Shown here in pieces: positions 1 through 64,000 of a DNA stretch of 64,000 nucleotides; position 1 is the stretch's first letter, and every line of letters starts with the position of its first letter. Under the pieces are notes generated by a model. The model did no database searches. It had not been told where the DNA came from and saw only the letters and a program-made list of their open reading frames with translations. The DNA is from Escherichia phage AugustSocin. The stretch lies in the sequence record MZ501052. One strand, written 5' to 3'. The translations under genes were made by a program, and so were the position numbers.

Positions 1-894
1 TAAACGAAATGCTGGAAGACCATATATTTCTACTAATGGAACATAGTCCCAGACCTGAAACTTCATGCATTGTGCTTCTTTTTCAGAAATGGTTCCCTTT
101 AAAGATTTATTAGCGATTCCATTAGAAGTAGTACGTGATTCAGCTACTTCGGCGAATTCTTTAGCTTTACTAATTTCAGGATAAGCATCAAAAAGAAAAT
201 CTAGGCCTTCTGGTTCCTTTTTAACTTGCTCATGGTATACCAATTCGCCATCAATTAACACACCTTCTGGATGAATCTGGCGAGCTTCTGCAGTCATTTT
301 GATTAACTCTTCCTTGAGAAGATCTAATCCTAGATATTCATTACCAGCTCGTGATAAAAGACGAACATCATCTAATTCATCACCTCTGACTTCAGCAAAA
401 CAGCGAGCTCCATCAGCTTTTAGCTGTGCAAAGGCTGGAAATTTGATATTCTTATTAATGCCTTTTTCGTCATAAGAACTTGCTAGCATTTGAGGTTGTT
501 CAGGAATTAAACCTGGCCAAACTTTGTTTGCAATAGATACTGATGCACCGCATTCAAGGTCTCGCATCATCACCCGACGCAAAACTTCAACATCATCTTT
601 TTTACCGTCAGTAATATATCCAGTTAATTCCTCAATTGCCGCATTTCCAGTCAATTTCCGAGTAGCTAACGTGAATTCAATGAAGTCAAGCATATCGGTA
701 AGAGTCAACATTCCAAAACTCTGGGTAGTAATACCCGGTTTAGGCCATTTCTTGATATAATACTGTAACCCACGAGAATAAGTCAGACGATATACTCGTT
801 TAAGCAATTCATTATCTTTATTCTTTTCAAGAATTGCTTGCTTCTGCTTAGTTGAACCAATAGATGCTATTTCGTTCAGAATTTTAAGAATCAT
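1..894 (-). CDS. 30: DNA ligase gp30, N-terminal ~297 codons; gene continues beyond window start
   Basis: Reverse translation from ATG at ~894 gives MILKILNEIASIGSTKQKQAILEKNKDNELLKRVYRLTY... with adenylation motif KADGAR; frame open to position 1. Confidence 0.95.
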   Translation of the reverse strand, partial: MILKILNEIASIGSTKQKQAILEKNKDNELLKRVYRLTYSRGLQYYIKKWPKPGITTQSFGMLTLTDMLDFIEFTLATRKLTGNAAIEELTGYITDGKKDDVEVLRRVMMRDLECGASVSIANKVWPGLIPEQPQMLASSYDEKGINKNIKFPAFAQLKADGARCFAEVRGDELDDVRLLSRAGNEYLGLDLLKEELIKMTAEARQIHPEGVLIDGELVYHEQVKKEPEGLDFLFDAYPEISKAKEFAEVAESRTTSNGIANKSLKGTISEKEAQCMKFQVWDYVPLVEIYGLPAFRL

Positions 895-1160
895 TGTTCA
901 TCCTTTAGAGTTTGGTTTACAGCTCTATTATAAATCAATTCATCATTAAGCTCAGTCAAAGACCTGTGATACGTGGTTCTAACTTTATTTCCTTGCATCC
1001 AGTGCTTGACATAAATGAAACCTTGCTCTACACATTTTTTAAAAATTCGTTCGTCTTTTTGAGCTCGGAATTCTGGATTGCATCTAAAAAATTGATTTAC
1101 GTGACCGTAATCACGTGTAGTATTACCTTCATTTTCATAAATAGTGTGAACGACAAACAT
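891..1160 (-). CDS. hypothetical protein (T4 30.1 position)
   Basis: 89-aa ORF; stop overlaps gene 30 start (ATGA), start overlaps upstream ORF. Confidence 0.6.
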   Translation of the reverse strand: MFVVHTIYENEGNTTRDYGHVNQFFRCNPEFRAQKDERIFKKCVEQGFIYVKHWMQGNKVRTTYHRSLTELNDELIYNRAVNQTLKDEQ

Positions 1161-1996
1161 TAGAATGCTCCTTGGAAAATATTATCACCACTAGTAGGTC
1201 TATTATACAAATACTCTATGCCACCGGGTTTAATATAGTTCCATGTCTGAAACGGATGCGTCTGATATGGATGATATAGATTATAAGGATTAAATCCAGG
1301 AGTTCTCCAGGTAGTGTTCCAAGGAAAAGAATCGTTTTTAATCATCTTTTCAATTACATCTTTTATAGCTTTTTCACTATCAAAACTTTCTTTATTTTCA
1401 TTCGATGGAAAAAGCTTATTCTCTACATCATTCCATGTATAAACTCGCTGTGCAGTTTTTGGAATATTGTCACGCTCTCCTCGAGCCATCCAATAAACAG
1501 GAACATTTAATATTTCACTCGCATGATCGCAGTGGTGAGCGAGATCGTCAATATAACAAATTACGTTATATTTCTCTTTTGCCTTTTTGAACAACTCTTC
1601 TTTTGAAGAATCATGACCACACATCAATACTTCTGAGAAGGCACCAGGAAAAAGAGCATTCAAATTGAATTGACGATTCAGCAGAGCGTCAATAGAATCA
1701 CCCAGTGCTGTAACAGCTACAAAATTATAATCTTCTTTTAATTTGTTAATTACACACAGGGCATCTTTATATGGAGACAAATAGCGAATAAAATCTGAAC
1801 GATTATACTTTTCGATTAATTTAACACCAAGTTCTTCATCGCAATTAAAGAGCTTACCAGGAGAAATAAATTTTTCGTCCTGAATCATTTTTAAAATATG
1901 TTCCAACGGAAGATTATATTTTTGGGCAAAATAAGGAAGGCCTGATTGCCAGCTTAAACATACACCATCAATATCAGTCAAAATAGTAGGCTTCAT
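1160..1996 (-). CDS. HAD-like hydrolase family protein (T4 30.2 position)
   Basis: 278-aa ORF; N-terminal LTDIDGV motif typical of HAD phosphatases/nucleotidases. Confidence 0.65.
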   Translation of the reverse strand: MKPTILTDIDGVCLSWQSGLPYFAQKYNLPLEHILKMIQDEKFISPGKLFNCDEELGVKLIEKYNRSDFIRYLSPYKDALCVINKLKEDYNFVAVTALGDSIDALLNRQFNLNALFPGAFSEVLMCGHDSSKEELFKKAKEKYNVICYIDDLAHHCDHASEILNVPVYWMARGERDNIPKTAQRVYTWNDVENKLFPSNENKESFDSEKAIKDVIEKMIKNDSFPWNTTWRTPGFNPYNLYHPYQTHPFQTWNYIKPGGIEYLYNRPTSGDNIFQGAF

Positions 1997-2457
1997 AGAG
2001 AGTCTCTTAATAGGTTTAACACATCAATAAATTCAACTTCGGTTAGTATTGTATCATCTTTTGTTAGACCACTAGCCATGCTATGCTTCAAAATTTTTCC
2101 TTTTGAGGCTTGTAAGGCATCACGAAACCCCTTGTTTTGGATCGCTGCTTCAAAATATGCATTTGTATACAATTCTTTCCACGCTGGGGAGTATCTTGAA
2201 AATGGAACTCCGAGCCAGAAGAGGGTCCCACGGTCCGCAGCTCTTGCATAAGACCTTCCAGCTTGTTGGGCGGCAAGCCCGGATAACCCAAATATACGTC
2301 TTTGCTGCTCAACATTTTTCACCTTGCATCCTTGGAGGAATCCTTCAAGACCTCCGAATTGAATACCATCCATGACGAAAGGCCATTGGGCGAAATTACT
2401 TAATGCGCATGATGGCCATCTAAAATTGCTTCTAATCTCTAACTCAGACATTTTCAA
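1993..2457 (-). CDS. hypothetical protein (T4 30.3 position)
   Basis: 154-aa ORF, 4-nt overlap with neighbours. Confidence 0.6.
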   Translation of the reverse strand: MKMSELEIRSNFRWPSCALSNFAQWPFVMDGIQFGGLEGFLQGCKVKNVEQQRRIFGLSGLAAQQAGRSYARAADRGTLFWLGVPFSRYSPAWKELYTNAYFEAAIQNKGFRDALQASKGKILKHSMASGLTKDDTILTEVEFIDVLNLLRDSL

Positions 2458-2650
2458 TACTTATAATTTCAACATCAGCCCAATGACCATAGCAAGGAAG
2501 ACGAAATTCAACTGGCCAGTTAGGGTCCTTTTCTAATATAATAGACTTAACTTGTGGTTCTTCATGTTCATCAGTATATGGATTTTTATCTGTTACTTTA
2601 TATGTGACCTTAATGTATTGAATTCCAAAAATCTTATTAATTATATTCAT
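2444..2650 (-). CDS. hypothetical protein
   Basis: 68-aa ORF in operon-like tandem array. Confidence 0.5.
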   Translation of the reverse strand: MNIINKIFGIQYIKVTYKVTDKNPYTDEHEEPQVKSIILEKDPNWPVEFRLPCYGHWADVEIISIENV

Positions 2651-2844
2651 ACTAATTCCTTTAATCCGTAAATAGGAGACAATTCATCACCCATACGAAG
2701 GTCTTCATTTCCATCTACCCAGGAAACAATATAAGCCTCTTTTATTTGAACACCACTCCATTTAAATGGAGGTAGAACCTTAGAAATTAATCCAGGTATA
2801 CCAACTCCCTTTAATTCAACAGTTTGACCTAAAAAGAATTTCAT
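2647..2844 (-). CDS. hypothetical protein
   Basis: 65-aa ORF, overlapping stop/start with neighbours. Confidence 0.5.
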   Translation of the reverse strand: MKFFLGQTVELKGVGIPGLISKVLPPFKWSGVQIKEAYIVSWVDGNEDLRMGDELSPIYGLKELV

Positions 2845-3131
2845 TAGAACCTCATCTGAAAACCATGCGATTTAACATTACCGCCGCCAATATCAGAAAT
2901 ATTAATTTCACGCGCAATCGAAGGATCGATGTCAATTTCACGATTAAGTTTAGCGATAGCTAAAGTATCACGCCCATTTACAGTACGGAACTCTAAAGGA
3001 CAAACCACATCAACGTAATTTTTAATCGATTCACTGGTAGGTTGCAAATGAGCAGGAAGGTCTTTGGGCGCCTTTGAGAAAACCACTTCACAGAAATTTT
3101 TACGGGTATCAAAATAAGTAGTCATAAACAT
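2844..3131 (-). CDS. hypothetical protein
   Basis: 95-aa ORF preceded by GAGG ribosome-binding site. Confidence 0.55.
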   Translation of the reverse strand: MFMTTYFDTRKNFCEVVFSKAPKDLPAHLQPTSESIKNYVDVVCPLEFRTVNGRDTLAIAKLNREIDIDPSIAREINISDIGGGNVKSHGFQMRF

Positions 3132-3172
3132 AGTATTTTCCTCAGTAAGGGGCCGAAGCCCCTCATTTTATT

Positions 3173-3550
3173 TTAAATATCAAATTCATTAAGAACTACA
3201 TCAAAGATTGCTTCAAGATGCTCAGGTTTAGCTCTGTTACTCAGAATATGACGAATCCAAGTTTTAACCAAAAGCTTGCGATTATCACCATTCCAGCAAG
3301 GATGAGTCCCTAAATCGCGTTGACGAAAATCATCATCCAGAGCGATTTTAAAGTTGGAACCTTCCATTGTGATTGAAACCGTGATGCCATTTTCAAATCG
3401 CATATAAACGTAATTAGGAGTCATATACTGTTCAATTTCGCATACTGATCCATTTTGATGTTTCCAAAGGCAAATAGTATCAATAGAACCTGCAATACCA
3501 TTAGAAACATATTTACGTTCAAAGTTGATGTAGTTCATTTTATTCTCCAA
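3173..3550 (-). CDS. hypothetical protein
   Basis: 125-aa ORF downstream of an early promoter-like element. Confidence 0.6.
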   Translation of the reverse strand: MENKMNYINFERKYVSNGIAGSIDTICLWKHQNGSVCEIEQYMTPNYVYMRFENGITVSITMEGSNFKIALDDDFRQRDLGTHPCWNGDNRKLLVKTWIRHILSNRAKPEHLEAIFDVVLNEFDI

Positions 3551-3564
3551 GATGTTTAATTGCG

Positions 3565-3605
3565 GTACAGGTATATAATATCATATCCTGTACCAAAGTA
3601 AACAA
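3565..3605 (-). promoter_or_regulatory. early promoter with hairpin enclosing -10
   Basis: Minus-sense GTTTAC, then GGTACAGG...CCTGTACC inverted repeat around TATTATATAC. Confidence 0.5.
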
Positions 3606-3938
3606 TTATTTTACTACTTTCCAGTGTTGCATGTCAAGTTTACCGACTTTTTTCATCTTCTCAATTAAGCGTTCGGCACGTTGGCGAGCTGTAACATAAT
3701 GCCATTCGCCTAATTCATTTTGTTCAATTTTTCCAACGATTACTGTATTCAATTCATAAATCCAACCAGTAAAGAAATTATGAACTTGAATTGTAAAGGT
3801 GAAATCTGTTCCCATACCTTCTGTTGTTTCTACTTCAATAATATCACCTTCAACTGCCATTAAGAACCACATAGTTTCATCATATTTACCATTGAAGCAT
3901 TTAGTTTTAACTGCAGCGTTCAGATTAATCGTTTTCAT
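3606..3938 (-). CDS. hypothetical protein
   Basis: 110-aa ORF downstream of an early promoter-like element. Confidence 0.6.
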   Translation of the reverse strand: MKTINLNAAVKTKCFNGKYDETMWFLMAVEGDIIEVETTEGMGTDFTFTIQVHNFFTGWIYELNTVIVGKIEQNELGEWHYVTARQRAERLIEKMKKVGKLDMQHWKVVK

Positions 3939-3957
3939 TTTATTCTCCTTTGTTTGT

Positions 3958-3997
3958 GTAAAATAATACTATCACAAAGGAACCATACTGTAAACAA
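3958..3997 (-). promoter_or_regulatory. early promoter-like element
   Basis: Minus-sense GTTTAC, ~18-nt spacer, TAGTATTAT; CCTTTGT/ACAAAGG inverted repeat. Confidence 0.45.
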
Positions 3998-4018
3998 CTT
4001 TGTGCAATCTTTGGAAAA

Positions 4019-4045
4019 TAAAAAAGGACTCCCGAAGGAGTCCTC
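4019..4045 (-). terminator. intrinsic terminator
   Basis: Minus-sense GGACUCC-UUCG-GGAGUCC followed by UUUUU, immediately after the stop of the 4049..4225 ORF. Confidence 0.7.
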
Positions 4046-4048
4046 AAC

Positions 4049-4225
4049 TTATGCTTTCTGCTTACCAAAACGAGAAGCATCATCTCGAAGAACCGCACGT
4101 GCTCGGCGCATGATCTTCTCAACAGTTTGATTGATACGAGAGTTCGACCCACGCTTGTAGCCAGCGCGTTTAGAATCACCAACTTTCTTTTCAACTGCTT
4201 TCTTTGCTTTAACTTGTTTTGCCAT
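4049..4225 (-). CDS. small basic protein (track ORF 4049..4267 trimmed to internal Met MAKQVKAKK)
   Basis: Lys/Arg-rich 58-aa ORF with AAGAGA-type RBS before the internal ATG; followed by a terminator hairpin. Confidence 0.5.
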   Translation of the reverse strand: MAKQVKAKKAVEKKVGDSKRAGYKRGSNSRINQTVEKIMRRARAVLRDDASRFGKQKA

Positions 4226-4470
4226 TATAAATTCTCTTTTAAATGAAAATGCAGGACTTATTGGCATTGCCTGCGCAAGCCCTCAAGGGGAACATAGGTT
4301 TTTGGGTATTTAACGACCAGGATAACCATAAACCCGTCATCATTCACATTCAAGAGGTACACCATAAAACTGCCGGGGTCTTAAAACTATAATGATTCGC
4401 AAATCATTAATCAGACAGTTCGATGGCTCCTCGATTTTAGCTCACACTAAGGCAGTGAATCTCCAATAAA

Positions 4471-4719
4471 TTACTTCAATGTTACCACAAAGTGACGAAC
4501 TGCTTTTCGCGCAGCAGAAGCCAGAGGCTTAGCATACTTAAGTTCATCTTTTTCCTGAAGCTCAGCAGCTAATGCAGTTTGAGCAGGATTCAAATGTTTG
4601 AAATAACGCAGGATTTCAAGAGCTTCGGCTTCAACATCAATAGATGCGCCATAGTTTTCGTGACCATTATTCCATGCGTTTCGTTGCAGTTCAAGAGCGT
4701 GTTGTAATTGTTTAATCAT
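4471..4719 (-). CDS. rIII: lysis-inhibition accessory protein rIII
   Basis: 82-aa ORF immediately downstream of gene 31, matching T4 rIII size and position. Confidence 0.8.
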   Translation of the reverse strand: MIKQLQHALELQRNAWNNGHENYGASIDVEAEALEILRYFKHLNPAQTALAAELQEKDELKYAKPLASAARKAVRHFVVTLK

Positions 4720-4866
4720 TTAAAAATTCTCGTTAGAGATTAAAACTCGGTAGTCACGTTCTTCTGAATTTCATCTTCTTTCGACAGATCTCTCAGTTGT
4801 AGACTACCACGTAGAATTGTTCGGTTAACTTATTATTCCGACACCCAATTCATATTATTATTTATA

Positions 4867-5202
4867 TCACTTATAAAGACACGGAATAGCTTTATAGTGA
4901 CAAGTAACGAATTTTTGTTTAATTTCTTTTGGCTGCTTAAGACCCAGAGCTACAAAAGGATGCGGAACATTTCGAATTTGACCAACTGGAAGAGAAGTCA
5001 AATCACCGACTTCGCAGAAACCTTCAGGAACATCAGGACCAACAGAGTGAACTACACACAGTTCAGGAACTTCACCTTGGACACGTTTACCAATAATAAG
5101 TCCTGATTCTGTAACTTCTTCATCACCGGCTTGCGCAGGTTCAGAAACTAAAATAACATATTCACCGACAGCACGAATTGGTAGCTGTTGTACTTCAGAC
5201 AT
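4867..5202 (-). CDS. 31: co-chaperonin gp31 (GroES-like)
   Basis: 111-aa protein [30 protein letters not shown]..., same length and sequence pattern as T4 gp31. Confidence 0.95.
4869..4876 (-). promoter_or_regulatory. late promoter-like TATAAATA upstream of rIII
   Basis: Minus-sense TATAAATA in the 31-rIII intergenic region. Confidence 0.45.
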
Positions 5203-5227
5203 CGTTTTTCCTTTTTGTTAACAGATG

Positions 5228-5260
5228 AATTAATAATAACAAATAATTCTTAAAGCATTT
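5228..5260 (-). promoter_or_regulatory. middle (MotA-dependent) promoter-like element for gene 31
   Basis: Minus-sense AAATGCTTTAAG (MotA-box-like TGCTTTA) followed ~12 nt later by TATTAT. Confidence 0.45.
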
Positions 5261-5567
5261 ATTTACCAATAAATTGGAGTAAATGCTCAACTTTCATACC
5301 ATTAACAGAAATCAATTTGTCAATAGAAAAACCTCGCCATGCACCGAGTTCAACATCAAATATCGGAATCATATCAGTAGATTCTTTCCGAGTAGATTCA
5401 GTCAATTTACCGGTTTGCATAGTTGGCATAAAGTCAGCATCACGAGTGCCTTTCATAGTACGAATAGTACCATCAGACTTTTCAAAAACCACGTTTGAAA
5501 TACCCATGGACAATTTAGTTTTCAAAATTTCACGAATTGCTACTTTCTGTTCAGTTGTCAATTTCAT
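5259..5567 (-). CDS. hypothetical protein (T4 31.1 position)
   Basis: 102-aa ORF. Confidence 0.6.
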   Translation of the reverse strand: MKLTTEQKVAIREILKTKLSMGISNVVFEKSDGTIRTMKGTRDADFMPTMQTGKLTESTRKESTDMIPIFDVELGAWRGFSIDKLISVNGMKVEHLLQFIGK

Positions 5568-5804
5568 TTATTTACCTATTACAGTTTTAATATGGGTTGT
5601 TCCACGTTCTTTAAGAGTGGAAAGCAATTTTTGGCATTTTTCTAAATCAGATTTCCAACTATACGGTCTATCAATACAAACCCATTCTGACTTATAATAC
5701 TGCTTCCATTTAGAGAAAAAATATTTCTTATACTCTACAGCAAATGAAATGTTCTCGTTAGAATAAGAACTAATTGCTGTGAGCTGTACCAAACGAAATT
5801 TCAT
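5568..5804 (-). CDS. hypothetical protein (T4 31.2 position)
   Basis: 78-aa ORF; start overlaps cd stop. Confidence 0.55.
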   Translation of the reverse strand: MKFRLVQLTAISSYSNENISFAVEYKKYFFSKWKQYYKSEWVCIDRPYSWKSDLEKCQKLLSTLKERGTTHIKTVIGK

Positions 5805-6385
5805 TATTCACCACAGAATTCGTTGATATTTTCCCAATTTAACTTATTTAAGTTTTTCTTAGGAACATTAAACACTTCAATACCCGCATTTCGCAGAATA
5901 TCATCCCAGCCAGGTTTATTTTTATCGTATGTTTCGCAATAAACCAACTTTTTAATTCCAGATTGAGCTATCGCTTTTGCACAATCTGGGCAAGGAGAAA
6001 GTGTTACATACATAGTAGCACCTTCAATTGAAGAACCATTTCGCGCAGCAAACAAAATCGCATTTAGTTCAGCATGAATTTCATTTTTAGACGACCATTC
6101 AGAGTGAGCGCTACGGTGTTCTTTCGCCAAGACAAAGCGATCAGTTGAACCAAATGATACGCATTCAGGCTTATGGCCTTGAATGATAGTGTGTTTAGGC
6201 TTATTCAACAACCAACCTTGCTCAGCAGCATAATCACAACAGTTCACACCTCCTGCGGGTGAACCATTATATCCGGTAGAAATAATACGTCCATTCTTTT
6301 CAATTACTGCTCCTACCTTCCAGGAGCAACATTTTGATTCTTGTGATACTAAATATGCAATTTGAAGTACTGTACTCGCTTTCAT
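5804..6385 (-). CDS. cd: dCMP deaminase
   Basis: 193-aa ORF with zinc-binding HAELNAI and PCPDCA cytidine/dCMP deaminase motifs. Confidence 0.95.
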   Translation of the reverse strand: MKASTVLQIAYLVSQESKCCSWKVGAVIEKNGRIISTGYNGSPAGGVNCCDYAAEQGWLLNKPKHTIIQGHKPECVSFGSTDRFVLAKEHRSAHSEWSSKNEIHAELNAILFAARNGSSIEGATMYVTLSPCPDCAKAIAQSGIKKLVYCETYDKNKPGWDDILRNAGIEVFNVPKKNLNKLNWENINEFCGE

Positions 6386-6720
6386 TTCATAATCACCAGA
6401 TAAGCAGATTTAGCAGTTTCAACACGATAAATTTCGTGACGAAGTTTAGTTATACTTTTAATAACAGAACTAATTATATTCTGCCCATCTTTAAAGCGGT
6501 TTTTCTTATCAATAAAAATTGCGCCAACCATCTTTTTGTGAAGCTCAACTGGATACTTCGTCACAATAATAGCATCATATACAGAAGGATGAATACTATT
6601 TACTAGAGTGTCATTCATTAAAGTTATTCTAATGAACTGTGCTGTTTCAGAGTCAAGCGCTCTATGATCGCCAGTATCATTTTCAAGACAATTATCAATT
6701 ATATCAGTTAAATTCATCAT
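6382..6720 (-). CDS. hypothetical protein (cd.1 position)
   Basis: 112-aa ORF, 4-nt overlaps. Confidence 0.55.
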   Translation of the reverse strand: MMNLTDIIDNCLENDTGDHRALDSETAQFIRITLMNDTLVNSIHPSVYDAIIVTKYPVELHKKMVGAIFIDKKNRFKDGQNIISSVIKSITKLRHEIYRVETAKSAYLVIMK

Positions 6721-6953
6721 AGTACGCCATACACCCTTTGTGCTTCAACTAATCCATCAAAATCCAATTTGAGATGTGTTATTTGATCACCATCACCTGG
6801 ATTCACAATTACTAATACTGAACGAGGAGTTTCGGTAATAACACGAACCGATGTTTCAGGAAATCGTTCAGAAACCTTATTTACCAATTCCTGAGCAAAT
6901 AGTTTAACTTTTTCTTGGAATTCTTTAACAGTAATTGGTTTTTCACTTAGCAT
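6717..6953 (-). CDS. hypothetical protein (cd.2 position)
   Basis: 78-aa ORF. Confidence 0.55.
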   Translation of the reverse strand: MLSEKPITVKEFQEKVKLFAQELVNKVSERFPETSVRVITETPRSVLVIVNPGDGDQITHLKLDFDGLVEAQRVYGVL

Positions 6954-6974
6954 TTCAATTTCCTCATTTGTTTT

Positions 6975-7012
6975 GGTAGAGCTATAATATCACAACTCTA
7001 CCAAAAAGTAAA
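6975..7012 (-). promoter_or_regulatory. early promoter with hairpin enclosing -10
   Basis: Minus-sense GTTTAC; GGTAGAG...CTCTACC inverted repeat around TATTATAG. Confidence 0.5.
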
Positions 7013-7015
7013 CTA

Positions 7016-7297
7016 TTAAATTGCCTTGAATTCTGATGTCTGTGATTCAAAGCGAATATCGCCTTTGATGACTAGCTCAGCATCAAGACCAAATACGACA
7101 ATGATATGCGCGGAACCCGGATACAGCGTAATTGCAATAGAATCCACCTGGTCTGGAAGCAAAGTATTCAATACATGAGTCACTTGAGCATGAATTCGAA
7201 GCTCGGCTGCGTTATCAAGCTTTTCAAACATATTATTAGCGATAATTTGACTAAACACTACTTCTACGATTTTAGAATAAGTCGGAAACATATTCAC
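7016..7297 (-). CDS. hypothetical protein (cd.3 position)
   Basis: 93-aa ORF. Confidence 0.55.
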   Translation of the reverse strand: MNMFPTYSKIVEVVFSQIIANNMFEKLDNAAELRIHAQVTHVLNTLLPDQVDSIAITLYPGSAHIIVVFGLDAELVIKGDIRFESQTSEFKAI

Positions 7298-7486
7298 CTC
7301 ACATAATTTTCTTCAAGCCAATTAATAACATCCAACGCATTATCAAAAGTTGAACCATCTACTATTTCTTCTGTTTCATAATCAAGAATATCTAAGTCTA
7401 CTCTTCCATCAACAATAGGCCATAAACAAAATAGATATTTCTTTTCTTTTTCAATTTTATCACAAAGTTGATAAATCTTTTCTATG

Positions 7487-7494
<8 letters not shown>
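7294..7494 (-). CDS. hypothetical protein (cd.4 position)
   Basis: 66-aa ORF. Confidence 0.5.
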
Positions 7495-8884
<1,390 letters not shown>

Positions 8885-8888
<4 letters not shown>

Positions 8889-9115
8889 TTATTTTTCTCA
8901 ACCAATGATTGAATATAATCATGCAGGTCTTTAGATGCTTTACCCCACTTATTTTGATATTCATTTTTGAGATTAGCGCGTGATTGAGCTAATAAAACAT
9001 CATTAGTTGGAGGTAAAGATTCTAATCGTTGAATCTGTCGTCCATAAATCATTGCAGCCATCTCGGATTCATAAATTAATCCTTTTAGATGTTCAAATTG
9101 ATACCATGAAATCAT
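8885..9115 (-). CDS. hypothetical protein
   Basis: 76-aa ORF. Confidence 0.5.
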
Positions 9116-9411
9116 TTACATTTATCCTCTTTTAGCTCTTGACGATAATAACATATCATAGTTTTCTGGTCATGTACATATCGTTTTACATCATTAAGCC
9201 AAATACGAAATTCCTGAGAATCTTCAAATGGCATACCTACCCAAGCTTTACCATCAATAACTTTAACTTGCCAAGATAGTTTAGCTTCGTCATATGACTT
9301 TATTTGCACAGGCCAATTAGGATGAACTGTTTCTTTCTTTACTTCTAGAGGCTTTGTCGAACAACCAACTAGAAGACCAATAGATAATATTACTACAGAT
9401 AATTTAATCAT
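9112..9411 (-). CDS. outer-membrane spanin subunit (lipoprotein, Rz1-like)
   Basis: 99-aa ORF with lipoprotein signal MIKLSVVILSIGLLVGC (lipobox LVGC); directly downstream of a TM plus coiled-coil ORF. Confidence 0.65.
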   Translation of the reverse strand: MIKLSVVILSIGLLVGCSTKPLEVKKETVHPNWPVQIKSYDEAKLSWQVKVIDGKAWVGMPFEDSQEFRIWLNDVKRYVHDQKTMICYYRQELKEDKCK

Positions 9412-9761
9412 TTAGAAAGGTCCTGGATGTCTTCTGCGAACTTGTTGAAGGAGTTGTTGATTTGTTTTTCAACCAATCCTGGCTTACGAGCCACCACATC
9501 CGCCTTCTTTGCATCTTTGCGCAGTTTTTCATTTTCACGCTCAATAGCAGCAATCGCCTCACGATTTTTATTATTCATCGCATCAATATAATTATACTGA
9601 ATTCGCAAATTATTTAATGCTAAGGCGTTTTCATTGGCCGTTTTTGTAATTTCTACAACAGACGTTTCTAATCTTTCCACCTTATTTTTTAAAATAATAG
9701 ATGTTCCGCCAAATGCTATTACAAGTAATAGCAATCCAGCTGTAAAATTACTTACATGCAT
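9408..9761 (-). CDS. inner-membrane spanin subunit (Rz-like)
   Basis: 117-aa ORF with N-terminal TM helix GLLLLVIAFGGTSIIL followed by charged coiled-coil-like region; 4-nt overlap with lipoprotein ORF. Confidence 0.65.
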   Translation of the reverse strand: MHVSNFTAGLLLLVIAFGGTSIILKNKVERLETSVVEITKTANENALALNNLRIQYNYIDAMNNKNREAIAAIERENEKLRKDAKKADVVARKPGLVEKQINNSFNKFAEDIQDLSK

Positions 9762-10255
9762 AAAGTTTTAATAACCTCTATAATATCGTCTTGAGAAAGA
9801 CCGTTAATTAAAATGTGATGTTCAGCCGGAGATTTAGAAATTTTAAAGCACGCCGCAACATCTTCTGCCATATCCGATGCGCTACGATTTGGATTACTAA
9901 TTCCAAGACGATGCTTTCCTGTCAAAGGATTAACGATGATATAACATTTGCAGCTATTGATATGAACATTAGGTTGAGTCTGATTAATAAACACTTCACA
10001 ATCATACTTAGCGAGTTGATTTTCTAAAAAGACTTTCATCTCCTCAACCGCATCAGGAAGCATATCACGGGCTTGCTCAAGACGACGATTTCGATATTCT
10101 TTAATGGTCGTTTTCCGCTTGACTTGCTTAGCTAAATCTTTCTTAAGATCGGTGATATATCCAACTCGACGATTTCCTTTGAATACAGAAATCCCATCTG
10201 TAGTATCACCGTATGCTTCAACGACCATTTCAGTAGTAATAAGCTGCAAATCCAT
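9752..10255 (-). CDS. alc: Alc, inhibitor of host transcription elongation
   Basis: ~167-aa ORF between the pseT-proximal ORFs and rnlA, as in T4; preceded by early promoter-like element. Confidence 0.8.
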   Translation of the reverse strand: MDLQLITTEMVVEAYGDTTDGISVFKGNRRVGYITDLKKDLAKQVKRKTTIKEYRNRRLEQARDMLPDAVEEMKVFLENQLAKYDCEVFINQTQPNVHINSCKCYIIVNPLTGKHRLGISNPNRSASDMAEDVAACFKISKSPAEHHILINGLSQDDIIEVIKTLCM

Positions 10256-10279
10256 CATAAAGTCCTCATGTTATGTCAG

Positions 10280-10316
10280 TAAGACTACTATAACACAACA
10301 TGAGGGACTTGTAAAC
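10280..10316 (-). promoter_or_regulatory. early promoter-like element upstream of alc
   Basis: Minus-sense GTTTAC, spacer, TTATAGTAGT; CATGTT...AACATG inverted repeat. Confidence 0.45.
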
Positions 10317-10319
10317 AGC

Positions 10320-11907
<1,588 letters not shown>

Positions 11908-11914
11908 AATAAAA

Positions 11915-11928
11915 TGGGCCTTGCGGCC
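11915..11928 (-). other. intercistronic GC hairpin with GCAA tetraloop between nrdB and denA
   Basis: GGGCC-GCAA-GGCCC in the 28-nt gap before denA ATG. Confidence 0.45.
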
Positions 11929-11934
11929 CACTCC

Positions 11935-13113
11935 TTAAAAGTATTTTTTAAAACTCATCATAACTTTATCATCAACATCATTATCAATCTGTGCAACAAG
12001 ATAAGATGACAGTTCTACTTCTTGCGGCGCGGATTGAACATTATCAGAATTAAGGTATTCACGAATCCAAGGATATGGATGTTTAACCGGAGCATCGGTA
12101 ATCGGGCATGGAAGACCACACTGTTTCATACGAGATACAGTTAAGTAATCAATAAAGCTCCACATGCTATTTGTATTTAATCCAGGAACATCGCCATCTT
12201 TAAATAAATGAACTGCCCAATCTTTTTCTTGGCGGTTAACTTCCATGAAAATATCAACTGCTTCTTGTTCACACTCTTTGGCAATTTTAACCCATTCATC
12301 GCCATCAGTACCAGATTGAAGTTGACGAATAATATATTGTGTACCTTTAAGATGAAGCTGCTCATCACGTGCAATAAATTTCATAATCTTCGCATTACCT
12401 TCCATGATTTCCATGTTCTTATGGAAGTTGAAAGTACATGCAAAGGATACATAAAAACGAATAGCTTCCAGAGCATTGATAACGTGCAGACAGAGATAAA
12501 GCGACTTCATCAGGTCTCGTTTACATTCTTCCAAATGAGTGAGACTGTTTGAATATGCTTCTAAATCATATTCATTTTCAGCAAAATAACTAAAGTTTTC
12601 TTTGGCGTTTTCCCAAATACGTGTCTTGTCCAGAACATCATCATAATAACGACCAATAGATTCAGCACGTTTCATGATAGCTTTATCTAATACAATCTCA
12701 TCAAATACCCTTGACGGATCAGTATAAAGATTTCGCATAATATGAGTGTATGAACGACTGTGAATAGTTTCACTAAAAGTCCATGTAGCAACCCATGTAT
12801 CAAGGCTTGGGTCTGAAATCAATGACATAAGTACAGCAGACGGTGCACGACCCTGAATGCTATCCAGAAGTGATTGATACTTCAGATTATTAGTAAAAAT
12901 ATTCTGCTGATATTGAGGAAGCTTATTAAACTGTGCAGCATCCATCATTAAGTTTACTTCTTCAGGACGCCAGAAAAATGACAACTGCTTTTCGGTTAAA
13001 TCTTCAAAAACTTTATGACGTTGAATATCATAACGCGCAATACCAAGACCTGAACCAAAAAACATAGGTTCTTTTAAAACATCAACTGGATTTGTATTAA
13101 AAACTGTGCTCAT
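11935..13113 (-). CDS. nrdB: ribonucleotide reductase small subunit, uninterrupted
   Basis: 392-aa contiguous ORF with class Ia R2 features; no intron insertion. Confidence 0.95.
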   Translation of the reverse strand: MSTVFNTNPVDVLKEPMFFGSGLGIARYDIQRHKVFEDLTEKQLSFFWRPEEVNLMMDAAQFNKLPQYQQNIFTNNLKYQSLLDSIQGRAPSAVLMSLISDPSLDTWVATWTFSETIHSRSYTHIMRNLYTDPSRVFDEIVLDKAIMKRAESIGRYYDDVLDKTRIWENAKENFSYFAENEYDLEAYSNSLTHLEECKRDLMKSLYLCLHVINALEAIRFYVSFACTFNFHKNMEIMEGNAKIMKFIARDEQLHLKGTQYIIRQLQSGTDGDEWVKIAKECEQEAVDIFMEVNRQEKDWAVHLFKDGDVPGLNTNSMWSFIDYLTVSRMKQCGLPCPITDAPVKHPYPWIREYLNSDNVQSAPQEVELSSYLVAQIDNDVDDKVMMSFKKYF

Positions 13114-13164
13114 AAATTTTCCGCTTAGTTAATAGTTGGTGACTCGTCCGTGAGTCAAATTATA

Positions 13165-15429
13165 TCATAATTTACAGGATGAACAATCTTCAGCTTTTGG
13201 AGTTTCTATTTCATAATCATCAGTACCAGAACCGTCACGGGTATTATGATAATAGAAATTTTTTCCGCCAAAATACCAGAAATACAAAAGGTCATCAATC
13301 ATTATTGACATTGGAACCTTGCCTTTAGGGAAGATTTGGGGGTCATAGTATGTATTCGCCGAAGCTGATTGACAAACCCATTTCAGCATAATAGCTACCT
13401 GCGTAAGATAAGGTTTATTACCTTTCTTAGCTAATTTCCATGTATAATCATAAAGGTCTATGTTATGCTCAATATTGGGCACGACTTGATTAAAGGAGCC
13501 CTCTTTTGATTCTTTAACAGAGACTGGTCCACGTGGAGGCTCGATACCGTTTGTACTGTTAGAAACTTGGGAAGATGACTCACATGGCATAAGTGCTGAT
13601 AATGTGCTATTACGGATGCCAAAGAGCTTAAGGTCTTCCCGCAGCGACGACCAGTCACAAACGTATTTTGGAGCTGCGATTTGGTCAATCTTTTTATTGT
13701 ACCAGTCGATAGGTAATTCGCCTCGAGACCAACGAGTGTCTGAATAATATTCACAAGGTCCTTTTTCTTTGGCGAGTTTAATGGATGCTTTAATGAGTCC
13801 ATACTGTAATCTCTCAAATAGTTCATGTGTTAAATCGTTAGCATCTTCATAAGAAGCAAAGTTACTTGCCAACCAAGCTGCATAGTTAGTAACACCTACA
13901 CCGAGGTTACGACGCTTTTTAGCTTTTTCTGCTTCAGGAACTGGATATCCTTGGTAATCCAAAAGATTATCAAGAGCACGAACCTGGACTTCTGCCAATT
14001 CATTAATTTTATCTTGGTCTTGCCAGTCAAAATTATCCAGTACGAATGCAGAGAGAGTACACAATCCAATTTCAGCATCAGGACTATTCACATCATTTGT
14101 TGGAATAGCAATTTCACAGCACAAGTTACTCTGACGAATAGGTGCCTTTTCACGAATAAACGGAGTATAGTTATTCGTATTATCAATGAACTGTACATAA
14201 ATCCTTGCTGTTCCTGAGCGTTCAGTCATGAGCAATTCAAATAGTTCACGAGCTTTAATACGCTTTTTACGAATATTAGGGTCTTTTTCTGCGGCTTCAT
14301 ACAATTCACGGAAACGGTCTTGGTCTTTAAAATAAGAATAATAAAGCTCTCCGCCCATTTCATGGGGACTGAACAAAGTAATGTAATCGTTCTTTCCAAA
14401 ACGTTCCATCATCAAATCATTCAGTTGAACACCATAATCCATATGACGAATGCGGTTTTCTTCTACGCCTTTGTTATTTTTCAAAACAAGAAGATTTTCA
14501 ACTTCCAAATGCCAAATAGGATAATAAGCAGTAGCAGCGCCGCCACGAATTCCACCCTGTGAGCATGATTTAACAGCAGTCTGAAAATGTTTCCAAAAAG
14601 GAATAACACCAGTATGGCGTACTTCACCCATGCCAATCTTAGAACCTTCAGCACGAATCATACCAACGTTAATACCAATTCCAGCGCGTTTAGAGATATA
14701 TTCAACAATTGAAGCGGAAGCCTTATTGATAGACTTTAATGAATCACCTGCCTCAATAACAACGCATGAACTAAACTGCCGGGTTGGAGTACGGCAACCA
14801 GCCATAATAGGAGTTGGCAATGAAATCTGTCGAGTAGATACTGCTTCATAAAAACGGATAACGTGTTTTAATCTATCAACAGGTTCATCTTGATGCAATG
14901 CCATTCCAATAGTCATAAATGCAAACTGTGGAGTTTCATAAATTTGACCAGTGGTTTTATCTTTAACTAGATATTTTTCTTTTAATTGCATCGCCCCGGA
15001 ATAAGTAAATTCCATATCCCGCTCGTGCTTAATTTTTGATTCTAAAAATGTAATTTCTTCTGCAGAATATTTTGACAACAATTCAGGGTCGTATTTACCT
15101 TCATTTACACAGTAAGAAATATGGTCAATAAATGAACGTGGTTCATACTGCCCATAAACATGCTTACGAAGAGCAAACATTAAACAGCGTGCAGCTACAT
15201 ATTGATAATCAGGTTCTTCAACCGAAATAGAATTCGCAGCGGCCTTAATGACAATAGTCTGAATATCATCAGTTGTCATTCCATCACGGAGATAAGATTT
15301 AATATTTTCATATAATTCATAAGGATCTACTGATGTTCCTTCAGCTGCCCAAGATAAAACTTTAATAATTTTTTGTGGGTCAAAGCTCTGAGAAACACCA
15401 CTACTTTTGATAACATTAATTAATTGCAT
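13165..15429 (-). CDS. nrdA: ribonucleotide reductase large subunit
   Basis: 754-aa ORF, same length as T4 NrdA, adjacent to nrdB. Confidence 0.97.
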   Translation of the reverse strand: MQLINVIKSSGVSQSFDPQKIIKVLSWAAEGTSVDPYELYENIKSYLRDGMTTDDIQTIVIKAAANSISVEEPDYQYVAARCLMFALRKHVYGQYEPRSFIDHISYCVNEGKYDPELLSKYSAEEITFLESKIKHERDMEFTYSGAMQLKEKYLVKDKTTGQIYETPQFAFMTIGMALHQDEPVDRLKHVIRFYEAVSTRQISLPTPIMAGCRTPTRQFSSCVVIEAGDSLKSINKASASIVEYISKRAGIGINVGMIRAEGSKIGMGEVRHTGVIPFWKHFQTAVKSCSQGGIRGGAATAYYPIWHLEVENLLVLKNNKGVEENRIRHMDYGVQLNDLMMERFGKNDYITLFSPHEMGGELYYSYFKDQDRFRELYEAAEKDPNIRKKRIKARELFELLMTERSGTARIYVQFIDNTNNYTPFIREKAPIRQSNLCCEIAIPTNDVNSPDAEIGLCTLSAFVLDNFDWQDQDKINELAEVQVRALDNLLDYQGYPVPEAEKAKKRRNLGVGVTNYAAWLASNFASYEDANDLTHELFERLQYGLIKASIKLAKEKGPCEYYSDTRWSRGELPIDWYNKKIDQIAAPKYVCDWSSLREDLKLFGIRNSTLSALMPCESSSQVSNSTNGIEPPRGPVSVKESKEGSFNQVVPNIEHNIDLYDYTWKLAKKGNKPYLTQVAIMLKWVCQSASANTYYDPQIFPKGKVPMSIMIDDLLYFWYFGGKNFYYHNTRDGSGTDDYEIETPKAEDCSSCKL

Positions 15430-15746
15430 AAGTCCTCAACTTGAAAATCGTCTTTAAACAATCGGTTAACTATATGAGCTATTATATCACCATGACACGG
15501 CTTTGGTTTACATGTGCATCCTAGCCTCATTCCACGTAAAGGCTCTAAATGTGCTTTAGTTATTTCTCCGGATTTAATTCGACGTATAAAATCTTTTTTG
15601 AATAATTCAATGGCAGCCTCCCGGCTGCCAGCATCTTTACCGACGTAATTTCCCCAAAATGTACCACGGTGAATATTAACATCAAAGTCGGATTTATATT
15701 TATTCACTACCCGGCATAGACGGCCCGCGCGGTTGTAAGTGTTCAT
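15420..15746 (-). CDS. hypothetical protein (nrdA.1 position)
   Basis: 108-aa ORF with CxC...CH cluster near C-terminus. Confidence 0.6.
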
Positions 15747-15975
15747 ATTGTTCTTCCGTTAAAACAGTAATATCGTAGTAACAGTCAGAAGAAGTTTTAA
15801 CTGTGGAAATTTTATTATCAAAATACTCACGAGTCATTTTATGAGTATAATATTTTTTGCCATAAATGATAATAGGCTGATTTGGTCCTGGAACTTCTAA
15901 CTCACTTGGATTAGGAAGTGTAAAAAGAACTACACCAGAAGTATCTTTAAATCGTAAAATCATATATCCTCGCAA
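15700..15975 (-). CDS. hypothetical protein (nrdA.2 position)
   Basis: 91-aa ORF; 3' end overlaps next ORF by ~47 nt in another frame. Confidence 0.5.
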
Positions 15976-15983
15976 TAATAAAA

Positions 15984-16844
15984 TTACACCGCCATCTTTC
16001 CTTTAATAGGAGGATGTGATTCATAGTTGTTAAGAACAAAATTATGAGGCTTTGCAAATTGACTCAACCAAAATACCTGCGATTCTGTGTCCCATTCATC
16101 AAATTCATCTGGAAATTTTAATTGTAATTCGCATAAATCCATAGGTTCACGACATAAAATTTCTTTACATTGTTCTACGTGATTCATATAGATATGAGTA
16201 TTACCACCAGAAAATATCAAATCTCCCGGAATAAGATTACACATCTTAGCTACAATATGAACTAACGTAGCATATGATGCAATATTAAATGGAAGACCGA
16301 GGAAAACATCTACCGAACGTTGATACCACTGAAGGTCAAGGTATCCATTACGCACATTAAACTGATAGAACATATGACAAGGCGGTAATGCCATATATTT
16401 AAGTTCAGCTGGATTCCACGCAGAAACAATTTGACGCCTATCATTTGGCAGTTTTTTAATACGATCAACAACTTCTATAATTTGGTCTACACCGCCAAAA
16501 TCACGCCACTGTTTTCCATAAATTGGACCAAGTTCACCGCTATGGTATCCTAAATCTTTTGCTTGATTTTCGTAATTTTCATCCCAGACTGTTTTGCCTT
16601 GAATTAATGAATCATGTTGAATTAATCGTAAATCATTGACATTTGTGCTTCCTGATAAAAACCAAAGCAGCTCAGCAATGCAAGCTTTCCAGGCGAGCTT
16701 CTTAGTTGTTACCGCAGGAAAACCTTTAGTTAAATCCCAGCGCAATTTAGTACCGAACAAAGCAATTGTTCCTGTGCCTGTTCGGTCATCGGTTTCATAG
16801 CCATTTTCAAAAATGTCTTTAATTAAATCTTGGTATTGTTTCAT
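15984..16844 (-). CDS. td: thymidylate synthase, uninterrupted
   Basis: 286-aa contiguous ORF with active-site motif [11 protein letters not shown]; no group I intron. Confidence 0.97.
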
Positions 16845-16889
16845 TTAGTACCTTATATAAATTATAATACATTTTATGAAGCTAAATAA

Positions 16890-17249
16890 TCAATACGGTT
16901 TAGCATCAAATTTTCTCTCAATTTCAGGTGTGAAATATAATTCTTTGCCACGTTTGGAAAAGCGACCAATAATATGATAATTATTCTCATCAAACGTGAT
17001 ATTACCAATATCCATAGCTTTCAACCAAATATCGATATTTCTATCCAGCTTTATGTCAAAATTCCAATACGGAGAACTATTACCGAAAATACTGCAAGCG
17101 GATTCAGTGAAACAACTACTATAAATCTTGTCTTTAGGAACTACTAATTGATAGACGCCTTTAATAAACTGAGGACCTTGCCATTTTGGCTGTTTCGCGT
17201 CTTTTTCTAATAGAATAGGGTAATAATTAAAATTCATATTTTCCGCCAC
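16890..17249 (-). CDS. hypothetical protein inserted between frd and td
   Basis: 119-aa ORF with start 9 nt after frd stop. Confidence 0.6.
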   Translation of the reverse strand: MAENMNFNYYPILLEKDAKQPKWQGPQFIKGVYQLVVPKDKIYSSCFTESACSIFGNSSPYWNFDIKLDRNIDIWLKAMDIGNITFDENNYHIIGRFSKRGKELYFTPEIERKFDAKPY

Positions 17250-17257
17250 GCGTTATT

Positions 17258-18084
<827 letters not shown>

Positions 18085-18095
18085 ATTATCTCCTA

Positions 18096-18428
18096 TTAAA
18101 AAGGATCAGGAACATATCCGCTAGCTTTAATCATTTTAATTAACGTTAACATTCCTTTGTTAACTGCTCGTGAGATTTCATCAAAAACTTCATCACTAAA
18201 AAGTTCTAACACGCCCTTCTGAACTTTTAATTTACAGCCAACAATTTCTTCATCGCCTATAGTAAATTCATTACCACCAATTCCACCGAAAAACTTAATT
18301 ACACCAGTTAACTGTCTTCCACGAGAATATGGGTCGTGTGATAAAGTAATATGAGTCACCCCGGGTACAGTTTTAAATTGGCAGCGAATATTTACTTGTG
18401 AAATTCCAGTTACATGAATGTCAGACAT
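18096..18428 (-). CDS. hypothetical protein (frd.2 position)
   Basis: 110-aa ORF. Confidence 0.55.
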   Translation of the reverse strand: MSDIHVTGISQVNIRCQFKTVPGVTHITLSHDPYSRGRQLTGVIKFFGGIGGNEFTIGDEEIVGCKLKVQKGVLELFSDEVFDEISRAVNKGMLTLIKMIKASGYVPDPF

Positions 18429-18438
18429 AATATTTTCC

Positions 18439-18681
18439 TCAAATAGACTTTTTCACAATTTTCCAATCAGCTTTAAACTGATCGACGTCAGAATGATAAA
18501 TCCAGAATCCTGCGCTTTCTCCATCTTCATAAAGAGGACATCCATCGCATTCATCTTCCCATCCCATATCACGTAAAAGATGTTCAGCTTTTTCAACAAG
18601 TTCAGAATCTTTACCGATGATATTAAAATACCATTTACCTTTAACTTCTGAATCTTTGATGCTCTGGCGTTGTAATCTCAT
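18439..18681 (-). CDS. hypothetical protein (frd.3 position)
   Basis: 80-aa ORF downstream of early promoter-like element. Confidence 0.55.
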   Translation of the reverse strand: MRLQRQSIKDSEVKGKWYFNIIGKDSELVEKAEHLLRDMGWEDECDGCPLYEDGESAGFWIYHSDVDQFKADWKIVKKSI

Positions 18682-18699
18682 TTTATTCTCCTTAGTTGA

Positions 18700-18737
18700 T
18701 AGGGTAATAGTATCACACTACTACCCTTCTGTAAACT
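18700..18737 (-). promoter_or_regulatory. early promoter-like element
   Basis: Minus-sense GTTTAC overlapping the upstream ORF stop; -10-like GATACTATTAC. Confidence 0.4.
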
Positions 18738-19116
18738 ACTTTTTGAAAGTTTTTCGCAAAAGTTCAATGATTTCATCTACATTGTTTTCGTCAACAATGC
18801 AGTGAATTTTTGTTACGCCAGAAACCTTGTCTTTGACTTCATCTTCTTCAGAAGTCGGTTCTTTATACTCACGAAAACAATGAAATTCATCTTCGCAAAT
18901 TTCTAAAAGTCTATCTTTGAGGTAAAAATGCTTTCCATTTGCGCATTCAATGTGTTTTACTGCTTTATATCCATTAGCGACGGAAACTTCTTTAACTTCA
19001 AACCATCCGCCATTATCTCGAATAGCTTTAACGATTGATGAATTAGAACGTGGGCTATAATTAATAAATGTATCAATAAGTCTTGGAACAAGTTCATACT
19101 TTTTACCGGTATACAT
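18736..19116 (-). CDS. hypothetical protein
   Basis: 126-aa ORF. Confidence 0.55.
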   Translation of the reverse strand: MYTGKKYELVPRLIDTFINYSPRSNSSIVKAIRDNGGWFEVKEVSVANGYKAVKHIECANGKHFYLKDRLLEICEDEFHCFREYKEPTSEEDEVKDKVSGVTKIHCIVDENNVDEIIELLRKTFKK

Positions 19117-19159
19117 TACGTTTCCTCATTTTGATAGGGGCTTGATAGCCCCTTGATAA

Positions 19160-19390
19160 TTATTGTTCAATCAATCCCATGTAAAATTCTGCGTCTTCAG
19201 AATCCATGCCATCACAATATTCATTAGCCATAAAGCGGGTAAGGTCTTCAAGAGGACCTTCAATGACAATAGAAAAATTGCAATAATTGGGATCATCATG
19301 AATACTTGTGATACTAAGTTCAGGATAACGATTACGAATAATCTCTTCAATATATTCAAAATCAACGATGTCAATATCAACTTTAGCCAT
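19160..19390 (-). CDS. hypothetical protein (track ORF 19160..19516 trimmed to internal Met [11 protein letters not shown])
   Basis: GAGG RBS precedes the internal ATG; upstream part of track ORF covers a promoter and a terminator hairpin. Confidence 0.5.
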
Positions 19391-19424
19391 ATCATTTTCC
19401 TCTTTAATCATCAGCAGTATTGCC

Positions 19425-19463
19425 GATAGTTGTATAGTACCATAAAGCTTTATGCTTGTAAAC
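19425..19463 (-). promoter_or_regulatory. early promoter (PeSL-like)
   Basis: Minus-sense GTTTAC, palindromic spacer CATAAAGCTTTATG, GTACTATAC -10; shares flanks with copies at 36.7 and 40.3 kb. Confidence 0.5.
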
Positions 19464-19487
19464 TGTTTTGTGAAAAAATTTTTGAAA

Positions 19488-19514
19488 TAAAAAAAGGGGA
19501 CCTCTAGGGTCCCC
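19488..19514 (-). terminator. intrinsic terminator downstream of gene 32
   Basis: Minus-sense GGGGACC-cuaga-GGUCCCC followed by UUUUUUU. Confidence 0.7.
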
Positions 19515-19536
19515 AATTAATTAGTAATATAATCTA

Positions 19537-20445
19537 TTAAAGGTCATTCAAAAGGTCATCCAGGTCCGTGTCATCAGCACTAGATGAACTGCCAGAGCTT
19601 GAGCTCATAAAATCATCTTCAGTTTTTGTATTGAAGTCATCAACATTGAATGCATCCAAATCATCAGCAACTTTATCAGCTTTCTTAGCAGCAGTTGCTG
19701 CGGCACCGCCCATTACAGCAGTTCCCATAACTTGACCGAATTTAGTATTCAGTTCTTCAAACGATTTGAATTTATCTTTAGAAGTCATTTCAGAAAGGTC
19801 AACCATTTGTTCGAACAGTTCTTTCTGGAAAGATTCATCGTCAATGTTTGGAATCGCAGATTGATTCAGGAATTTAGATTCGTCGTAGTTACTAAAACCA
19901 GAAACTTGTTTAACTTTCAGTACAAAGTTAGCACCTTCCCACGGACAAGTTACATCAACCGGGGTTTCACCCATTTCAACATCAACCGCAATCATCGCGT
20001 TGATTTTATCCCAGATTTTCTTACCGAAGCGGTATTTAAATACTTTACCTTCATTTTCTGGAGCAGCTGGGTCTTTTACTACAAGAATGTTAGCCCAGTA
20101 AGAAGTTTTACGTTTAACAAGACCATACTCTTTATTGTCAGTGTTATACAAATCATTTTTACTGATGTACTGACATACTGGACAAGAATCGTAATCACCG
20201 TAGGTAGATGAGCATGTTTCGATATACCATTTACCATTTTTCTTGAAACCGTGATTTACAAGAAGTGCGAATGGTGCTTGTTCATCATTTTTAGACGGAA
20301 GAAAACGAATTACTGCTTGACCGTTACCCGCATTATCGAGTTTCAGTTTCCACTCGCCTTTATCTTCAGAAGAAAAACCACCTTTATTTCCAGCCAGTTT
20401 AGCCATTTGTGCAGCGAGTTCAGCAGTAGATTTACGTTTAAACAT
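19537..20445 (-). CDS. 32: single-stranded DNA-binding protein gp32
   Basis: 302-aa [53 protein letters not shown]..., acidic Ser/Asp-rich C-terminus. Confidence 0.97.
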
Positions 20446-20495
20446 TTTTATTTCCTTTTTAATTTAATTAACAGTTGGTGCTATGACACTTTACC
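20446..20495 (-). promoter_or_regulatory. gene 32 5' leader with AU-rich translational operator-like sequence
   Basis: mRNA sense ...UUAAAUUAAAAAGGAAAUAAAAAUG immediately upstream of gene 32 start, resembling the T4 gp32 autoregulatory site. Confidence 0.55.
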
Positions 20496-21130
20496 TCATA
20501 GCTGGCATAATTCACAATACTCTGGGTCTTCGAGAGGTATCCAACCTGAGTTGAAATACTTTACCATCGATTTAGCAGTTGTATCAGTTATATTTATATT
20601 ACCTTTAACTCTTCGCCATCCAGGAGTTTTACCGTACAGATTAGAGGATAATAATAACACATAATTCTCGTAAGCAATATGAGATAATTTCCAAGACTCT
20701 ATATTAGCTCGTGATGTTTTCCAAGGTCTAAAATCGTCACGGTTCATATAATTAGCCAATCTCATATGCTCTCTAACTTCCGGGTCTTTGGCTGGATGAG
20801 TTTCACCACTCACACCAAATCCGCCGCCAGCATATACCAGATTAAAATAGTCTGGATTATCTCTGGCATTTACTTCAAGTTGGTATTTTCGCTCTGCTTC
20901 AATAACATCCAAATCATCATCAATTTGAATTATTTTAACGCTCGGTTTTTGAAGCATTACCGCATTTAAAAATCTTTTTTGTTTGCACGAACTCCAGTAT
21001 TCCTTTCCGGAAGAGTCATATATTATTCCATTCTCAAATGAGCAATTTAATTTACTGCCGATATAGTATAGTACGGCGGAGTCTTATTTTTGACACGGTC
21101 TTCAAATGTAAACCAATATACTATATTCAT
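20496..21130 (-). pseudogene. possible frameshifted gene at the segG position (GIY-YIG-like remnant?) between genes 32 and 59
   Basis: 27-codon ORF (MNIVYWFTFEDRVKNKTPPYY...) coupled to gene 59 stop; the 153-aa track ORF frame is open a further 43 codons upstream with no start codon and contains LYYIGSKLN. Confidence 0.45.
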
Positions 21131-21131
21131 A

Positions 21132-21785
21132 TTAATACTTGCAAGATTTCACAGTTTCAATGAAAACACTTTTAGCTTTCTGTGAATCAATATTTAAAAT
21201 TTTTCTATAAGCCTTTAACTTTATAGAATAATTATTCCAGACTAAATTATCAGTCTGTTCATCATGTTTATCAATTAAATTTAAAAACGAATCAAGCAAG
21301 ATAAACGTCTCAAACGAAATTATGTTCGATTGCAGAAGTTTAAAAATATAACTTGATTGAACTTTTGGATTATATTCAAAAATTTCTTTAAAAGCAGAAA
21401 CTTCAACTTTTTTACTAAAATAATAAATATTGCGAATATCTTCTTCAAACTTAAATTTAATTTGCTTTAAGCGTCCGATATATTCACGATAAAACACAAG
21501 TGCATCAGCGTCAGAGATGTCACCAATCCAAGCATCTTGGTTAGCAACCAAATTACTTATAAAGATTAAAGCAAGTTCCTTTAATTTATATTTTTCTGAT
21601 AACTTCTGAAAAAAATACTTATCCCTTCGCTTTTGATAAGCGGCATCAGACACCCGCATGCACCAATTATACTTAATAACATCATACTTTCCATTCATAT
21701 GCTGTTTTATCATTAAGTATAATTTATAAACTGATTTACCATCAATGTATCTTTCACCACCAGCAGGCATGCGGAGTTTAATCAT
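21132..21785 (-). CDS. 59: helicase loader gp59
   Basis: 217-aa ORF MIKLRMPAGGERYIDGKSVYKLYLMIKQHMNGKYDVIKYNW..., T4 gp59 length and position. Confidence 0.93.
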   Translation of the reverse strand: MIKLRMPAGGERYIDGKSVYKLYLMIKQHMNGKYDVIKYNWCMRVSDAAYQKRRDKYFFQKLSEKYKLKELALIFISNLVANQDAWIGDISDADALVFYREYIGRLKQIKFKFEEDIRNIYYFSKKVEVSAFKEIFEYNPKVQSSYIFKLLQSNIISFETFILLDSFLNLIDKHDEQTDNLVWNNYSIKLKAYRKILNIDSQKAKSVFIETVKSCKY

Positions 21786-22120
21786 AGTAGAAAATCTAAT
21801 GTATTAGTTTTTTCACAACGAACAACAGAAGGACGTAAAAGATTTTCGTCAATGGCTTCTGACTGAATTTTTTCAATTATACCTGAAGGAATAAATTTAG
21901 CAAATTGAGTTTCAGGAATAGAGTTTTCTTCCAAGAATGCTGTCGTAGCTTCAAGATAACTCATTCCAAACTCTTCTACCATTTTTTCAATAATAAATCC
22001 ATTTTCTTGACGATCAAGAAGCTTTGCTATTTCATCCTTTTCTTTCTTAATTGAAAGTTCTTTTTCTGAAAGACCGGTCTCATCGACCGGACGAATATCA
22101 TTTAGAGAAAACTGTGTCAT
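21782..22120 (-). CDS. 33: late transcription co-activator gp33
   Basis: ~112 aa from MTQFSLNDIRPVD...; position between 59 and dsbA. Confidence 0.8.
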   Translation of the reverse strand: MTQFSLNDIRPVDETGLSEKELSIKKEKDEIAKLLDRQENGFIIEKMVEEFGMSYLEATTAFLEENSIPETQFAKFIPSGIIEKIQSEAIDENLLRPSVVRCEKTNTLDFLL

Positions 22121-22367
22121 AAAGTTCAACTACCTCTTCAGTTTCAGCTTCAAACACATCACGATTATCTTTATGATACAAAGCTAACAGACGATTAAAC
22201 ATCTTACCATCAACGCCAAGTTCATCTTTAGCACGAATTCGAATATCTTTAATCAATTCATTATAACCGGAAATTTTCAGTTTATGATCAGATGCTTCTT
22301 TAATAAATTTAGCCAAGTCTTCGCCATGGATAGCTTCATCAAATTCAACCATTTCTTTTTTAGCCAT
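22098..22367 (-). CDS. dsbA: dsDNA-binding protein DsbA
   Basis: 89-aa basic ORF between rnh and gene 33, T4 DsbA size. Confidence 0.75.
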   Translation of the reverse strand: MAKKEMVEFDEAIHGEDLAKFIKEASDHKLKISGYNELIKDIRIRAKDELGVDGKMFNRLLALYHKDNRDVFEAETEEVVELYDTVFSK

Positions 22368-22375
22368 TATTCACC

Positions 22376-23293
22376 TCAAAATTCATTAATGCTATTAGTT
22401 AATTTAGAAAGACCCGCTTTTACAAAATATGAATAAATTTTGCCACGCGGTGGTAATTTATATGAATTATAGTAATTCACAATGTTTGAAGCAATATTAT
22501 CAGGAATATAATCAAAATCAATTAGAACTAAATTTTCTTTATAACGATTATATTCAGATTCTGTGAGAAGCACCTTAGCTTGCTCACGGTCATTAGCAAT
22601 AGCTTCAACGATTGAAGTTTTCATTGAAGGAGTTCGTTCACCTTCAACTTTGGTAAACCAAAAGTCAGATCGTACTTTAACTGAAGCAACGTTATCCTTT
22701 TTATCGCCTTTAAGGATTTTAGTCATACAGTCAATTTCAGCAGAACCGCTTTTAATTTTAACCCATTTCTTATGCATCGGTGACCATTGCTTAACATTTG
22801 GGTATTTGTGAAGCTGTGTAAAGTCACCATCCGACGAAATGATTAAAATTTTATGTCCTTCTAAAGAGAACTTTTTAACAAGAACAGCAATGTGGTCATC
22901 TGCTTCATACTTATCGATATCCATAACAATGTATGGCATATAAGCTTTCAATTCATCTATAACTTTATGACTGGATTCAAAATAACCTTCCCAGTCCCAA
23001 GTAGATTCTTCTCGTGCTTTTCCACGGTTTTTCTTATAATAATACGCGAAATCACGACGCCAATATCCAGATTTCGCATTATCAATACACAGTACAATTT
23101 TAGTGTATCCAAGAGTTTTTGCTTTTTTGACATTAAACTTAATTGAGTTCAATATCAAATGACGAACCATTGATAAATTAATTTTTTCTTTATCTGGAAA
23201 GTTTACCAAAGCAGTTGAAAGCGCAATTTGACTAAAGTCAATAAAGCAAATTCCTTCTTTGTAATCTTCATCCAGCATCATTTCTAAATCCAT
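22376..23293 (-). CDS. rnh: RNase H (5'-3' exonuclease, FEN family)
   Basis: 305 aa from MDLEMMLDEDYKEG...; GAGG RBS before this ATG; track ORF starts 5 codons upstream. Confidence 0.9.
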   Translation of the reverse strand: MDLEMMLDEDYKEGICFIDFSQIALSTALVNFPDKEKINLSMVRHLILNSIKFNVKKAKTLGYTKIVLCIDNAKSGYWRRDFAYYYKKNRGKAREESTWDWEGYFESSHKVIDELKAYMPYIVMDIDKYEADDHIAVLVKKFSLEGHKILIISSDGDFTQLHKYPNVKQWSPMHKKWVKIKSGSAEIDCMTKILKGDKKDNVASVKVRSDFWFTKVEGERTPSMKTSIVEAIANDREQAKVLLTESEYNRYKENLVLIDFDYIPDNIASNIVNYYNSYKLPPRGKIYSYFVKAGLSKLTNSINEF

Positions 23294-23355
23294 ATGAACC
23301 TCGTTCAATTAGTGAGATTTCTATTATATACCATCCAAATCTTAAAGTAAACAAG

Positions 23356-23363
23356 TATAAATA
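23356..23363 (+). promoter_or_regulatory. late promoter TATAAATA for gene 34
   Basis: Exact TATAAATA about 35 nt upstream of gene 34 ATG. Confidence 0.7.
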
Positions 23364-23397
23364 CTTATTATTGAAAACACAATAGGAGCCCGGGAGA

Positions 23398-26300
23398 ATG
23401 GCCGAGATTAAAAGAAAGTTCAGAGCAGAAGATGGTCTGGACGCAGGTGGTGATAAAATAATCAACGTAGCTTTAGCTGATCGTACCGTAGGAACTGACG
23501 GTGTAAACGTTGATTACTTAATTCAAGAAAACACAGTTCAACAATATGATCCAACTCGTGGATATTTAAAAGATTTTGTAATCATTTATGATAACCGCTT
23601 TTGGGCTGCTATAAATGATATTCCAAAACCAGCAGGAGCTTTTAATAGCGTACGATGGAGAGCGTTACGTACTGATGCAAACTGGACAACTGTTTCGTCA
23701 GGACCTTATCAATTAAAATCAGGCGAATCGATTTCAGTTAACACCGCAGCGGGTAATGACATTACATTTACTTTGCCATCTTCTCCAATTGATGGTGATA
23801 CTATCGTTCTCCAAGATATTGGAGGAAAACCTGGAGTTAACCAGGTTTTAATTACAGCTCCGGTACAAAGCATTGTAAACTTTAGAGGTCAACAAGTACG
23901 CTCAGTACTAATGACTCATCCAAAATCACAGATAGTTTTAATTTTTAGTAATCGTCTGTGGCAAATGTATGTTGCTGATTATAGCAGAGAAGCGGCAGTT
24001 GTAACGCCAGCGAGTCTTTATCAAGCGCAATCAAACGATTTTATCGTGCGTAGATTTACTTCTGCTTCAGCAATTAATATTAAACTTCCAAGATTTGCTA
24101 ATCATGGCGATATTATTAATTTCGTTGATTTAGATAAACTGAATCCACTTTATCATACAATTGTTACTACATACGATGAAACGACTTCAGTACAAGAAGT
24201 TGGAACTCATTCCATTGAAGGCCGTACATCTATTGATGGTTTCTTAATGTTTGATGATAATGAGAAATTGTGGAGATTATTTGACGGGGATAGTAAAGCA
24301 CGTTTACGCATTATAACAACTAATTCAAACATCCGTCCAAATGAAGAAGTCATGGTATTTGGCGCGAATAATGGAACAACTCAAACGATTGAACTTCAGC
24401 TTCCAACTGATATTTCTATCGGTGATAATGTTAAGATTTCCATGAATTACATGAGAAAAGGACAAACAGTTAAAATCAAAGCTGCCGGTGAAGATAAAAT
24501 TGCTTCTTCAGTTCAATTGTTGCAATTTCCAAAACGTTCAGAATACCCACCTGAAACTAAATGGGTGACTGTTCAAGAATTAGTTTTTAATGGCGAAACC
24601 AATTATGTTCCAGTTTTACAGCTTGCTTATATCGAAGATTCCGATGGAAAATATTGGGTTGTACAGCAAAACGTTCCAACTGTAGAAAGAGTAGACTCTT
24701 TAAATAATTCTACTAGAGCAAGATTAGGTGTAATTGCATTAGCTACACAGGCTCAAGCTAATGCAGATTTAGAAAATTCTCCACAAAAAGAATTGGCAAT
24801 TACTCCAGAAACGTTAGCTAATCGTACTGCTACAGAAACTCGTAGAGGTATTGCAAGAATAGCAACAACTGCTCAAGTTAACCAGGATACTACATTCTCT
24901 TTTGCAGATGACCTTATCATCACTCCTAAAAAGCTGAATGAAAGAACTGCTACTGAAACTCGCAGAGGTGTTGCTGAAATTGCTACGCAGCAAGAAACTA
25001 ATGCAGGAACCGATGACACTACAATCATCACTCCTAAAAAGCTTCAAGCTCGTCAAGGTTCTGAATCATTATCTGGTATTGTAACTTTTGTATCTACTGC
25101 AGGTGCTACTCCAGCTTCTAGCCGCGAATTAAATGGTACGAATGTTTATAATAAAAACACTAATAACTTAGTTGTTTCACCTAAAGCCTTGGATCAGTAT
25201 AAAGCTACTCCAACACAGCAAGGTGCAGTAATTTTAGCAGTTGAAAGTGAAGTAATTGCTGGTCAAAGTCAAGAAGGATGGGCAAATGCGGTTGTAACGC
25301 CAGAAACGTTACATAAAAAGACATCAACTGATGGAAGAATTGGTTTAATTGAAATTGCTACGCAAAGTGAAGTTAATACAGGAACTGATTATACTCGTGC
25401 AGTCACTCCTAAAACTTTAAATGACCGTAGAGCAACTGAAAGTTTAAGTGGTATAGCTGAAATTGCTACACAAGTTGAATTCGACGCAGGCGTCGACGAT
25501 ACTCGTATCTCTACACCATTAAAAATTAAAACCAGATTTAATAGTACTGATCGTACTTCTGTTGTTGCTCTATCTGGATTAGTTGAATCAGGAACTCTCT
25601 GGGACCATTATACCCTTAATATTCTTGAAGCAAATGAGACACAACGTGGTACACTTCGTGTAGCTACACAGGTCGAAGCTGCTGCAGGAACATTAGATAA
25701 TGTTTTAATAACTCCTAAAAAGCTTTTAGGTACTAAATCTACTGAAGCGCAAGAAGGTGTTATTAAAGTTGCAACTCAGTCTGAAACTGTGGCTGGAACG
25801 TCAGCGAACACTGCTGTATCTCCAAAAAATTTAAAATGGATTGTACAGAGTGAACCTACCTGGGCAGCTACTACTGCGATAAGAGGTTTTGTTAAAACTT
25901 CATCTGGTTCAATTACATTTGTCGGTAATGATACAGTCGGTTCTACCCAAGATTTAGAACTGTATGAGAAAAATAGCTATGCAGTATCACCATATGAATT
26001 AAACCGTGTATTAGCAAATTATTTACCGTTAAAAGCAAAAGCTGCTGATAGTAATTTATTGGATGGTCTAGATTCATCTCAGTTCATTCGTAGGGATATT
26101 GCACAGACGGTTAATGGTTCACTAACCTTAACCCAACAAACGAATCTGAGTGCCCCTCTTGTATCATCTAGTACTGCTACGTTTGGTGGTTCAGTTACAG
26201 CAAATAGTGTACTAACGATTTCTAATACTGGAACAGCAACTCGATTGATTTTTGAGAAAGGACCTCAAACTGGAACAAACCCAGCCCAAACGATGACTGT

Positions 26301-27267
26301 TAGAGTGTGGGGAAATCAATTTAGTGGGGAATTAGATACAACACGTTCTACCGTATTTGAAGTTAGTGATGAAACATCTAGTCATTTTTATTCTCAGCGC
26401 AATAAAGCCGGAAATATAACATTTAATATCAACGGTACAGTAACACCGATAAATGTTAATGCTTCAGGAACATTGAATGCAAATGGCGTAGCAACATTTG
26501 GTAATTCAGTCACTGCAACTGGTGAAATTATTTCTCGAAGCGCAAATGCTTTCCGTGCTATTAACGGAAATTATGGTTTCATTGTTCGCAATGATGGATC
26601 AGTAACGAATTTTATGCTTACTGCATCGGGTGATCAGACTGGTGGATTTAATGGATTACGTCCTTTGGCTATTAATAATGCATCTGGTCAAGTAACGATT
26701 GGTGAAAGCTTAATCATCGCCAAAGGTGCTACTATAAATTCTGGTGGTTTAACTGTTAATTCGAGAATTCGTTCTCAAGGTACTAAAACTTCTGATTTAT
26801 ATACCCGTGCGCCAACATCTGATACTGTAGGATTCTGGTCAATTGATATTAATGATTCAGCTACTTATAACCAGTTCCCAGGTTATTTTAAAATGGTTGA
26901 AAAAACTAATGAAGTGACTGGTCTTCCATATTTAGAACGTGGCGAAGAAGTTAAATCTCCTGGTACACTGACTCAGTTTGGTAACACACTTGATTCGCTT
27001 TACCAAGATTGGATTACTTATCCAACAACTCCAGAAGCGCGTACCACTCGTTGGACCCGCACATGGCAGAAAACCAAAAATTCTTGGTCAAGTTTTGTTC
27101 AGGTATTTGATGGAGGTAACCCTCCTCAACCGTCTGATATCGGTGCTTTACCATCTGATAATGCTACAATGGGGAATCTTACTATTCGTGATTTCTTACG
27201 AATTGGTAATGTTCGCATTATTCCTGACCCAGTGAATAAAACTGTTAAATTTGAATGGGTTGAATAA
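23398..27267 (+). CDS. 34: long tail fibre proximal subunit gp34
   Basis: 1289-aa ORF (T4 gp34 length) with internal TP(K/E)KL...ATE...G..IAT repeats; first gene of 34-38 block. Confidence 0.97.
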   Translation: MAEIKRKFRAEDGLDAGGDKIINVALADRTVGTDGVNVDYLIQENTVQQYDPTRGYLKDFVIIYDNRFWAAINDIPKPAGAFNSVRWRALRTDANWTTVSSGPYQLKSGESISVNTAAGNDITFTLPSSPIDGDTIVLQDIGGKPGVNQVLITAPVQSIVNFRGQQVRSVLMTHPKSQIVLIFSNRLWQMYVADYSREAAVVTPASLYQAQSNDFIVRRFTSASAINIKLPRFANHGDIINFVDLDKLNPLYHTIVTTYDETTSVQEVGTHSIEGRTSIDGFLMFDDNEKLWRLFDGDSKARLRIITTNSNIRPNEEVMVFGANNGTTQTIELQLPTDISIGDNVKISMNYMRKGQTVKIKAAGEDKIASSVQLLQFPKRSEYPPETKWVTVQELVFNGETNYVPVLQLAYIEDSDGKYWVVQQNVPTVERVDSLNNSTRARLGVIALATQAQANADLENSPQKELAITPETLANRTATETRRGIARIATTAQVNQDTTFSFADDLIITPKKLNERTATETRRGVAEIATQQETNAGTDDTTIITPKKLQARQGSESLSGIVTFVSTAGATPASSRELNGTNVYNKNTNNLVVSPKALDQYKATPTQQGAVILAVESEVIAGQSQEGWANAVVTPETLHKKTSTDGRIGLIEIATQSEVNTGTDYTRAVTPKTLNDRRATESLSGIAEIATQVEFDAGVDDTRISTPLKIKTRFNSTDRTSVVALSGLVESGTLWDHYTLNILEANETQRGTLRVATQVEAAAGTLDNVLITPKKLLGTKSTEAQEGVIKVATQSETVAGTSANTAVSPKNLKWIVQSEPTWAATTAIRGFVKTSSGSITFVGNDTVGSTQDLELYEKNSYAVSPYELNRVLANYLPLKAKAADSNLLDGLDSSQFIRRDIAQTVNGSLTLTQQTNLSAPLVSSSTATFGGSVTANSVLTISNTGTATRLIFEKGPQTGTNPAQTMTVRVWGNQFSGELDTTRSTVFEVSDETSSHFYSQRNKAGNITFNINGTVTPINVNASGTLNANGVATFGNSVTATGEIISRSANAFRAINGNYGFIVRNDGSVTNFMLTASGDQTGGFNGLRPLAINNASGQVTIGESLIIAKGATINSGGLTVNSRIRSQGTKTSDLYTRAPTSDTVGFWSIDINDSATYNQFPGYFKMVEKTNEVTGLPYLERGEEVKSPGTLTQFGNTLDSLYQDWITYPTTPEARTTRWTRTWQKTKNSWSSFVQVFDGGNPPQPSDIGALPSDNATMGNLTIRDFLRIGNVRIIPDPVNKTVKFEWVE

Positions 27268-27275
27268 GAGGTATT

Positions 27276-28391
27276 ATGGAAAAATTTATGGCAGAGTTTG
27301 GACAAGGATATGTCCAAACGCCATTTTTATCGGAAAGCAATTCAGTAAGATATAAAATAAGTATAGCGGGTTCTTGCCCGCTTTCTACCGCAGGACCATA
27401 CGTTAAATTTCAGGATAATCCTGTAGGAAGTCAAACATTTAGTGCAGGTCTTCATTTAAGAGTTTTTGACCCTTCCACGGGAGCATTGGTTGATAGTAAG
27501 TCATATGTTTTTTCTACTTCAAATGATACAACATCTGCTGCTTTTGTTAGTTTCATGAATTCTTTTTCAAGCAATAGACTTGTTGCCATATTAACTAGCG
27601 GAAAGGTTAATTTTCCTCCTGAAGTAGTATCTTGGTTAAGAACGGCAGGAACATCTGCTTTTCCATCTGATTCTTTATTGTCAAGATTTGATGTATCATA
27701 TGCTGCCTTTTACACTTCTTCTAAAAGAGCTATCGCACTAGAGCATGTTAAACTGAGTAACAGAAAAAGCACAGATGACTATCAAACTATATTAGATGTA
27801 GTATTTGACAGTTTAGAAGATGTTGGAGCGACAGGATTTCCTAAAAGAACATATGAAAGCGTTGAGCAATTTATGTCAGCTGTTGATGGAACTAATAACG
27901 AAATTGCACGTCTACCTACAGCATCTGCAATAAGTAAACTTTCTGACTATAATTTAATTCCTGGAGATGTTCTTTATCTTAAAGCACAATTATATGCTGA
28001 TGCTGATTTACTTGCTCTTGGAACTACAAATATATCTATCCGTTTTTATAATGCATCAAATGGATATATTTCCTCGACACAAGCTGAGTTTACCGGACAA
28101 GCTGGGTCTTGGGAATTAAAAGAAGATTATGTAGTTGTTCCTGAAAATGCAGTAGGATTTACGATATACGCACAGAGAACTGCGCAAGCGGGACAAGGCG
28201 GTATGAGAAATTTAAGCTTTTCTGAAGTATCAAGAAATGGCGGCATTTCAAAACCCGCTGAATTTGGCGTCAATGGTATTCGAGTTAATTATGTCTGTGA
28301 ATCTGCTTCACCTCCAGATATAATGGTACTTCCTACGCAAGCATCGTCTAAAACTGGTAAAGTGTTTGGGCAAGAATTTAGAGAAGTATAA
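27276..28391 (+). CDS. 35: long tail fibre hinge connector gp35
   Basis: 371-aa ORF MEKFMAEFGQGYVQTPFLSESNSVRYKISIAG... immediately after gene 34. Confidence 0.93.
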   Translation: MEKFMAEFGQGYVQTPFLSESNSVRYKISIAGSCPLSTAGPYVKFQDNPVGSQTFSAGLHLRVFDPSTGALVDSKSYVFSTSNDTTSAAFVSFMNSFSSNRLVAILTSGKVNFPPEVVSWLRTAGTSAFPSDSLLSRFDVSYAAFYTSSKRAIALEHVKLSNRKSTDDYQTILDVVFDSLEDVGATGFPKRTYESVEQFMSAVDGTNNEIARLPTASAISKLSDYNLIPGDVLYLKAQLYADADLLALGTTNISIRFYNASNGYISSTQAEFTGQAGSWELKEDYVVVPENAVGFTIYAQRTAQAGQGGMRNLSFSEVSRNGGISKPAEFGVNGIRVNYVCESASPPDIMVLPTQASSKTGKVFGQEFREV

Positions 28392-28397
28392 ATTGAG

Positions 28398-28421
28398 GGA
28401 GCCTTCGGGTTCCCTTTTTCT
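28398..28421 (+). terminator. intrinsic terminator-like hairpin after gene 35
   Basis: GGGAGCC-UUCG-GGUUCCC stem-loop followed by UUUUUC. Confidence 0.55.
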
Positions 28422-28423
28422 TT

Positions 28424-28431
28424 ATAAATAC
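28424..28431 (+). promoter_or_regulatory. late promoter TATAAATA for genes 36-38
   Basis: Exact TATAAATA ~23 nt upstream of gene 36 ATG. Confidence 0.7.
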
Positions 28432-28453
28432 TATTAAAATAAAGGGGCATACA

Positions 28454-29110
28454 ATGGCTGATTTAAAAGTAGGTTCAACAACCGGAGGCTCTGTCATTTG
28501 GCATCAAGGAAATTTTCCATTGAATCCAGCCGGTGACGATGTACTCTATAAATCATTTAAAATATATTCAGAATATAATAAACCGCAAGCAACTGATAAC
28601 GATTTCGTTTCTAAAGCTAATGGTGGTACTTATTTAAATAAAGTAATTTTTAATAAAGGAATGACTGTTCCTGGTGCTGGGTCAGGTGACAACGGTATTT
28701 TTGCCGGTCCTGGTGATAATGCCACATATGATACTACAAATATGGATATTGTTTCATGGTATGGTATCGGCTTTAAATCATCACAAGGAGCAGCAGGTAG
28801 AACTGTAGTAATTAACACACGAAACGGAGATATTAGCTCAAAGGGTGTAATTGAAGCATCACAAATACGCGCAACTTCGTTATCACCAGTAAATAATTAT
28901 GACCTTACGAGAAAAGATTATGTTGATGGAGCTATAAATATTGTTACAACAAATGCAAACTCTAGAGTATTACGCTCTGGAGACACTATGACAGGAAATT
29001 TAACTGCGCCAAACCTTTTTTCACAGAATCCTGCATCTCAACCCTCGCATGTTCCGCGATTTGACCAAATCGTAATTAAGGATTCTGTTCAAGATTTCGG
29101 CTATTATTAA
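28454..29110 (+). CDS. 36: long tail fibre distal connector gp36
   Basis: 218-aa ORF between 35 and 37. Confidence 0.9.
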   Translation: MADLKVGSTTGGSVIWHQGNFPLNPAGDDVLYKSFKIYSEYNKPQATDNDFVSKANGGTYLNKVIFNKGMTVPGAGSGDNGIFAGPGDNATYDTTNMDIVSWYGIGFKSSQGAAGRTVVINTRNGDISSKGVIEASQIRATSLSPVNNYDLTRKDYVDGAINIVTTNANSRVLRSGDTMTGNLTAPNLFSQNPASQPSHVPRFDQIVIKDSVQDFGYY

Positions 29111-29118
29111 GAGGACTT

Positions 29119-32100
29119 ATGGCTACTTTAAAACAAATACAATTTAAAAGAAGCAAAACGGCAGGTCAACGTCCAGCTGCTTCAGTATTAGCCGAAGGTG
29201 AATTGGCTATAAACTTAAAAGACCGTGTACTTTTTACTAAAGATGACCAGGGAAATATTATTGATTTAGGTTTTGCTAAAGGCGGTAGTATTGACGGGAA
29301 TGTTATTCATAAAGGCAATTATAACCAAACTGGAGATTATACTTTAAACGGTACATTCACCCAGACTGGTAATTTTAATTTAACCGGTATTGCTCGAGTA
29401 ACTCGTGATATTATTGCTGCTGGGCAGATTATGACTGAAGGCGGAGAACTTATTACAAAAAGTTCAGGTACATCACATGTTCGTTTTCATGATTCAGCTG
29501 ACCGTGAACGTGGAATCATTTTTTCTCCTGCTAATGATGGATTAACTACACAAGTAATTAACATCAGAGTTCAAGATTACAAAGCCGGTTCAGAAAGCAC
29601 TTTCGCTTTTAATGGAAATGGTTTGTTTTCTTCCCCGGAAGTTTTTGGGTGGAAATCTGTATCAACTCCGGTAATTTATACCAATAAAGTTATCACCAAT
29701 AAAAAAGTTAAAGATGATTATGACATCTATTCGATGGCAGACAATGTTCCATTGTCTGAAAGCACTACTGCTATTAATCATCTACGTGTCATGCGCAATG
29801 CAGTCGGTTCTGGTATTTTCCATGAAGTTAAAGATAATGATGGAATAACTTGGTATAGTGGAGATGGATTAGATGCTTATCTGTGGTCATTTACCTGGAG
29901 CGGCGGAATTAAATCAAGTCACTCAATTTCCATCGGTTTAACACCCGGACCTAAGGATTACTCAATATTAGGACCGTCTAGTATCGCTTTAGGAGATAAT
30001 GATACTGGATTTAAATGGCATCAAGACGGATATTATTTCAGTGTTAACAATGGCACAAAAACGTTTTTATTTAGTCCAAGCGAAACAACTAGCCTAAGAA
30101 AATTTGTAGCTGGATATTCTACTAACGGAACCGATTTAACTACTCCTCCAACTGAAAATTATGCTCTTGCTACTGTAGTGACATACCATGATAATAACGC
30201 GTTTGGGGATGGTCAGACTCTTTTAGGATATTATCAAGGCGGTAACTATCATCATTATTTCCGCGGCAAGGGCACTACAAACATTAATACTCACGGCGGG
30301 TTGTTAGTTACTCCAGGCAATATTGACGTTATTGGTGGTTCTGTTAATATCGATGGTAGAAATAATGCTTCTACAGCGATGTTTAAAGGTAACACAACAG
30401 GTAGTAGTTCTGTGGATAACATGACAATTTCTGTGTGGGGTAATACATTTATTAATCCAAGCGAAGGCACCCGCAAAAATGTCATGGAAATTTCCGATGC
30501 AACTAGCTGGATGAGCTATATTCAAAGACTTACTACTGGTGAAGTAGAAATGAACGTTAACGGTTCATTTGAATCATCTGGTGTTACTGCTGGAAATAGA
30601 GGAGTTCACACAACAGGCGAAATTTCATCTGGAGCAATGAATGCGCTTCGCATTTGGAATGCAGATTATGGAGCCATTTTTAGACGTTCAGAAGGAAGTC
30701 TTCATATTATTCCAACTGCTTACGGTGAAGGCAAAAATGGTGATATCGGTCCACTTCGTCCATTTAGTATTGCTTTGGATACTGGTAAGGTTGTTATTCC
30801 AGATTTAGAATCAAGTTATAACACGTTTGCTGCAAATGGTTACATTAAATTTGCTGGTCATGGGGCTGGTGCCGGCGGTTATGATATTCAGTATTCACAA
30901 GCTGCTCCTATTTTCCAAGAAATCGATGATGCTGCTGTAAGCAAATATTATCCTATTGTTAAACAGAAGTTTTTAAACGGTAAAGCCGTTTGGTCTTTAG
31001 GTACTGAAATTAATTCAGGTACTTTTGTTTTACACCATTTAAAAGAAGATGGGACACAAGGACATACATCAAGATTTAATGCTGATGGTACAGTTAATTT
31101 CCCCGATAACGTTCAGGTCGGCGGCGGTGAAGCTACTATTGCTCGTAATGGTAATATTTTCTCAGATATTTGGAAATCGTTTACTTCTGCGGGAGAAACC
31201 ACAAATATTCGCGATGCAATAGCTACTCGTGTTTCTAAAGAAGGCGACACGATGACTGGTAAATTGACTTTATCAGCAGGCAATGATGCTCTCGTTTTAA
31301 CTGCAGGCACGGGCGCTTCATCGCACATCCGTAGTGATGTAGGTGGTACAAGTAATTGGTATATTGGTAAAGGCGGTGCCGACAATGGTCTAGGTTTTTA
31401 CAGTTATGTTACACAAGGCGGTGTATATATAACAAATAACGGAGAAATATCACTTTCTCCTCAAGGACAAGGAACATTTAATTTTAATAGAGACCGCCTC
31501 TATATAAACGGTACACAATGGACCGCACATCAAGCTGGTGACTGGGCTAACCAATGGCGTCAAGAAGCACCGGTATTTGTAGATTTTGGTAATGTCGGTA
31601 ATGATAGTTATTATCCTATTATTAAAGGAAAATCCGGTATTACTGATGAAGGATACATATCTGGTGTAGATTTTGGTATGCGACGCATTACTAATACATG
31701 GGCACAAGGTATTATCCGTGTAGGTAATCAGGAAAACGGTTCCGACCCACAAGCTATCTATGAATTTCACTCTAATGGTACTTTTTATGCTCCGAGCTTA
31801 CTTAAGAGCGGTAGAGTATCAGCTGGTGGTGGTGACCCTGCATGGGGCGGGCCGTGTATTGTACTTGGAGATAACGATACCGGTTTGCTTTGGGAAAACG
31901 ATGGTATTTTCAACGCATATGCAAACGGCCAAGGTGTGTTTAGTTTTAGACCTGGTTTAGCTCAGACATTCGGTGGTGTTAACTTCCACTGTAATGCAGG
32001 TATGTATGTTCGTGATAACATTGATGTTAACGACGTTTATATTCGTTCTGATATTCGTTGTAAGTCGGAAATTAAGCTTATTAAGAACGCTCAAGAGAAA

Positions 32101-32367
32101 TCTAAACTATTGGGCGGTTATACTTATCTGCTTAAAAACTCTGTTACAGACGAAGTTAAACCGTCCGCAGGTTTAATTGCTCAGGAAGTTCAAGAAGTAT
32201 TACCTGAACTTGTTTCTGAAGATAAAGAGACCGGACTGCTTCGTTTGAACTATAACGGTATTATTGGTTTAAATACAGCTGCAATAAACGAGCATACAGA
32301 TGAAATAAAGGAATTGAAATCTGAAATTGCCGAATTGAAAGCATTAATTAAATCATTGATAAAATAA
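29119..32367 (+). CDS. 37: long tail fibre distal subunit gp37 with C-terminal intramolecular-chaperone-like domain
   Basis: 1082-aa ORF; C-terminal ~110 aa (DVYIRSDIRCKSEIKLIK...LLRLNYNGIIGLNTAAINEHTDEIKELKSEIAELKALIK) resembles tail-fibre/tailspike self-cleaving chaperone domains. Confidence 0.93.
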   Translation: MATLKQIQFKRSKTAGQRPAASVLAEGELAINLKDRVLFTKDDQGNIIDLGFAKGGSIDGNVIHKGNYNQTGDYTLNGTFTQTGNFNLTGIARVTRDIIAAGQIMTEGGELITKSSGTSHVRFHDSADRERGIIFSPANDGLTTQVINIRVQDYKAGSESTFAFNGNGLFSSPEVFGWKSVSTPVIYTNKVITNKKVKDDYDIYSMADNVPLSESTTAINHLRVMRNAVGSGIFHEVKDNDGITWYSGDGLDAYLWSFTWSGGIKSSHSISIGLTPGPKDYSILGPSSIALGDNDTGFKWHQDGYYFSVNNGTKTFLFSPSETTSLRKFVAGYSTNGTDLTTPPTENYALATVVTYHDNNAFGDGQTLLGYYQGGNYHHYFRGKGTTNINTHGGLLVTPGNIDVIGGSVNIDGRNNASTAMFKGNTTGSSSVDNMTISVWGNTFINPSEGTRKNVMEISDATSWMSYIQRLTTGEVEMNVNGSFESSGVTAGNRGVHTTGEISSGAMNALRIWNADYGAIFRRSEGSLHIIPTAYGEGKNGDIGPLRPFSIALDTGKVVIPDLESSYNTFAANGYIKFAGHGAGAGGYDIQYSQAAPIFQEIDDAAVSKYYPIVKQKFLNGKAVWSLGTEINSGTFVLHHLKEDGTQGHTSRFNADGTVNFPDNVQVGGGEATIARNGNIFSDIWKSFTSAGETTNIRDAIATRVSKEGDTMTGKLTLSAGNDALVLTAGTGASSHIRSDVGGTSNWYIGKGGADNGLGFYSYVTQGGVYITNNGEISLSPQGQGTFNFNRDRLYINGTQWTAHQAGDWANQWRQEAPVFVDFGNVGNDSYYPIIKGKSGITDEGYISGVDFGMRRITNTWAQGIIRVGNQENGSDPQAIYEFHSNGTFYAPSLLKSGRVSAGGGDPAWGGPCIVLGDNDTGLLWENDGIFNAYANGQGVFSFRPGLAQTFGGVNFHCNAGMYVRDNIDVNDVYIRSDIRCKSEIKLIKNAQEKSKLLGGYTYLLKNSVTDEVKPSAGLIAQEVQEVLPELVSEDKETGLLRLNYNGIIGLNTAAINEHTDEIKELKSEIAELKALIKSLIK

Positions 32368-32372
32368 TAAAA

Positions 32373-32386
32373 GGGCCTTCGGGCCC
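32373..32386 (+). other. stable hairpin GGGCC-UUCG-GGCCC in the 37-38 intercistronic region
   Basis: Perfect 5-bp GC stem with UUCG tetraloop 12 nt before gene 38 ATG; no U-tract. Confidence 0.5.
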
Positions 32387-32397
32387 TGGAGGTTTAT

Positions 32398-33177
32398 ATG
32401 GCAGTAGTAGGAATCCCTGGTTGGATTGGGACTTCAGCCGTTGCTGAAACGGGACAAAGATGGATGACGGCTGCTTCAAGGGAACTTCGTTTAGGAAACC
32501 CTTCATGGATGTCCCAATTCGCGGGCCGTTCAAGAGAAATAATTCACACACTTGGAGAAGACCATAACTTCAATGGTCAATGGTTCCGTGACCGTTGTTT
32601 TGAGGCAGGTAGTGCACCTATAGTGTTTAATATCACCGGAAATTTGGTATCATATAGTAAAGATGTTCCATTATTCTTTATGTATGGCGATACGCCAAAT
32701 GAATATGTTACTTTGAATATTCATGGTGGGGTTCATATGTGGGGACGAGGTGGTAACGGTACTGTAAACGGAAACCCAGGCACAAATGGTGGCGATGTAA
32801 TCCAAAATGATATCGGCGGAAGACTTCGTATTTGGAACTATGGCGTTATTGCATCAGGCGGCGGCGGTGGTGGTGCAGTGTCATTACAGAATAGCTGGGC
32901 GCCAAATGCTACAGCAGGTGGCGGTGGCGGCAGACCATTTGGCCTCGGCGGAGGCGGCGTTAATTGGCCGGGTGGTAATGCTAGTTATGACGCCCCGGGC
33001 GGAGCCGGTTACACTTCCCAATTCGGCGGAGGCAATGGCGGTGATGCCGGAGGATGGGGCGGAGATGGATGGGGTAATCACTTATCTAGATCTGGCGGTG
33101 GTGCTCCTGGCAGAGCAGTATTCGGAAGTTCACCGTCATGGGGTGCTACAGGCACAATCTACGGCTCCTGGATTTAA
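32398..33177 (+). CDS. 38: tail fibre adhesin gp38 (T2-type, glycine-rich motifs)
   Basis: 259-aa ORF with poly-Gly blocks ([48 protein letters not shown]) separated by short variable segments. Confidence 0.9.
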
Positions 33178-33195
33178 ACGATAATACCTCTCAAT

Positions 33196-33203
33196 TATAA
33201 ATA
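33196..33203 (+). promoter_or_regulatory. late promoter TATAAATA for holin t
   Basis: Exact TATAAATA ~20 nt upstream of t ATG. Confidence 0.7.
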
Positions 33204-33222
33204 TTGATAAATGGGAGGTAAT

Positions 33223-33882
33223 ATGGCAGCACCAAAAGTATCATTTTCGCCTAGTGATATTTTATTTGGGTTGCTAGACCGCATTTTCAAAGATAACGCC
33301 TCTGGAAATATTCTTATTTCCAGAGTTGCTGTTGTAGTTCTTTTGTTCCTAATGGCACTAATATGGTACAAAGGGAATATTTTTATGGATTATTACGTGA
33401 GGTCGAAATATGATACTTACACAGAAGTAATTCAAAAAGAAAGAAATACACGATTTGAATCTGCGGCTTTAGAACAACTACAAATAGTCCACGTCACATC
33501 AAGGGCGGATTTTAGTTCGGTGTATTCTTTCAGACCTAAAAATCTAAATTATTTCGTCGACCTTATTGCGTATGAAGGTAAGTTACCTAGCACAGTAACT
33601 GAAAAATCTATGGGAGGATTTCCTGTCGATAAAACGACAGCAGAATATTCGGTCCATTTAAGTGGACTTCACTTTACTTCTAAAACAGATTTTGCTTTCT
33701 TACCTACCAAATCAAAAACTCCGGAACTGGCATATATGTATAGTTGTCCTTACTTCAATTTGGATAACATATATGCTGGAACTGTTTCTATGTATTGGTA
33801 TAAGGGGTCAGATGTGTTAAATGAAGAACGCTTGGCCGCAATATGCAACCAAGCTGCAAGGATATTAGGGCGGGCTAAATAA
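33223..33882 (+). CDS. t: holin / lysis inhibition sensor T
   Basis: 219 aa from MAAPKVSFSPSDILFGLLDRIFKDN... with one N-terminal TM segment; GGGAGG RBS before this ATG (track ORF starts 4 codons upstream). Confidence 0.93.
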   Translation: MAAPKVSFSPSDILFGLLDRIFKDNASGNILISRVAVVVLLFLMALIWYKGNIFMDYYVRSKYDTYTEVIQKERNTRFESAALEQLQIVHVTSRADFSSVYSFRPKNLNYFVDLIAYEGKLPSTVTEKSMGGFPVDKTTAEYSVHLSGLHFTSKTDFAFLPTKSKTPELAYMYSCPYFNLDNIYAGTVSMYWYKGSDVLNEERLAAICNQAARILGRAK

Positions 33883-34155
33883 TTAGTTGTTAGAATACAT
33901 CGTCAAATGGCGATAAATATTTTCAAAACCTTCATTGAATTCACTAATCAGTGTTTTCTTTTCTTCGGCAGTTAAATTTGTAATTAGTTTTCTGAACGAA
34001 TTCTGATTTAGCTGCCGACCATCTTTTTTAATTCCAATCTCATTCAAGAATCCGATGAAATTTGCTCGGTCTTCAACAATATCTTCCCTCGAGAATTTAA
34101 TCAAAATAGAAGCAATAGTAATAATTTCACGTACGATTTCAATGTCTTTATTCAT
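33883..34155 (-). CDS. asiA: anti-sigma70 factor AsiA
   Basis: 90-aa ORF MNKDIEIVREIITIASILIKFSREDIVEDRANFIGFLNEIG..., T4 AsiA length and sequence pattern. Confidence 0.93.
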   Translation of the reverse strand: MNKDIEIVREIITIASILIKFSREDIVEDRANFIGFLNEIGIKKDGRQLNQNSFRKLITNLTAEEKKTLISEFNEGFENIYRHLTMYSNN

Positions 34156-34201
34156 AACGTTTTATTCATTCCATTTGGTTGATATGGGTATAGTACCATT
34201 A

Positions 34202-34417
34202 TCAGTGTTGATTGTAAATGGCTTTTTCTACGCTTTTAACGTAATTGGTGTAGTCTTCCTGTTCGTACGAGTGTAAGGCTAAGAACAAAGCTAATAGTTC
34301 ATTATAGACTAAAGCCTCACGCTCACGTTCGGCCTCTATTACGTTCTGAAGATTATGACTCATATTGTTCCTTATAACTATCAATGTAGTCCTGTATGTC
34401 GAAGAATGACATTTCAT
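34202..34417 (-). CDS. hypothetical protein
   Basis: 71-aa ORF; 5' part overlaps the next ORF out of frame. Confidence 0.45.
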   Translation of the reverse strand: MKCHSSTYRTTLIVIRNNMSHNLQNVIEAEREREALVYNELLALFLALHSYEQEDYTNYVKSVEKAIYNQH

Positions 34418-34739
34418 ATTCTAGGGCATTAAGAGCCCGTTCTTCAGTATAGTCAGAACCAAAGACGATAGTGATTTCACCAGGCTTCATGTGATTGAAA
34501 TCAACACTAAAAGGAATACGAGAACATACTTCGTCTGCCATATCTGCAACAACACTACGATATACTTCTCGGTTAACCTGATAAAGCTCTGCAAGTTCTT
34601 CGCATCGAATAACAAGTTCAGTGGCAAGATTTTCTTTGATTTTAGTAAACATAGTCTTTACCCTTATGTTTTTGTTTGCGTTTAGATTGAAGTTCTGATT
34701 TCTTCTTGTCCTTATGAACAGAAGCCTTATTGAAATCAT
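34353..34739 (-). CDS. hypothetical protein
   Basis: 128-aa ORF in asiA-motA interval. Confidence 0.55.
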   Translation of the reverse strand: MISIRLLFIRTRRNQNFNLNANKNIRVKTMFTKIKENLATELVIRCEELAELYQVNREVYRSVVADMADEVCSRIPFSVDFNHMKPGEITIVFGSDYTEERALNALEYEMSFFDIQDYIDSYKEQYES

Positions 34740-34954
34740 GTTTTGCTACAAGATTGTTCATAATGATTTATAACCTCGTTTAAACATTTGTCTGTGAAAG
34801 AAAACTTTTTAGCCACAGAACATTCGATGATGTGTTCTTTCAAATCTTTAGAGTCAGTATATCCCATCTCAGTAATAAAGTGACGAATTAAAGCTTTATT
34901 CTTATCATTAACAGAATTAAAATAATCTGCTTTAGAATCAATTATTCTCATCAT
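34736..34954 (-). CDS. hypothetical protein
   Basis: 72-aa ORF. Confidence 0.5.
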   Translation of the reverse strand: MMRIIDSKADYFNSVNDKNKALIRHFITEMGYTDSKDLKEHIIECSVAKKFSFTDKCLNEVINHYEQSCSKT

Positions 34955-35219
34955 CTAATTTCCTTAACTGATATTGCAATGAGCTAATAATTTCTTCGTT
35001 CATTTTAATATACATGTCACGCAAGAAAGGTTTTAACCCTTCACGAATAATTGCTAATGTATCACCTTTACATAGATTGACCAAATAAGGATGATCTAAA
35101 GCATCCCAACCGGGCTGATTAGCATACATACCATAATTTTCTTCCATCATATGATTAAGACGTTTGATATCTTGGATACGTGATTCAATAGCATCTTTCT
35201 GGAGTTGTTTAATATTCAT
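34938..35219 (-). CDS. hypothetical protein (possibly the arn position)
   Basis: 93-aa acidic ORF in the interval where T4 carries arn; identity not verified. Confidence 0.45.
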   Translation of the reverse strand: MNIKQLQKDAIESRIQDIKRLNHMMEENYGMYANQPGWDALDHPYLVNLCKGDTLAIIREGLKPFLRDMYIKMNEEIISSLQYQLRKLDDENN

Positions 35220-35683
35220 TAATAAAGGTCCTCTGAATAAAGTTCTTTTTCACTACCACCACGTTCAATACGTACTTGTCCAGCGTAAGTTGCAATAATC
35301 ATTGCTTCTTCACGTGTCCAATAATTACTGTATTGGTCAATAAACCCTTGGTCATCATCACAAACTTGTTGAGTAACTAATTGAGGTTTAACTACATCTA
35401 AAACTTCTGCCATATCTTTAGAATAATGACGAGCACCAGGAATAACAAGAGTTCGTCCATCTTTTAATTTAAAACGGTTGGCTGCACAGACAATTCGTCG
35501 TTGATACTTTTGGTTTTCATCCCAATACGCAGTCTGCCAACATATTTCAGGAACTTCTTTCAGAACATCTTCTTCCGTATAATTAGTATAACCTGTTGAT
35601 TTAAATTTTTCGGCTAAACTCTCTGGAGTCTCACGAGATAATGCAACGTTTAGCATTTCAAGTCTTTCTTCAAATGTTTTCAT
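35219..35683 (-). CDS. hypothetical protein
   Basis: 154-aa ORF. Confidence 0.55.
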
Positions 35684-36009
35684 TTAAACCATCCTTTAAT
35701 ACGTTGCCACAAAGTTTTCTGTTGAGCTTTGTTAACACCAATTGAGCGAATAACTGGTTGAGATTCCTGGAATTCTTTATAATCGGCAAGGTAAATTTCG
35801 TAAGCTGCATCTGTAAAGGAACTTATCGCTGCCATGAAATTATTGCGAATACCTACTGGAGCATCTTTACTTTCACGAATAATCATGTATTTACCAGTCT
35901 TAATCTTTACGATACTTCCAAGATAAGCTCCATGGTACCAGATATCCCAACCTTCTTGAGTAGGTTCTGCACAACGACGAAGTTCATTGATAATTTCTAA
36001 CTTGTTCAT
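35680..36009 (-). CDS. hypothetical protein
   Basis: 109-aa ORF immediately downstream of motA. Confidence 0.55.
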
Positions 36010-36019
36010 TATTTATTCC

Positions 36020-36655
36020 TCACAGTTCAGATGCTACAGTGATTACTGCTTCAATGTTTTCTGCCGAGCGTTTAATGTCAAGATACACATTACCGTTTTT
36101 AGCGATTTTACATGACATTCCGATATCGGTAAATTTCTGAATATGATGTTCCATCATTTTGTATCCAAAAATTCGCATATTTCCATTGTTGTTAATTTCA
36201 AAATTACGAATTCCATGAGTACGTTTTTCTAAAATAGCAAGATAGTTACTGCGGTAAGTTTCAACCTTTTTAAGAACAAATCCATTTTCATCTAAAAGTT
36301 TTAACATGAGGTCTTTATCTTCTTCCATATCGGAAGTAATCTCACGAGCTTTACGAGTTGCTCGTTTTTTCAGTAGTTCCGGAGCATTTTCCTGCGCGTA
36401 TAAAGTTGCTGCATTTGAAATAATATCTTGAGCTTCACCAGTAATGATTAATCCATCACCAGATTTCTCTACCAGGCCTTTTTTAATCAATACACCAATA
36501 TTACTATTAACTACTGCATTACCTAAATCTGGATGCACCTCACGAACTTCTGCAGCTGTAATGAAATCTTTCTTAGCAATAGTAATTAAAATCGCAGCAG
36601 TTTTTTCATTCAGAACATCGTTAGAAGCTTTGATGATGTAAGTTACTTTAGACAT
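36020..36655 (-). CDS. motA: middle-transcription activator MotA
   Basis: 211-aa ORF MSKVTYIIKASNDVLNEKTAAILITIAKKDFITAAEVREV..., T4 MotA length. Confidence 0.93.
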   Translation of the reverse strand: MSKVTYIIKASNDVLNEKTAAILITIAKKDFITAAEVREVHPDLGNAVVNSNIGVLIKKGLVEKSGDGLIITGEAQDIISNAATLYAQENAPELLKKRATRKAREITSDMEEDKDLMLKLLDENGFVLKKVETYRSNYLAILEKRTHGIRNFEINNNGNMRIFGYKMMEHHIQKFTDIGMSCKIAKNGNVYLDIKRSAENIEAVITVASEL

Positions 36656-36687
36656 TTTCTAATCTCCGTAATTCTGTATCAGTAGTT

Positions 36688-36726
36688 GATAGTTGTATAG
36701 TACCACAGCATGCTTTGGTTGTAAAC
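36688..36726 (-). promoter_or_regulatory. early promoter (PeSL-like) upstream of motA
   Basis: Minus-sense GTTTAC, 17-nt spacer, GTACTATAC; 5' leader carries CAACTATCAACTACTG. Confidence 0.55.
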
Positions 36727-36751
36727 CGTTTTGTGAAAAAAAATTTTAAAA

Positions 36752-36779
36752 TAAAAAAGGGAGAGCCGAGGCTCTCCCT
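36752..36779 (-). terminator. intrinsic terminator after the small ORF downstream of gene 52
   Basis: Minus-sense GGGAGAGC-CUCG-GCUCUCCC followed by UUUUUU. Confidence 0.7.
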
Positions 36780-36784
36780 AAAAA

Positions 36785-36934
36785 TTACTGCATGACTGTG
36801 ATAACTGTCATGATAACACGTTGAATTCCGAACGCAAGAAGACCTCCTGCTACGGCTGGAACAACACCTAAACCCGCCAGTAAAATGCTACCGGATACTA
36901 ATGCAGCGCTTGTAATACCTATGAATGGACTCAT
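36785..36934 (-). CDS. small hydrophobic protein, translationally coupled to gene 52
   Basis: ~49-codon ORF MSPFIGITSAALVSGSILLAGLGVVPAVAGGLLAFGIQRV... with ATG overlapping gene 52 stop; below track size cutoff; followed by terminator. Confidence 0.5.
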   Translation of the reverse strand: MSPFIGITSAALVSGSILLAGLGVVPAVAGGLLAFGIQRVIMTVITVMQ

Positions 36935-38259
36935 TTGATTTCCTCTAAATCTTTGGTGTATTCTGTAACTACATCAGTAGTTTTCCAATATTCGTTTTCT
37001 TCTTTTTTAGCTTTAGCTTCTTCAGCAAGTTTCTTTGCTTCATCAGAAGTCATATGAAAAATATTCATTCCAACCAGTTTATCAACATAAGAAGAATACA
37101 TATCAATTTTAGAAAGTTCTTCGGTCAGTTCTTTGCGAGTTTTACCTTGCACAACAATTTCACCTGAAATTACTTTCTTAATGAAATGCGCCTTGGCAAA
37201 GGCTAAACGAAAAGCTGACTCAGTTTCTTTGATTTTGTTATCAATTCGTTTTTGGACATAAGTTTTACGAACTTCAACAAAGTCTTTAATTAAATCAACT
37301 ACGTTATCGTAAACTTGTAGTTTTCCTTTCTCATTAATAACCGTAATATTCTGAGAACGACGCTCAATCAACCCGAAGTCTTTCATAATTTTTGCGTGGC
37401 GTTCTTCTTCATTATCGCTCAAAGAATATTCTTTACGGAATTTAACTTTAAAGCCAAAACCATGCTCACCACAAGCATCATCCCATGTAATGAAGCCTTT
37501 ATCTTCAAGTGGGTCTAAGATTTTACTCACATAAGTTTCACGATCATACTTATACGGAATCTCAGTGATATGCATTTGAGTTCGTGAAGTAAACTTATAT
37601 GTTCCACGAATTTCATATTGCCCATCAATTTCAACGATTTCACCACGAAATTCTGGGAATTCTACCTTCGGTTTAGTTACTTTCTTTCCTTGAAGAGCTT
37701 GTAATACAGCTTTCTTGACAGAAGACACGCTATGAGGAAGAATGTAAGTTGCATAACCAGTTGCAATACCGGAAACACCATTAAGAAGAACAGTAGGAAT
37801 AATAGGCAAATAGAAAGCAGGCGGAATGTGTTCTTTATCTTGATGTACCGGAGCATATTCAGTATCTTTATATACGTTATAGAAATTTTTACTTACACGA
37901 GCAAAAATATAACGACTTGCCGCTGCTTTTTGAACGGTACGAGAACCAAAGTTTCCTTGACCATCTAACAGAGGAAAGTTATTGTTCCAAGTATTCGCCA
38001 TCAAAGCACCTGCATCTTGTGCAGAGTTTTCGCCATGATGATATCCAAGGTCCGCTACACCACCTGCAATAGAAGCGAGTTTGTGAAACTTATCTTTATT
38101 TCCTCGTGCCAAATCAAGAGCTCGAGCAATAACAAATCGTTGAACTGGCTTAAATCCATCAATCATATTTGGAATAGCACGATTTTCAACCGTGTACATA
38201 GCATAAGCCAATGCTTCATTATCAATGATACTTTTTAAATCGCGATTATTCAGTTGCAT
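36931..38259 (-). CDS. 52: DNA topoisomerase II medium subunit gp52
   Basis: 442-aa ORF (T4 gp52 length) MQLNNRDLKSIIDNEALAYAMYTVENRAIPNMIDGFKPVQRF... Confidence 0.95.
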   Translation of the reverse strand: MQLNNRDLKSIIDNEALAYAMYTVENRAIPNMIDGFKPVQRFVIARALDLARGNKDKFHKLASIAGGVADLGYHHGENSAQDAGALMANTWNNNFPLLDGQGNFGSRTVQKAAASRYIFARVSKNFYNVYKDTEYAPVHQDKEHIPPAFYLPIIPTVLLNGVSGIATGYATYILPHSVSSVKKAVLQALQGKKVTKPKVEFPEFRGEIVEIDGQYEIRGTYKFTSRTQMHITEIPYKYDRETYVSKILDPLEDKGFITWDDACGEHGFGFKVKFRKEYSLSDNEEERHAKIMKDFGLIERRSQNITVINEKGKLQVYDNVVDLIKDFVEVRKTYVQKRIDNKIKETESAFRLAFAKAHFIKKVISGEIVVQGKTRKELTEELSKIDMYSSYVDKLVGMNIFHMTSDEAKKLAEEAKAKKEENEYWKTTDVVTEYTKDLEEIK

Positions 38260-38263
38260 AAAT

Positions 38264-38404
38264 TTACCATACTAGTGAATGTAGTGCCATAATAACATCA
38301 GAAATGAAAAGCACGACTTGAATTAATCCGAACATTACTCCATAATATAGTGCTACTAATAAAGTAGCAAGGGCTAATGAATAGCCCAAGATTTTCTTAA
38401 TCAT
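38264..38404 (-). CDS. small hydrophobic peptide (~46 aa)
   Basis: MIKKILGYSLALATLLVALYYGVMFGLIQVV..., start overlaps previous stop; below track cutoff. Confidence 0.4.
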   Translation of the reverse strand: MIKKILGYSLALATLLVALYYGVMFGLIQVVLFISDVIMALHSLVW

Positions 38405-38558
38405 CTTTAATCATCTTAAGTAAGCCAACAGAAGTAGAAAGCACCCAGCCAATAAACAGAAAACTTAAGAATACTGAACCTGGGGTCCACACGCCTAAAA
38501 AGAAGCAAACCGAACAGACAATAGCCGTAATAAGTTCAATAAAAACCAGAATAACCAT
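38397..38558 (-). CDS. small membrane peptide (~53 aa), at the ac position
   Basis: MVILVFIELITAIVCSVCFFLGVWTPGSVF... with GAGG RBS, directly downstream of stp. Confidence 0.45.
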   Translation of the reverse strand: MVILVFIELITAIVCSVCFFLGVWTPGSVFLSFLFIGWVLSTSVGLLKMIKDD

Positions 38559-38565
38559 GTTTTCC

Positions 38566-38646
38566 TCACTGGCGTCCGAAGACGCCTTTGGTTTTAAGAT
38601 TGTTACGATAGAACTGCATCACATGTTCGTTATGGAAATTACTCAT
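38566..38646 (-). CDS. stp: Stp peptide (26 aa)
   Basis: 26-codon [29 protein letters not shown] with ATG overlapping ndd stop; matches remembered T4 Stp length and sequence. Confidence 0.8.
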
Positions 38647-39103
38647 TAGTATGCCTGTAAAACAAATTTAAAGTTATCAGCCAACATACGGTTCATTTCT
38701 TCAAGTGTTTGATACTCAGAATGATGATTACGAGTAAACGCTAAAGCTAACTGTCCTTTTCCAAATCCCGTCGTCAGAGGTTTCATCTTAGAAGCAGGCA
38801 GATAAAATACTGTGTATGGAACATTGTTATTTGCAATAGTACGTGCAAGCTGAGACCGACGTTGACGAATATGACTTAGAACCGCGCTGAATCCTTGCTT
38901 AGAACGCTGATTACCTACATAAAATCGTGCAGACACACATGGATTACTAAATGGACGACCATCTAATTTACTCACTAAAAGTAAAATCCAGGTTTAGATA
39001 AAATATCTTTGTGTGGAACTCCCAAAAACCACTCACCACCCTTGATTGTACCAATAACAGTAGCGCCCGCATTATTCAGATCAGTAACAGTCATATATTT
39101 CAT
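38646..39103 (-). pseudogene. ndd: ndd (nucleoid disruption) interrupted by an apparent -1 frameshift
   Basis: 42-codon [45 protein letters not shown] stops at 38975; the 109-codon frame resumes there without ATG (track start is GTG); 42+109=151 codons; shift lies in A4 run at 38977-38980. Confidence 0.6.
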
Positions 39104-39162
39104 ATTAATTTCCTCTAAAATTATTTTCTACTCCAAGGCCGCATGAATACACGGCCATTAAA

Positions 39163-39378
39163 TTAATCGTCGCAGTCGACGCTCAATTCCCAAAACTCTT
39201 CTACAGTATAAGTTTCAGTATCATTTTCAATACAGAAACGTTCATTACTGTTATTTGCTAAAGTAGCATTAACTGCCGGTTTCTCGCTAGTGCTCTTAAG
39301 AGGTGAAATACGAATTAACTGATCACCATTATCTAAACAGAAAATTTCACCAACTTTTACATCTTTAAAACTTTTCAT
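39163..39378 (-). CDS. hypothetical protein
   Basis: 71-aa acidic ORF with GAGGTG RBS. Confidence 0.5.
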   Translation of the reverse strand: MKSFKDVKVGEIFCLDNGDQLIRISPLKSTSEKPAVNATLANNSNERFCIENDTETYTVEEFWELSVDCDD

Positions 39379-39493
39379 AATTCACCTCAAGGAGTATAAA
39401 ATCCGAATGCAGTTGTTGACCATCCCATCCAATATGGAAAATTTGCACCAATGTAAAACATAAGAATATAAAACCAAATGTTTAGTAAATTCA

Positions 39494-39691
39494 TCATTTT
39501 ACACCATTCCAAATTGTTTCAACTACGGATTTTAAACCATTTTGATGAATATCCATTCCGACTACCGCCATCAAATAGATTCCAACTACAACTGAACCTA
39601 AGGCAAAAAACAGCATGAAAATGAATAAAGCCGGAAAAATATTATCAAAAAACCATTCAATAAATGTAAAAGCACTGCGTTTACGCTTCAT
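39494..39691 (-). CDS. small membrane protein (trimmed to MKRKRSAFT...)
   Basis: 65-aa ORF with two hydrophobic segments, GAGG RBS before internal ATG. Confidence 0.45.
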   Translation of the reverse strand: MKRKRSAFTFIEWFFDNIFPALFIFMLFFALGSVVVGIYLMAVVGMDIHQNGLKSVVETIWNGVK

Positions 39692-39698
39692 ATTTTCC

Positions 39699-39812
39699 TC
39701 ACATAAATCCAAAGTAAGCGTTTAATACATCAATCATTAAAACGATTGGGAATATACTCAAAACTATTAGTATTATAACTACATTCCATATAGCTTTAAC
39801 AATCTTTTTCAT
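39699..39812 (-). CDS. small membrane peptide (~37 aa)
   Basis: MKKIVKAIWNVVIILIVLSIFPIVLMIDVL... preceded by GGAGG RBS and early promoter-like element. Confidence 0.4.
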   Translation of the reverse strand: MKKIVKAIWNVVIILIVLSIFPIVLMIDVLNAYFGFM

Positions 39813-39832
39813 TTTCTGTTCCTCCGTAGTTG

Positions 39833-39870
39833 ATAGAGTAATAATACCACAGAGGAACAGTCTTGTAAAC
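39833..39870 (-). promoter_or_regulatory. early promoter-like element (GTTTAC -35, AT-rich -10)
   Basis: Minus-sense GTTTAC then ~17-nt spacer and TATTAT-like -10, upstream of ORF 39699..39812. Confidence 0.45.
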
Positions 39871-40054
39871 AACTTTTTAAAAATATTCGTAATAAATGTG
39901 AATACCAATCACTACTGCCGAAACTTGTGCAACCCACCACGCACAAGCAATAAGTACAGAATTAAAAATTTTCATAATAACCTCATCACAAAAGTAAATA
40001 TTAAACAAATTACTGGAATACTAATTAACCAAACAAAACACCACCATAGTGAAC

Positions 40055-40318
40055 TCATAGCTCAATCTCAGCGATTTTCATTTCATTACTATTAATAGCC
40101 GCTTTAAGACTATCTGAAAGAATTACATTCCAATGGTCATTCATATGACCACTAACTAAGCGTGTAATTTCTTCAGGAGTTGAAAAATAAGGCGTATCAG
40201 ACTCCCAATGCGATAGTCCCAAGCGAGCATAAATCATACCTTCATCATCGCTAGAATATTCAACTGACACAAACTCATCAGTTATTTTATGTTTAGCATA
40301 ATAAAATTTAAATTTCAT
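40055..40318 (-). CDS. hypothetical protein (trimmed to MKFKFYYAKHK...)
   Basis: 87-aa ORF with GGAGGAG RBS before the internal ATG. Confidence 0.5.
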   Translation of the reverse strand: MKFKFYYAKHKITDEFVSVEYSSDDEGMIYARLGLSHWESDTPYFSTPEEITRLVSGHMNDHWNVILSDSLKAAINSNEMKIAEIEL

Positions 40319-40337
40319 TTTCCGCTCCTCCGTAGTT

Positions 40338-40376
40338 GATAGTTGTATAGTACCACGGTCCTTGTGGTATGTAAAC
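40338..40376 (-). promoter_or_regulatory. early promoter with embedded hairpin (PeSL-like)
   Basis: Minus-sense GTTTAC, spacer containing inverted repeat TACCAC-ggtcctt-GTGGTA, then GTACTATAC -10; shared flanks with copies at 19.4, 36.7 and 48.5 kb. Confidence 0.55.
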
Positions 40377-40392
40377 CGTTTTGTGAAAATTT

Positions 40393-40950
40393 TTAAATGG
40401 AAAGATACCATCCGTTGTAGTTGCTTTTTCTTACAACTTTACGAAGGTCTTCTCTATCACCGATGAACTTCGGAGTGTACTGGATGACACCTGGATGAAT
40501 TTCTTTAGTGTTGAATATAATTATACAGTCCGCGACTTGATGATTTAGAATGGGCCCTAGATTTATTCCAGAACCATATGGATACTCTCCGCTGCATCCC
40601 GTTGTTACCGAAATCCAACGCGAGTCAGTTTGATGTGTCTTAACTTCTACACGGAGCCCACAGTATTTTGGATGTGCTAAAACATCCCATGCATATGTAT
40701 ATGGATCATTGACATCTTCTTGGCCTTTATTGACATATCCGCTTAGCCAATCTGCCACCACATACTCGGCATACACTGCGATACGGCATCTTTCGATAAC
40801 TTCTGCCTTATCCTGATTTGGGTTTTGTTTTAAAGAGTATCTCGCAGTATCAGCAATTTTGACCTTCATTTCACTGGTCAAATCACTGTTCGATAGGGTA
40901 AATGTCGGAATCTGAAATAGTCTCTGTAACCCCGGATTCGTTTTCTGCAT
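40393..40950 (-). CDS. denB: endonuclease IV
   Basis: 185-aa ORF (T4 DenB length) between the ndd cluster and rIIB. Confidence 0.85.
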   Translation of the reverse strand: MQKTNPGLQRLFQIPTFTLSNSDLTSEMKVKIADTARYSLKQNPNQDKAEVIERCRIAVYAEYVVADWLSGYVNKGQEDVNDPYTYAWDVLAHPKYCGLRVEVKTHQTDSRWISVTTGCSGEYPYGSGINLGPILNHQVADCIIIFNTKEIHPGVIQYTPKFIGDREDLRKVVRKSNYNGWYLSI

Positions 40951-41212
40951 TTAGACTTTCCTTTTTACCGCTGAGATAAGCGTTATATACTTTAAGAGTA
41001 CCATAATAAATTCGGTCATTTTCATCTAAAGACTCGAGGTCAAGTTCATCGAGCTCCTTTTTATCCATGACTATAACATCATTACAGTAAAGAAACCCAA
41101 GTTTTTCGTGACCAAACTCAAATTTATTACAGTACACAATATTAGCGTGATGATTTCCGTGCAGTTTAATCTCTTTTATGTCGGAATCGCCGATATTCAT
41201 ACAATAAATCAT
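40883..41212 (-). CDS. hypothetical protein (denB.1 position)
   Basis: 109-aa ORF; 3' end overlaps denB by ~68 nt. Confidence 0.5.
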   Translation of the reverse strand: MIYCMNIGDSDIKEIKLHGNHHANIVYCNKFEFGHEKLGFLYCNDVIVMDKKELDELDLESLDENDRIYYGTLKVYNAYLSGKKESLNAENESGVTETISDSDIYPIEQ

Positions 41213-41227
41213 AATTTTTCCTTAAAA

Positions 41228-41250
41228 CAAAAGGGCCGAAGCCCCTTATT
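41228..41250 (-). terminator. terminator-like hairpin
   Basis: Minus-sense AGGGGC-UUCG-GCCCU followed by UUUUGUUUU. Confidence 0.4.
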
Positions 41251-41445
41251 TTATTTGAATTGTGCAATTCTTTTCTCTAGACATTCAGCATAAGATTTCA
41301 TTGAGATGAACTGTGAAAGCAGCAGTTCTTGCTCAACTGCACTAACTGTTAGAAACTTTGTGCTTTCTAAAAATTTGCTCAGTGCATTAATTTTGAGCAT
41401 TAATTGATCGTATTCTTCTTTTACTCGTGCTTGATAACCTAACAT
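41251..41445 (-). CDS. hypothetical protein
   Basis: 64-aa ORF immediately downstream of rIIB. Confidence 0.5.
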   Translation of the reverse strand: MLGYQARVKEEYDQLMLKINALSKFLESTKFLTVSAVEQELLLSQFISMKSYAECLEKRIAQFK

Positions 41446-41473
41446 AATTTTCCTTAGTTAAGGGCCGAAGCCC

Positions 41474-42412
41474 TTATTTAAATTGTTCAGTAACGTCTTC
41501 AACTACTTCGTATTGACAGGTACGCATTTTAGCATCGTTGTAATCAATCGGAATTGATACTACATCACGAGGATGAACTTTAACTTTTACAACTCGACTA
41601 GTTGAACCACCAAAGTGACGAATATAAGATTTAGAACATACATGCAAACCGCGAGAACAAGTTTGTGTATCATCGTCATTTACGCGAGTACGCGGCATTT
41701 TAACTACTTTACCAGGACTGTTATCAAAAGTGTTTGAGTGACAATCAAAGTAATTGCTACGAACTACTTTCCAAGCATAGAAGTAACCATCTTCTGTAAT
41801 TTCAATATCGTTTGCTACCAAGAAATCAAAAAGTCGAGATACCGCTTTCTGGCTTGGGTTTTCCAGCAGATTTTCCAAGAACGGAAAATAAAATTCAAAG
41901 TTTTCGCCTTTTTCCATCGAATCAAGAATACGATCAACCAAACCAGACCGCAATTCAATATTTTGATAGAATAAGCTTCCACCTTCAATTCGAACATCGC
42001 CGGAAATATATTTTTCAACAGCGCGGCGAACATTAATTTTTTGTGCAGCTTCTTCCAGCTTATCCGCTACGAGCAGATTAAGAATTTCCTGGAAGTTTGA
42101 ATGAGTATTAGGTGTTGCATTATAAGTTACACCATCAACAGTAATCGAAATGAATTTTTTAGATGCATTCCAAATAATGTCAGATTTAGCAACTGGAGCA
42201 ATAACTGCATCGCTATTAACTTTAACTGTAATATCACCGCTAATAGTAATTTTAGAGTGTTTAGCTTCTTCAGCATTTTTCAAAACACGACGGATTGTAT
42301 CAACCGATACACCTTGCCAATCAGCCAATTCCTGCTGAGTATAATTACCGCTTGAATACAGTTTAACAATTTCAGCTTGTTCGTTTTTGGTCAGGCATTT
42401 AATATTGTACAT
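41474..42412 (-). CDS. rIIB: rIIB membrane-associated protein
   Basis: 312-aa ORF (T4 rIIB length) directly downstream of rIIA. Confidence 0.93.
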   Translation of the reverse strand: MYNIKCLTKNEQAEIVKLYSSGNYTQQELADWQGVSVDTIRRVLKNAEEAKHSKITISGDITVKVNSDAVIAPVAKSDIIWNASKKFISITVDGVTYNATPNTHSNFQEILNLLVADKLEEAAQKINVRRAVEKYISGDVRIEGGSLFYQNIELRSGLVDRILDSMEKGENFEFYFPFLENLLENPSQKAVSRLFDFLVANDIEITEDGYFYAWKVVRSNYFDCHSNTFDNSPGKVVKMPRTRVNDDDTQTCSRGLHVCSKSYIRHFGGSTSRVVKVKVHPRDVVSIPIDYNDAKMRTCQYEVVEDVTEQFK

Positions 42413-42423
42413 AATTTTCCTTA

Positions 42424-44601
42424 TTAGGCCGCAAGGGCCTTCATAGTTTTAGCGATTTGGGAGACTTCATCATCGCTTAAAGAGCTGCGATAACCGATGA
42501 AGTCGGAAACAATACGGAATTTCTTGGTAAACTCAGCAACCATTTTATCACTGTTTTTTGAAGCATTATTTGATAATACATCAAAAAGATTAGTTACTGT
42601 CCAGATGTCATGACCGATGGTATCTTTTCCACCATTAAAATATACACCGCGCAATGAACTAACTATATTAGCGAGTCGTGTATATTCTTCAGAAACTTCA
42701 TCGGTACTGAAGTACTTCATCATAAAATCTAGTTCAGGATGCTTGATAATTTTATCAATATATCGTTGAGCTGAACTTGAATAACCTACATACTTATCAT
42801 AATCTACATCATCAAAAGCATCTACATATAAATCACGCAAAGCTTCAAAAATACATTGGCACTGACCAAGCTCTTTTACCTTTTTCTGCAAAAGCGGACG
42901 AATAACATAAAATTCATTAATGCCAATAAGATTAGCCATACGAATCAAAATATTCATAGATGGATGACAAAGCGATGTAGTACCATCCATAGAGAAAATA
43001 TCAGAACGATGCATGTACGCTACATAACCAGTAATTTCATCTGCTTCTGACGTAAGTGTAAATAGTTCCTCTTTTTCCCATCGCCCATCTTTAATTTCAA
43101 ACTTAAATGCTGTAGCAGCTTTAGGACGAGGAGCTTTACTTTTAACTACCTTTGGAATATAGCTTTTAACTAAAGCTTCAATTTCTGACAAATAATGAAT
43201 GTTAACTTCATCACTTTCAAACATCGCCATAATATCAGGGAGTAAATCAATCTGCGATTCTACTTCTGGATTAATAAACAGAAGGCGTTCGTTGTGATGA
43301 ATATTCAAAGTGTTATTAAATTCACTATCATCTAACGCATGTGCTAATCCACGGACAATATTAACACGATTTTTAATATTATCAATAACGATATTAATTT
43401 TTGTTGCATTAATACCAAACAGACGATAACTTGATGCAACGGCTGAAGTTTCATGACTTTGCTTAATACGCTTCAGTCGAGGGTCAAGATTTACTTCATA
43501 CACCACGCCTGCATTGCATAACTTACTGTCAGGTTCAAACATGCTCTGCATCTTCTTATATGACAGATTTTTAGTCGTGAATTTGACTGAATTACTAATC
43601 ATATAATCTCGAGCAGAATAGCCCATTTTCATTAACTCGCGATACGTATGGCGAGGAGATGTAGATTCTTTAAATCGTTTTACATCTTCATTAAATGCTT
43701 TCTCACTGAGTTCTTTAACTCGTTCAATGATATTTTTACGAGTGCGATCATCTAGTGAAAGAGCCTCACGAGATGGAGCAATATCAAGTGAACCCATTGG
43801 AAACTTAATGTAATTCACTTCATTGCGGATGCTTAACCAGTTACGGTCTCTAATAACACCATCGATAGGATAAACAATACCGCCATAGATAGCATATAAT
43901 CCACCACGATCTGGCCAGTATCTTTCTGGATTTACGCCATAATAATCATCAAAATCCGGAAAATAATCAATTTCGCGGTCAAGACCATTAATGATAGCCA
44001 AATCTTTGAACGGTCGCATGATATAAGAAACTTCATAAGCAAAGTTTCTAAAGTCTTTTTCTTCAACTGGAACTACGATTTCAATACCAGTTTTATCATC
44101 TGGACCCATTTCTTTTACGAATGTAGGTTTAATCTGTGGGCCATCACCATCCATGTAAGCTACATAACCACGAATTTCACCTTTATGATACGAAGTAATA
44201 CTAAACGTATCAGTATAACTAAACGGAGATTTAGAACCTAAACCAAATCCGCCAATGAAATCGTTAGATTCAGCCTTAGATGAACTGAAGTATGAATTAT
44301 ACAGTCCAGGAGAATTATCATCACCCTGAATATCAAAATCACTCATACCCGGACCAAAATCTCGGCAAACAAATCGCGGGTCTAATCGTCCTGGAACTTG
44401 AATGATAAATTTTTCAGGATTTCCATTGAGAGCATGGGCATCAATCATGTTAGTAATCAATTCACGAACTACTGCGCGAATCTTGTTTGTATACAAATCA
44501 GATGACAGAATTTTAAATACTTTAGGAGACGCTGTGATGCTAAATGCTTTTGATTTAGAACCATTACCAAGAATTGTTTCTTTTTCAGTGGTGATAATCA
44601 T
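42424..44601 (-). CDS. rIIA: rIIA protein
   Basis: 725-aa ORF (T4 rIIA length) [56 protein letters not shown]... Confidence 0.95.
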
Positions 44602-44611
44602 AATTTCCTCA

Positions 44612-44815
44612 TTAATTCATATTACGCTTAATAACTTCAGCAACTTCTAGTAGTTCATCTTTAGTTGCGGTGTCGGATTGAATTTTATCTCTAATATCTT
44701 TAAAGCGGTTTTTAAATTCTTCGGCTTCTCCCATATCGAAAAAGCGTTGAATGATTCTATATTCTCGATGAACTGCTTTATCAAAAAGTTCTAAATTTAC
44801 TTTATATGATTTCAT
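44612..44815 (-). CDS. hypothetical protein (rIIA.1 position)
   Basis: 67-aa ORF. Confidence 0.55.
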
Positions 44816-44834
44816 TTCAATATCCTCATTTGCC

Positions 44835-44870
44835 CAATTAATTATACCACATCCTTGTGGTAAAGTAAAC
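44835..44870 (-). promoter_or_regulatory. early promoter with hairpin in spacer
   Basis: Minus-sense GTTTAC then TACCAC-aaggat-GTGGTA inverted repeat and AT-rich -10, upstream of rIIA.1. Confidence 0.5.
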
Positions 44871-46690
44871 TACTGGCTCATCCATTCTTTACGAAGGTCA
44901 GCATTATCTCCCATGAGCATTTCAAAAAGCTCTTTCCAGTTCTCAGGAAGTTTAACAACATCATATACTGGGTTTTGAATCATCTCACGATATTCAGATT
45001 TTTCCAAAGAGCCAAGTCCCTTAATATAACGGATGCTATGTTTAGGTAGAGCATCTTTGGCACTCTCATATTCAGCGACTGTATAAAACCATTCTTGTTT
45101 TTTACCGACCTGAGCGATGATTACAGGAGTTTTGACAAAGCGAATTCGTCCTTGCTCAAACAATTCTGGCCAATTACTAAAAAATCCGAGCAGAGAAGGA
45201 TAAATGCTTCCTAGACCATCATGGTCAGCATCAGTCATAATAGCAATATTATGATAATTCAAGTTTTCAGCTTTTTCACCGAGAACTAATCCAGTGATTG
45301 CGCAAATATCAAATAGTTCTTTGTTTTTAAGCATATCTGCATAAGACATACCCCAACTGTTGAGAACTTTACCGCGCAATGGATAACCACCATGAAGTTC
45401 TTTATCACGAACATCAATAAGATATCCGATAGCAGAATCACCCTCAGTCAAGAAAAGAGTAGTATCAGCATCTTTACCGCAAAGATTCGCTTTGATATGT
45501 TTATGAACCTTAGCTTTAGAAGCCTTTTTAGCTGCTTTAGTTTCTGCTGCTTTTTCTGCCGCCAATTTACGAGCCAAAGCAGCTTCAATAATTGGCATCA
45601 GAATTGCTTCATTATTCAAAATAGCACGTGAAATCTTTTTAGCATCAAGCTGAATATGACTACGGATTTCACCAAATGGAGAAGTCAAACGCTCTTTAGT
45701 TTGAGAATCAAATCGCATGTTTTTCATATCACGGACAAACATAACGATAGTCAAACATTCTTTAACGCGTGCTTTAGTCACATCAATTTTGAACTTACGT
45801 TTGATTTGTGGAATAAGGTCTTCACAAATATCATCCATAACACAGTCAATGTGATGGCCACCATTCTTAGTGTGAATGTTATTCACATAAGTTAATTGAC
45901 GAAAACCATCCGGTGAACGACCAACCGCAATAGAGCAATTTTCTTGTTCTTGAACGATAGCATGCTCATCATATTGGCGTGCATATTTCTTAAAATTGCC
46001 CTGAACCTTTTTACCATTAAAGGTAAATTGAATATCAGGATAAACTACTGCAAGTGTCTGGAGACGATCTAGTGTAATGTCAAGATAAACTTGGGACAGC
46101 TCATTAGTTTCAAATGACATAAAATCTGGAATGAAAGTAACACGAGTTCCTTTCCATTTTCCAGGAATAGTTTCCCAGGATTTATTTTCCATGCCATTTG
46201 AACAACGAACTACAATATTATTTTGACCATCGCCAGTTTCACCGACAAACATCACAGAAAAAATGTTAGTTAAACTAGAACCAACACCATTCATACCACC
46301 GGTGACACGTTCTTTATCATCACCAAAGTTACCACCCGCTTTTGGAATAGTCCAGGCAGCAACTGGACCAGGAATTTCTTCACCGGTAGGTGTTTTAACC
46401 ATCGCTTGTGGAATACCACGACCGTTATCTTCAACTGTTACTTGATTGTTTTTGATAGTAACATTAATTTTATTTGCGAATTTAAACTTAGTACGAATAC
46501 CTTCATCTACTGAGTTATCGATAATTTCATCAATAAGCTTAACAAGACCAGGTACATACTGAACACTTTCCCATTTACCAAACAGAAAGCGCTCATGCAT
46601 TTCATTAGCAGAAGAGCCAATATACATGCCGCTACGCTTTTTGATATGTTCAATATCGCTCAGAATTTTAATTTCATTCTTAATCATCAC
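44870..46690 (-). CDS. 39: DNA topoisomerase II large subunit, single uninterrupted ORF (39 and 60 equivalent fused)
   Basis: 606-aa ORF with GHKL ATPase and Toprim-like regions; no separate gene 60. Confidence 0.93.
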   Translation of the reverse strand: MMIKNEIKILSDIEHIKKRSGMYIGSSANEMHERFLFGKWESVQYVPGLVKLIDEIIDNSVDEGIRTKFKFANKINVTIKNNQVTVEDNGRGIPQAMVKTPTGEEIPGPVAAWTIPKAGGNFGDDKERVTGGMNGVGSSLTNIFSVMFVGETGDGQNNIVVRCSNGMENKSWETIPGKWKGTRVTFIPDFMSFETNELSQVYLDITLDRLQTLAVVYPDIQFTFNGKKVQGNFKKYARQYDEHAIVQEQENCSIAVGRSPDGFRQLTYVNNIHTKNGGHHIDCVMDDICEDLIPQIKRKFKIDVTKARVKECLTIVMFVRDMKNMRFDSQTKERLTSPFGEIRSHIQLDAKKISRAILNNEAILMPIIEAALARKLAAEKAAETKAAKKASKAKVHKHIKANLCGKDADTTLFLTEGDSAIGYLIDVRDKELHGGYPLRGKVLNSWGMSYADMLKNKELFDICAITGLVLGEKAENLNYHNIAIMTDADHDGLGSIYPSLLGFFSNWPELFEQGRIRFVKTPVIIAQVGKKQEWFYTVAEYESAKDALPKHSIRYIKGLGSLEKSEYREMIQNPVYDVVKLPENWKELFEMLMGDNADLRKEWMSQ

Positions 46691-46756
46691 TTATCCTCGT
46701 TTGGTTTCGGGAATATTATACTCCGGTAATCATAAAGCTAAAGGCCCGAAGGCCTT

Positions 46757-47026
46757 TTATTTAAAACGAATAGTTGAATCCTTAAAGAACAGCCCAGAAC
46801 ATACTGTTCCTTCTACTTTCTGCCCAGTAGGTCCAACAGCACGAAATCCAGTATGTTGGAAATCATTTTCAGAGCAACCGAACCAGTTATATCCAGTGAT
46901 TTCAATATTCGTAAAACCACTTGATGATAAAATTTTAGTTGCATTATCAGCATCAGTGCATCCTACTAAAGATACTGCTAATACTAATGCTGCGATAGAA
47001 CGATTAACATATTTCATAATTTTCAC
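46757..47026 (-). CDS. putative lipoprotein
   Basis: 89-aa ORF with signal peptide and lipobox MKIMKYVNRSIAALVLAVSLVGC. Confidence 0.6.
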   Translation of the reverse strand: MKIMKYVNRSIAALVLAVSLVGCTDADNATKILSSSGFTNIEITGYNWFGCSENDFQHTGFRAVGPTGQKVEGTVCSGLFFKDSTIRFK

Positions 47027-47394
47027 TTAAATTTAATGGCTTGAAGGAGACTAATAATTCTTAAACGGCTTCTTTCATCTTTAACTGTAAAAGAAAGAGG
47101 GTCGCCAGATTTCATAGTAATAGTGCATTCAAAATCAAAATCTTCTGTGACTTCTTCGAAGAAGTCAAATTCTTCATCATAAATTAGAACACTACTTTGC
47201 AGACTGTGGAGAGTTTTTCCAGCATTTCCAGATGCTGTACCAATCATTGTAACATTATGACCTTTCATATCTTCAACGATAAATTCGTTTGTCAATATTA
47301 CAGCATTAATAGAACTATTCCTATTACTAACAGAAAGTAGAAATTTCTGTTCTTCACCTTCACGAATACGATATTTCTTACCAATTTTAAACAT
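47023..47394 (-). CDS. hypothetical protein
   Basis: 123-aa ORF. Confidence 0.55.
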   Translation of the reverse strand: MFKIGKKYRIREGEEQKFLLSVSNRNSSINAVILTNEFIVEDMKGHNVTMIGTASGNAGKTLHSLQSSVLIYDEEFDFFEEVTEDFDFECTITMKSGDPLSFTVKDERSRLRIISLLQAIKFK

Positions 47395-47396
47395 AA

Positions 47397-47573
47397 TTAC
47401 CCTTTAAGTAAGTCGTAAAAACCACCATTCACATGCTTAGGAGCAGAAGGCCGACGAGTAGACAGACGATGACATTTAGGGCAAACATCATTTTCTCGTT
47501 CAGAAATCTTTTTAATTTTTTCATATTCATGCCCGCAATCTTCGGATTGGCATTTATAATCATACATTGGCAT
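47397..47573 (-). CDS. small zinc-ribbon protein (~58 aa)
   Basis: MPMYDYKCQSEDCGHEYEKIKKISERENDVCPKCHRLSTRRPSAPKHVNGGFYDLLKG; CX4C...CX2C pattern; tight spacing to neighbours; below track cutoff. Confidence 0.55.
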   Translation of the reverse strand: MPMYDYKCQSEDCGHEYEKIKKISERENDVCPKCHRLSTRRPSAPKHVNGGFYDLLKG

Positions 47574-47575
47574 AA

Positions 47576-48001
47576 TTATTCCTTAAAATGTGCTTTCAAC
47601 ATCTGATACAAGGACCATGCATGTTCATTATTTTCAATAGTAACTTTCATGACCGGGAATTCTGTGAAATCTTCTATTTGTTCTTGCTCTTTCTCTTCCT
47701 GCTCTTGCTCTTCGGCTGCCTGGTATGGATTTTCCACTTCATCAAAGAACACAGCTTCGCTCGTTGAAAGCCAGATAAAATCTTCATCCAAAATATCTTT
47801 ACCAGAAGATAACGCCAATTTTCCACTAGATGTCACAAGTTTAGTAGGACGACCAAGATAGTCAATATCTGTAACTCTAAAAGGTTCCATACCAAGACGA
47901 CGTGCATAAATTCCGTTTTCAGTATGGTCCTTGATAAAATCTTCTTGAGCTTGTTTATTTTTAAATTGATACCATTTATTAACTTCAAATTTAATAGCCA
48001 T
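47576..48001 (-). CDS. hypothetical protein
   Basis: 141-aa ORF with acidic [10 protein letters not shown] stretch. Confidence 0.55.
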
Positions 48002-48216
48002 TAATAAGTTTCCTTCCAGTAAGTTGTGCCATCTTCAGTAATTTCACGAAATACACCGTAAATTGGTTGTTTATCACCAACCTTTTCATACACATAAACC
48101 GAAGTCAAGTGAGTAAACTTAACGGTATGTTCTTTTTGAACTACTACCAAATCTGGATCGAATAGTACATCTTCAAATTCGTCATTAGTGCAATTCTGAA
48201 CAATTTTACGTTTCAT
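48001..48216 (-). CDS. hypothetical protein
   Basis: 71-aa ORF. Confidence 0.5.
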
Positions 48217-48229
48217 TACAATTTCCTCA

Positions 48230-48511
48230 TTAATTGAACAGTGGAGCGATGCGTTTCAGAAGAGTAGCAGCACCTTTAGCGAATTTTACATCATGAAAAA
48301 CAGTTTCTTCTTCCGTTACAACACGAGCTTTAATGTTTTCACAATCCCAATTTTTGCGAACAATCTTCAAAAGCTGCAGTAAATCTTTACATTCAGCAAT
48401 ATCGATAACACATCCACGAGAATCTTCCATTATCGCACGATAACCGTAAGCCATACCATAATCATTGAAAGATTGCTCGATGATAATTAAATTTTCCATT
48501 TTATTCTCCAA
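48230..48511 (-). CDS. hypothetical protein
   Basis: 93-aa ORF downstream of promoter/stem-loop element. Confidence 0.55.
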   Translation of the reverse strand: MENKMENLIIIEQSFNDYGMAYGYRAIMEDSRGCVIDIAECKDLLQLLKIVRKNWDCENIKARVVTEEETVFHDVKFAKGAATLLKRIAPLFN

Positions 48512-48514
48512 GTT

Positions 48515-48600
48515 GTTTTCTGTATCAGTAGTTGATATTGATATAGTACCATAATCAACTACTGATGTATATAGTTTTATGAAAAAATTTTAAACTTTAT
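48515..48600 (-). promoter_or_regulatory. promoter-like element with 12-bp inverted repeat (PeSL-like)
   Basis: TCAGTAGTTGAT...ATCAACTACTGA inverted repeat flanking an AT-rich -10-like sequence; GTTTAA -35-like hexamer; shares sequence with elements at 19.4, 36.7 and 40.3 kb. Confidence 0.45.
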
Positions 48601-49088
48601 GCATAGCGAGCTTTGCTATAGTGTTTAATCCAACTTTCAGGAATGACTTTGTATGTTCCTAAAAATACCGCGTTGTATAACTTAACGCCATCTTCTACCC
48701 ATTGATCAGTAATGTATGCACACATAGCGCGAGTACGGTTAACAACACCTTCCTCACCTTCAGTAAATTCAAACTCATAAGGAGCAACGAACTTAATAGC
48801 CTGACCGAGTTTCCACTTAAAGTCTACACCTACATGCGAAGTATCAATCGTTTCAATTCCTTTAGCAGGAACAGCTTTCAAAAACGCAGATTCAAGAAAT
48901 TTCGCACGAACATAGCCAAACTGAGGTTTAGACTTTCCATCTTTAGGAATGATACGCACTTTTACTTCAGAATCTTCATCTTTAACACCGTGTTTAAGCT
49001 GAATGCTTACAACTTCGACCAATTTTCCTGCCGCTTTAGAGCGGGATTTATCAGATACACGAGCTAATTCACCAATATTAATAATCAT
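48597..49088 (-). CDS. hypothetical protein, paralogue of next ORF (motB-like position)
   Basis: 163-aa ORF; C-terminal TDQWVEDGVKLYNAVFLGTYKVIPESW matches TDQWIEDGVELLNVVHAGEYSVVPRSA of ORF 49162..49599. Confidence 0.55.
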   Translation of the reverse strand: MIINIGELARVSDKSRSKAAGKLVEVVSIQLKHGVKDEDSEVKVRIIPKDGKSKPQFGYVRAKFLESAFLKAVPAKGIETIDTSHVGVDFKWKLGQAIKFVAPYEFEFTEGEEGVVNRTRAMCAYITDQWVEDGVKLYNAVFLGTYKVIPESWIKHYSKARYA

Positions 49089-49161
49089 AGTTATCTCTCA
49101 CTTGTTAAAAAGATTTTATACTCCACGGGACCATTATACTCTGGTCCCAAGAGTTTGTAAA

Positions 49162-49599
49162 CTAGCTTACACGAACATTAATCACTGCGCTGCGAGGAAC
49201 TACAGAGTACTCTCCAGCATGAACTACGTTCAGAAGTTCAACACCATCTTCAATCCACTGATCAGTCACCCATCCACCCACAGGATTCGCGAATGGACGA
49301 CGAATATAAACTGCCTTACACAGTAGATCAGTTGGATCTTCAGGTTTTTCAATTTCTGTCAATAGACTAAAATCTTTTTCATAAATAATAAGCGGTGATA
49401 CCATTCCATAATAGTTTCTAATTTCAATATACATCATACCGATAAGAATTCCGCTATTAACACTAATAACAGTAAAAGGATATCCGCCAGTTAAACCAAG
49501 AAGTTCACAAAACTTATTATGAACTGTATTAGACAGTACCGAAAAATTCTTAATTTCATCAAATTTTTTCAATTGATAAACAGCATTATTTTTAATCAT
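49162..49599 (-). CDS. hypothetical protein, paralogue of previous ORF
   Basis: 145-aa ORF sharing C-terminal motif with ORF 48597..49088. Confidence 0.55.
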   Translation of the reverse strand: MIKNNAVYQLKKFDEIKNFSVLSNTVHNKFCELLGLTGGYPFTVISVNSGILIGMMYIEIRNYYGMVSPLIIYEKDFSLLTEIEKPEDPTDLLCKAVYIRRPFANPVGGWVTDQWIEDGVELLNVVHAGEYSVVPRSAVINVRVS

Positions 49600-49609
49600 A
49601 ATTTTCTCT

Positions 49610-50152
49610 TTAATCTAAGGTAATAAAGCCTTTTAATTCGGCATGTGACTTGCGGAACATTACTTGATGCCCACCAATGATAACTTTATCTTCAGGTACT
49701 TCGTATACAGCGAGATAAAATCCTTTAGAAGCTAATTCTTCACGCTCTTCTCGTGTGAACCATCTCATCATATCATATTCACTAGCAAAAGCAAAATGAT
49801 AAAGAGCTATAAACCATCCTGGAATATAGTGATCTACGCCTACATATTCTTCTTTCTCAAAATTAGTATTAATTGCTATATTAGCATTTTTAACTAATAG
49901 TTTGTCTTCGTGCGGAAGAGGAATTCTTTTATTATCATTACTATGATGCATAAAATTAGGTCTGTCATAACCTACGTGTAATAACCACTCTTCGCTCCAT
50001 GAATCCATTATACTCCTGTACGGCGTTATTTGAACACAAAGATCTCGACGTATTGTTATAGCATCTTCATAATTAAGAATACTAAATGATGATTCAACAC
50101 GATAAATTTTCATTTTATTATCCTCAGTAGCTATGGTGTTATAATACCACAA
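49610..50152 (-). CDS. hypothetical protein
   Basis: 180-aa ORF downstream of early promoter-like element. Confidence 0.55.
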   Translation of the reverse strand: MWYYNTIATEDNKMKIYRVESSFSILNYEDAITIRRDLCVQITPYRSIMDSWSEEWLLHVGYDRPNFMHHSNDNKRIPLPHEDKLLVKNANIAINTNFEKEEYVGVDHYIPGWFIALYHFAFASEYDMMRWFTREEREELASKGFYLAVYEVPEDKVIIGGHQVMFRKSHAELKGFITLD

Positions 50153-50171
50153 CTAACCGAGGAAGTAAACA
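50133..50171 (-). promoter_or_regulatory. early promoter-like element
   Basis: Minus-sense GTTTAC, ~17-nt spacer, TATTATAAC -10-like. Confidence 0.45.
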
Positions 50172-50176
50172 ACTTT

Positions 50177-50860
50177 TTATCGTTTTGTTGGAAGAGATAG
50201 AGGATCGCACTCTTCCTCTGACGGAGCATCTTCAAGACCCATAGCATAGCGCAAAGCATACTTCATCATCAGGATGTCTTTCGCACAGTCATGAATAGAA
50301 TCATGTGCAACGAATCCATCTAAAGTTCCCTTTGGAAGAGGACATGTGGTCATATCACGAACAAGCAGAAGTGCTTCAATTCTGGTACGAATATCACGCT
50401 GATTCCAGAATTTACAAGGTTCTAACTTAAACGTATCAAGCTCATTCTCGGAAACGCCGTTAAGACGTTGAATATCGCGAATGAGATCGACTAAAATTGG
50501 AAAATCAAACGACATTCCACGGCACCAACCTTGAGATTTCCAAGGATCGATATTATGTGCATTGATGTAATCATTAAATTTTGCAATACCATCGATAGTG
50601 CTTACATCTTCATCTGATGGTGCAATATTTTTTCGAGCTTCAGGAGATTGATTCTTCCACCATTCGATAGTGCTTTTAGTAAAAAGACGATGTCCTTTTT
50701 GGCTTTTTAAATCAAACTTGATTTTAATGCCGCGTGAAACTAATTCATCAAATGTTTCAACTACTTCTGGATTAGGGTCAAAGGCAATAACAGCCAAATC
50801 AATAACAGCTGCCTTTTCACCGCTTCCCATTGTTTCAAAATCTATAATAAAATCAAACAT
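50177..50860 (-). CDS. dexA: exonuclease A
   Basis: 227-aa ORF (T4 DexA length) with DEDD-type N-terminal motif FIIDFETMG. Confidence 0.9.
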   Translation of the reverse strand: MFDFIIDFETMGSGEKAAVIDLAVIAFDPNPEVVETFDELVSRGIKIKFDLKSQKGHRLFTKSTIEWWKNQSPEARKNIAPSDEDVSTIDGIAKFNDYINAHNIDPWKSQGWCRGMSFDFPILVDLIRDIQRLNGVSENELDTFKLEPCKFWNQRDIRTRIEALLLVRDMTTCPLPKGTLDGFVAHDSIHDCAKDILMMKYALRYAMGLEDAPSEEECDPLSLPTKR

Positions 50861-51102
50861 TAAATTTTCCTCGCTAAATCGCGAATTTGGCCTACAGTAT
50901 AGTCTTGAATATAAACTTTATTAATAGGTTCATCAATAAATTTTGCCATAGATTCAATATCTTTTTGCATCTCTTCAAGACTGTATATTATCTTTAAAGC
51001 TTTTTCGCGAATAGTAATATTTTCAGGACCAGAATTTTTCTCAATGACAGCTTTAACATTTGTCATAAGAGATTTAAACTGACACCAACTTAATTCAATC
51101 AT
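50860..51102 (-). CDS. hypothetical protein (dexA.1 position)
   Basis: 80-aa ORF. Confidence 0.5.
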   Translation of the reverse strand: MIELSWCQFKSLMTNVKAVIEKNSGPENITIREKALKIIYSLEEMQKDIESMAKFIDEPINKVYIQDYTVGQIRDLARKI

Positions 51103-51355
51103 TAATAATCGCCTTATAAAGATAGCTAATTTCGCCTAAAATATAATCATTGATTGTAACAGTTTTCACTTCACCGCAAAAGAATTCTAACGCAATCAAA
51201 TCTCGTTCAATTTCTTCCAATTGAAGCATTAACTTGCCTGATTCAATTTTCACGTTTTTGCGATTTTTACTATAAGCTATTTCATAAATTTCGCTCACTT
51301 TATCTTGAAGCAGATAAAACTGGTCTTTAGTTATTTCCACGAATAGCTTCCTCAA
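51095..51355 (-). CDS. hypothetical protein (dexA.2 position)
   Basis: 86-aa ORF. Confidence 0.5.
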   Translation of the reverse strand: MRKLFVEITKDQFYLLQDKVSEIYEIAYSKNRKNVKIESGKLMLQLEEIERDLIALEFFCGEVKTVTINDYILGEISYLYKAIIND

Positions 51356-51587
51356 ATTTAATCAGCAGCTTACAGACACTTTCATCTAATGTAATTACCG
51401 TGTCTGTATTACTATGATATGATTGTTTTTCAATTCGTTTAATTGCTAGTATAGTATCACTTATAAGATTAAGTTTATAAAGGAGCTCAGCTCCTGTTAC
51501 CATAACACTGAGGTTATCTTGCTTATCAGTATGCTTCTTTATACCATCTATTAGACGATTTAAATATTTTGAATTGATGTTAATCAT
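51327..51587 (-). CDS. hypothetical protein
   Basis: 86-aa ORF directly downstream of dda. Confidence 0.5.
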   Translation of the reverse strand: MININSKYLNRLIDGIKKHTDKQDNLSVMVTGAELLYKLNLISDTILAIKRIEKQSYHSNTDTVITLDESVCKLLIKFEEAIRGNN

Positions 51588-51593
51588 ATATCC

Positions 51594-52913
51594 TCACACA
51601 TAAAACACATCATAACGACCACGAGTAACACCAACATAAAGAAGCTGCTGAGCTAGTTCAGCGTCTGCATAATGAATACAAGGCGTATAAATGAAAGCAC
51701 GGTCTACAGACATACCTTGAGCTTTATGGAATGTTGATGCAGGAAGTGCTTTCACTTTACTAAACTGTGATTTAGCATCCCAAAAATCACTCCATGGAGC
51801 TTTTCCGCCTTTGTTCCAATTTTTATAAGTTTCTGCCGTTTTACCTAAAAATAGGTTAAACTTATATAACTCTTCATCAGATGAAATTATTTTAATCTTT
51901 TCACGATAATATTCATCATCGCCGTAAGTTTCTACTGTTAAATCCCAATGACGAATTAAGTATTCTCCAGGAACACCACGAGCTTTAACAAACGTCGATG
52001 TATACTCTGCTTCTATAATACGAACTAATTGTCCGTTATTAAAAATAATTTCTGACACAGGCTTTCCATCAATTTTATATGTTTTAATTAATGGTTCCTG
52101 CATTACAATAATTTCACCGACAATAAAATCTTTATCAGTTTCAAAAATCTTTTTACGAATAATGCTATTTAACTTGTCAACAGATTTATTCGTAAATGCC
52201 ATTACGCGATTTTCAAACAAATCATCTAGTGATTTTACGATTGAAAAATAATTTACCATAAAATCGCGTAAAGCGGTATCACCTGTAAATCCACGTACTC
52301 CATGCCCGTCAACAATTTTATCATAAATCCACTTACCGTTACGAACGTCAGTAGCTACATCAATAATAGGAGCATTACTGCGTTTAACTTCAGTGAGTTC
52401 ACACTGATAAAAATCTTTATGTGTAAAGAATGGACTGATATAAGCAGTGTTTTCTCCTGGGTCAACAGGTCTAATTTGCTTATTATCCCCTATTCCAATT
52501 ATAGTACACCATGGCGGGATAGTTGAAAGTAGAATTTTGAATAGCTTTCTATCATACATTGACACTTCGTCGCAGATTAATACTCTGCATTTAGCTAAAT
52601 CCGGTACTTCTTTTTGTTCAAAAAGAACGTTTTCTTCATATGTTACTGGGTTAATTTTAAGAATACTGTGAATAGTACTCGCTTCTTTCCCTGATAGTTT
52701 TGAAAGAATCTTTTTAGCTGCATGTGTAGGAGCTGCTAAAATAATGCCAGTTTCGCCTGTAGATATTAAGGCTTCAATGATGAACTTGGTAAGAGTAGTC
52801 TTACCAGTACCGGCAGGTCCATTAATAGTCACATGATGTTTCTTTTCTTTGATAGCCCTCATAACAATGTTAAAGGCATTTTTCTGACCTTCGGTCAAAT
52901 CATCAAATGTCAT
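51594..52913 (-). CDS. dda: DNA helicase Dda (SF1B)
   Basis: 439-aa ORF MTFDDLTEGQKNAFNIVMRAIKEKKHHVTINGPAGTGKTT... with Walker A. Confidence 0.97.
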   Translation of the reverse strand: MTFDDLTEGQKNAFNIVMRAIKEKKHHVTINGPAGTGKTTLTKFIIEALISTGETGIILAAPTHAAKKILSKLSGKEASTIHSILKINPVTYEENVLFEQKEVPDLAKCRVLICDEVSMYDRKLFKILLSTIPPWCTIIGIGDNKQIRPVDPGENTAYISPFFTHKDFYQCELTEVKRSNAPIIDVATDVRNGKWIYDKIVDGHGVRGFTGDTALRDFMVNYFSIVKSLDDLFENRVMAFTNKSVDKLNSIIRKKIFETDKDFIVGEIIVMQEPLIKTYKIDGKPVSEIIFNNGQLVRIIEAEYTSTFVKARGVPGEYLIRHWDLTVETYGDDEYYREKIKIISSDEELYKFNLFLGKTAETYKNWNKGGKAPWSDFWDAKSQFSKVKALPASTFHKAQGMSVDRAFIYTPCIHYADAELAQQLLYVGVTRGRYDVFYV

Positions 52914-53221
52914 CGTAAATTCCCTGCAATTGGTATACTAACAATACGCCCAGTATCTAAAATTCGCCGATATAATCTTTGTGTGTCTACATCAGGCTTA
53001 ACATGTTTAACTTCTATTTTATTAAACCAAAACTTGCGTGGAGTCTCAACTAATCTCGGAATTCCCATACCTAAAGCTAGTCGATACTGCTCTTTAAGAG
53101 TAGTAAATACTTTATCAGCAATCTCCCTTTCAAAAAATACAGCAGGGCGATGTTCATCAAGCGGAACTGGCGCCGTAAATCCATCTTTATCTCTATAAAC
53201 TATCGCATATACATAAAACAT
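52910..53221 (-). CDS. hypothetical protein (dda.1 position)
   Basis: 103-aa ORF. Confidence 0.55.
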   Translation of the reverse strand: MFYVYAIVYRDKDGFTAPVPLDEHRPAVFFEREIADKVFTTLKEQYRLALGMGIPRLVETPRKFWFNKIEVKHVKPDVDTQRLYRRILDTGRIVSIPIAGNLR

Positions 53222-53222
53222 A

Positions 53223-53969
53223 TTATCCTCGGATAAGTTTAAAAATTGAACAATTTAGCGGGTATCCTCTTTTCAGTTTAAGTTTATCAATAAAAGACAA
53301 GTTTTGATACCGCTCTACACCTTGAATAATTTTATCACACATATCATATTGCATTTCTGCTTCTGACAACTTTTTCACAGTTTTCCAATCCGAGCCTTTA
53401 AGAAGAACGTTCAATTTAACAACTTCAGTTCCTTCTGCTATACGAGAACCATCAATACGAGCTTTGAGTGCTACAATCGTTAGCTTAACGTCAGAGGTCT
53501 GTTTTGATTTAGAAAGCTGAGAAATGTGCTCAATTCGGTTTTCACGTTTTTTCTGTATAGCTTTAATTTGATTATAAGTCTTTTTGATTTTAGCCCATTT
53601 CTTTTCATCTAAATTTAGTTTATAAACTTTTTTCGCAGATGAACGACCAATTCGCAAAGCAAATAAATCACGCTTTTCAATCAACTCTTCTAAAGTATAA
53701 TCAGAACGAAATGTATTGTACTTTTTCTTTACTGCAATAACATTCCCTTTAATGTATCCAACGTTATTATCAAAACGTTCTAATGATAATTTCTCTCCTT
53801 CAATACGATTATCAAAAGGTTCTCCTGAGTAAGCGCAAACTTTCTGATCTAAAATGTTCTTAATGTAATTGAAGTCTAAGTTAAAATCTTTAGAACGTCT
53901 TTTAGCAGATGCCTGAGTGTGCTCTAGACGACGTGTAATTTTACGAATTTGATTTTTAGACAGTTTCAT
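53223..53969 (-). CDS. srd: Srd-like protein (sigma-related)
   Basis: 248-aa basic ORF between dda.1 and modA, T4 srd position and size. Confidence 0.7.
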   Translation of the reverse strand: MKLSKNQIRKITRRLEHTQASAKRRSKDFNLDFNYIKNILDQKVCAYSGEPFDNRIEGEKLSLERFDNNVGYIKGNVIAVKKKYNTFRSDYTLEELIEKRDLFALRIGRSSAKKVYKLNLDEKKWAKIKKTYNQIKAIQKKRENRIEHISQLSKSKQTSDVKLTIVALKARIDGSRIAEGTEVVKLNVLLKGSDWKTVKKLSEAEMQYDMCDKIIQGVERYQNLSFIDKLKLKRGYPLNCSIFKLIRG

Positions 53970-53991
53970 ATTTTTCTCACGGACGGGTTAA

Positions 53992-54028
53992 CTACTTATA
54001 CTATAACATTTTACTTCAGCTTGTAAAC
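53992..54028 (-). promoter_or_regulatory. early promoter-like element upstream of srd
   Basis: Minus-sense GTTTAC, ~17-nt spacer, TATAGTATAAG -10 region. Confidence 0.45.
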
Positions 54029-54084
54029 AACTTTATGAAAAATGCTTTAAAACTTTCATGGTATAATGAATCTAAGTCCTTCCA

Positions 54085-54687
54085 TTATAGATTAAATCCT
54101 TCAAAATCAAGAGTATAGATAGTGTATGTTGAATACTTTTTATACTCGTATCTATCCGCAATTCTAAATACACTTCCAGCTGGTATCATTACTTCTTGTT
54201 CATCTGAAACTAATTCCATATTACGATAGCGATGGCTATCCGGAAACTTAAAACTCGGACTATATTCTTTACAACGTAAAGCTTTTATAGCATACTCCTG
54301 GAAATTAAACACCATAGGAGCTTTGAATTCAAAAATAACTTGTGTGTTGTATTCTAATCCAGAAGCAAAATGTAGAGCTATATTTTTATCATATGAAGCT
54401 GATACTACTTTATCAAATGTAATAATATCAATTCCTTGATTTAACACCTGTTTAGTCTCAACTGGAACACCTCTCCAAAGAGGTTTATCGTTTGGAACCA
54501 AACGAGATTTGACTATTTCATTTAACCAAGAATGATCGTCTGGTTTATTAGTAATACAATGAATTAAAAGTTCAATTTCAGATAAATTAAATCCTTCGGA
54601 AAGTAATTCTTCACGAATAGAAGCACGCACAGATGCATCCATTGATTTGATTTTAAAATCTTTTAATTGCATTGCTGAATATTTCAT
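54085..54687 (-). CDS. modA: ADP-ribosyltransferase ModA
   Basis: 200-aa ORF, first of two tandem paralogous ORFs, T4 ModA length and position. Confidence 0.8.
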   Translation of the reverse strand: MKYSAMQLKDFKIKSMDASVRASIREELLSEGFNLSEIELLIHCITNKPDDHSWLNEIVKSRLVPNDKPLWRGVPVETKQVLNQGIDIITFDKVVSASYDKNIALHFASGLEYNTQVIFEFKAPMVFNFQEYAIKALRCKEYSPSFKFPDSHRYRNMELVSDEQEVMIPAGSVFRIADRYEYKKYSTYTIYTLDFEGFNL

Positions 54688-55307
54688 TCAACTACCTCAA
54701 TATCATACACTTTAAATGTTCCAAATGAATCGTGTAATTTTTCTTTTGAAATAGAAGTTATTTTATACTTTCCAATTGGAATCATCCATTCCTGTTCACG
54801 CACAATCATCATTAAGTTATCAGTACGTTCTGAATCTAATCCATCAGTATCTTCATATGTATACTTAAACTCAGTATTAGGAGAAGAAAGTATAATATCG
54901 CTGATATGGTCAGAGTAATTAAAAGCTTTATCAGTTTTTAAACGAAGTATTGTTTCAGTGAAATATTCAGCGTAAGAAAAAGAACATGCTGTGAACAAAC
55001 TAGTAGTAAATGAATCTACTCTGTTCGTTGAAAACACTTCTCCAACTTGTAAATCTTTAATGAGTTCTTTTGTCGATTTTGATATACCACGATATAGCTG
55101 ATAAGGTGATTTAGTTAAATGCTTTTTAATGATTTTATTCAACTGCTGATGAAGAGCTTCATTCTTTTTGGCTTCCATACATTGCCAAAGAATTGACTGT
55201 TCAAAGTCAGTAAATTTTTCACAGACCTTTTTATACATATCATATTGAAAATCAACGCTTTCAGCTTTTATAGATAACTGTTCAACATCTGCAAGATTAA
55301 TAATCAT
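54684..55307 (-). CDS. modB: ADP-ribosyltransferase ModB
   Basis: 207-aa ORF, tandem with modA, T4 ModB length. Confidence 0.8.
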   Translation of the reverse strand: MIINLADVEQLSIKAESVDFQYDMYKKVCEKFTDFEQSILWQCMEAKKNEALHQQLNKIIKKHLTKSPYQLYRGISKSTKELIKDLQVGEVFSTNRVDSFTTSLFTACSFSYAEYFTETILRLKTDKAFNYSDHISDIILSSPNTEFKYTYEDTDGLDSERTDNLMMIVREQEWMIPIGKYKITSISKEKLHDSFGTFKVYDIEVVE

Positions 55308-55327
55308 GATAGCCTCCGTATACTTCA

Positions 55328-55363
55328 GAAGCTATCATATCATCGTTAGAAAGGAAAGTAAAC
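55328..55363 (-). promoter_or_regulatory. early promoter-like element upstream of modB
   Basis: Minus-sense GTTTAC, ~17-nt spacer, ATGATATGATAG -10 region. Confidence 0.4.
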
Positions 55364-55374
55364 AACTTTTTGAA

Positions 55375-55557
55375 TTATTTTGCCCAGGGAGCCCAGGGCG
55401 GAGGGTCAAGATGGTATGAAGCTAGTTCTTCTAGAAGAGCATCTGGGGCTTCAATTCCATAATTCTGTAATACTATACGGTACTCTTTCTTATAATCACT
55501 AGAATCATTCTGGATATTCGTAGAATGATTATCTTCTAACATCTCAAATAAATCCAT
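55375..55557 (-). CDS. hypothetical protein
   Basis: 60-aa acidic ORF. Confidence 0.45.
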   Translation of the reverse strand: MDLFEMLEDNHSTNIQNDSSDYKKEYRIVLQNYGIEAPDALLEELASYHLDPPPWAPWAK

Positions 55558-55565
55558 ATTAATTC

Positions 55566-56036
55566 CTAGCGATAAAAACCAAAGTGACGATTAGCTTCAG
55601 CAATCTTTCTTTCTTCTTCGGACATTCTCCAGCGTAGTCCAACGTCAAAATGAGCCCAGACCATCTTAACAAATGCGTTTATATCTTTAATATCTTCAAT
55701 AATGAATGTTTTACTTTTAAAAGGCTGACTCGCTAATTTAACTTTATCATCTTCAAACAGGTCAAAAAGACCATATTCATGAGCTCTTTTATAGCCTTTA
55801 ATAGTTAAAGCTTCAGAAGAAGAAAATGGTGAATCTGTATTTTGCAAAATATCTTCAGTATGCTTTATAATTAGAATAACATTTTCTGGATATTTTCTTT
55901 CTTTTATATCTTTAATTAAAATATCCGGATTTTCTGCTAAAGGAATAATCAATGAGCAATTTTTATCAAGCGTATTTACTGATTTACCTTCTTTAGACAT
56001 AAATTCTATTGAATAATGTTTTGCTACTTCAATCAT
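55566..56036 (-). CDS. hypothetical protein (mrh region)
   Basis: 156-aa ORF. Confidence 0.5.
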
Positions 56037-56189
56037 GTGATTTCCTTTTGCCTACTAATGGACCGTCGGGAATTTTGTTTTCCTGGATATACTTCTCATT
56101 TTCTTCCATCATTTTACTACCAATTTTAAGAAGCAAATCCATTGCTTCATTTGCTTTAGCTTTAGCCTCTTCTAACGTCATATCTTTGT

Positions 56190-56393
56190 TCATGATTTAT
56201 CACCATAGATGTCTCTCATCAATTTAAGCGCTGAGCGTTCTAATTTCTTTTCTTTCTCAGCACTAATCATTGATTTCATCCATTCTTCCGATTCATTCTG
56301 CATTTCTTTATTTGCTTGTTCAACCCAACCATCATCAATATACATTGAGTTTGGTCTATTGAACCATTCAAGAATCTTCTTCAGAACTTTCAT
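56190..56393 (-). CDS. hypothetical protein
   Basis: 67-aa ORF. Confidence 0.45.
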
Positions 56394-56865
56394 TTGTTTT
56401 ACCTAAAACAATAGTAGGAGCATCGTCAAATTCATGAATTTTTAGCAATTTTGGATTTAAATTATTCCATACATAATAAATGAAGTATGATAAAGCATCT
56501 TCACTCGCAATTATAAATTTATTTCCTTTATCTATTTTCCAGTCATATACTGAATCGTACGAATAAAAAGATAAAGGCTTATCATTATATTGTTCTGCGC
56601 TAACATTAATGTATTCGGATTTAGTAAATGCTTCAATTGCTCTAAACGGACTATTTGGAACAGTTTCAATAATACCAATCTTTTTAAGTTTTATTTCAGC
56701 ATCTTCTGGAACTGGCATTGAAACGAAATTTTCTACGAGATACATAGGATTACGATAACCCTTATCAATAATTACAGCTACAGTAATTGGAACATCTTTA
56801 GCAAATGACATGCTATTACTGCTAATATACATTTCAAACAAAATAGCTTCCATAATTTTCCTCAA
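56368..56865 (-). CDS. hypothetical protein
   Basis: 165-aa ORF. Confidence 0.5.
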
Positions 56866-57203
56866 TCACAAGATGTAGATGAACAACTAGAATCACAAGA
56901 ACTTCCACATGAATCGCCCGTCCATACATGAACAGGAACATTAGTATCATATGAATCAGAACTAGACTGTGTATTCTGTGTGTTAGATGATGTAGTAGGT
57001 ACTGACCAGCGCCAAGGATTTTTATAATATTCTTGGGCTTCTTCATAAGTCATAGTAACTGCTTCTACTGTTCCATCTCCCATATAAACATACTCAACTA
57101 CAGTTAAAGGGAGATAGTCATTTGAAATAGGAACTACACCTTCCCCAGGAGTTGTAGAGAAAAAATCCGTAAAGAAACTTTTAAACCAATTAAAGATAAA
57201 CAT
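56862..57203 (-). CDS. hypothetical protein with Cys/Ser-rich C-terminal tail
   Basis: 113-aa ORF ending ...[20 protein letters not shown]. Confidence 0.5.
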
Positions 57204-57409
57204 TACAAAAAGCCTCTTTTGAATTCAACTTGTTTATCGCCATAATCATATCGAATCTCTGCATTAAATTCGACAGAACCATCTGCGTACATCATAAATG
57301 AATGCACAACAACTTCTGTAGACCATGGTTGTAGTTCATATTTCTTCATTACATGCCGTGAAATGATAATATCTAAATCTTCATTTGGTTTAATCCAGCG
57401 ATTTAACAT
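57203..57409 (-). CDS. hypothetical protein
   Basis: 68-aa ORF downstream of early promoter-like element. Confidence 0.5.
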   Translation of the reverse strand: MLNRWIKPNEDLDIIISRHVMKKYELQPWSTEVVVHSFMMYADGSVEFNAEIRYDYGDKQVEFKRGFL

Positions 57410-57431
57410 AGTACTCTCCTCTATAAGATAA

Positions 57432-57465
57432 TTCTATTATACCATACTCATTTTGGAAAGTAAAC
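57432..57465 (-). promoter_or_regulatory. early promoter-like element
   Basis: Minus-sense GTTTAC, ~17-nt spacer, GGTATAATAG -10 region. Confidence 0.45.
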
Positions 57466-57471
57466 CGGTAA

Positions 57472-57500
57472 AATGAAAAAAAGGACTCCCTAGGGAGTCC
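57472..57500 (-). terminator. intrinsic terminator downstream of soc
   Basis: Minus-sense AGGACUCCC-UAGG-GAGUCCU hairpin followed by UUUUUUU. Confidence 0.7.
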
Positions 57501-57510
57501 TTGAATTATT

Positions 57511-57680
57511 AACCACCTATTTCTGTAGGCGTAAACATTGCAGCATTCTTAGTTTTCCAAGTTGCTGCATCGGAAACTACATCAGAATAAGCTGCTACCA
57601 CCTATTTCTGTAGGCGTAAACATTGCAGCATTCTTAGTTTTCCAAGTTGCTGCATCGGAAACTACATCAGAATAAGCTGC
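57511..57680. repeat. perfect tandem direct duplication, 2 x 85 bp, spanning the soc 3' end
   Basis: 57511-57595 and 57596-57680 are identical (ACCACCTATTTCTGTAGGCGTAAACATTGCAGC...AGAATAAGCTGCT). Confidence 0.8.
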
Positions 57681-57830
57681 TTTTTCTGACGGAAAGATTT
57701 GATAATGAGAATCTGCAATACGGTGTTCATTTGAATATACATCAAATGCTACAGAAACTTCCATACCTTTAACTTCTTTGCCTTCACCTGCTGGATGAGT
57801 AAAGGTCTTGATGTTAACGAAACCACCCAT
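57582..57830 (-). CDS. soc: small outer capsid protein Soc, C-terminus altered by the tandem duplication
   Basis: 82-aa ORF MGGFVNIKTF...FPSEKAAYSDVV...; a single repeat copy would end ...TEIGG (78 aa), current ORF ends ...TEIGGSSLF. Confidence 0.8.
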   Translation of the reverse strand: MGGFVNIKTFTHPAGEGKEVKGMEVSVAFDVYSNEHRIADSHYQIFPSEKAAYSDVVSDAATWKTKNAAMFTPTEIGGSSLF

Positions 57831-57862
57831 AATAAACTCCTTTATTGTTTAATTACAGGTGT

Positions 57863-57870
57863 ATTTATAA
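57863..57870 (-). promoter_or_regulatory. late promoter TATAAATA for soc
   Basis: Plus-strand TATTTATA (minus-sense TATAAATA) ~33 nt upstream of soc ATG. Confidence 0.65.
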
Positions 57871-58011
57871 CTTACAATTTAGCGGCTTTCCAGAGTTGTT
57901 CAATAATCTCTTGGTCTATTTCTTTAGTTATTTCATTACGTAATAAAGCAGTAAGGGCTTTCGCCCTTTTCTTATTCAACTTTTTGAGTTGACGTTTATT
58001 TAAACGAGACA

Positions 58012-58530
58012 TTAATAACCTCGGTCCTGACGAGCAAAGTTCTCGGCATTTTTCAGATAATAAAGTTTAAAGATTTCTTCTGCTGTAAGACCAAGACCTT
58101 GGAACATGTTCAGAACGAAATGGAGAATATCAATCATTTCAAACTTAATTTCCAGTTGGTCTTGTGGAGACAAATCAGTAATCAGAGTTTCACGACGTTC
58201 ACCATGCTGCGACTTCCAAGGTTTCCATACAGCAGATGCGTCTTTTTCACCATTACTCATACCACCAAGAGAAGTTAGAAGTTCACGGAATTCATCGTCA
58301 ATATAATCTTTCTGATTACGCAACCAATCAACAACTTCACCGGCAGTAGCCAAATCATCAGGATGACGATTATATTCAGGTTTATCTTTAGCTAAACGAA
58401 TCTGCAGAGATTTCTGCATGTCAAGCATTACCTGCAGCGGGTCTTTTTCATCACCGAGAATATCCCAATATTCATTTTGAGCTTTATCAACACCTTCGAT
58501 CAAATGAGCACATTCATTAAAGTGAGCCAT
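58012..58530 (-). CDS. 56: dCTP pyrophosphatase gp56 (MazG-like)
   Basis: ~172 aa from MAHFNECAHLIEGVDKAQNEYWDILGDEKDP...; track ORF starts 31 codons upstream at a hydrophobic Met. Confidence 0.9.
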   Translation of the reverse strand: MAHFNECAHLIEGVDKAQNEYWDILGDEKDPLQVMLDMQKSLQIRLAKDKPEYNRHPDDLATAGEVVDWLRNQKDYIDDEFRELLTSLGGMSNGEKDASAVWKPWKSQHGERRETLITDLSPQDQLEIKFEMIDILHFVLNMFQGLGLTAEEIFKLYYLKNAENFARQDRGY

Positions 58531-58601
58531 TATTTTTCCTTTCAATTCATGGGTTAGTAGATTAATTATACAATAAATATATAAAGCAATAAGGAGGACA
58601 T

Positions 58602-58802
58602 ATGGTACAAAAATTAATGGCACTTGTTAATGCCATCAAAGGTAATAAAAAGCGTATAGCTTTTACTATTTCTGCTATGGTAGGAATTTTACTCTGGAAC
58701 TTTATTTTATCACCTGTTGCAATTGCACATGGTATTAATATTCCAGTAGTTACTCTTGATACGTTCGTAGATTTAGCATTTGCTTTAGTTGGGTTAATTT
58801 AA
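58602..58802 (+). CDS. small membrane protein encoded on the opposite strand between genes 56 and 61
   Basis: 66-aa ORF with AAGGAGG 4 nt before ATG; two hydrophobic segments (FTISAMVGILLWNFILSPVAIA, VDLAFALVGLI); 3' end overlaps gene 61 stop. Confidence 0.55.
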   Translation: MVQKLMALVNAIKGNKKRIAFTISAMVGILLWNFILSPVAIAHGINIPVVTLDTFVDLAFALVGLI

Positions 58803-59827
58803 ATCTTAGCATATTTAGATAGCCGCATTTTAGCCATCAACCCCTGTGCAATATTATTTTTCATATATTCCATAATTTGTTCAGGGGTTGCACCTTCCTT
58901 TCTAATCATATCATTAACATCTTTTGATTTCCAGGGAGATTTATCCCAAAACATAACCCTTTCTCCTGCATCAACTAATTTAGTCATTCGCTTAATAGTG
59001 TCAGGATGACGAGGTTCATTATCTAAAACCCACACACGTCTATCTTTAAATGGAACAACTTCTAGGTCTAATTGACCACCCGTAATAGCTATACCATTTT
59101 CAATAAAAAGTGAATCTATAGGTCCTTCTAGAACATATACATCACCATCTTTAACTCGTTCGACTCCATAGATTTTTGTTGCCTCAGGATAAGCTTTGAT
59201 GGTGATATATTTTTGAGGAGCATCTTTCTTTAATGCACGTCCTTGAAAAGACTCAGCTTTTCCATTAGCATTATAAATTGGAATAACAAGACGAGGCTCA
59301 GGTATTTCCTTTTTATATGTTCCTGGTGCTATGCTATTAACTAATTTAGGCCATTCAGTTGTAAACCAAAGATATTTCCATTTATCCTTTGGAATACAAC
59401 GAGCTTTTACATATTTTATAATTGGATGGTCTTCCGCCAGTTTATCTAATCTAACACATGACGGAAGAGATTTAATTATTTTCTTCTCAGGTTGTTTAGG
59501 AAGTTCTTTAGGTTTTTCTACTGGACGACTTTTACCTTTTTCTTTTCTTATTTCAAAGATATACTCACGATATAAATCGGGTTCAAACTCCTTTAAATAT
59601 ATTCCGATTGGTGCATGATAGTTACAGTTATAACAATGAATATTTCCTTCATTATTATCACCATAATACCATCCACGAGCTTTATTCTGATCGGTTTTTG
59701 AATCTCCACAAACAGGGCATCTAAACCGCAATTTAAAAGTTGAACTATTATTTACTTGTGTGAATTTAGGTAAATGAGCTAATGCACGATACGCAAACTC
59801 ATTATCAATCCAAGGTATTGATGACAT
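58799..59827 (-). CDS. 61: DNA primase gp61
   Basis: 342-aa ORF with zinc ribbon CPVCGD...CYNC and Toprim-like EGPIDSL / DNEPRH motifs. Confidence 0.95.
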   Translation of the reverse strand: MSSIPWIDNEFAYRALAHLPKFTQVNNSSTFKLRFRCPVCGDSKTDQNKARGWYYGDNNEGNIHCYNCNYHAPIGIYLKEFEPDLYREYIFEIRKEKGKSRPVEKPKELPKQPEKKIIKSLPSCVRLDKLAEDHPIIKYVKARCIPKDKWKYLWFTTEWPKLVNSIAPGTYKKEIPEPRLVIPIYNANGKAESFQGRALKKDAPQKYITIKAYPEATKIYGVERVKDGDVYVLEGPIDSLFIENGIAITGGQLDLEVVPFKDRRVWVLDNEPRHPDTIKRMTKLVDAGERVMFWDKSPWKSKDVNDMIRKEGATPEQIMEYMKNNIAQGLMAKMRLSKYAKI

Positions 59828-59829
59828 TT

Positions 59830-59994
59830 TTACTCTTCTTTTTCTTTAGATTCCTCTTTCTTCTTTTTAGGAATCTGTTCAGGACCTTTATTTACTACAG
59901 CGCCCGACGTTGTTCCAGTAGAGATATTTTCAGGATTACCACCTGAATCTCCAGCTACCATATCTTCTTTAATAAATTCTTTATATGTTTTCAT
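59830..59994 (-). CDS. small acidic/basic ORF (~55 aa) between 61.1-like ORF and gene 61
   Basis: MKTYKEFIKEDMVAGDSGGNPENISTGTTSGAVVNKGPEQIPKKKKEESKEKEE; stop immediately before gene 61 ATG; below track cutoff. Confidence 0.4.
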   Translation of the reverse strand: MKTYKEFIKEDMVAGDSGGNPENISTGTTSGAVVNKGPEQIPKKKKEESKEKEE

Positions 59995-59995
59995 A

Positions 59996-60352
59996 TTAAC
60001 CTCTATTCATAAAAGCATTAAAAATTTGGTCATCAATAGATGGCACAGTAATATTTTCTGCATCATTTAGCAAATCATTAATTTCATCAGATAGCATAAC
60101 ACATGTGCCTTTATTTCCTGTAATTGTTACTGCACAATTACGAACGTTTTCTTTATCAAATTTTAGGTTAATATTTTCGTAGTGAAAATCCTTTAATGCC
60201 GAATATATCTTTAAAATGAAATTGTCTTTTACTACAATAAACCCAACCTCACTATTAAAACGTGGTTCATGGAAACTGTAATAAACCTTTTCATCTATAA
60301 AATCGTATGAAATTTTTTCCATTTTTAAATATGAAAATTCAGAACTATACAT
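59996..60352 (-). CDS. hypothetical protein (61.1 position), paralogue of C-terminal part of next ORF
   Basis: 118-aa ORF ending SIDDQIFNAFMNRG, shared with ORF 60354..60995. Confidence 0.55.
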   Translation of the reverse strand: MYSSEFSYLKMEKISYDFIDEKVYYSFHEPRFNSEVGFIVVKDNFILKIYSALKDFHYENINLKFDKENVRNCAVTITGNKGTCVMLSDEINDLLNDAENITVPSIDDQIFNAFMNRG

Positions 60353-60353
60353 A

Positions 60354-60995
60354 TTAACCTTTATTCATAAAAGCATTAAAAATTTGATCGTCAATAGAAA
60401 CATTTACTTTAGACTGTTTTTCTGATGGTAATTCATATCCACATATTACAATTTTGTGATCAATATCAAAATACACAGAAGCAATATGATTAATGATGTT
60501 TTCAGTAAAGTCTAAATCAACATCAATATCTTTTTGACCACAGCCCAAAGGATAAATAATGCGAGTAATTCGATTATCTTTAACAAATATTCCACCGACA
60601 TACTCTGTGCTGCGTTTAAAGTTTACACGTTTCCTAAATGAAAAATATTCAGGTTCTTTATGAGCCCGACTCATAGGACACAATGAGTAGCTAGAATAAG
60701 AGATGTCAAATCCTACACCTTCAATATGAGCCAACGCGTCATGATTAAACCAATTATAATCATATGCCAAATCCATTATATTGTAATATGTGAAAGGCAC
60801 CGGATTAACATCATGTGTTGTACCTTTAAAATCTGCCCAGGCAACGATTTCGTTATCTTTAACAATTACAAAAATTGTGTCAATAAGATATCCACGGTTA
60901 TTTTCATCAGGCGTTATATTATAACATTGTGCATCAGGAAATTTACCGTATTTAAACGGTGGATTTTTGTGCATATAATAAATCATATTATTCAC
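60354..60995 (-). CDS. hypothetical protein (61.2 position)
   Basis: 213-aa ORF; C-terminal ~80 aa (IFVKDNRITRIIY...SIDDQIFNAFMNKG) paralogous to ORF 59996..60352. Confidence 0.55.
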   Translation of the reverse strand: MNNMIYYMHKNPPFKYGKFPDAQCYNITPDENNRGYLIDTIFVIVKDNEIVAWADFKGTTHDVNPVPFTYYNIMDLAYDYNWFNHDALAHIEGVGFDISYSSYSLCPMSRAHKEPEYFSFRKRVNFKRSTEYVGGIFVKDNRITRIIYPLGCGQKDIDVDLDFTENIINHIASVYFDIDHKIVICGYELPSEKQSKVNVSIDDQIFNAFMNKG

Positions 60996-61281
60996 CTGTG
61001 ATTTCGGTTACGATATTTTTGTTATTAAAGTTTTTATCGCAATACAGAACATAATTATACTGCATTACACCACCAGACTTAAGTTGTTTTTGCACTTCAG
61101 CTTTCATTTTAGGACGATCGCGCTCAACAATATTCATAATATCCGCTTCAATTTGAGTTTCAACTTCAGTCTGATCTACAGTCATAGACCATTCACACAA
61201 GTCTTTATCATATCCTGCCATAGCAGGCTGAGCAGCACAAGAAGCCAAAGTAAAAATTGTAGCAAAAATAAATTTTTTCAT
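60988..61281 (-). CDS. putative lipoprotein (61.3 position)
   Basis: 97-aa ORF with signal peptide and lipobox MKKFIFATIFTLASC. Confidence 0.55.
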   Translation of the reverse strand: MKKFIFATIFTLASCAAQPAMAGYDKDLCEWSMTVDQTEVETQIEADIMNIVERDRPKMKAEVQKQLKSGGVMQYNYVLYCDKNFNNKNIVTEITGE

Positions 61282-61304
61282 GATAATCTCCTCAGTAGTT
61301 TATG

Positions 61305-61340
61305 TTTATATAGTATCTCAATTTCCAACAAAAGTAAACA
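61305..61340 (-). promoter_or_regulatory. early promoter-like element
   Basis: Minus-sense GTTTAC, ~17-nt spacer, GATACTATATAA -10 region. Confidence 0.45.
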
Positions 61341-61341
61341 G

Positions 61342-61599
61342 CTATTTTAAAACTTCTGCATAATCACATGTTACAAACTGTTTCTCTAGCTTAACGATCT
61401 TACGAAAATGCCTTTTACACTGACGAATCTGCCTCTTCGTAGGACGTACAACAAACTTGATAAATTCCACTCGACCAAATGGAGGGCTTTCTTCTGCTGG
61501 AATATCTAACACCAATTCCCATGTATCCGCAATAAGTGCTTTGAATTGAGTATTTTTCCTGACGTTATACGGAGTAGGTTTAAATAAAACAATATGCAT
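61342..61599 (-). CDS. hypothetical protein (61.4 position)
   Basis: 85-aa basic ORF. Confidence 0.5.
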   Translation of the reverse strand: MHIVLFKPTPYNVRKNTQFKALIADTWELVLDIPAEESPPFGRVEFIKFVVRPTKRQIRQCKRHFRKIVKLEKQFVTCDYAEVLK

Positions 61600-61600
61600 A

Positions 61601-61783
61601 TTATCCTCGGCAATCTACTTCACATACTTTCTTGTCATCAATGAAAGCTTTAACTAATGCTTTATTAACTTCAGCATATTGAGTAGTAGCCCATTGAACG
61701 TCATCTTTCATCATTGTGATTTCTTTAGTAAACATGTTTTCATTCTTAAACCACCCCATAAAAACTACCTTTACCAATTCCAT
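61601..61783 (-). CDS. dmd: Dmd-like protein (antitoxin against host RnlA/LsoA in T4)
   Basis: 60-aa ORF MELVKVVFMGWFKNENMFTKEITMMKDDVQWATTQYAEVNKALVKAFIDDKKVCEVDCRG directly downstream of gene 41; matches remembered T4 Dmd length and position. Confidence 0.7.
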   Translation of the reverse strand: MELVKVVFMGWFKNENMFTKEITMMKDDVQWATTQYAEVNKALVKAFIDDKKVCEVDCRG

Positions 61784-61805
61784 AACAATCTCCTCATTTA
61801 ACCAA

Positions 61806-61843
61806 CAAGACTACTATACCATAGTCTTGTCAGTTTGTAAACT
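61806..61843 (-). promoter_or_regulatory. early promoter with hairpin around -10
   Basis: Minus-sense GTTTAC then CAAGACTA-TGGTATAG-TAGTCTTG inverted repeat, upstream of dmd. Confidence 0.5.
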
Positions 61844-63269
61844 AAAATTTTAATTCATTTGCCAAAGCATCTAACTGAGCTCGAGTGGATTCATTTCTTT
61901 GATAGCGATTCTGTTCAGCCTGAATCTGTTGTGAACCTGCTACTTCACTCACTTCAGTTGGAGTAGAATCTTGTTCAATTTCTACCCATTTCTGATTTCC
62001 CTTTTGAACACCCATTAAAAACTTATTCCACTTATTCTTATCGCCATATCGTGATTTGATTTGCTTAATGAGTTGTTGTTCAGCAGCTGCTAGCTCCTCG
62101 GTTTCAATGACCGCAAGCATAAAATCAGCTGTTGCTGGAAGACCAGCAGATTCTGCAATATCGCTCATGTTAACATCGGAAGAGTCCCAAGCTTGTTTAC
62201 CGACCTGTGCTGCAGTCCAAAGAACAGTTTCGGTTTCAACAGCCAGAGCACGCAATTCCTCTGCAATAGCTTTAACAGTTGTGTAACTATTTTCTGAATA
62301 AACTCTGATGCGGCAAGATTTACAAATACCTAGATAGTCGACAATAATGATTGTTGGAACAAAATTCTTCTTGAGCTTCAATTCATTCAAGAGAGACCTG
62401 AATGTGTTAGCATCTGCCCCACCAGTGGGATACTGTTTAACGATTAAACGACCAAGAGTAGATTTCTCACGCCATTTTTCCATTTTTCCTTTATACTCAG
62501 CGTAAGAAATATGCCCATCATCAATGTCATCAAGAGAAACATCAAGCATATTAGCATCAATACGCTTAGCACAGACTTCTTCTGCCATTTCCATGGAAAT
62601 GTAAAGAACATTATGTCCGAGCTGTAAATAATCTGCTGCTAATGAACACAATCCTAATGATTTACCAACGTTAACGCCAGCCATTAAAACGTTCAGTGTT
62701 CCAGTCTCAGCTCCGCCTTTAGTAATTTTGTTTAGAATTCTGAGTTTAAATGGAACCTTACGAGCTTTATTCATATAAGATAGCCAACGTGCTTCGTAGT
62801 CATCCATCCAATCATGACCAACGTAACTATCAAATGAAATTGATAATGCTTGGCGCATGATGTCAGGAATAGCACCAACATCCGGCATTTTCTTATTTCG
62901 TTTTTCCGGAGGAAGTTCAGCATTAGTTTGAATTTCGATTATTTTAGACGTAGCATTAAACATCGCCCTTTGCTGAACATATTTTTCTGTTTCTTTTACT
63001 AACCAGCTGTGGTCTTCCGGAGAATCAGCTAGTTTTGAAATAAGTGTTTTTACACCAGAATATTCTGTTTCAGTAAATGAACTATTTTCTAATGCAACAT
63101 TTAACGCATTAATAGATGGAACGCTATGATACTCATTAACATGAGATTTAATTAATTTGAATGTATTTTTAGCTGGACCACTTTCAAAATATTCTGAATC
63201 CATATATGGCCAAACTTTTGAAAAATAAGCTTGATCAAATATGAGATGAGAAAGAATAATTTCTACCAC
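61842..63269 (-). CDS. 41: replicative DNA helicase gp41 (DnaB-like)
   Basis: 475-aa ORF (T4 gp41 length) with Walker A GVNVGKS. Confidence 0.97.
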   Translation of the reverse strand: MVEIILSHLIFDQAYFSKVWPYMDSEYFESGPAKNTFKLIKSHVNEYHSVPSINALNVALENSSFTETEYSGVKTLISKLADSPEDHSWLVKETEKYVQQRAMFNATSKIIEIQTNAELPPEKRNKKMPDVGAIPDIMRQALSISFDSYVGHDWMDDYEARWLSYMNKARKVPFKLRILNKITKGGAETGTLNVLMAGVNVGKSLGLCSLAADYLQLGHNVLYISMEMAEEVCAKRIDANMLDVSLDDIDDGHISYAEYKGKMEKWREKSTLGRLIVKQYPTGGADANTFRSLLNELKLKKNFVPTIIIVDYLGICKSCRIRVYSENSYTTVKAIAEELRALAVETETVLWTAAQVGKQAWDSSDVNMSDIAESAGLPATADFMLAVIETEELAAAEQQLIKQIKSRYGDKNKWNKFLMGVQKGNQKWVEIEQDSTPTEVSEVAGSQQIQAEQNRYQRNESTRAQLDALANELKF

Positions 63270-63278
63270 ACTTACTCC

Positions 63279-63641
63279 TTAAAAGAATTTAAATTTTTTC
63301 TTTGACCTTTTATTAAATGCATCTTGTAGTTGCATTGTAATACATTTTTCTACATGAGGAGCTAACTCAGCTTTTCTTTCTTGGTCAAGAACAGCAAAGT
63401 CCATTACAACCTTTCCATCAACCCAATCCAGTTTTGTTACATACACTATATGTGTAGAACCATCTTCTAGTTTAATGACAATCTCCTGGATAACATTTTC
63501 CATGGCAGATTTAATTATCTTAAGAGATTCATTAAAAAGACGTTCTTTTCTTTCTTCTTCCCCCTCCGAAGAGGGGGATTCATCGATAATTTCTAGATCT
63601 AAATCTAAATCATCTTTATTCATTAAATTCTTCCATATCAC
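63279..63641 (-). CDS. 40: gp40-like protein (head assembly accessory)
   Basis: 120-aa ORF between uvsX and gene 41; acidic N-terminus. Confidence 0.7.
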   Translation of the reverse strand: MIWKNLMNKDDLDLDLEIIDESPSSEGEEERKERLFNESLKIIKSAMENVIQEIVIKLEDGSTHIVYVTKLDWVDGKVVMDFAVLDQERKAELAPHVEKCITMQLQDAFNKRSKKKFKFF

Positions 63642-64000
63642 TTAACTGTTCGAGGTCAGTTTCTAAATCAGCAGCTGATTTACTTTTACTTTCTGGAGAT
63701 TTAAATTTTTCAACCTTTGAGTTAATCAATTCATCAACTTCAGCTTCAACAATTTCATTGCTATCAATAGCACCTAACTGATAAGCACGTTTAATAGCAT
63801 CTCGGAATGGTTGATGCTTAAATAAAGGACCCCAGAATGTAGTGCAGTTGGTATCTTTTGCACGCCAAGATTTTTCTTCGCGAATCATCTCACCGGTTTC
63901 TTCATCAAGAAATTCACGAGCATACCAACCGTTCTTAGGTTTTACCACGAATCCTAATTCTAGAGCCATATCTAACAATCCAGAATAAGGATCGATACCA
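63616..64000 (-). CDS. uvsX: recombinase UvsX, C-terminal part (gene begins beyond window end)
   Basis: Frame open to window edge; C-terminal sequence ...LELGFVVKPKNGWYAREFLDEETGEMIREEKSWRAKDTNCTTFWGPLFKH... with acidic tail. Confidence 0.9.
   Translation of the reverse strand, partial: GIDPYSGLLDMALELGFVVKPKNGWYAREFLDEETGEMIREEKSWRAKDTNCTTFWGPLFKHQPFRDAIKRAYQLGAIDSNEIVEAEVDELINSKVEKFKSPESKSKSAADLETDLEQLSDMEEFNE

Follow-up and report, generated by a model that had tools for sequence, protein, structure and literature searches.

The genes for dihydrofolate reductase (frd) and thymidylate synthase (td) of phage T4 overlap by 4 nt, with nothing between them, whereas in Escherichia phage AugustSocin (sequence record MZ501052) an open reading frame (ORF) occupies the same junction. 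The first-pass annotation of a 64,000-nt stretch of this genome, referred to here as the window, placed the ORF at 16890..17249, where it is indeed present in the ORF list on the minus strand, and described it as inserted into a junction prone to mobile insertions. Its absence from T4 is borne out: the T4 junction was inspected for the same ORF, which is not there. The questions that this locus raises are whether the ORF is a gene, whether it was gained here or lost in T4, and what its product might do.

The locus and its reading frame

The minus strand of the window carries a T4-type nucleotide-metabolism block composed of nrdA (13165-15429), nrdA.1, nrdA.2, td, the junction ORF, frd, two small ORFs, frd.1, frd.2, frd.3 and gene 32, and from position 8000 to 32000 the window is 94-97% identical to several Tequatrovirus genomes. 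The downstream neighbour of the junction ORF, td (15984..16844, minus strand), is intronless and encodes its 286 aa in one piece. The upstream neighbour, frd (17258..17839, minus strand), encodes a protein 98% identical to T4 Frd. The coding sequence between them (16890..17237, minus strand) specifies 115 aa followed by a TGA stop; it belongs to PHROG 1928 and corresponds to RB32ORF229c.

The ORF was first given as 119 codons, which is correct for the GTG at 17249 from which it is listed, but the real start is almost certainly the ATG at 17237, which leaves 115 codons and a gap of 20 nt after the frd stop. The choice follows from the relatives, since homologues of 115-116 aa are annotated from ATG and the GTG falls out of frame in related phages. 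The 20 non-coding nt that separate the frd stop from the ATG (17238..17257, minus strand) include the in-frame GTG and show a length polymorphism of 1 nt (GGAAAATATG versus GGAAATATG); a 1-nt deletion in three related loci (L001, L012 and L013) puts the GTG out of frame, and a start at this codon was rejected. The distance from the frd stop to the GTG, given originally as 9 nt, measures 8 nt (17250-17257).

A real gene under strong constraint

Eight codon-aligned comparisons with relatives give dN/dS values of 0.00-0.07 for the junction ORF, which indicates strongly purifying selection and matches the constraint on frd and td. Compared with T2, there are 15 synonymous differences and no non-synonymous ones, and the comparison with the Mosigvirus phage PTK gives 31 synonymous and nine non-synonymous differences (dN/dS 0.04). 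The junction ORF is a real gene under strong purifying selection. AT-rich phage DNA yields many long chance ORFs, such as one of 159 aa antisense to gene 32, which would speak for a spurious ORF in a non-coding spacer, but the ratios of 31:9 and 15:0 rule out this reading, and the conservation of homologues across genera and the confident predicted fold also count against it, so that its probability is vanishingly small.

Distribution of the family and its paralogues

By tblastn, the junction ORF is found in 554 phage records at 554 places, once per record, with T2 and T6 among them; 362 of these records match at 90% identity or more and 192 at below 60%. In T2 it stands beside an intronless td, as in the window. 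The gene occupies this junction in the majority of Tequatrovirus genomes and in many of Mosigvirus. In Mosigvirus, Jiaodavirus, Kanagawavirus, Moonvirus, Roskildevirus and metagenomic T4-like phages, homologues with 26-66% identity likewise lie between frd and td. Examples with the homologue between the dihydrofolate reductase (DHFR) and thymidylate synthase (TS) genes are Klebsiella phage Mineola (Jiaodavirus), Kosakonia phage 305 and Edwardsiella phage PEi26 (Kanagawavirus), Erwinia phage FBB1 (Roskildevirus) and Citrobacter phage CF1 (Moonvirus), as well as 14 IMG/VR contigs and several metagenomic contigs. In every homologue-bearing locus with both flanks, the homologue lies directly between DHFR and TS on the same strand, and no exception was found; one short contig (L010) ends before td, and there the homologue directly follows DHFR.

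An exhaustive HMMER profile search of 1.84 billion representative proteins returned 22 matches, which comprise about 20 genuine clusters, all of 95-116 aa, and the family is confined to T4-like phages. The two long matches (P0021 and P0023) were rejected as artefacts of repeats; one of them is a piece of a reverse transcriptase. The divergence of the junction ORF roughly tracks that of gp32 and Td: its identity to outgroups is 63-66% where that of gp32 is about 61%, and 40% where gp32 is at 53%; most loci farther out are at 26-36%.

Most phages with these homologues of 26-66% identity have two tandem junction ORFs, A and B, and B is a paralogue of A (hhalign probability 98.5%, E 1.5e-15; hmmsearch E 1e-8 to 1e-19). 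The B proteins from other genera also match PHROG 1928. In distant genera the order is frd, A, B, td, chained by overlapping stops and starts, while Tequatrovirus and Jiaodavirus have copy A only. In the second paralogue of the other genera, about 20 residues (PTIxEYKRNP..Y) are inserted after the conserved Trp, some of these junctions contain a third ORF of 68-69 aa before td, and Roskildevirus has the long and short paralogues in the opposite order. The stretches concerned are 2817-3176 in L005, 2817-3173 in L006, 2787-3134 in L008, 4332-4673 and 4670-4879 in L009, and 2056-2511 in L007. Elsewhere in the 64-kb window there is no paralogue of the junction ORF, and a word-indexed search with a wider A+B profile recovered just further proteins of 113-148 aa without domains.

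Previous records of the gene

The junction gene is not new, having been deposited hundreds of times already as a hypothetical protein. The identical 115-aa protein is in GenBank under several accessions (e.g., ACP30875.1) and on 341 contigs, always as "hypothetical protein", and the gene is labelled RB32ORF229c in T6 and RB32. The RB32 GenBank record, which is of 2006 era, carries the note "flanked by 9 bp repeat". Residues 8-115 match positions 2-125 of the 126 positions of the PHROG 1928 profile (E 9.5e-36), a family to which no function is attached.

Annotation of the gene is uneven. The RefSeq record of T2 (NC_054931, L033 1208-1620) leaves it unannotated, and screens built on that annotation would miss it. 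In two genomes of the BASEL collection, MZ501106 (L001 2491-2838) and MZ501047, it is labelled "putative homing endonuclease", and in some records "putative dihydrofolate reductase", MW749001 being among the records with annotation problems; both labels are wrong. Literature searches with locus names, protein accessions, the frd-td junction and PHROG 1928 returned no paper on the junction gene and no screen in which it was hit. As a discovery the locus counts for little; it is of modest use for annotation and as an orphan family, with a confident, unmatched predicted fold and a fixed place between two well-studied enzymes.

Gain here or loss in T4

A 9-bp direct repeat, TAAATGAAA, bounds the segment that T4 lacks. 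On the coding strand the frd end reads ...GTGTA[TAAATGAAA]TAACGCG... and the td start reads ...GGTAC[TAAATGAAA]CAATACC..., so that copy 1 (17256..17264, minus strand) covers the frd stop codon and copy 2 (16839..16847, minus strand) covers the td start codon. When the 417 bp between the two copies (16848..17264, minus strand, with end points ambiguous within the repeat) are taken out, what remains is the T4 junction: the flanks align without a gap and agree at 115 of 118 bases. The junction of RB69 (Mosigvirus) has the same fused sequence. A shared 9-mer is expected by chance with a probability of about 0.006 in two random 40-nt zones of the same composition; the Lys-stop codons of frd and the Met-Lys codons of td, however, dictate six of the nine.

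The T4-type junction was found in 32 records, many of them T4 stocks, and the RB69-type junction in 16, as compared with the 362 records that match the ORF at 90% identity or more and about 50 with the PTK-type allele, present in phages classified as Mosigvirus such as PTK. Presence of the ORF is polymorphic in both Tequatrovirus and Mosigvirus, with the empty site in the minority in each. Given the homologues at the same junction across genera, the rarity of the empty state and the repeat-bounded geometry of the 417-bp segment, parsimony makes it most likely that presence is ancestral and that T4 and RB69 arose from this state by deletion. T4-type and RB69-type phages would have lost the gene when the 9-bp repeats recombined or slipped against each other, and a 417-bp deletion of this kind would merge the frd stop with the td start into ATGA without damage to either enzyme. 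As T4 and RB69 grow without the junction gene, it would be dispensable, at least in laboratory hosts. That the ORF is a real gene, ancestral at this site and lost in the T4 and RB69 types, is considered highly probable.

The junction is not the only point of the frd block at which T4, the reference genome, represents a reduced state. It also lacks the two genes that lie between frd and frd.1 in the window: one for an 81-aa protein (17839-18084, minus strand; phrog_3183, no Pfam match), which other Tequatrovirus loci have, and one for a 110-aa DUF7247 protein (18096-18428, minus strand), which is common to outgroups and distant genera. With T4 reduced at this locus, absence from T4 is a poor sign of novelty or mobility.

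The same observations can be read in the opposite direction, as a mobile cassette in which a 417-bp segment consisting of the ORF and a promoter-like spacer was inserted into a T4/RB69-type ATGA junction, duplicated 9 bp and then spread. The perfect direct repeat flanking the segment does look like a target-site duplication, presence or absence is polymorphic in two genera, and the "empty-site" sequences of T4 and RB69 are identical. Such a repeat is equally expected from microhomology-mediated deletion, however, and its weight is reduced by the six bases that the flanking codons dictate. The segment encodes no transposase, integrase or endonuclease, and no terminal inverted repeats were seen; it is present in a single copy per genome and always at the frd-td site (all 554 places); and in at least five other genera homologues with 26-66% identity sit at the same junction, where they overlap frd and td without a flanking repeat. 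The minority status of the empty site in both genera stands against insertion too, and the rough agreement of ORF identity with gp32 and Td fits vertical descent. More favourable to a mobile segment is that the ORF is better kept between genera than td, at 88% nucleotide identity between Tequatrovirus and PTK-type Mosigvirus as compared with only 75% for td, which shows lateral exchange of a block of frd plus ORF. It is also possible that an overlap-type ancestor re-acquired the gene, since RB69, the closest outgroup examined in detail, shares the T4 overlap. Taken together, a mobile cassette appears improbable. The claim that the ORF was inserted as a mobile element found no support, with the family at the same junction in all homologue-bearing loci examined, once per genome, and the T4-type overlap rare; nor was evidence found that the frd-td junction is a "known hotspot for mobile insertions". 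The comparison of the junction across T4-like genomes agrees with the first-pass annotation in that T4 lacks the ORF and departs from it in polarity, which is most likely loss in T4 and not gain here.

The PTK locus (L027, Mosigvirus, 606-2434) is a mosaic that switches at the ORF/td boundary from a Tequatrovirus-like frd and ORF (86-88% nucleotide identity) to an RB69-like td (96%). In this phage the frd stop is destroyed by a 2-nt insertion, which makes frd 12 codons longer and lets it overlap the ORF start, and the spacer between the ORF and td is just 13 nt.

A free-standing homing endonuclease, as annotated in the BASEL genomes MZ501106 and MZ501047, would likewise be at home in a T-even genome, where many free-standing seg and mob genes lie between conserved genes. 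Neither the protein nor 23 family members has a Pfam match to GIY-YIG, HNH, LAGLIDADG or PD-(D/E)XK domains, though, and the 33 family members share no invariant Asp, Glu, His or Cys. The 115 aa are too few for a nuclease plus a DNA-binding domain, and the predicted fold matches no nuclease. PHROG 1928 has no function attached to it, whereas the true SegG fragment in the window matches "homing endonuclease" PHROGs at E 7.6e-90. An endonuclease is accordingly very unlikely.

The SegG fragment comes from a segG homologue between gene 32 and gene 59 (20496-21130, minus strand) with a frameshift near 21065, after ...KNKTPPYY. Its N-terminal GIY-YIG part is in another frame. What is left is an ORF of 153 aa that aligns only with positions 58-210 of a SegG PHROG with 210 positions in all; the break may reflect a pseudogene or an error in sequencing. 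The mobile element that does occur nearby in relatives is the td intron with I-TevI, which is absent from the AugustSocin window: td of T4 and T6 consists of two exons with a group I intron containing I-TevI, and td of T2 is intronless, like that of the window. A link between the intron and the junction ORF was rejected, as T6 has both, T2 the ORF alone, T4 the intron alone and RB69 neither.

The spacer between the ORF and td

The 45 nt from the ORF stop to the td start (16845..16889, minus strand) contain a promoter-like element at 16861-16886, TTTAGCTTCA ... TATAAT/TAATTT, and the ribosome-binding site of td (AAGG). In nine Tequatrovirus loci whose ORFs differ by 2-4%, this spacer has no substitutions, and its one change is the loss of 1 nt in T6. 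A promoter scan gives a sigma-70-like match at 16893..16864, and the number of sites in the region is no more than chance expects. A promoter role for the spacer is put forward as a suggestion from the sequence.

In the RNA of this region (16830-16900, minus strand), the ORF end (GUAUUG) and UUAUUUAG can pair with the td start region (CUAAAUGAA, CAAUAC). The resulting weak hairpin would mask the td start codon; with a predicted energy of -10.7 kcal/mol and a z-score of -1.9, the evidence for it is marginal. Rfam gave only sub-threshold chance matches on the frd-td junction (Yar_1 and cow-rumen-1).

The product and its possible function

The family is characterized by the motifs LLExDxxQKKW, HGIY, AMxxGNIxFD and IIGRFxKxGxxxxFxP, of which QKKW, HGIY, GNIxFD and IIGRFxKxG are kept down to 26% identity. 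All 33 A and B sequences aligned, that of the window protein among them, share Gln16, Trp19, Gly27, Gly91, Lys95 and Gly97; Tyr29 and Phe93 are near-invariant, and the window protein carries the family signature Q..W / G.Y / G[RV]F.K.G....F. No Asp, Glu, His or Cys is invariant or near-invariant in this 33-sequence alignment. The AlphaFold model, built on a 23-sequence alignment, is confident (pLDDT 92, pTM 0.84) and predicts a strand (6-12), a long loop with the QKKW motif, a strand (27-34), short strands, a helix (68-76), a strand (80-82) and a long hairpin (86-104). Most of the invariant residues map to the β1-β2 loop, β2 and the β4-β5 hairpin of the predicted structure. The protein has a pI of 8.5, and most family members are mildly basic, with a pI of 8-9.

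That the ORF has no recognisable motif, as the first-pass annotation stated, is confirmed by Pfam (the protein matches nothing with E as high as 10, and 23 family members nothing relevant), NCBIfam (no match) and PADLOC (four family members without a match, even with E as high as 1), the last being a library of defence, not anti-defence, proteins. The best hit of a sequence profile search of the PDB, a TagH segment at E 0.044, was judged to be chance. Structural matches are low-scoring and enriched in OB-folds, among them HIN, Teb1, S1, RPA, SSB and RuvA domain I, and BFVD yielded solely uncharacterised proteins of T4-like phages.

The gene would share a minus-strand transcript with frd and td, and translation from the ATG at 17237 would yield a 115-aa, single-domain small β-barrel with one helix and an OB-like strand order. 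The conserved Gln, Trp, Tyr, Phe and Lys residues in loop and hairpin regions would correspond to the binding face of OB-like barrels. With conservation concentrated there and no invariant Asp, Glu, His or Cys, a non-catalytic binder is to be expected and not an enzyme or nuclease. Candidate ligands are nucleic acid, a nucleotide or folate-like molecule, or the Frd and Td proteins themselves, and the product may form a homo-oligomer where there is one copy and an A/B pair where there are two. The fixed place between DHFR and TS and the translational coupling in distant genera suggest action with both enzymes or on their products. As gene order is stable across the T4-like core, synteny with frd and td is weak evidence for a functional link, and a non-catalytic binder linked to thymidylate synthesis is offered only tentatively. 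More speculative is a family of unrecognised DHFR/TS partners, β-barrels with a fold not yet in the PDB, which would tune thymidylate synthesis by binding folate or nucleotide, the enzymes or their mRNA; this is rather unlikely, and if true, T4 and RB69 would be natural knock-outs.

The main rival is that the junction protein is an accessory protein of the host-takeover or anti-defence type, without a tie to thymidylate synthesis and simply housed in the operon, as is the case for many small early T-even proteins. This would suit its small size, its dispensability as seen from T4 and RB69, its copy number of one or two, the limitation of the family to T4-like phages and its rate of evolution, which is faster than that of Td and about that of Frd. 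It is less easily reconciled with the very strong purifying selection without diversifying change within Tequatrovirus, or with a position and translational coupling to frd and td that hold at deep divergence. The lack of a PADLOC match says little here, given the content of that library. The literature searches found no screen hitting the gene, and the T2-specific activators listed in the bNACHT11 preprint are other proteins, not the junction gene product; the T2 record cited there does not annotate the junction ORF. A host-takeover or anti-defence role is thus a doubtful, though serious, candidate. A functional test would be cheap, because the natural deletion mutants T4 and RB69 exist.

As a whole, the best explanation, which is probably correct, is that T-even-type phages inherit the junction ORF vertically, as an ordinary accessory gene. 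It would be the first member of PHROG 1928, a small family at home in the frd-td junction.

Comparison with known systems

The closest known counterpart is PHROG 1928/RB32ORF229c of T2, T6, RB14, RB32, wV7 and several hundred T4-like genomes, which is the same gene without any difference: RB32ORF229c has the identical protein, the same position and the same 9-bp flanking repeat. With the free-standing endonuclease genes of the seg and mob type the junction gene shares its small size, its polymorphic presence or absence between conserved genes, and variant junctions that recombination has carried from phage to phage. It differs from them in having no nuclease motif or conserved catalytic residues, one fixed site and deep vertical conservation.

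At the protein level, the predicted model resembles OB-fold domains such as those of SSB, RPA, S1, HIN and telomere-end proteins in size, in the order of strands, helix and long β-hairpin and in its mildly basic charge. Conserved aromatic and Lys/Arg residues in the β1-β2 loop, β2 and the last hairpin add to the likeness, although the structural matches are weak.

The junction itself compares directly with the frd-td ATGA overlap of T4, which couples the two genes in translation and whose flanking genes share 98% protein identity with those of the window. In distant genera the junction genes are linked to frd and td by stop/start overlaps of the same kind as that between T4 frd and td. In the window, by contrast with T4, 417 bp separate the two genes, and the ORF is followed by a 45-nt spacer with a promoter-like element and a ribosome-binding site of td's own, so that the coupling of td to frd is broken in AugustSocin.

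Follow-up and report, generated by a model that had tools for sequence, protein, structure and literature searches.

The closest described relative of the locus analysed here is segG of phage T4. T4 SegG cuts gene 32 of phages that lack segG, such as T2 (PMC2988022, table; PMC2330249), and in mixed infections it keeps T2 gene 32 out of the progeny (PMC2988022; PMC2330249); both papers cite Liu et al. 2003 for the enzyme. The protein is a free-standing GIY-YIG homing endonuclease whose cutting drives its own copying and excludes the rival gene 32 allele. The DNA of segG also carries signals for its neighbour: the middle and late promoters of gene 32 lie inside it, favouring its retention (PMC2988022), and the pseudoknot of the gene 32 translational operator overlaps the segG reading frame (PMC535899).

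The window, by which we mean the whole 64,000-nucleotide stretch that was analysed, is T-even (Tequatrovirus) phage DNA. Between genes 59 and 32 it holds a disrupted segG, with the following features in and around it:

21132-21785, minus strand: gene 59 (helicase loader), the upstream neighbour, intact, 99.1% identical to T4 gp59
20496-21130, minus strand: the segG (T4 gene 32.1) locus, disrupted, 635 nt here against 633 nt in intact alleles
21047-21130, minus strand: ORF A, 27 codons plus stop, MNIVYWFTFEDRVKNKTPPYYTISAVN, its start coupled to the gene 59 stop
21124-21116, minus strand: the IVY box, in ORF A
21067-21070, minus strand: the TA insertion (2 bp, codon 21/22), which could be placed at more than one point within these four bases
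21065-21057, minus strand: the YIG box, in frame B and out of frame with the IVY box
20496-21083, minus strand: open frame B, 195 codons in the -1 frame, equivalent to SegG residues 20-210 and beginning DSAVLYYIGSKLN
20671-20677, minus strand: TTGCTTA, a MotA-box-like motif read from the sequence, a candidate gene 32 middle promoter within segG
20591-20598, minus strand: TATAAATA, the T4 late-promoter consensus, identical in T4; it lies inside segG, upstream of the ATG of gene 32 by about 146 nt
20480-20502, minus strand: a predicted hairpin (GCUAUGA...UCAUAGC) that is one of the stems of the translational-operator pseudoknot of gene 32
19537-20445, minus strand: gene 32 (ssDNA-binding protein), the downstream neighbour, intact, 909 nt, HY01-type

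The minus-strand gene order is 32, segG locus, 59, 33, dsbA and rnh; gene 34 follows on the plus strand, from position 23398. This synteny (32 / segG / 59 / 33 / dsbA / rnh / 34) is the same as in T4. The initial annotation had assigned the locus to the position that segG occupies, between genes 32 and 59, and both the gene order and the comparison with T4 and HY01 agree: it lies on the minus strand and its start abuts the gene 59 stop. The gene 59 TAA occupies 21134-21132 and an ATG follows one base later at 21130-21128, giving the TAATATG junction to which a 27-codon ORF had been said to be coupled; that ORF does run from 21130 to 21047. Its first 21 residues are native SegG and include the IVY ('GIY') box, and six out-of-frame residues follow. 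Frame B, as also described earlier, has no start in its upstream part, although the count of open codons there is 42 and not 43: neither ATG, GTG nor TTG occurs before the ATG at 20957, which is Met58 of SegG. From this ATG the frame continues for 153 codons to a TGA at 20498-20496. Frame B retains two conserved residues, Glu79 and Asn96, together with the helical DNA-binding domain at the C-terminus. The 210-codon frame of segG is therefore split into 27 and 195 codons that lie in different frames.

We compared the 32-59 interval with that of related phages, as had been suggested. An 801-base query (20400-21200) matched 500 Tequatrovirus records by megablast at E=0, a resemblance far beyond chance, and 140 of the 500 span the whole segG interval at 97-99% nucleotide identity and are annotated as SegG or homing endonuclease. 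Over the full query the window is 97.3% identical to T4 and 99.4% identical to HY01, each of which has a 633-nt CDS abutting gene 59, the length of segG in intact alleles. Identity to the characterised T4 gene extends over its full length: by tblastn, T4 SegG residues 21-210 align with frame B at 99.5% protein identity, and residues 1-25 match ORF A. PHROG 7504 ('homing endonuclease') recognised the T4 protein at 1e-133 and the two window fragments at 6e-119 and 7e-10. The match of both fragments to this family, together with the alignment to T4 and HY01, confirms that this is a frameshifted seg-type GIY-YIG gene. It is not the 'decayed' remnant 'loosely' resembling seg genes that had been envisaged; outside the lesion its protein identity of 99.5% makes it segG itself.

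Aligned with the HY01 allele, segG in the window differs by one synonymous SNP and one TA insertion only. The insertion turns the wild-type TACTACTATAT into TACTATACTATAT; on the coding strand, all intact alleles align as CCGTACTACTATATCGG, against CCGTACTATACTATATCGG in the window. It falls between the IVY and YIG boxes, splitting the nuclease domain. Judged by its sequence, the locus is the known gene segG, in its known place, with one apparently fresh lesion, and nothing about its kind is new. Provided that the sequence is right, it would be a pseudogene or allele of segG and not a functional member of the family. The lesion itself appears very recent, the remainder of the gene being undecayed.

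Of the phage records that cover this stretch, 138 in all, not one has the insertion; the best reached 97.5% identity, equivalent to two gap columns. Nor was it found in 10 public metagenome contigs, in JGI metagenomes or in IMG/VR, where the negative is weak because IMG/VR has just one contig with an intact allele. The TA-insertion allele is private among the sequences searched. In a spread sample of 60 rows from 141 segG records, 56 of the 57 natural full-length copies measured 633 nt and one an in-frame 630 nt; the same sample included phage a51, with an independent TC insertion, and two mutant T4 clones with segG lesions. About 360 of roughly 500 related genomes, including those of T2, T6, RB14 and RB32, lack segG altogether. 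The gene is a presence/absence element, and phages that have it nearly always have it intact; the a51 insertion and the lesions of the mutant T4 clones indicate that it is dispensable and occasionally hit. Phage a51 (L004, 1547-2236) is a natural isolate in which the 2-bp insertion truncates segG, annotated there as a 178-residue protein; its gene 32 haplotype is that of the window.

The strings IVYWF and LYYIGSKLN, which the initial annotation had likened to the GIY and YIG boxes, proved to be real motifs. Across 14 homologues from a large protein collection, Tyr22-Ile23-Gly24, Glu79 and Asn96 are invariant. An AlphaFold model computed on the homologue alignment (mean pLDDT 85) predicts an alpha/beta domain of GIY-YIG fold (residues 1-98) joined by a disordered linker (99-108) to a helical domain at the C-terminus, and it places the IVY box (residues 3-5) and the YIG box (22-24) on the first two beta strands, E2-8 and E21-26. 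By BLASTP, SegG residues 64-112 align with the Glu/Asn motif region of I-TevI (E = 0.007), and the catalytic Glu75 and Asn90 of I-TevI have conserved counterparts in Glu79 and Asn96 of SegG; for Arg27 of I-TevI no confident counterpart emerged.

Curated models gave a different answer. Neither Pfam (PF01541 and relatives) nor NCBIfam returned a match at E <= 1 for the window fragments or for intact T4 SegG (L001, 1605-2234), and a sequence search of the PDB likewise found nothing, even for intact T4 SegG. Because the fold result is positive, we take the missing match as blindness of the models and not as exclusion. The search with GIY-YIG HMMs that had been proposed as a check does report no similarity, but it reports none for the intact T4 protein either, and read as a refutation it would have wrongly dismissed a correct idea. 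One distant relative (P0050) gave a sub-threshold match to PF19835, SegE_GIY-YIG, at E = 0.005. SegG is an experimentally characterised GIY-YIG enzyme, yet it is recognised only by PHROGs and by structure comparison.

A profile search of 1.84 billion representative proteins returned 269 relatives, most of which share just the first ~100 residues and carry other C-termini; NUMOD3 matches in Pfam were present in seven of ten scanned relatives, six of them above the Pfam cut-off. Among PHROGs, the C-terminal half of SegG matches further homing-endonuclease families, and it resembles DNA-binding domains of the helix-turn-helix type. As modelled, SegG follows the usual modular plan, in which a linker joins a nuclease to a DNA-binding domain. 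The C-terminal part, once suspected of being an unrelated fusion, is instead SegG's own helix-turn-helix-like DNA-binding domain (residues ~110-210).

The frameshift caused by the TA insertion at codon 21/22 falls between the first and the second beta strand of the nuclease domain, those that bear IVY and YIG. Translation coupled to gene 59 would stop after 27 codons; for the remaining 190 SegG codons the first start would be Met58, with no ribosome-binding site visible by eye. The ATG at 20957 lies 90 nt beyond the ORF A stop, and by eye no Shine-Dalgarno sequence precedes it (AAATGCGGTAATG). With the coupled ORF ending at 27 codons and neither a start nor a ribosome-binding site before Met58, no active SegG nuclease should be made, and with SegG inactive the phage should have lost the SegG-driven exclusion of rival gene 32 alleles.

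If the frameshifted gene were still useful, it might be through a 153-residue C-terminal product starting at Met58, a nuclease-dead DNA-binding protein that could, for example, act on the gene 32 region as a shield or a regulator. In favour of this, the ATG does open a 153-codon ORF, the modelled product would keep the whole well-folded helical domain (pLDDT 85-95 over residues 130-210), and at least 60 public contigs carry gene calls with this start. However, all 10 of the contigs with Met58 calls that we fetched have the intact 210-codon gene, and the arrangement finds no support in conservation. The start lacks a visible Shine-Dalgarno sequence, its distance of 90 nt from the ORF A stop is too great for coupling, and the product would be without the strands bearing IVY and YIG. 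We therefore regard a useful Met58 product as very unlikely.

We also considered, and rejected, the 153-residue product as a sign that the frameshift is widespread, since the N-terminus is intact in all 10 contigs fetched; for the same reason we attribute the Met58 calls to the start choices of gene callers. The exact 153-residue product occurs on at least 60 public contigs, with the gene at 3001-3462 of each of contigs L008-L017, and Met58 is also the start chosen in the gene calls of the GenBank phages PEC04 and AugustSocin.

Full-length SegG, with one residue added, could in principle be restored if ribosomes underwent a programmed -1 frameshift within the overlap (21083-21047), which would limit the dosage of the nuclease. 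The two frames overlap by 12 codons, within which a -1 shift would have this effect, and T-even phages are known for recoding, the bypass of T4 gene 60 being annotated. Read by eye, though, the overlap (GACUCCGCCGUACUAUACUAUAUCGGCAGUAAAUUAA) has neither an X XXY YYZ slippery heptamer nor a homopolymer run, and the split arrangement occurs in no other genome searched, whereas real recoding sites are conserved. Programmed recoding here seems to us highly improbable. A further reading holds that the frameshift is real and not a simple loss: either the Met58 C-terminal domain, or full-length SegG made at a low level through a -1 shift of an unconventional type, would occupy the target site in gene 32 and leave it uncut, for instance as protection against incoming SegG-type nucleases or in the regulation of gene 32. 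We give such a gain from the lesion scarcely any credence. Our preferred reading, which we consider probable, is that the frameshift is a recent loss-of-function mutation.

This reading supposes that the lesion is biological. Because the insertion is known from one sequence, without reads it is inseparable from an assembly or base-calling error. Were it such an artefact, the phage would carry an intact 633-nt segG and the extra TA would be an error in a short TA/CTA-rich repeat (TACTACTATAT). An error of this kind would suit an allele that is unique to this sequence, in a gene that is otherwise pristine (one synonymous SNP relative to HY01) and intact as the norm. The only other split gene in the 64 kb, ndd, also has a private one-base change, in a run of five T, which is a classic type of error. 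On the other hand, sequencing platforms do not typically produce dinucleotide insertions outside homopolymers as consensus errors. Independent segG frameshifts exist in deposited genomes, as in a51, and young private lesions are to be expected in a dispensable selfish gene.

When ~107 T4 proteins were searched against the translated window, ~93 orthologues were found, and only segG and ndd were split by a change of frame. The ~91 others, all essential genes included, read through cleanly, which argues against an artefact. The phage can dispense with both split genes, and its essential genes are unbroken, a distribution that fits real mutations in a propagated isolate and fits a low consensus-error rate too. 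Weighing these points, we judge an artefact possible but doubtful, and we retain the recent loss-of-function mutation as the probable explanation. Two options are left, a selfish gene whose copy here died very recently and a base-calling error, and the locus is ordinary under both.

The other split gene, ndd (nucleoid disruption protein; 38646-39103, minus strand), has residues 1-42 and 42-151 in different frames. At ~38975-38980 its run of five T is reduced to four by one missing T (GGATTTTACTTTTAGTGAG, against TTTTTAGTG in phage T4). This lesion is private as well, all matching phage records listed having one base more.

We compared gene 32 between 14 loci with an intact segG and seven segG-less phages. 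Codon 77 encodes Thr (ACA or ACG) at 14 of the 14 intact-segG loci and Asn in six of the seven segG-less phages, T6 being the exception; the window (~20215-20217) and phage a51 have Thr77 too. Among 95 variable columns this is the only near-diagnostic site, and it lies ~285 nt from the insertion boundary. The association may mark a SegG target or recognition site, or a co-conversion tract. We rejected the idea that segG is dead because the phage has a SegG-sensitive (T2-type) gene 32: the window carries Thr77 and is HY01-type throughout gene 32, the haplotype of intact-segG phages, which leaves that idea unsupported. As separate observations, the gene 32 leader (20446-20480, compared with L001) has one 5-nt AATTA/TTAAA unit fewer than that of T4 and matches T2, and the first 60 nt of gene 32 are of the T2/HY01 type and not the T4 type.

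Although the product is expected to be inactive, the DNA of the dead gene may well have been kept for the gene 32 promoters and the one operator arm embedded in it. The 5' arm of the operator hairpin contains the segG stop codon (20498-20496); on its own, the fold of this hairpin is not significant against shuffles (z = -0.69). In the segG-less phage T2 the short spacer between genes 59 and 32 has a TTGCTTA and a TATAAATA of its own; from the gene 59 stop it extends 36 nt to CCAGCTATGAGG, the last segG codons, where homology to phages that carry segG picks up again. Collectively, the embedded late motif, the MotA-like box, the operator hairpin and the point of resumption in T2 suggest that the 3' two-thirds of the dead gene is still regulatory DNA. 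A scan of the locus for sigma-70 promoters and terminators, which does not cover T4 middle and late promoters, gave nothing above shuffled expectation. Rfam has no family for the gene 32 operator, and its only match near the locus is a chance snoRNA.

Elsewhere in the window (44870-46690; 11931-13168; 15963-17261; 57409-58802), the T4 mobile elements I-TevI, I-TevIII, mobE and segF are missing, as are nrdB.1 and 60.1, and segG is the only T4-type homing-endonuclease gene seen in the 64 kb. Gene 39 is one uninterrupted 606-codon ORF without the mobA/gene 60 split, and dam is not at its T4 position between genes 56 and 61. The distal tail-fibre region (29119-33223) is not T4-type: gp37 is 34% identical to that of T4, and T4 gp38 has no match there.

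If the lesion is real, it offers a snapshot of the first step in the decay of a homing endonuclease, a single frameshift with no other damage, in a gene whose DNA is not simply deletable given the gene 32 promoters and operator within it. The biological weight of this is small and the points that concern annotation matter more. SegG is invisible to Pfam and NCBIfam, so screens based on HMMs call it hypothetical, and Met58 starts chosen for intact segG create a spurious 153-residue protein in databases. A read-level check of the site is due before the locus is annotated as a pseudogene.

Set beside T4 SegG (gene 32.1, NP_049855), the window has the same 59-32 locus, the same orientation and the same start one base past the gene 59 stop, as well as the same embedded TATAAATA and overlap with the operator hairpin. 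It differs in that its ORF is broken by the 2-bp insertion at codon 21/22, and in its gene 32, where the leader is one unit shorter and the 5' end T2/HY01-type. The nearest alleles are those of HY01 (AHK11087) and PEC04, at 99.4% over 801 nt and with the same 909-nt gene 32 haplotype; HY01 segG is an intact 633 nt, to which the window adds one synonymous SNP and the TA insertion. As a selfish nuclease gene that has lost its function and is still in the genome, the locus resembles T4 I-TevIII and mobA, which are annotated as defective. Those two carry old deletions common to T4 stocks, whereas the lesion in the window is a private, minimal frameshift with no further decay. The frameshifted segG of a51 is a further case of such a selfish nuclease gene, with a 2-bp insertion of its own.

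At the level of the protein, the archetypal GIY-YIG homing nuclease is I-TevI, whose catalytic domain (PDB 1LN0) is 17% identical to SegG. Unlike I-TevI, SegG is free-standing and not intron-encoded, has an extra beta hairpin and is missed by the Pfam GIY-YIG models. In the classic GIY-YIG motif about 10-11 residues separate the two boxes; SegG has a longer spacer, with 16 residues between IVY and YIG.

Follow-up and report, generated by a model that had tools for sequence, protein, structure and literature searches.

Organization of the Locus

The locus lies in a 64,000-nt stretch of DNA from Escherichia phage AugustSocin (hereafter, the window). It comprises genes 37 and 38, encoding the distal subunit of the long tail fibre and its tip adhesin, respectively, followed by the holin gene t and by asiA on the opposite strand (Table 1). 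The gp34, gp37 and gp38 proteins encoded in the window coincide residue for residue with QXV76292.1, QXV76295.1 and QXV76296.1 of AugustSocin (Bas38, MZ501052), a Tequatrovirus from the BASEL collection. Three further ORFs of the window gave no exact protein match, perhaps owing to start codons chosen differently from the annotation. The interval singled out in an earlier interpretation of this DNA (the sequence-only reading), 29119–33177, runs exactly from the start of gene 37 to the stop of gene 38. The latter gene is placed immediately after gene 37 and before t, and the same layout is observed in T2, T6, PP01, RB51, and AlbertHofmann.

Table 1. Features of the tail-fibre tip locus of AugustSocin, with positions counted from the first nucleotide of the window.
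Feature	Position	Strand	Basis
Late promoter box of the T4 type, TATAAATA, located 24 nt before gene 36	28423–28430	+	position and knowledge of T4
Gene 37, distal half-fibre subunit (1082 aa as translated)	29119–32367	+	ORF; exact protein QXV76295.1 (AugustSocin)
gp37 N-terminus and shaft (~residues 1–745), RB51-like Tequatrovirus allele	29119–31350	+	95–100% nucleotide identity to RB51 in most 100-nt bins
gp37 shaft domain (residues 450–551), similar to the gp34 C-terminal trimerisation domain	30466–30771	+	Pfam Gp34_trimer, 6.3e-08
Mosigvirus-type alleles within the Tequatrovirus backbone (block of ~3.9 kb)	31350–35270	.	sliding identity, 100-nt bins
Mature distal tip of gp37 (residues 908–976, ends DVYIR), predicted gp38 docking surface	31840–32046	+	alignment to S16 gp37, 6F45_A
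gp37 C-terminal intramolecular chaperone domain (residues 977–1082, 106 aa)	32047–32364	+	Peptidase_S74; predicted cut Arg976/Ser977
Hairpin GGGCC-UUCG-GGCCC between genes 37 and 38	32373–32386	+	conserved position
Ribosome-binding site GGAGG, downstream of the hairpin	32388–32392	+	sequence
Gene 38, monomeric tail-fibre tip adhesin (259 aa)	32398–33177	+	Pfam and PDB matches; exact protein QXV76296.1 (AugustSocin)
gp38 N-terminal attachment domain (residues 1–42), docking Trp W9, W22, W37	32398–32523	+	Gp38_N
Receptor-recognition loops A–E between Gly-rich motifs of gp38	32761–33090	+	PP01 loops mapped by alignment
Loop A (residues 122–127)	32761–32778	+	
Loop B (residues 163–172)	32884–32913	+	
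Loop C (residues 186–190)	32953–32967	+	
Loop D (residues 205–209)	33010–33024	+	
Loop E (residues 223–231)	33064–33090	+	
Late promoter box TATAAATA, upstream of holin gene t	33196–33203	+	"predicted late promoter" annotated at the corresponding position of the fPS-2 record
Holin gene t (219 aa, ATG at 33223), Mosigvirus-type allele, same block	33223–33882	+	Phage_holin_T, 5.6e-89
asiA	33883–34155	-	Pfam AsiA, 6.7e-33

The box upstream of gene 36 is likely the start of the late transcript covering genes 36, 37, and 38. Such boxes are not enriched in the window (8 found, compared to 9.7 expected by chance), and hence the assignment of late promoters rests on their position and on the late promoters of T4, which are well established. 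The hairpin between genes 37 and 38 is present, with compensatory changes in the stem, in T2, T6, T4, RB51, PP01, FL33, and ChristianSchoenbein.

Distal Fibre Subunit gp37

Along residues 1–1080, gp37 matches phrog_1699, annotated as "long tail fiber protein distal subunit" (E = 0). The shaft domain at residues 450–551 also matches the gp34 structures 4UXE and 5NXF (~1e-13). The C-terminal part, residues 908–1082, aligns with the S16 gp37 tip construct 6F45_A (6.7e-31), and the DVYIR segment has been described in the literature as the strand forming the docking tip.

Residues 977–1032 match Pfam Peptidase_S74 (PF13884; 9.9e-12, 45.4 bits with the gathering cut-off of 22), the match spanning positions 1–57 of the 58 in the model and lying at the C-terminal end of the protein. 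The domain opens with the Ser/Lys dyad motif S-D-x-R-x-K, represented by S977-D-I-R-C-K982 (codons at 32047–32049 for Ser977 and 32062–32064 for Lys982), and the predicted cleavage site reads DVYIR^SDIRCK. Endosialidase-type S74 domains, for which the role of the Ser/Lys dyad in autocleavage is known, are likewise C-terminal and carry the same motif with a heptad-like helical tail behind it, but sit on tailspikes, whereas the domain predicted here belongs to a T-even tail fibre. The motif is retained in T2, T6, RB51, PP01, FL33, and AlbertHofmann. It aligns with the cleavage site of S16, whose gp37 is cut at DLNVS^SDRRIKK and for which autoproteolytic loss of the C-terminal domain has been reported; the fPS phages read DVYIR^SDGRLKI. 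By analogy with S16 and T2, the 106-aa domain of gp37 would be released by autocleavage, and gp38, located at the fibre tip in the S16 structure, would be present in virions. According to older work on T2, its gp38 is reportedly found in virions and its gp37 cleaved.

Tip Adhesin gp38

Two Pfam families cover nearly the whole of gp38: Gp38_N (PF21721) at residues 1–42 (7.4e-21, 74.3 bits) and GP38 (PF05268) at residues 47–259 (1.8e-82, 276.8 bits), the cut-off being 25 for each; phrog_2056 is matched at 6.8e-109. Among solved structures, gp38 matches 9V85 from PP01 (5.1e-73, residues 39–258) and 6F45_D from S16. The Pfam and PDB matches of gp37 and gp38 cannot have arisen by chance. W9, W22, and W37 of the attachment domain are invariant in 14 of 14 adhesins and aligned with the tryptophans of S16, in which, as follows from structural work, three Trp residues dock gp38 onto the gp37 trimer. 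The glycine content is 10.9% in residues 1–110 versus 34.9% in residues 111–259, and 14 runs of at least two glycines are observed in the protein. Glycine columns are invariant across the adhesins, and the variable stretches coincide with the segments between glycine blocks. From the matches to 9V85 and 6F45_D, the glycine-rich part is predicted to form a three-layer polyglycine-II sandwich.

These results agree with the sequence-only reading, which had described gp38 as a 259-aa protein with a conserved N-terminal part followed by glycine-rich blocks with variable segments (consistent with the Pfam matches, glycine counts and loop identities, see below), and gp37 as ending in a chaperone-like domain of ~110 aa (106 aa from Ser977 to the C-terminus, matching Peptidase_S74).

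The closest solved structure is that of PP01 gp38, with 91% identity in the beta-helix part (residues 47–110); still, PP01 binds OmpC of O157, and its receptor loops are only 23% identical. S16 (6F45) has the same architecture, with the trimeric gp37 tip bared by autocleavage and one gp38 docked via three tryptophans; in gp38 itself, a beta-helix is combined with a polyglycine-II sandwich that bears five loops at its distal end. However, S16 is distant in sequence (5.7e-49 for gp38), its released domain comprises 113 aa compared to 106 aa here, and its cleavage site is S^S rather than R^S. S16 also uses another receptor, OmpC of Salmonella.

Type of the Module

The locus is a T2-type gp38-adhesin module, and not a T4-type one, exactly as had been claimed in the sequence-only reading. 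The Pfam architecture of gp37 and gp38 in T2 is that seen in AugustSocin, while no similarity between the AugustSocin and T4 gp38 proteins is detectable by BLASTP (E = 0.44, 11 of 52 identities in the best segment). T4 gp38 is a protein of 183 aa with no Pfam match. In T4 gp37, the Pfam matches are to Collar and Phage_fiber, S74 is missing, and the protein ends in Collar and a His-rich receptor-binding needle, whereas gp37 of the window matches neither Collar nor Phage_fiber and ends in S74. What is shared with T4 is the gene order 34-35-36-37-38-t and an intercistronic 37/38 hairpin. A note in the T4 RefSeq record itself states that "gp38" of the T2 subfamily is an unrelated adhesin. Most T4-like phages have the gp38-adhesin type, as stated in PMC3157838, and we observe it in 793 phage records, compared to 297 records of the T4 type.

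Receptor Specificity

With loop limits taken from the PP01 crystal structure, loops A–E of gp38 are 100% identical to those of RB51, FL31, FL33, and fPS-90, all of them experimentally characterised OmpF binders, and 11–31% identical to those in adhesins of other classes (FadL, Tsx, OmpC, OmpA). A similar picture is seen for residues 111–259 as a whole, which are 97–100% identical to AlbertHofmann, RB51, FL31, FL33, fPS-2, and fPS-90, versus 48–55% for T2, T6, PP01, AR1, PaulHMueller, and FL20. In the neighbour-joining tree, gp38 groups with OmpF-dependent adhesins, apart from the other classes. In the OmpF clade, a single substitution, Q206L in the RB51 numbering, moves the specificity from OmpF to OmpW; the corresponding residue here is Gln208 (codon CAA at 33019–33021), that is, the OmpF state of the switch. 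A nearly identical adhesin is that of AlbertHofmann (Bas47), a Mosigvirus, for which ompF dependence has been shown experimentally and complemented. The two gp38 proteins are 99.2% identical, differing at E54T and S72G, with residues 73–259 the same, including W220, which among the adhesins compared is common only to AlbertHofmann.

Experiments on the phage itself lead to the same receptor. BASEL Table S5 lists OmpF, assigned by plating on knockouts, as the primary receptor of Bas38 and the LPS deep core as its terminal receptor, and RB-TnSeq identified OmpF for Bas38 in BW25113 (K-12) and in O157:H7 strains. Given these experiments and the near-identical binding domains, the primary receptor of the AugustSocin gp38 module is OmpF. 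The sequence-only reading had held that the receptor could not be inferred from sequence; this does not stand, because the binding part of gp38 matches those of OmpF phages (identical to OmpF-dependent AlbertHofmann and 97–100% identical to four more), and gp38 phylogeny predicts the receptor, as found in two studies. On the other hand, its suggestion that the variable segments of gp38 are the likely host-range determinants is in line with published mutagenesis, cross-linking, and swaps in homologues, which point to the variable loops as specificity determinants. By analogy with the swaps and mutagenesis, the loops of AugustSocin gp38 may be expected to contact OmpF.

Proposed Mechanism and Alternative Readings

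We consider the locus to be a standard T-even host-recognition module of the T2 type, such as has been characterised before, with OmpF as the receptor and a mosaic tip, with a probability of about 0.93; both the receptor and the type of the module are already known. By homology, genes 36, 37, and 38 would be transcribed late, and gp37 would trimerise, aided by its own C-terminal S74-type chaperone domain. The latter would then remove itself after Arg976 via Ser977/Lys982 autoproteolysis, leaving a flat DVYIR tip, onto which one gp38 would dock by its N-terminal domain with W9, W22, and W37. The Gly-rich motifs, folded as the polyglycine-II sandwich, would display the five variable loops at the distal fibre end, and these loops, as judged by their role in homologues, would bind OmpF. 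Subsequently, the short tail fibres, encoded outside the window, would bind the LPS core.

A T4-like mechanism, in which gp38 serves solely in assembly, as a chaperone not found in the virion, and the receptor is bound by the tip of gp37, might seem to follow from several GenBank records in which close gp38 homologues are labelled "distal long tail fiber assembly catalyst" or "assembly chaperone." We regard it as extremely improbable, as these names were carried over from T4, whose gp38 is unrelated. Moreover, gp38 belongs to a Pfam adhesin family, crystal structures of its homologues show a position at the fibre tip, and in related phages the receptor is switched by exchange of gp38 or by point mutations; gp37, in turn, has no T4 Collar and needle and ends in a predicted removable domain, and even the RefSeq record of T4 sets the T2-subfamily adhesin apart. 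Very little weight can also be given to a primary receptor other than OmpF, such as OmpW, FadL, OmpC, OmpA, or Tsx. The clade does need only Q206L to turn from OmpF to OmpW, W220 is an uncommon variant, and the BASEL authors (2021) called the sequence analysis of the tip adhesins "ambiguous." However, AugustSocin has Gln at the switch position, OmpF-dependent AlbertHofmann has an identical receptor-binding domain with the same W220, the loops differ strongly from those of FadL, Tsx, OmpC, and OmpA adhesins, and both knockout plating and RB-TnSeq assigned OmpF to Bas38.

Less improbable, albeit still unlikely, is a double specificity, with gp38 or the distal shaft of gp37 recognising a surface glycan (e.g., the O157 group 4 capsule or the LPS outer core) as the first contact in addition to OmpF; this is compatible with the preferred OmpF reading and adds to it. 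In O157:H7, six of six OmpF-binding T-even phages tested (RB51, RB68, Bas38, Bas47, K20, and CEV1) depend on the gfc-etk group 4 capsule, the dependence acting through "an unknown factor." Bas38, Bas47, RB51, and CEV1 have near-identical receptor-binding domains of gp38 and also share gp37 residues 1–100 and 301–700 at 88–100%, and fPS-2 and fPS-90 require the LPS outer core besides OmpF. Yet the comparison with CEV1 does not separate gp37 from gp38, and other virion proteins encoded outside the window, the candidates being whiskers, Hoc, or gp12, could be responsible. In addition, the OmpA binder LZ9 is capsule-dependent as well, and the authors see the porin and capsule specificities as decoupled.

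Mosaic Structure around the Adhesin

The adhesin gene lies within a block of alleles that are 95–100% identical to those of Mosigvirus phages. The block contains gp37 from residue ~745 to 1082, gp38, t, asiA, four small ORFs of the arn region, and the terminal part of the ORF 35219–35683. Its left edge is between 31350 and 31750, and the right edge, at ~35270, is sharp. At least 80% of the block is covered in 17 records, the best being TH12 (97.3%), and similar alleles are also found in some phages with the Tequatrovirus backbone. The holin gene t shows 97–100% nucleotide identity to AlbertHofmann, TH12, ChristianSchoenbein, and FL31, compared to 60–80% for T2, T6, T4, PP01, RB51, and FL33, and the exact 219-aa protein is present on 142 contigs.

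The mosaic is best seen in comparison with two relatives. AlbertHofmann has, besides gp38, a gp37 chaperone domain identical at 96–100%, the same intercistronic hairpin, and a holin/arn block identical at 95–100%, but it belongs to another genus, with nucleotide identity of just 62–80% in gp36 and with diverged patches in the gp37 shaft (58% at 701–750). On the contrary, in RB51 and RB68, both Tequatrovirus, gp37 residues 1–750 are 94–100% identical (96–100% in 14 of 15 50-aa bins). In RB51, which binds OmpF, residues 111–259 of gp38 are 99% identical, with the same five loops and the common Gln at the switch position, while gp37 differs in type at its tip and chaperone domain (34–62% at 901–1050) and R220 replaces W220. 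In the RB68 stock described in a preprint, Q206L is present, and OmpW serves as the receptor on BW25113.

The joining of Mosigvirus-type alleles to an RB51-like gp37 shaft indicates that the adhesin arrived, or was exchanged, by inter-genus recombination, the direction of transfer being presumed. The mosaic block is new in this analysis and represents typical T-even mosaicism.

Type of the Tail Fiber Module

The region 29119–33177, singled out in the sequence-only reading as a receptor-recognition module, comprises exactly two plus-strand ORFs. The 1082-aa product of the first one has a full-length match (E = 0) to the PHROG entry “long tail fiber protein distal subunit,” and the 259-aa product of the second one matches Pfam GP38 (1.8e-82) and Gp38_N (7.4e-21). 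The proteins gp34, gp37, and gp38 of the window exactly match QXV76292.1, QXV76295.1, and QXV76296.1 of AugustSocin (Bas38).

The gp38 protein of T4 (183 aa) has no similarity to the window gp38 (BLASTP E = 0.44) and matches no Pfam family, and T4 gp37 matches Collar and Phage_fiber repeats and has a His-rich needle at the end and no S74 domain, whereas gp37 and gp38 of T2 have exactly the same Pfam architecture as the window proteins. The proposed assignment of the module to the gp38-adhesin (T2) type, and not to the T4 type, is thus upheld. T2-type gp38 has been known as an adhesin since the 1980s, and two crystal structures exist; the fold of the window gp38 is predicted with confidence from its match to a crystal structure (5e-73).

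In the phage collection, homologs of the window gp38 were found in 793 records, compared to 297 records with the T4-type gp38. This agrees with a passage in Trojet et al. (PMC3157838), where the T4 version is said not to be the predominant form, so the window module is the ordinary arrangement and no exception. Its kind, its structure and, in the case of Bas38 itself, its receptor are all known already. The RefSeq annotation of T4 describes the T2-subfamily “gp38” as an unrelated adhesin. Many GenBank records of close homologs are labeled “distal long tail fiber assembly catalyst” or “long tail fiber assembly chaperone”; for T2-type gp38 such a label is wrong, having been taken over from the unrelated gp38 of T4.

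Gene Order and Expression Signals

The order gp34–gp35–gp36–gp37–gp38–holin t is that of the canonical T-even late tail fiber cluster, and the window flanks are 95–96.6% identical to many Tequatrovirus genomes. T4-type late promoter boxes are candidate assignments made by position only, as TATAAATA is not enriched over chance in the window (8 boxes seen, 9.7 expected).

Features of the tail fiber locus and neighboring genes, with positions in the window
Feature	Position	Strand	Description
T4-type late promoter box (candidate)	23356	+	TATAAATA, just upstream of gene 34
gp34	23398–27267		
gp35	27276–28391		
T4-type late promoter box (candidate)	28423	+	TATAAATA, just upstream of gene 36
gp36	28454–29110		
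Gene 37	29119–32367	+	ORF, 1082 aa
Block of about 3.9 kb	31350–35270		gp37 residues ~745–1082 (tip and chaperone domain), gp38, holin t, asiA (Pfam 6.7e-33), small arn-region ORFs
Hairpin GGGCC-UUCG-GGCCC	32373–32386		Spacer between genes 37 and 38
Gene 38	32398–33177	+	ORF, 259 aa
T4-type late promoter box (candidate)	33196	+	TATAAATA, just upstream of t
Holin t, mechanical ORF	33211–33882		From ATG 33211, 223 aa
Holin t, form with ribosome-binding site	from ATG 33223		219 aa; ribosome-binding site GGGAGG at 33212–33217
asiA, small arn-region ORFs, motA, gene 52	after holin t	–	
Topoisomerase II large subunit	44870–46690	–	One ORF, 606 aa; HATPase_c, DNA_gyraseB, Toprim, TOPRIM_C

The 30 nt separating gene 37 from gene 38 contain a hairpin and the GGAGG ribosome-binding site. 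A hairpin is also found at this junction in T2, T6, T4, RB51, PP01, FL33, and ChristianSchoenbein, with compensatory changes in the stem, and persists even in T4, whose gp38 is unrelated. We consider the window hairpin a probable member of the stable intercistronic C(UUCG)G hairpins known from T4. The shorter, 219-aa holin is the form annotated in relatives, and exactly this protein is present on 142 contigs. The window encodes an unsplit large topoisomerase II subunit, as all four domains reside in a single ORF; in T4 this subunit is divided between genes 39 and 60, and a translational bypass is present. The tRNA scan and the Rfam scan (at gathering score) of the whole 64-kb window yielded no tRNA genes and no Rfam families, respectively, which fits the absence of introns in Bas38 (introns = 0 in BASEL Table S5).

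Architecture of gp38 and gp37

In gp38, a conserved N-terminal part is followed by a glycine-rich C-terminal part: glycine constitutes 10.9% of residues 1–110 and 34.9% of residues 111–259, and there are 14 runs of at least two glycines. Our alignments covered 14 adhesins whose receptor class is known and a re-aligned, overlapping set of 15. The five receptor-recognition loops A to E, defined on the PP01 crystal structure (9V85), correspond to residues 122–127, 163–172, 186–190, 205–209, and 223–231 of the window gp38. Glycine columns are invariant in all receptor classes, while the loops are just 11–31% identical between classes; hence, the variable segments do sit between the glycine blocks. 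Tryptophans W9, W22, and W37 are invariant in all 14 adhesins.

One residue between loops D and E, within a glycine-rich motif, has a distribution of its own: Trp220 (codon TGG, 33055–33057) is present only in the window and AlbertHofmann among the ten OmpF-clade adhesins compared, the other eight having Arg at this position (codon CGG in TH12 and RB51).

The C-terminal end of gp37 matches Peptidase_S74 (residues 977–1032, 9.9e-12, above the gathering score), and residues 908–1082 align with the tip construct of gp37 from Salmonella phage S16 (PDB 6F45, 6.7e-31), bearing out the suggested resemblance to intramolecular chaperone domains. In S16, such a domain is formed by the C-terminal 113 residues of gp37 and is self-cleaved at DLNVS^SDRRIKK to expose the docking surface; the base of the gp37 trimer has three hydrophobic pockets, filled by three conserved Trp residues in the attachment domain of gp38, and ten glycine-rich motifs of gp38 constitute a polyglycine-II sandwich presenting five distal loops. 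The respective gp37 site is DVYIR^SDGRLKI in the fPS phages and DVYIR^SDIRCK in the window, which predicts a cut between Arg976 and Ser977 with the release of 106 aa. The S-D-x-R-x-K motif (Ser977 and Lys982 in the window) is also present in T2, T6, RB51, PP01, FL33, and AlbertHofmann. This motif is known from endosialidases as a catalytic Ser/Lys dyad, and C-terminal processing of T2 gp37 has been known since the 1980s.

By homology, the most likely working mechanism of the module is that gp37 would itself remove its C-terminal 106 aa at the Arg976/Ser977 bond, gp38 would dock on the gp37 trimer through its three tryptophans, and the gp38 polyglycine-II sandwich would present the five loops distally.

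Receptor

The claim of the sequence-only reading that the receptor cannot be inferred from sequence alone did not hold. The window gp38 differs from that of AlbertHofmann (Bas47) only by E54T and S72G, residues 73–259 being identical, and the ompF dependence of Bas47 has been demonstrated and complemented. Loops A to E show 100% identity to their counterparts in RB51, FL31, FL33, and fPS-90, for which OmpF has been established experimentally (RB-TnSeq, deletion mutants, and Yersinia resistant mutants with complementation). Residues 111–259 of the window gp38 are only 48–55% identical to adhesins recognizing FadL (T2), Tsx (T6), OmpC (PP01, AR1), and OmpA (PaulHMueller, FL20). According to a preprint, the single change Q206L in gp38 of RB51 is both required and sufficient for the switch from OmpF to OmpW, and at this position the window gp38 has Gln (Q208, codon CAA).

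The predicted receptor of the window gp38, inferable from these comparisons, is OmpF. Two studies have concluded that gp38 phylogeny predicts the receptor; the BASEL authors in 2021 called such sequence analysis “ambiguous.” BASEL Table S5 lists for Bas38 AugustSocin (MZ501052, Tequatrovirus) on E. coli K-12 OmpF as the primary receptor and LPS (deep core) as the terminal one, and the RB-TnSeq preprint assigns Bas38 to OmpF in both BW25113 and O157:H7 backgrounds.

Two observations concern the switch codon in public records. The 1777-nt locus of Yersinia phage fPS-2 (LR215722.1) has a sole non-ACGT base, at position 1123, making gp38 codon 208 CNA; this is the exact nucleotide at which an A-to-T substitution, turning Gln into Leu, flips RB51 from OmpF to OmpW (2026 preprint), and the ambiguous base may stem from Gln and Leu variants present together in the lysate that was sequenced. 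The RB51 (FJ839693.1) and RB68 (KM607004.1) records are identical over genes 36 to t (5717-nt loci), and both have Gln206 (CAA); since the RB68 record has Gln206, the Q206L allele, to which the preprint attributes the OmpW specificity of RB68, belongs to the stock used there and not to the GenBank record.

Mosaic Structure of the Locus

Sliding identity in 100-nt bins reveals a mosaic. Gene 36 and the part of gene 37 that precedes approximately 31350 are RB51-like (95–100% in most bins), and Mosigvirus phages are 62–80% identical to the window in gene 36. From there to approximately 35270 the window is 95–100% identical in most bins (83–100% overall) to the Mosigvirus phages TH12, AlbertHofmann, and ChristianSchoenbein, and just 35–80% identical to T2, T6, T4, PP01, and FL33. 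Past 35280 it is Tequatrovirus-like again. The right edge of this block is sharp and falls within the ORF at 35219–35683.

At least 80% of the block is covered in 17 records, the best one being TH12 (97.3%); the block-covering records whose taxonomy was read are Mosigvirus, among them ChristianSchoenbein and CEV1, which cover 73–77%. The possibility that the chimeric block is unique to AugustSocin is ruled out, as the right junction is spanned at 92–95% by G2540, phiC600P9, phiD1, slur03/08/14, and Aplg8, of which G2540, at least, is a phage with a Tequatrovirus backbone. The exact mosaic of gp37 alone lacks a close match (best 92.7%). The best DNA match of the locus is just 91.9%, because record MZ501052 is absent from the phage collection compared.

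One and the same OmpF receptor-binding domain occurs joined to three different pairings of the gp38 N-terminal domain with the gp37 tip and chaperone domain, that is, in window/AlbertHofmann/TH12, in ChristianSchoenbein/FL33 (T6-like), and in RB51/FL31 (PP01-like), which fits the known modular shuffling at the tail fiber locus.

Dependence on the Group 4 Capsule

According to a 2026 preprint on O157:H7, all six OmpF-binding T-even phages tested, including Bas38, need the group 4 capsule (gfc-etk) via “an unknown factor.” One candidate for the phage factor behind this dependence is the distal fiber module, in which the dependence would be due either to gp38 of the OmpF type or to those segments of the gp37 shaft that are common to Bas38, Bas47, RB51, and CEV1. 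Shared among these four capsule-dependent phages are the receptor-binding domain of gp38 and some stretches of the gp37 shaft: the CEV1 domain carries five substitutions past residue 47, and residues 1–100 and 301–700 of CEV1 gp37 are 88–99% shared alongside it. As both kinds of segments are shared, either could be responsible, but we consider a role of the module in capsule dependence unlikely. If true, it would mean that a single module reads two surface layers in sequence.

Implications

Each descriptive statement of the sequence-only reading has been confirmed, and its main interpretation is supported by the evidence for the T2 type. Past correct annotation, the module itself matters little, being a known adhesin type, in the commoner arrangement among T4-like phages, with a published receptor for Bas38. 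The location of the adhesin, holin, asiA, and arn-region genes in one block of approximately 3.9 kb, crossing the Tequatrovirus/Mosigvirus boundary, illustrates host-range movement among T-even phages. Prediction of the receptor from gp38 works in the OmpF clade down to one switch residue, and the window provides a clean worked example, with blind inference from sequence, before the phage was identified, agreeing with published experiment.

Follow-up and report, generated by a model that had tools for sequence, protein, structure and literature searches.

A one-base deletion splits the nucleoid disruption gene ndd of Escherichia phage AugustSocin at a site where the gene has broken repeatedly

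The early gene ndd of Escherichia phage AugustSocin is split in two by the loss of a single T from a run of five, and we consider it roughly 85% probable that the allele is real and has lost its function very recently in evolutionary terms. In the BASEL collection, AugustSocin has the name Bas38 (MZ501052). The phage came from sewage in Switzerland, with E. coli K-12 as the isolation host, and its genome was read on an Illumina NextSeq 550 to a coverage of 86x; the main text of the paper that describes the phage does not mention ndd (PMC8594841). The product of the gene, Ndd, displaces the host nucleoid to the cell periphery and, when expressed, arrests cell division (PMC3040692; the function is also given in the T4 RefSeq note), and the same paper still calls its mode of action unknown. 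That ndd is split in AugustSocin is already known from the annotation by the depositors, in which the 42-aa product is QXV76312.1 ('nucleoid disruption protein Ndd part 1') and the 109-aa product is QXV76311.1 ('nucleoid disruption protein Ndd part 2'), in a genome of 167,411 bp whose gp52 is QXV76307.1. What goes beyond the existing annotation is that the same deletion has recurred independently and that lesions cluster at codons 38–43 of the gene. The window analysed here is a stretch of 64,000 nucleotides (64 kb) of the AugustSocin genome.

Both pieces of ndd lie on the minus strand and score above the gathering threshold (25 bits) of the Pfam family PF06591, Phage_T4_Ndd (Table 1). The gene occupies the same position as T4 ndd (NP_049879, 151 aa), to which it is ~94% identical at the DNA level, and it shares with T4, KIT03 and Ec_O157kw the order ndd.1, ndd, stp, ac, 52.1 and gene 52 along the early-gene strand. 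The original prediction had described a 42-codon reading frame with a good start context followed by a 109-codon frame lacking an ATG, and this is what is found: an ATG preceded by GAGGA opens the first frame and a GTG opens the second. The normal translation start of ndd is intact. The first frame ends in GGA TTT TAC TTT TAG, giving a protein that ends in PGFYF; the TAG occupies 38977–38975 and is followed directly by a second in-frame stop, TGA, at 38974–38972. The first G of the part-2 GTG is the last base of the part-1 TAG (a UAGUG overlap in the mRNA). No Shine-Dalgarno sequence stands at a useful spacing before this GTG, the nearest GGA ending 11 nt upstream. At the far end of the gene, the ATG of stp overlaps the TAA stop of ndd (TAATG). 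The uninterrupted frame of ~147–154 codons expected of the Ndd family is absent here; nearly all of the 130 clusters of Ndd homologues have lengths of 147–154 aa, or of 163–170 aa where an upstream start was called. Because the deletion of one T splits the reading frame, we class the AugustSocin ndd as a putative pseudogene or null allele rather than as a functional member of the family.

Table 1. Features of the ndd locus of AugustSocin (positions in the window)
Feature	Position	Strand	Evidence or remark
ndd part 1, 42 codons, ATG start	38975..39103	-	PF06591 profile positions 1-43, E 7.5e-18, 65.3 bits
ndd part 2, 109 codons, GTG start	38646..38975	-	PF06591 profile positions 47-154, E 2.6e-70, 235.7 bits
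GAGGA Shine-Dalgarno sequence, 7 nt 5' of the ndd ATG	39111..39115	-	identical in T4 and KIT03
Lesion: TTTT run (AAAA on the plus strand), TTTTT in all intact relatives examined	38977..38980	-	
Tandem stops TAG TGA in the part-1 frame	38972..38977	-	read from the sequence
stp, 26 codons	38566..38646	-	PF08133, E 2e-21

The DNA of the locus was aligned with that of KIT03, T4, Ec_O157kw, bov9_1 and five further contigs, the latter being those that encode the same ndd.1 protein. Exactly one T is missing from the run at 38980–38977, the intact relatives all having TTTTT where AugustSocin has TTTT, and no second indel separates AugustSocin ndd from the 152-aa alleles. Together with the PF06591 matches, these alignments bear out the prediction that ndd is split by a single-base deletion in a T run. 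With one T added, a TTA codon for Leu stands again between F42 and V44 and, as had been foreseen, one continuous protein is restored. The accompanying argument that 42 and 109 codons add up to 151, the expected size of Ndd, is correct as a sum but not for the restored gene, which has 152 codons. This length is that of the KIT03/bov9_1 allele class, to which the parental allele of AugustSocin belonged, whereas T4 Ndd has its 151 aa through a separate, unrelated 3-nt indel about four codons downstream.

The restored protein is 100% identical to the intact Ndd of vb_EcoM_bov9_1 (MT884006.2), from which AugustSocin differs by being short of one T at codons 42–43, and to that encoded on a contig from SRR13132431, with 7 synonymous and no non-synonymous differences in the gene. 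Compared with the intact KIT03 gene (AP018932.1), the restored ndd has 6 synonymous differences and one substitution, V29T, which is also the sole amino-acid difference from Ec_O157kw and is a known polymorphism common to AugustSocin and bov9_1. Relaxed constraint has left no trace in the split gene, and the frameshift is either very recent or an artefact.

The same lesion occurs elsewhere. Among 1.84 billion representative proteins, a profile search picked out an Ndd fragment of 42 aa (P0148). Its source is a metagenome contig of 25.3 kb (ENA ERZ18533897 NODE_1378, coverage 5.3x), which carries the identical one-T deletion and has the same 42-codon product length. Its ndd differs from that of AugustSocin at 19 of 458 positions (96% identity; 93% over 5.4 kb), the differences nearest to the T run lying 31 nt upstream and 4 nt downstream, and it has GTA instead of GTG after the stop and hence no restart codon. 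To judge by these differences, the deletion in this contig arose independently and its carrier is a recent mutant. A different lesion is present in FL33 (PP400788.1) and FL34 (PP400789.1), sibling phages from Danish pig faeces with MG1655 as host. They have an 11-nt deletion in ndd (CTGGATTTTAC) that has AC microhomology at its flanks and reaches as far as the same T run (locus positions ~725–740); their annotation gives a 41-aa 'hypothetical protein' and a shortened 'Ndd', and the FL34 fragment (P0164) falls in the same protein cluster as P0148. In a Logan contig from SRR19918129, one T has been added to the other T5 run of ndd, at codons 26–27. All of these broken alleles are frameshifts in the N-terminal third of the gene, and their backgrounds differ from that of AugustSocin.

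Broken ndd alleles are thus, in the deposited records, recurrent but rare: there are a few among ~450–560 deposited T4-like genomes and 130 protein clusters. With two queries carrying the 4-T allele, an extra T was found in every record among the best 40 and the best 12 matches listed, and none of the 346 and 447 covering records reached at least 99% identity, in a collection that does not contain AugustSocin itself. The exact 4-T pattern was absent from IMG/VR, the JGI metagenomes and GTDB, where the 5-T control was itself found only 1, 1 and 0 times, which leaves this search almost no power; the pattern also demanded the GTG, and the ERZ18533897 carrier has GTA. No further decay was seen in any broken ndd allele, which fits short-lived null alleles that come from a slippage-prone site and are later purged.

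The 'truncated Ndd' (117 aa) of WL-3 was considered as a further broken allele and set aside, as by-eye alignment suggests a late start call in an apparently intact reading frame. Separately, a 58-aa N-terminal Ndd fragment (P0163) from the library of representative proteins shows many T-to-I, A-to-V and P-to-L/F changes. Reads with C converted to T (bisulfite-type), if assembled as native sequence, would be expected to give such a pattern, and the fragment looks more like an oddity of the database than like biology.

The clustering of lesions could also be read as a sign that loss of Ndd is positively selected, Ndd being costly or sensed by a host function, so that the lesions at codons 38–43 would reflect selection and not only a mutational hotspot. 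At least three independent lesions, two cases of the one-T deletion and one of the 11-nt deletion, fall within 12 nt, with a fourth in the other T5 run; AugustSocin, FL33 and FL34 were all isolated on derivatives of K-12 MG1655; and expression of Ndd is highly toxic to E. coli (PMC3040692). We nevertheless regard this explanation as unlikely, because ndd is intact in many phages that were isolated on MG1655 (KarlGJung and FL12 among them), broken alleles have the rarity described above, and T runs and microhomology suffice to explain the mutations. The broken alleles have also accumulated no decay, as expected of alleles that do not last. A bolder version, which is a little less likely again, makes codons 38–43 a recurrent natural 'off-switch' of a protein (by its predicted fold a GIY-YIG-type one that binds or nicks DNA) that is costly on some hosts or sensed by host defence, with independent wild T-even lineages losing Ndd through the same T run and the sister run, and AugustSocin an escape or adaptation variant and not a neutral loss. 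No literature was found that links ndd to defence escape or to frameshifts. AugustSocin does show a weak sensitivity to EcoRV that is unexplained and common to T2 (PMC8594841, Tevenvirinae section), and no link between this sensitivity and the ndd lesion was found. As for its origin, the lesion may date from the sewage, or from isolation or propagation on K-12.

It is improbable that the missing T is a sequencing or assembly error and that the phage really has five Ts and an intact 152-codon ndd. A one-base change in the length of a homopolymer is a classic type of error, and a gene that is otherwise undecayed is also what an artefact would look like. However, Illumina NextSeq sequencing at 86x is not prone to errors at 5-base runs, and the depositors curated the split deliberately as 'part 1' and 'part 2'. 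The assembly is also clean elsewhere: of the homopolymer runs in the window, 405 are 5 bases or longer, and the other ~400 such runs break no conserved gene. Indels were parsed at the DNA level between the window and Ec_O157kw (~49 kb) and T4, with a truncation check for each CDS, and in these scans of ~110 reference CDSs ndd alone among the conserved genes was interrupted at a homopolymer. The sole other broken gene was that of a segG-type homing endonuclease, with a 2-bp TA insertion outside a homopolymer, and the remaining indels of lengths that are not multiples of 3 lie between genes, sit where two genes meet, or offset each other within divergent segments. Finally, an independent, SPAdes-style metagenome contig has the same deletion, and FL33 and FL34 have other lesions in the gene. 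The original prediction had left the choice between a true ndd-null allele and a homopolymer error undecided; coverage, annotation, clean assembly and recurrence together strongly favour the former.

In the course of these scans, apparent extra frameshifts in the C-termini of pseT.1 and frd and in the N-termini of 39.1 and ndd.3 were rejected as junction or start-site variation or as alignment artefacts. A match with '2 stops' at 18084–18428 was likewise attributed to natural variation or an alignment artefact and not to a frameshift.

Several other variants in the window are recorded in their own right. The segG-type GIY-YIG homing endonuclease gene (20496–21131, minus strand) has its TA insertion near 21069 relative to T4 segG, which causes a frameshift after about codon 22. 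The remaining 153-aa frame is annotated as 'putative homing endonuclease' in AugustSocin, and as the 153-aa product is encoded on 60 contigs, the truncated form may be widespread. At ~8586–8900 (minus strand), a small extra frame of ~95 codons lies between pseT and pseT.1 relative to T4. At that junction the C-terminus of pseT.1 is changed (EKNK versus EKK before the stop) where a run of six As becomes five, a natural junction variant and not an error. At ~45205–45270, ~65 nt stand in place of T4 positions 2793–3911, which comprise the gene 60 bypass region, 60.1 and mobA. Most likely, to go by this alignment gap, the 39 and 60 genes for the large topoisomerase subunit are fused as in Ec_O157kw and are read without a translational hop.

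Least probable of all is that the split ndd still works, either through a −1 frameshift at C UUU UAG or through an active, re-initiated 109-aa fragment with or without the 42-aa peptide. A −1 shift would re-read one U and give F-L-V, exactly the wild-type protein; a stop codon in the A site favours slippage in the P site; a 9-bp hairpin begins ~10 nt downstream; and the UAGUG overlap has the geometry of termination-reinitiation. In that a single −1 shift at a T run restores the full protein, the locus resembles programmed −1 frameshifting of the E. coli dnaX type. Unlike that system, ndd has no canonical slippery heptamer (X XXY YYZ; the site reads UAC UUU UAG), no conserved stimulators and no shift configuration in relatives, all of those examined being in frame except for the lesion-bearing records. 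For the shift, tRNA-Phe would need to pair anew with CUU despite a mismatch at the first position, no Shine-Dalgarno-like stimulator is present, and the local RNA fold is not unusual (106-nt fold, z = -1.31). As intact alleles such as KIT03 carry the same hairpin sequence, the hairpin probably did not evolve for frameshifting. Against an active restart product stand the independent carrier of the one-T deletion, which has GTA and no restart codon, and the loss from the 109-aa fragment of the invariant GFYF and of three predicted core strands. Two other forms of rescue were ruled out: amber suppression, because a TGA follows the TAG in frame, and transcriptional slippage, for which a run of 4–5 nt is far too short.

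Under the preferred reading of a recent loss-of-function allele, one T would have been lost from the T5 run by replication slippage. Translation from the normal ndd ATG would then end after codon 42 at the TAG, with the TGA directly behind it, and the remaining 109 codons would stay untranslated or be translated in small amounts by termination-reinitiation. Since the GTG overlaps the stop and a Shine-Dalgarno sequence is absent, part 2 is probably untranslated or only weakly re-initiated.

The stop falls directly after a motif, G39-F40-Y41-F42, that is invariant in 36 aligned homologues down to 52% identity, and a 109-aa part-2 product would be without G13 and G39–F42, 5 of the 31 residues that do not vary in the family. 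The 152-aa allele was modelled with AlphaFold2 at a mean pLDDT of 69.8, residues 1–110 scoring 70–87. In this model, residues 1–44 form a helix (6–12) and three strands (15–21, 24–26 and 39–44) that lie beside strands 56–63 and 97–103. The 42-residue product would accordingly hold, in the predicted structure, one helix and the first three β-strands of the core sheet only, and any part-2 product would lack those three predicted strands. If the model is right, neither fragment would be able to form the core alone. As an observation on the family as a whole, the C-terminal third of Ndd (residues 110–152, with the motif NRMLxDNFKF) is its most conserved part, yet its pLDDT in the model is below 50; its folding may depend on a partner, be it DNA, a membrane or another protein.

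T4 ndd mutants are viable and the gene is dispensable. By analogy, the expected phenotype of AugustSocin would be that of an ndd-null phage, which is viable and fails to shift the nucleoid of its host to the cell periphery. We infer 'null' here, because the UAG/GUG overlap could allow reinitiation and split fragments occasionally complement one another. The overlap of stp with the ndd stop may couple the translation of stp in part to that of ndd, in which case the premature stop could lower it.

The predicted core of Ndd is structurally similar to solved GIY-YIG domains. In a Foldseek search with the Ndd model, GIY-YIG proteins ranked first, but not significantly. No Pfam family other than PF06591 matched Ndd at E values up to 10, hhalign of the Ndd profile against EndoII gave a probability of 0.1, and the Ndd profile search of the 1.84 billion representatives returned Ndd-family proteins only and no GIY-YIG family; no literature linking Ndd to GIY-YIG was found in the library searched. 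The candidate motif residues are 'GFYF' (G39-F-Y41-F) and, after ~17 residues, 'FYVG' within R60-F-Y-V-G64, of which R60 is invariant in the Ndd family and F61, V63 and G64 are nearly so. Further invariant candidates are R80/R83, E136 and N138/N144, the E/N region being modelled at pLDDT below 50; the match of all these residues to GIY-YIG catalytic positions was judged by eye and not by structural alignment. We regard the resemblance as a lead from predicted structure, short of demonstrated homology. Should it hold true, the stop codon in AugustSocin falls between the strand of 'GIY' and that of 'YIG', and a GIY-YIG-like fold would be a testable lead on how Ndd acts on host DNA.

Like the classical T4 ndd mutants, the AugustSocin allele is a loss of function in a viable phage; unlike those, which were made in the laboratory, it comes from a natural isolate. 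In itself the finding is minor: one lost base disables an early gene that is known and dispensable, as is already flagged in GenBank. However, Bas38 belongs to a widely distributed reference collection, and its users should know that it is a natural ndd-minus T-even phage, which can be compared with ndd+ siblings such as Bas37 (KarlGJung). For the gene family, the several independent lesions that fall together in 12 nt mark the stretch at which ndd is prone to break.

Follow-up and report, generated by a model that had tools for sequence, protein, structure and literature searches.

An exact 85-bp tandem duplication at the 3' end of soc in the genome record of Escherichia phage AugustSocin: a probable contig end overlap turned internal or a possible recent near-neutral mutation

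The soc gene of Escherichia phage AugustSocin (MZ501052) ends in an 85-bp tandem duplication, which we analyzed within a 64,000-nt stretch of the genome (hereafter the window). The duplication is a private, zero-divergence and functionally near-silent feature of an ordinary soc gene, whose product it extends by four residues. We lean towards regarding it as an untrimmed assembler end overlap that was turned internal and is not in the phage itself. A real, very recent duplication event in the phage is the less probable explanation, and replication slippage and laboratory change are far less probable than either.

One array was identified by Tandem Repeats Finder at 57512-57681, with a period of 85, 2.0 copies, 100% matches, 0 indels and a score of 340. 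Copy 1 (57512..57596) is the gene-distal one and copy 2 (57597..57681) the gene-proximal one, and a register scan gave 0 mismatches solely at this placement (57512-57596 / 57597-57681). The original prediction had rightly described two identical adjacent copies of 85 bp, but the coordinates it gave for them (57511-57595 / 57596-57680) lie one base off and contain 1 mismatch (57511 A vs 57596 T). The period-85 identity ends sharply on both sides, with 57511 A facing 57596 T and 57682 T facing 57597 A. The flanks read ...GAATTATTA to the left of 57512 and TTTTCTGACGG to the right of 57681, and the flanking microhomology at the boundaries is 0 nt. The novel joint (57596..57597), at which ...GAATAAGCTGCT meets ACCACCTATTTC..., is absent from every public collection searched. 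The duplicated block is the final 85 nt of the soc coding sequence, stop codon excluded, and comprises 28 soc codons and one base, not the last 27 or so codons as first described. No other sizeable tandem repeat was found in the 64-kb window, and 61 of its 63 repeated 25-mers are due to the duplication; an exact 85-mer repeat cannot arise by chance. The boundary 57511/57512 falls at the exact end of the coding sequence, a precision that neither the artefact explanation nor the real-event explanation predicts.

The assignment of the gene to soc, made beforehand from the sequence, holds. The encoded protein matches the Pfam Soc family (PF16855) at 68 bits, where the cut-off is 27 (E=1e-18), its residues 1-78 align with residues 1-78 of the crystallised RB69 Soc (3IG9, 78 aa; E=1.1e-41), and T4 Soc (5VF3) is matched at E=1.9e-16. 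Residues 1-78 are intact and show 100% identity to the Soc of JLBYU22. The position of the gene is conserved as well: in wV7, JLBYU22 and 10 further contigs it is flanked by mrh.2 and by gene 56 (dCTPase), with the same strand orientation. The window Soc resembles the RB69-type Soc (3IG9/3IGE; PF16855), a small outer capsid 'clamp' protein, in end-to-end alignment over residues 1-78, in gene position (mrh.2-gene 56) and in having a late-promoter-like motif and a terminator, and differs from it in length, being 82 aa instead of 77-79 aa owing to the residues SSLF. Among 46 Soc homologues, nearly all full-length ones have 77-79 aa and two have 80-82 aa; the 82 aa encoded here lie beyond the 77-80 aa taken as the length of Soc, and 78 aa are obtained when one repeat copy is removed. 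Judged from its sequence, the 82-aa protein is still Soc, merely with an added tail.

The soc ORF as it stands occupies 57582..57830 on the minus strand and encodes 82 aa, namely the 78 residues of RB69-type Soc followed by SSLF. As had been predicted, it runs through copy 2 and stops four codons into copy 1, giving the end ...TEIGGSSLF. Copy 2 holds the third base of soc codon 50 and codons 51-78 in the native frame; since 85 = 3 x 28 + 1, the frame after G78 is shifted by one base when it reaches the distal copy, and the minus-strand reading past the joint continues out of frame through copy 1 for four codons (AGC AGC TTA TTC, SSLF) to a TGA at 57584-57582. The statement that the duplication rewrites the C-terminus of Soc goes too far, because all 78 native residues, 100% identical to those of JLBYU22, and the native ...TEIGG end are retained and only a 4-residue extension is gained. 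The native 3' end is orphaned at 57506..57595 (minus strand), where codons 51-78 in their native frame and the original TAA TAA stops are now untranslated and add approximately 70 nt to the soc 3' UTR ahead of an intact terminator. This intrinsic terminator hairpin (57481..57502, minus strand) is a perfect 22-nt palindrome followed by a T-run, with a DNA hairpin energy of -8.4 kcal/mol, and 9 nt separate the foot of the palindrome from the duplication's left boundary. The T-run (a plus-strand A-run at 57474-57480) measures 7 nt, compared with 6 nt in wV7, a difference in homopolymer length at an intergenic site. On the 5' side, a T4 late-promoter-like TATAAATA (57869-57862) and an AAGGAG ribosome-binding site upstream of the soc ATG (57843-57838), both on the minus strand and both assigned by consensus match only, are unaffected by the duplication. 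That the joint creates a structured element or signal of its own was ruled out, as shuffled sequences fold just as well as the joint region (z 0.13) and the 30-aa orphan ORF has no Pfam match.

The duplication is, as far as sequence comparison reaches, private to the AugustSocin genome. A 1001-nt query matched 728 phage records, the best of which aligned over approximately 915 nt in two pieces, corresponding to one copy. With an 80-nt probe centred on the joint, 108 phage records were matched, 47 of them at 99% identity or higher, and all 30 matches listed consisted of two pieces spanning exactly 85 nt, again one copy. Six public collections were searched with joint probes of 35, 24 and 50 nt. 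The 50-nt probe, which cannot seed on single-copy DNA, found 0 matches in 50,697 phage records (INPHARED), 0 in 5,426 E. coli complete genomes and 0 in 72,556 PLSDB plasmids, and the exact joint patterns were absent from IMG/VR, GTDB genomes and JGI metagenomes. No record of the 82-aa Soc product was found among 153 billion gene positions. The alignment with wV7 shows a clean 85-nt gap between flawless flanks, and in ten further contigs the alignment breaks at 57596/57597 in every case. Mrh.1 is common to more than 23 contigs, none of which is closer than about 97% and all of which are single-copy for the duplication unit; a private 40-mer of gene 56 was absent from three collections. The suggested comparison with soc of related T4-like phages sets a single copy in the relatives examined, and 77-79 aa in nearly all full-length Soc homologues, against the 82 aa of AugustSocin. 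No literature on a soc duplication in Tequatroviruses was found.

Another soc product ending in ...SSLF was recovered from a contig of 163,502 bp in an NCBI TPA assembly labelled E. coli (P0046). Its 54 aa end in ...RKSSLF and are identical to the window Soc for 35 residues and frameshifted thereafter. A second instance of the duplication was ruled out in this case, since the soc there is frameshifted by 1 nt and arrives in the same alternative frame at the same TGA. The contig appears to be a T4-like phage genome inside an E. coli-labelled assembly, with an indel in soc.

The window represents a mosaic Tequatrovirus with about 95-96% identity to its nearest deposited relatives. All 36 JLBYU22 genes with a counterpart in the 45-64 kb region are matched full-length, gap-free and in one frame, and general assembly noise was ruled out as a cause on the strength of these intact neighbours. 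As the remaining region is clean, the duplication is a lone structural oddity and not part of a general noise. Mosaicism is visible next to the gene: the interval between soc and gene 56 contains a single 46-aa ORF (57872-58012, minus strand) as in wV7, while JLBYU22 and several other relatives have two ORFs (57 and 66 aa) there, so that a hotspot of mosaic replacement adjoins soc. Within soc, the differences from wV7 cluster in about 30 nt (57723-57752), the 3' 85 nt and the 5' third being identical, a pattern that suggests patchwise recombination inside the gene. The mechanically called ORF of gene 56 (58012-58623, minus strand) has 203 aa and a GTG start; relatives annotate 172 aa (58012-58530), and the exact 172-aa gene 56 product has no database record. 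Dispersed direct repeats of small size occur elsewhere in the window, namely one with about 30 nt of common 16-mers (36682-36739 / 40332-40389, offset 3650 nt) and an exact 25-mer (60004-60028 / 60362-60386, offset 358 nt) in paralogous AdfA-like genes downstream of gene 61.

An origin of the repeat in the assembly is the explanation towards which we lean. T4-like genomes are circularly permuted, and for this reason assemblers return contigs with overlapping ends: an assembler that closes the circle would deliver a linear contig with identical first and last k bases. If such a contig were rotated to a new start, or read circularly across the origin, without removal of one copy, the overlap would become internal and appear as an exact two-copy tandem repeat wherever it happened to lie, in this case over the last 85 nt of soc. 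Gene prediction would then run soc across the false joint and report the 4-residue SSLF tail, and the 85-bp repeat would mark the former contig ends. Exact copies, 2.0 in number and without a one-base extension, are the signature of an end overlap and are unlike a slippage product. The repeat is exact, two-copy, private and free of microhomology, and leftover overlaps are frequent in deposited relatives.

The frequency of such overlaps was determined in 14 GenBank records of related Tequatroviruses that start elsewhere than at rIIA, by comparing the 400 nt at the beginning of each record with the 400 nt at its end. Untrimmed exact terminal overlaps were present in 3 of the 14, namely EO1 (OQ223305.1, 127 bp), HEMP5 (OR424388.1, 127 bp, flagged circular) and BECP11 (MW286157.1, 99 bp), and since these overlaps were kept, the three genomes are too long by the size of the overlap. 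The option of an assembly artefact named in the original prediction thereby gains weight. The overlaps resemble the window repeat in being exact, two-copy, around 100 nt, odd in length, private and of the same genus, and circularising or rotating the record turns them into a perfect tandem repeat; HEMP5 read as a circle contains a tandem repeat of exactly the kind seen in the window. They differ from it in that their copies lie at the record ends and measure 127, 127 and 99 bp, whereas the window copies are adjacent, internal and 85 bp long. De Bruijn assemblers are known to use odd values of k. The length of 85 is odd, like the lengths in the relatives, and within the range of up to 127 for the final k of an assembler, but it is not the length found in any of the relatives and is, to our knowledge, not a SPAdes default. 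Published guides recommend inspecting contigs for duplicated regions and describe terminal repeats that land mid-sequence (PMC8785237), and small end overlaps of SPAdes contigs have been removed by hand (PMC9583785). In the deposited record of EC128 (ON210139.1), the start lies within a stretch labelled 'similar to rIIA' and a 68-aa CDS labelled 'rIIA lysis inhibitor' closes the record; rIIA is apparently divided between its two ends.

Several features count against an end overlap. The internal position would require the extra step of contig rotation or of a wrap-around reading of a circular record, and 85 matches none of the overlap lengths of the relatives (127, 127, 99). The placement looks non-random, while a contig break should be indifferent to hairpins and to the end of a coding sequence; an end overlap gives no reason for a placement at hairpins, because the other contig end reads through each of them. 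The site is also a harmless one, as expected of a real mutation filtered by selection. On balance, an artefact is favoured by the base rate of leftover overlaps, by the odd length and by the lack of microhomology, and a real event by the placement.

Such an event would be a very recent, homology-independent tandem duplication in the phage, which we consider possible but doubtful. In this process, two breaks, one beside the soc terminator palindrome and the other inside a quasi-palindrome 85 nt upstream, would arise on sister copies in the replicating concatemer and be joined end to end, with structure-specific cleavage and ligation or a topoisomerase-mediated exchange as candidate activities. 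The product would keep Soc 1-78, add SSLF and carry a 3' UTR about 70 nt longer, and being near-neutral it could survive a plaque bottleneck. The joint is blunt and without homology (0 nt), as this process would leave it, and both boundaries lie at hairpin-capable sequences. The right boundary (57681/57682) falls inside the quasi-palindrome TCAGAATAAGC-T-GCTTTTTCTGA (57667..57689), which has 10/11 pairs, an energy of -4.5 kcal/mol and a z of -3.2. When all 85-bp intervals in a single-copy reconstruction of the window were examined, 0.04%, 0.12% and 0.4% had both ends at most 10 nt from an inverted repeat of at least 10, 9 and 8 pairs, respectively; this test was chosen post hoc, after the data had been seen, and its result counts less in favour of the duplication for that reason. 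That the two hairpin-forming sequences directed the breaks that were joined is a tentative proposal, a shade more doubtful than the real event as such.

Other observations fit a real duplication without bearing on hairpins. The left boundary exactly separates the last sense codon of soc from its stop codon, and the whole of Soc is preserved as a result; by our estimate, a duplication would do no harm at only about 15-20% of randomly chosen positions in a genome this compact. The base-level quality is high across the surrounding 19 kb, and the copies have not diverged at all, in keeping with a very young event. Soc is a dispensable protein and tolerant of additions at its C-terminus (PMC3012670). 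A Soc with a comparable tail exists in nature, in Edwardsiella phage PEi20 (P0030, 82 aa), where 4 extra C-terminal residues form the end ...VSGGGGG. This is a diverged homologue (72% identity) with a Gly-run tail that does not stem from an internal duplication, and it indicates that short C-terminal tails occur in the Soc family. Weighing on the other side, the duplication was sighted independently in none of the collections searched, nor was a same-lineage contig for comparison found in them. Microhomology-free joints are a minority among spontaneous duplications. The active homologous recombination of T4 should moreover remove an exact direct repeat of 85 bp, and with this expected loss a real duplication could only be a transient variant. 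The classic tandem duplications of T4, in the rII region and in the His-box of gene 37, and microhomology-mediated tandem duplications share with the window repeat the head-to-tail arrangement of a contiguous segment and the expected reversal by recombination; they arise, however, between short or partial homologies, are maintained by selection and are usually in frame or kilobases long, whereas the window repeat has 0 nt of homology at its joint, is out of frame and brings no evident benefit.

Replication slippage or microhomology-mediated template switching is very improbable as the source, although textbooks give it as the most frequent origin of small tandem duplications and it would account for identical copies. 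For slippage, the first bases of the unit would have to recur as a short direct repeat just behind it, and 0 nt of such homology were found; the nascent end ...GGTGGT has no pairing partner at ...CAGAAAA. With microhomology absent at both boundaries, slippage is disfavoured, and in the earlier choice between a recent slippage event and an assembly artefact, the pairing of a recent event with an artefact was right and the slippage was not.

A deliberate or laboratory change, either an engineering scar at the Soc C-terminus or an edit of the sequence file, deserves as little credence as slippage: insertions for T4 capsid display usually go to the Soc C-terminus, fusions being made at the N- or C-terminus (PMC3012670), and the block is the exact last 85 nt of soc up to the stop, a coincidence estimated at about 0.3% for random breakpoints, but the genome is a wild-type-like mosaic Tequatrovirus with about 96% identity to the nearest records and not a T4 laboratory strain, and the 'insert' is self-derived, out of frame and without cargo or cloning sequence, which no engineering rationale would yield. 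The SSLF tail resembles engineered C-terminal Soc fusions in that extra residues directly follow the last native residue, and differs from them in that those carry designed cargo and the tail consists of 4 residues of out-of-frame self sequence.

Whatever its origin, the duplication should have minimal consequences, because Soc is dispensable and tolerant of C-terminal fusions. Soc is dispensable (PMC3012670) and binds after capsid assembly is completed (PMC3012670; PMC9958956). Fusions at either terminus are tolerated, among them 43 aa added at the C-terminus and antigens as large as about 30 kDa (PMC3012670; PMC9958956), with no significant change in Kd or Bmax/copy number (PMC3012670). The window Soc is predicted by homology to bind between gp23 capsomers and to stabilise the capsid. 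The suggestion that a changed C-terminus could matter is unlikely to hold for a protein that accepts 43-aa additions and fusions of about 30 kDa without being essential (PMC3012670), and on this analysis it is very unlikely that a 4-residue SSLF tail matters.

If the duplication is the artefact that we lean towards, the deposited genome contains 85 bp too many and its soc annotation (82 aa, ...SSLF) is wrong. The main value of the finding lies in quality control, since a fair proportion of the related records would be caught by the same check (3/14, with overlaps of 99-127 bp). Should the duplication be real, the phage has acquired a near-neutral mutation that is young and probably transient, in a capsid-decoration gene that it can do without. 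It would then be a case of duplication in a T4-like phage with hairpins on both sides and no microhomology; if it was in addition guided by structure, it would offer a natural snapshot of an illegitimate duplication before recombination erased it. A real duplication would also make this Soc a naturally occurring variant whose surface-exposed C-terminus is lengthened, and would provide natural evidence that the C-terminus of Soc accepts extra residues, a tolerance already established by phage-display work.
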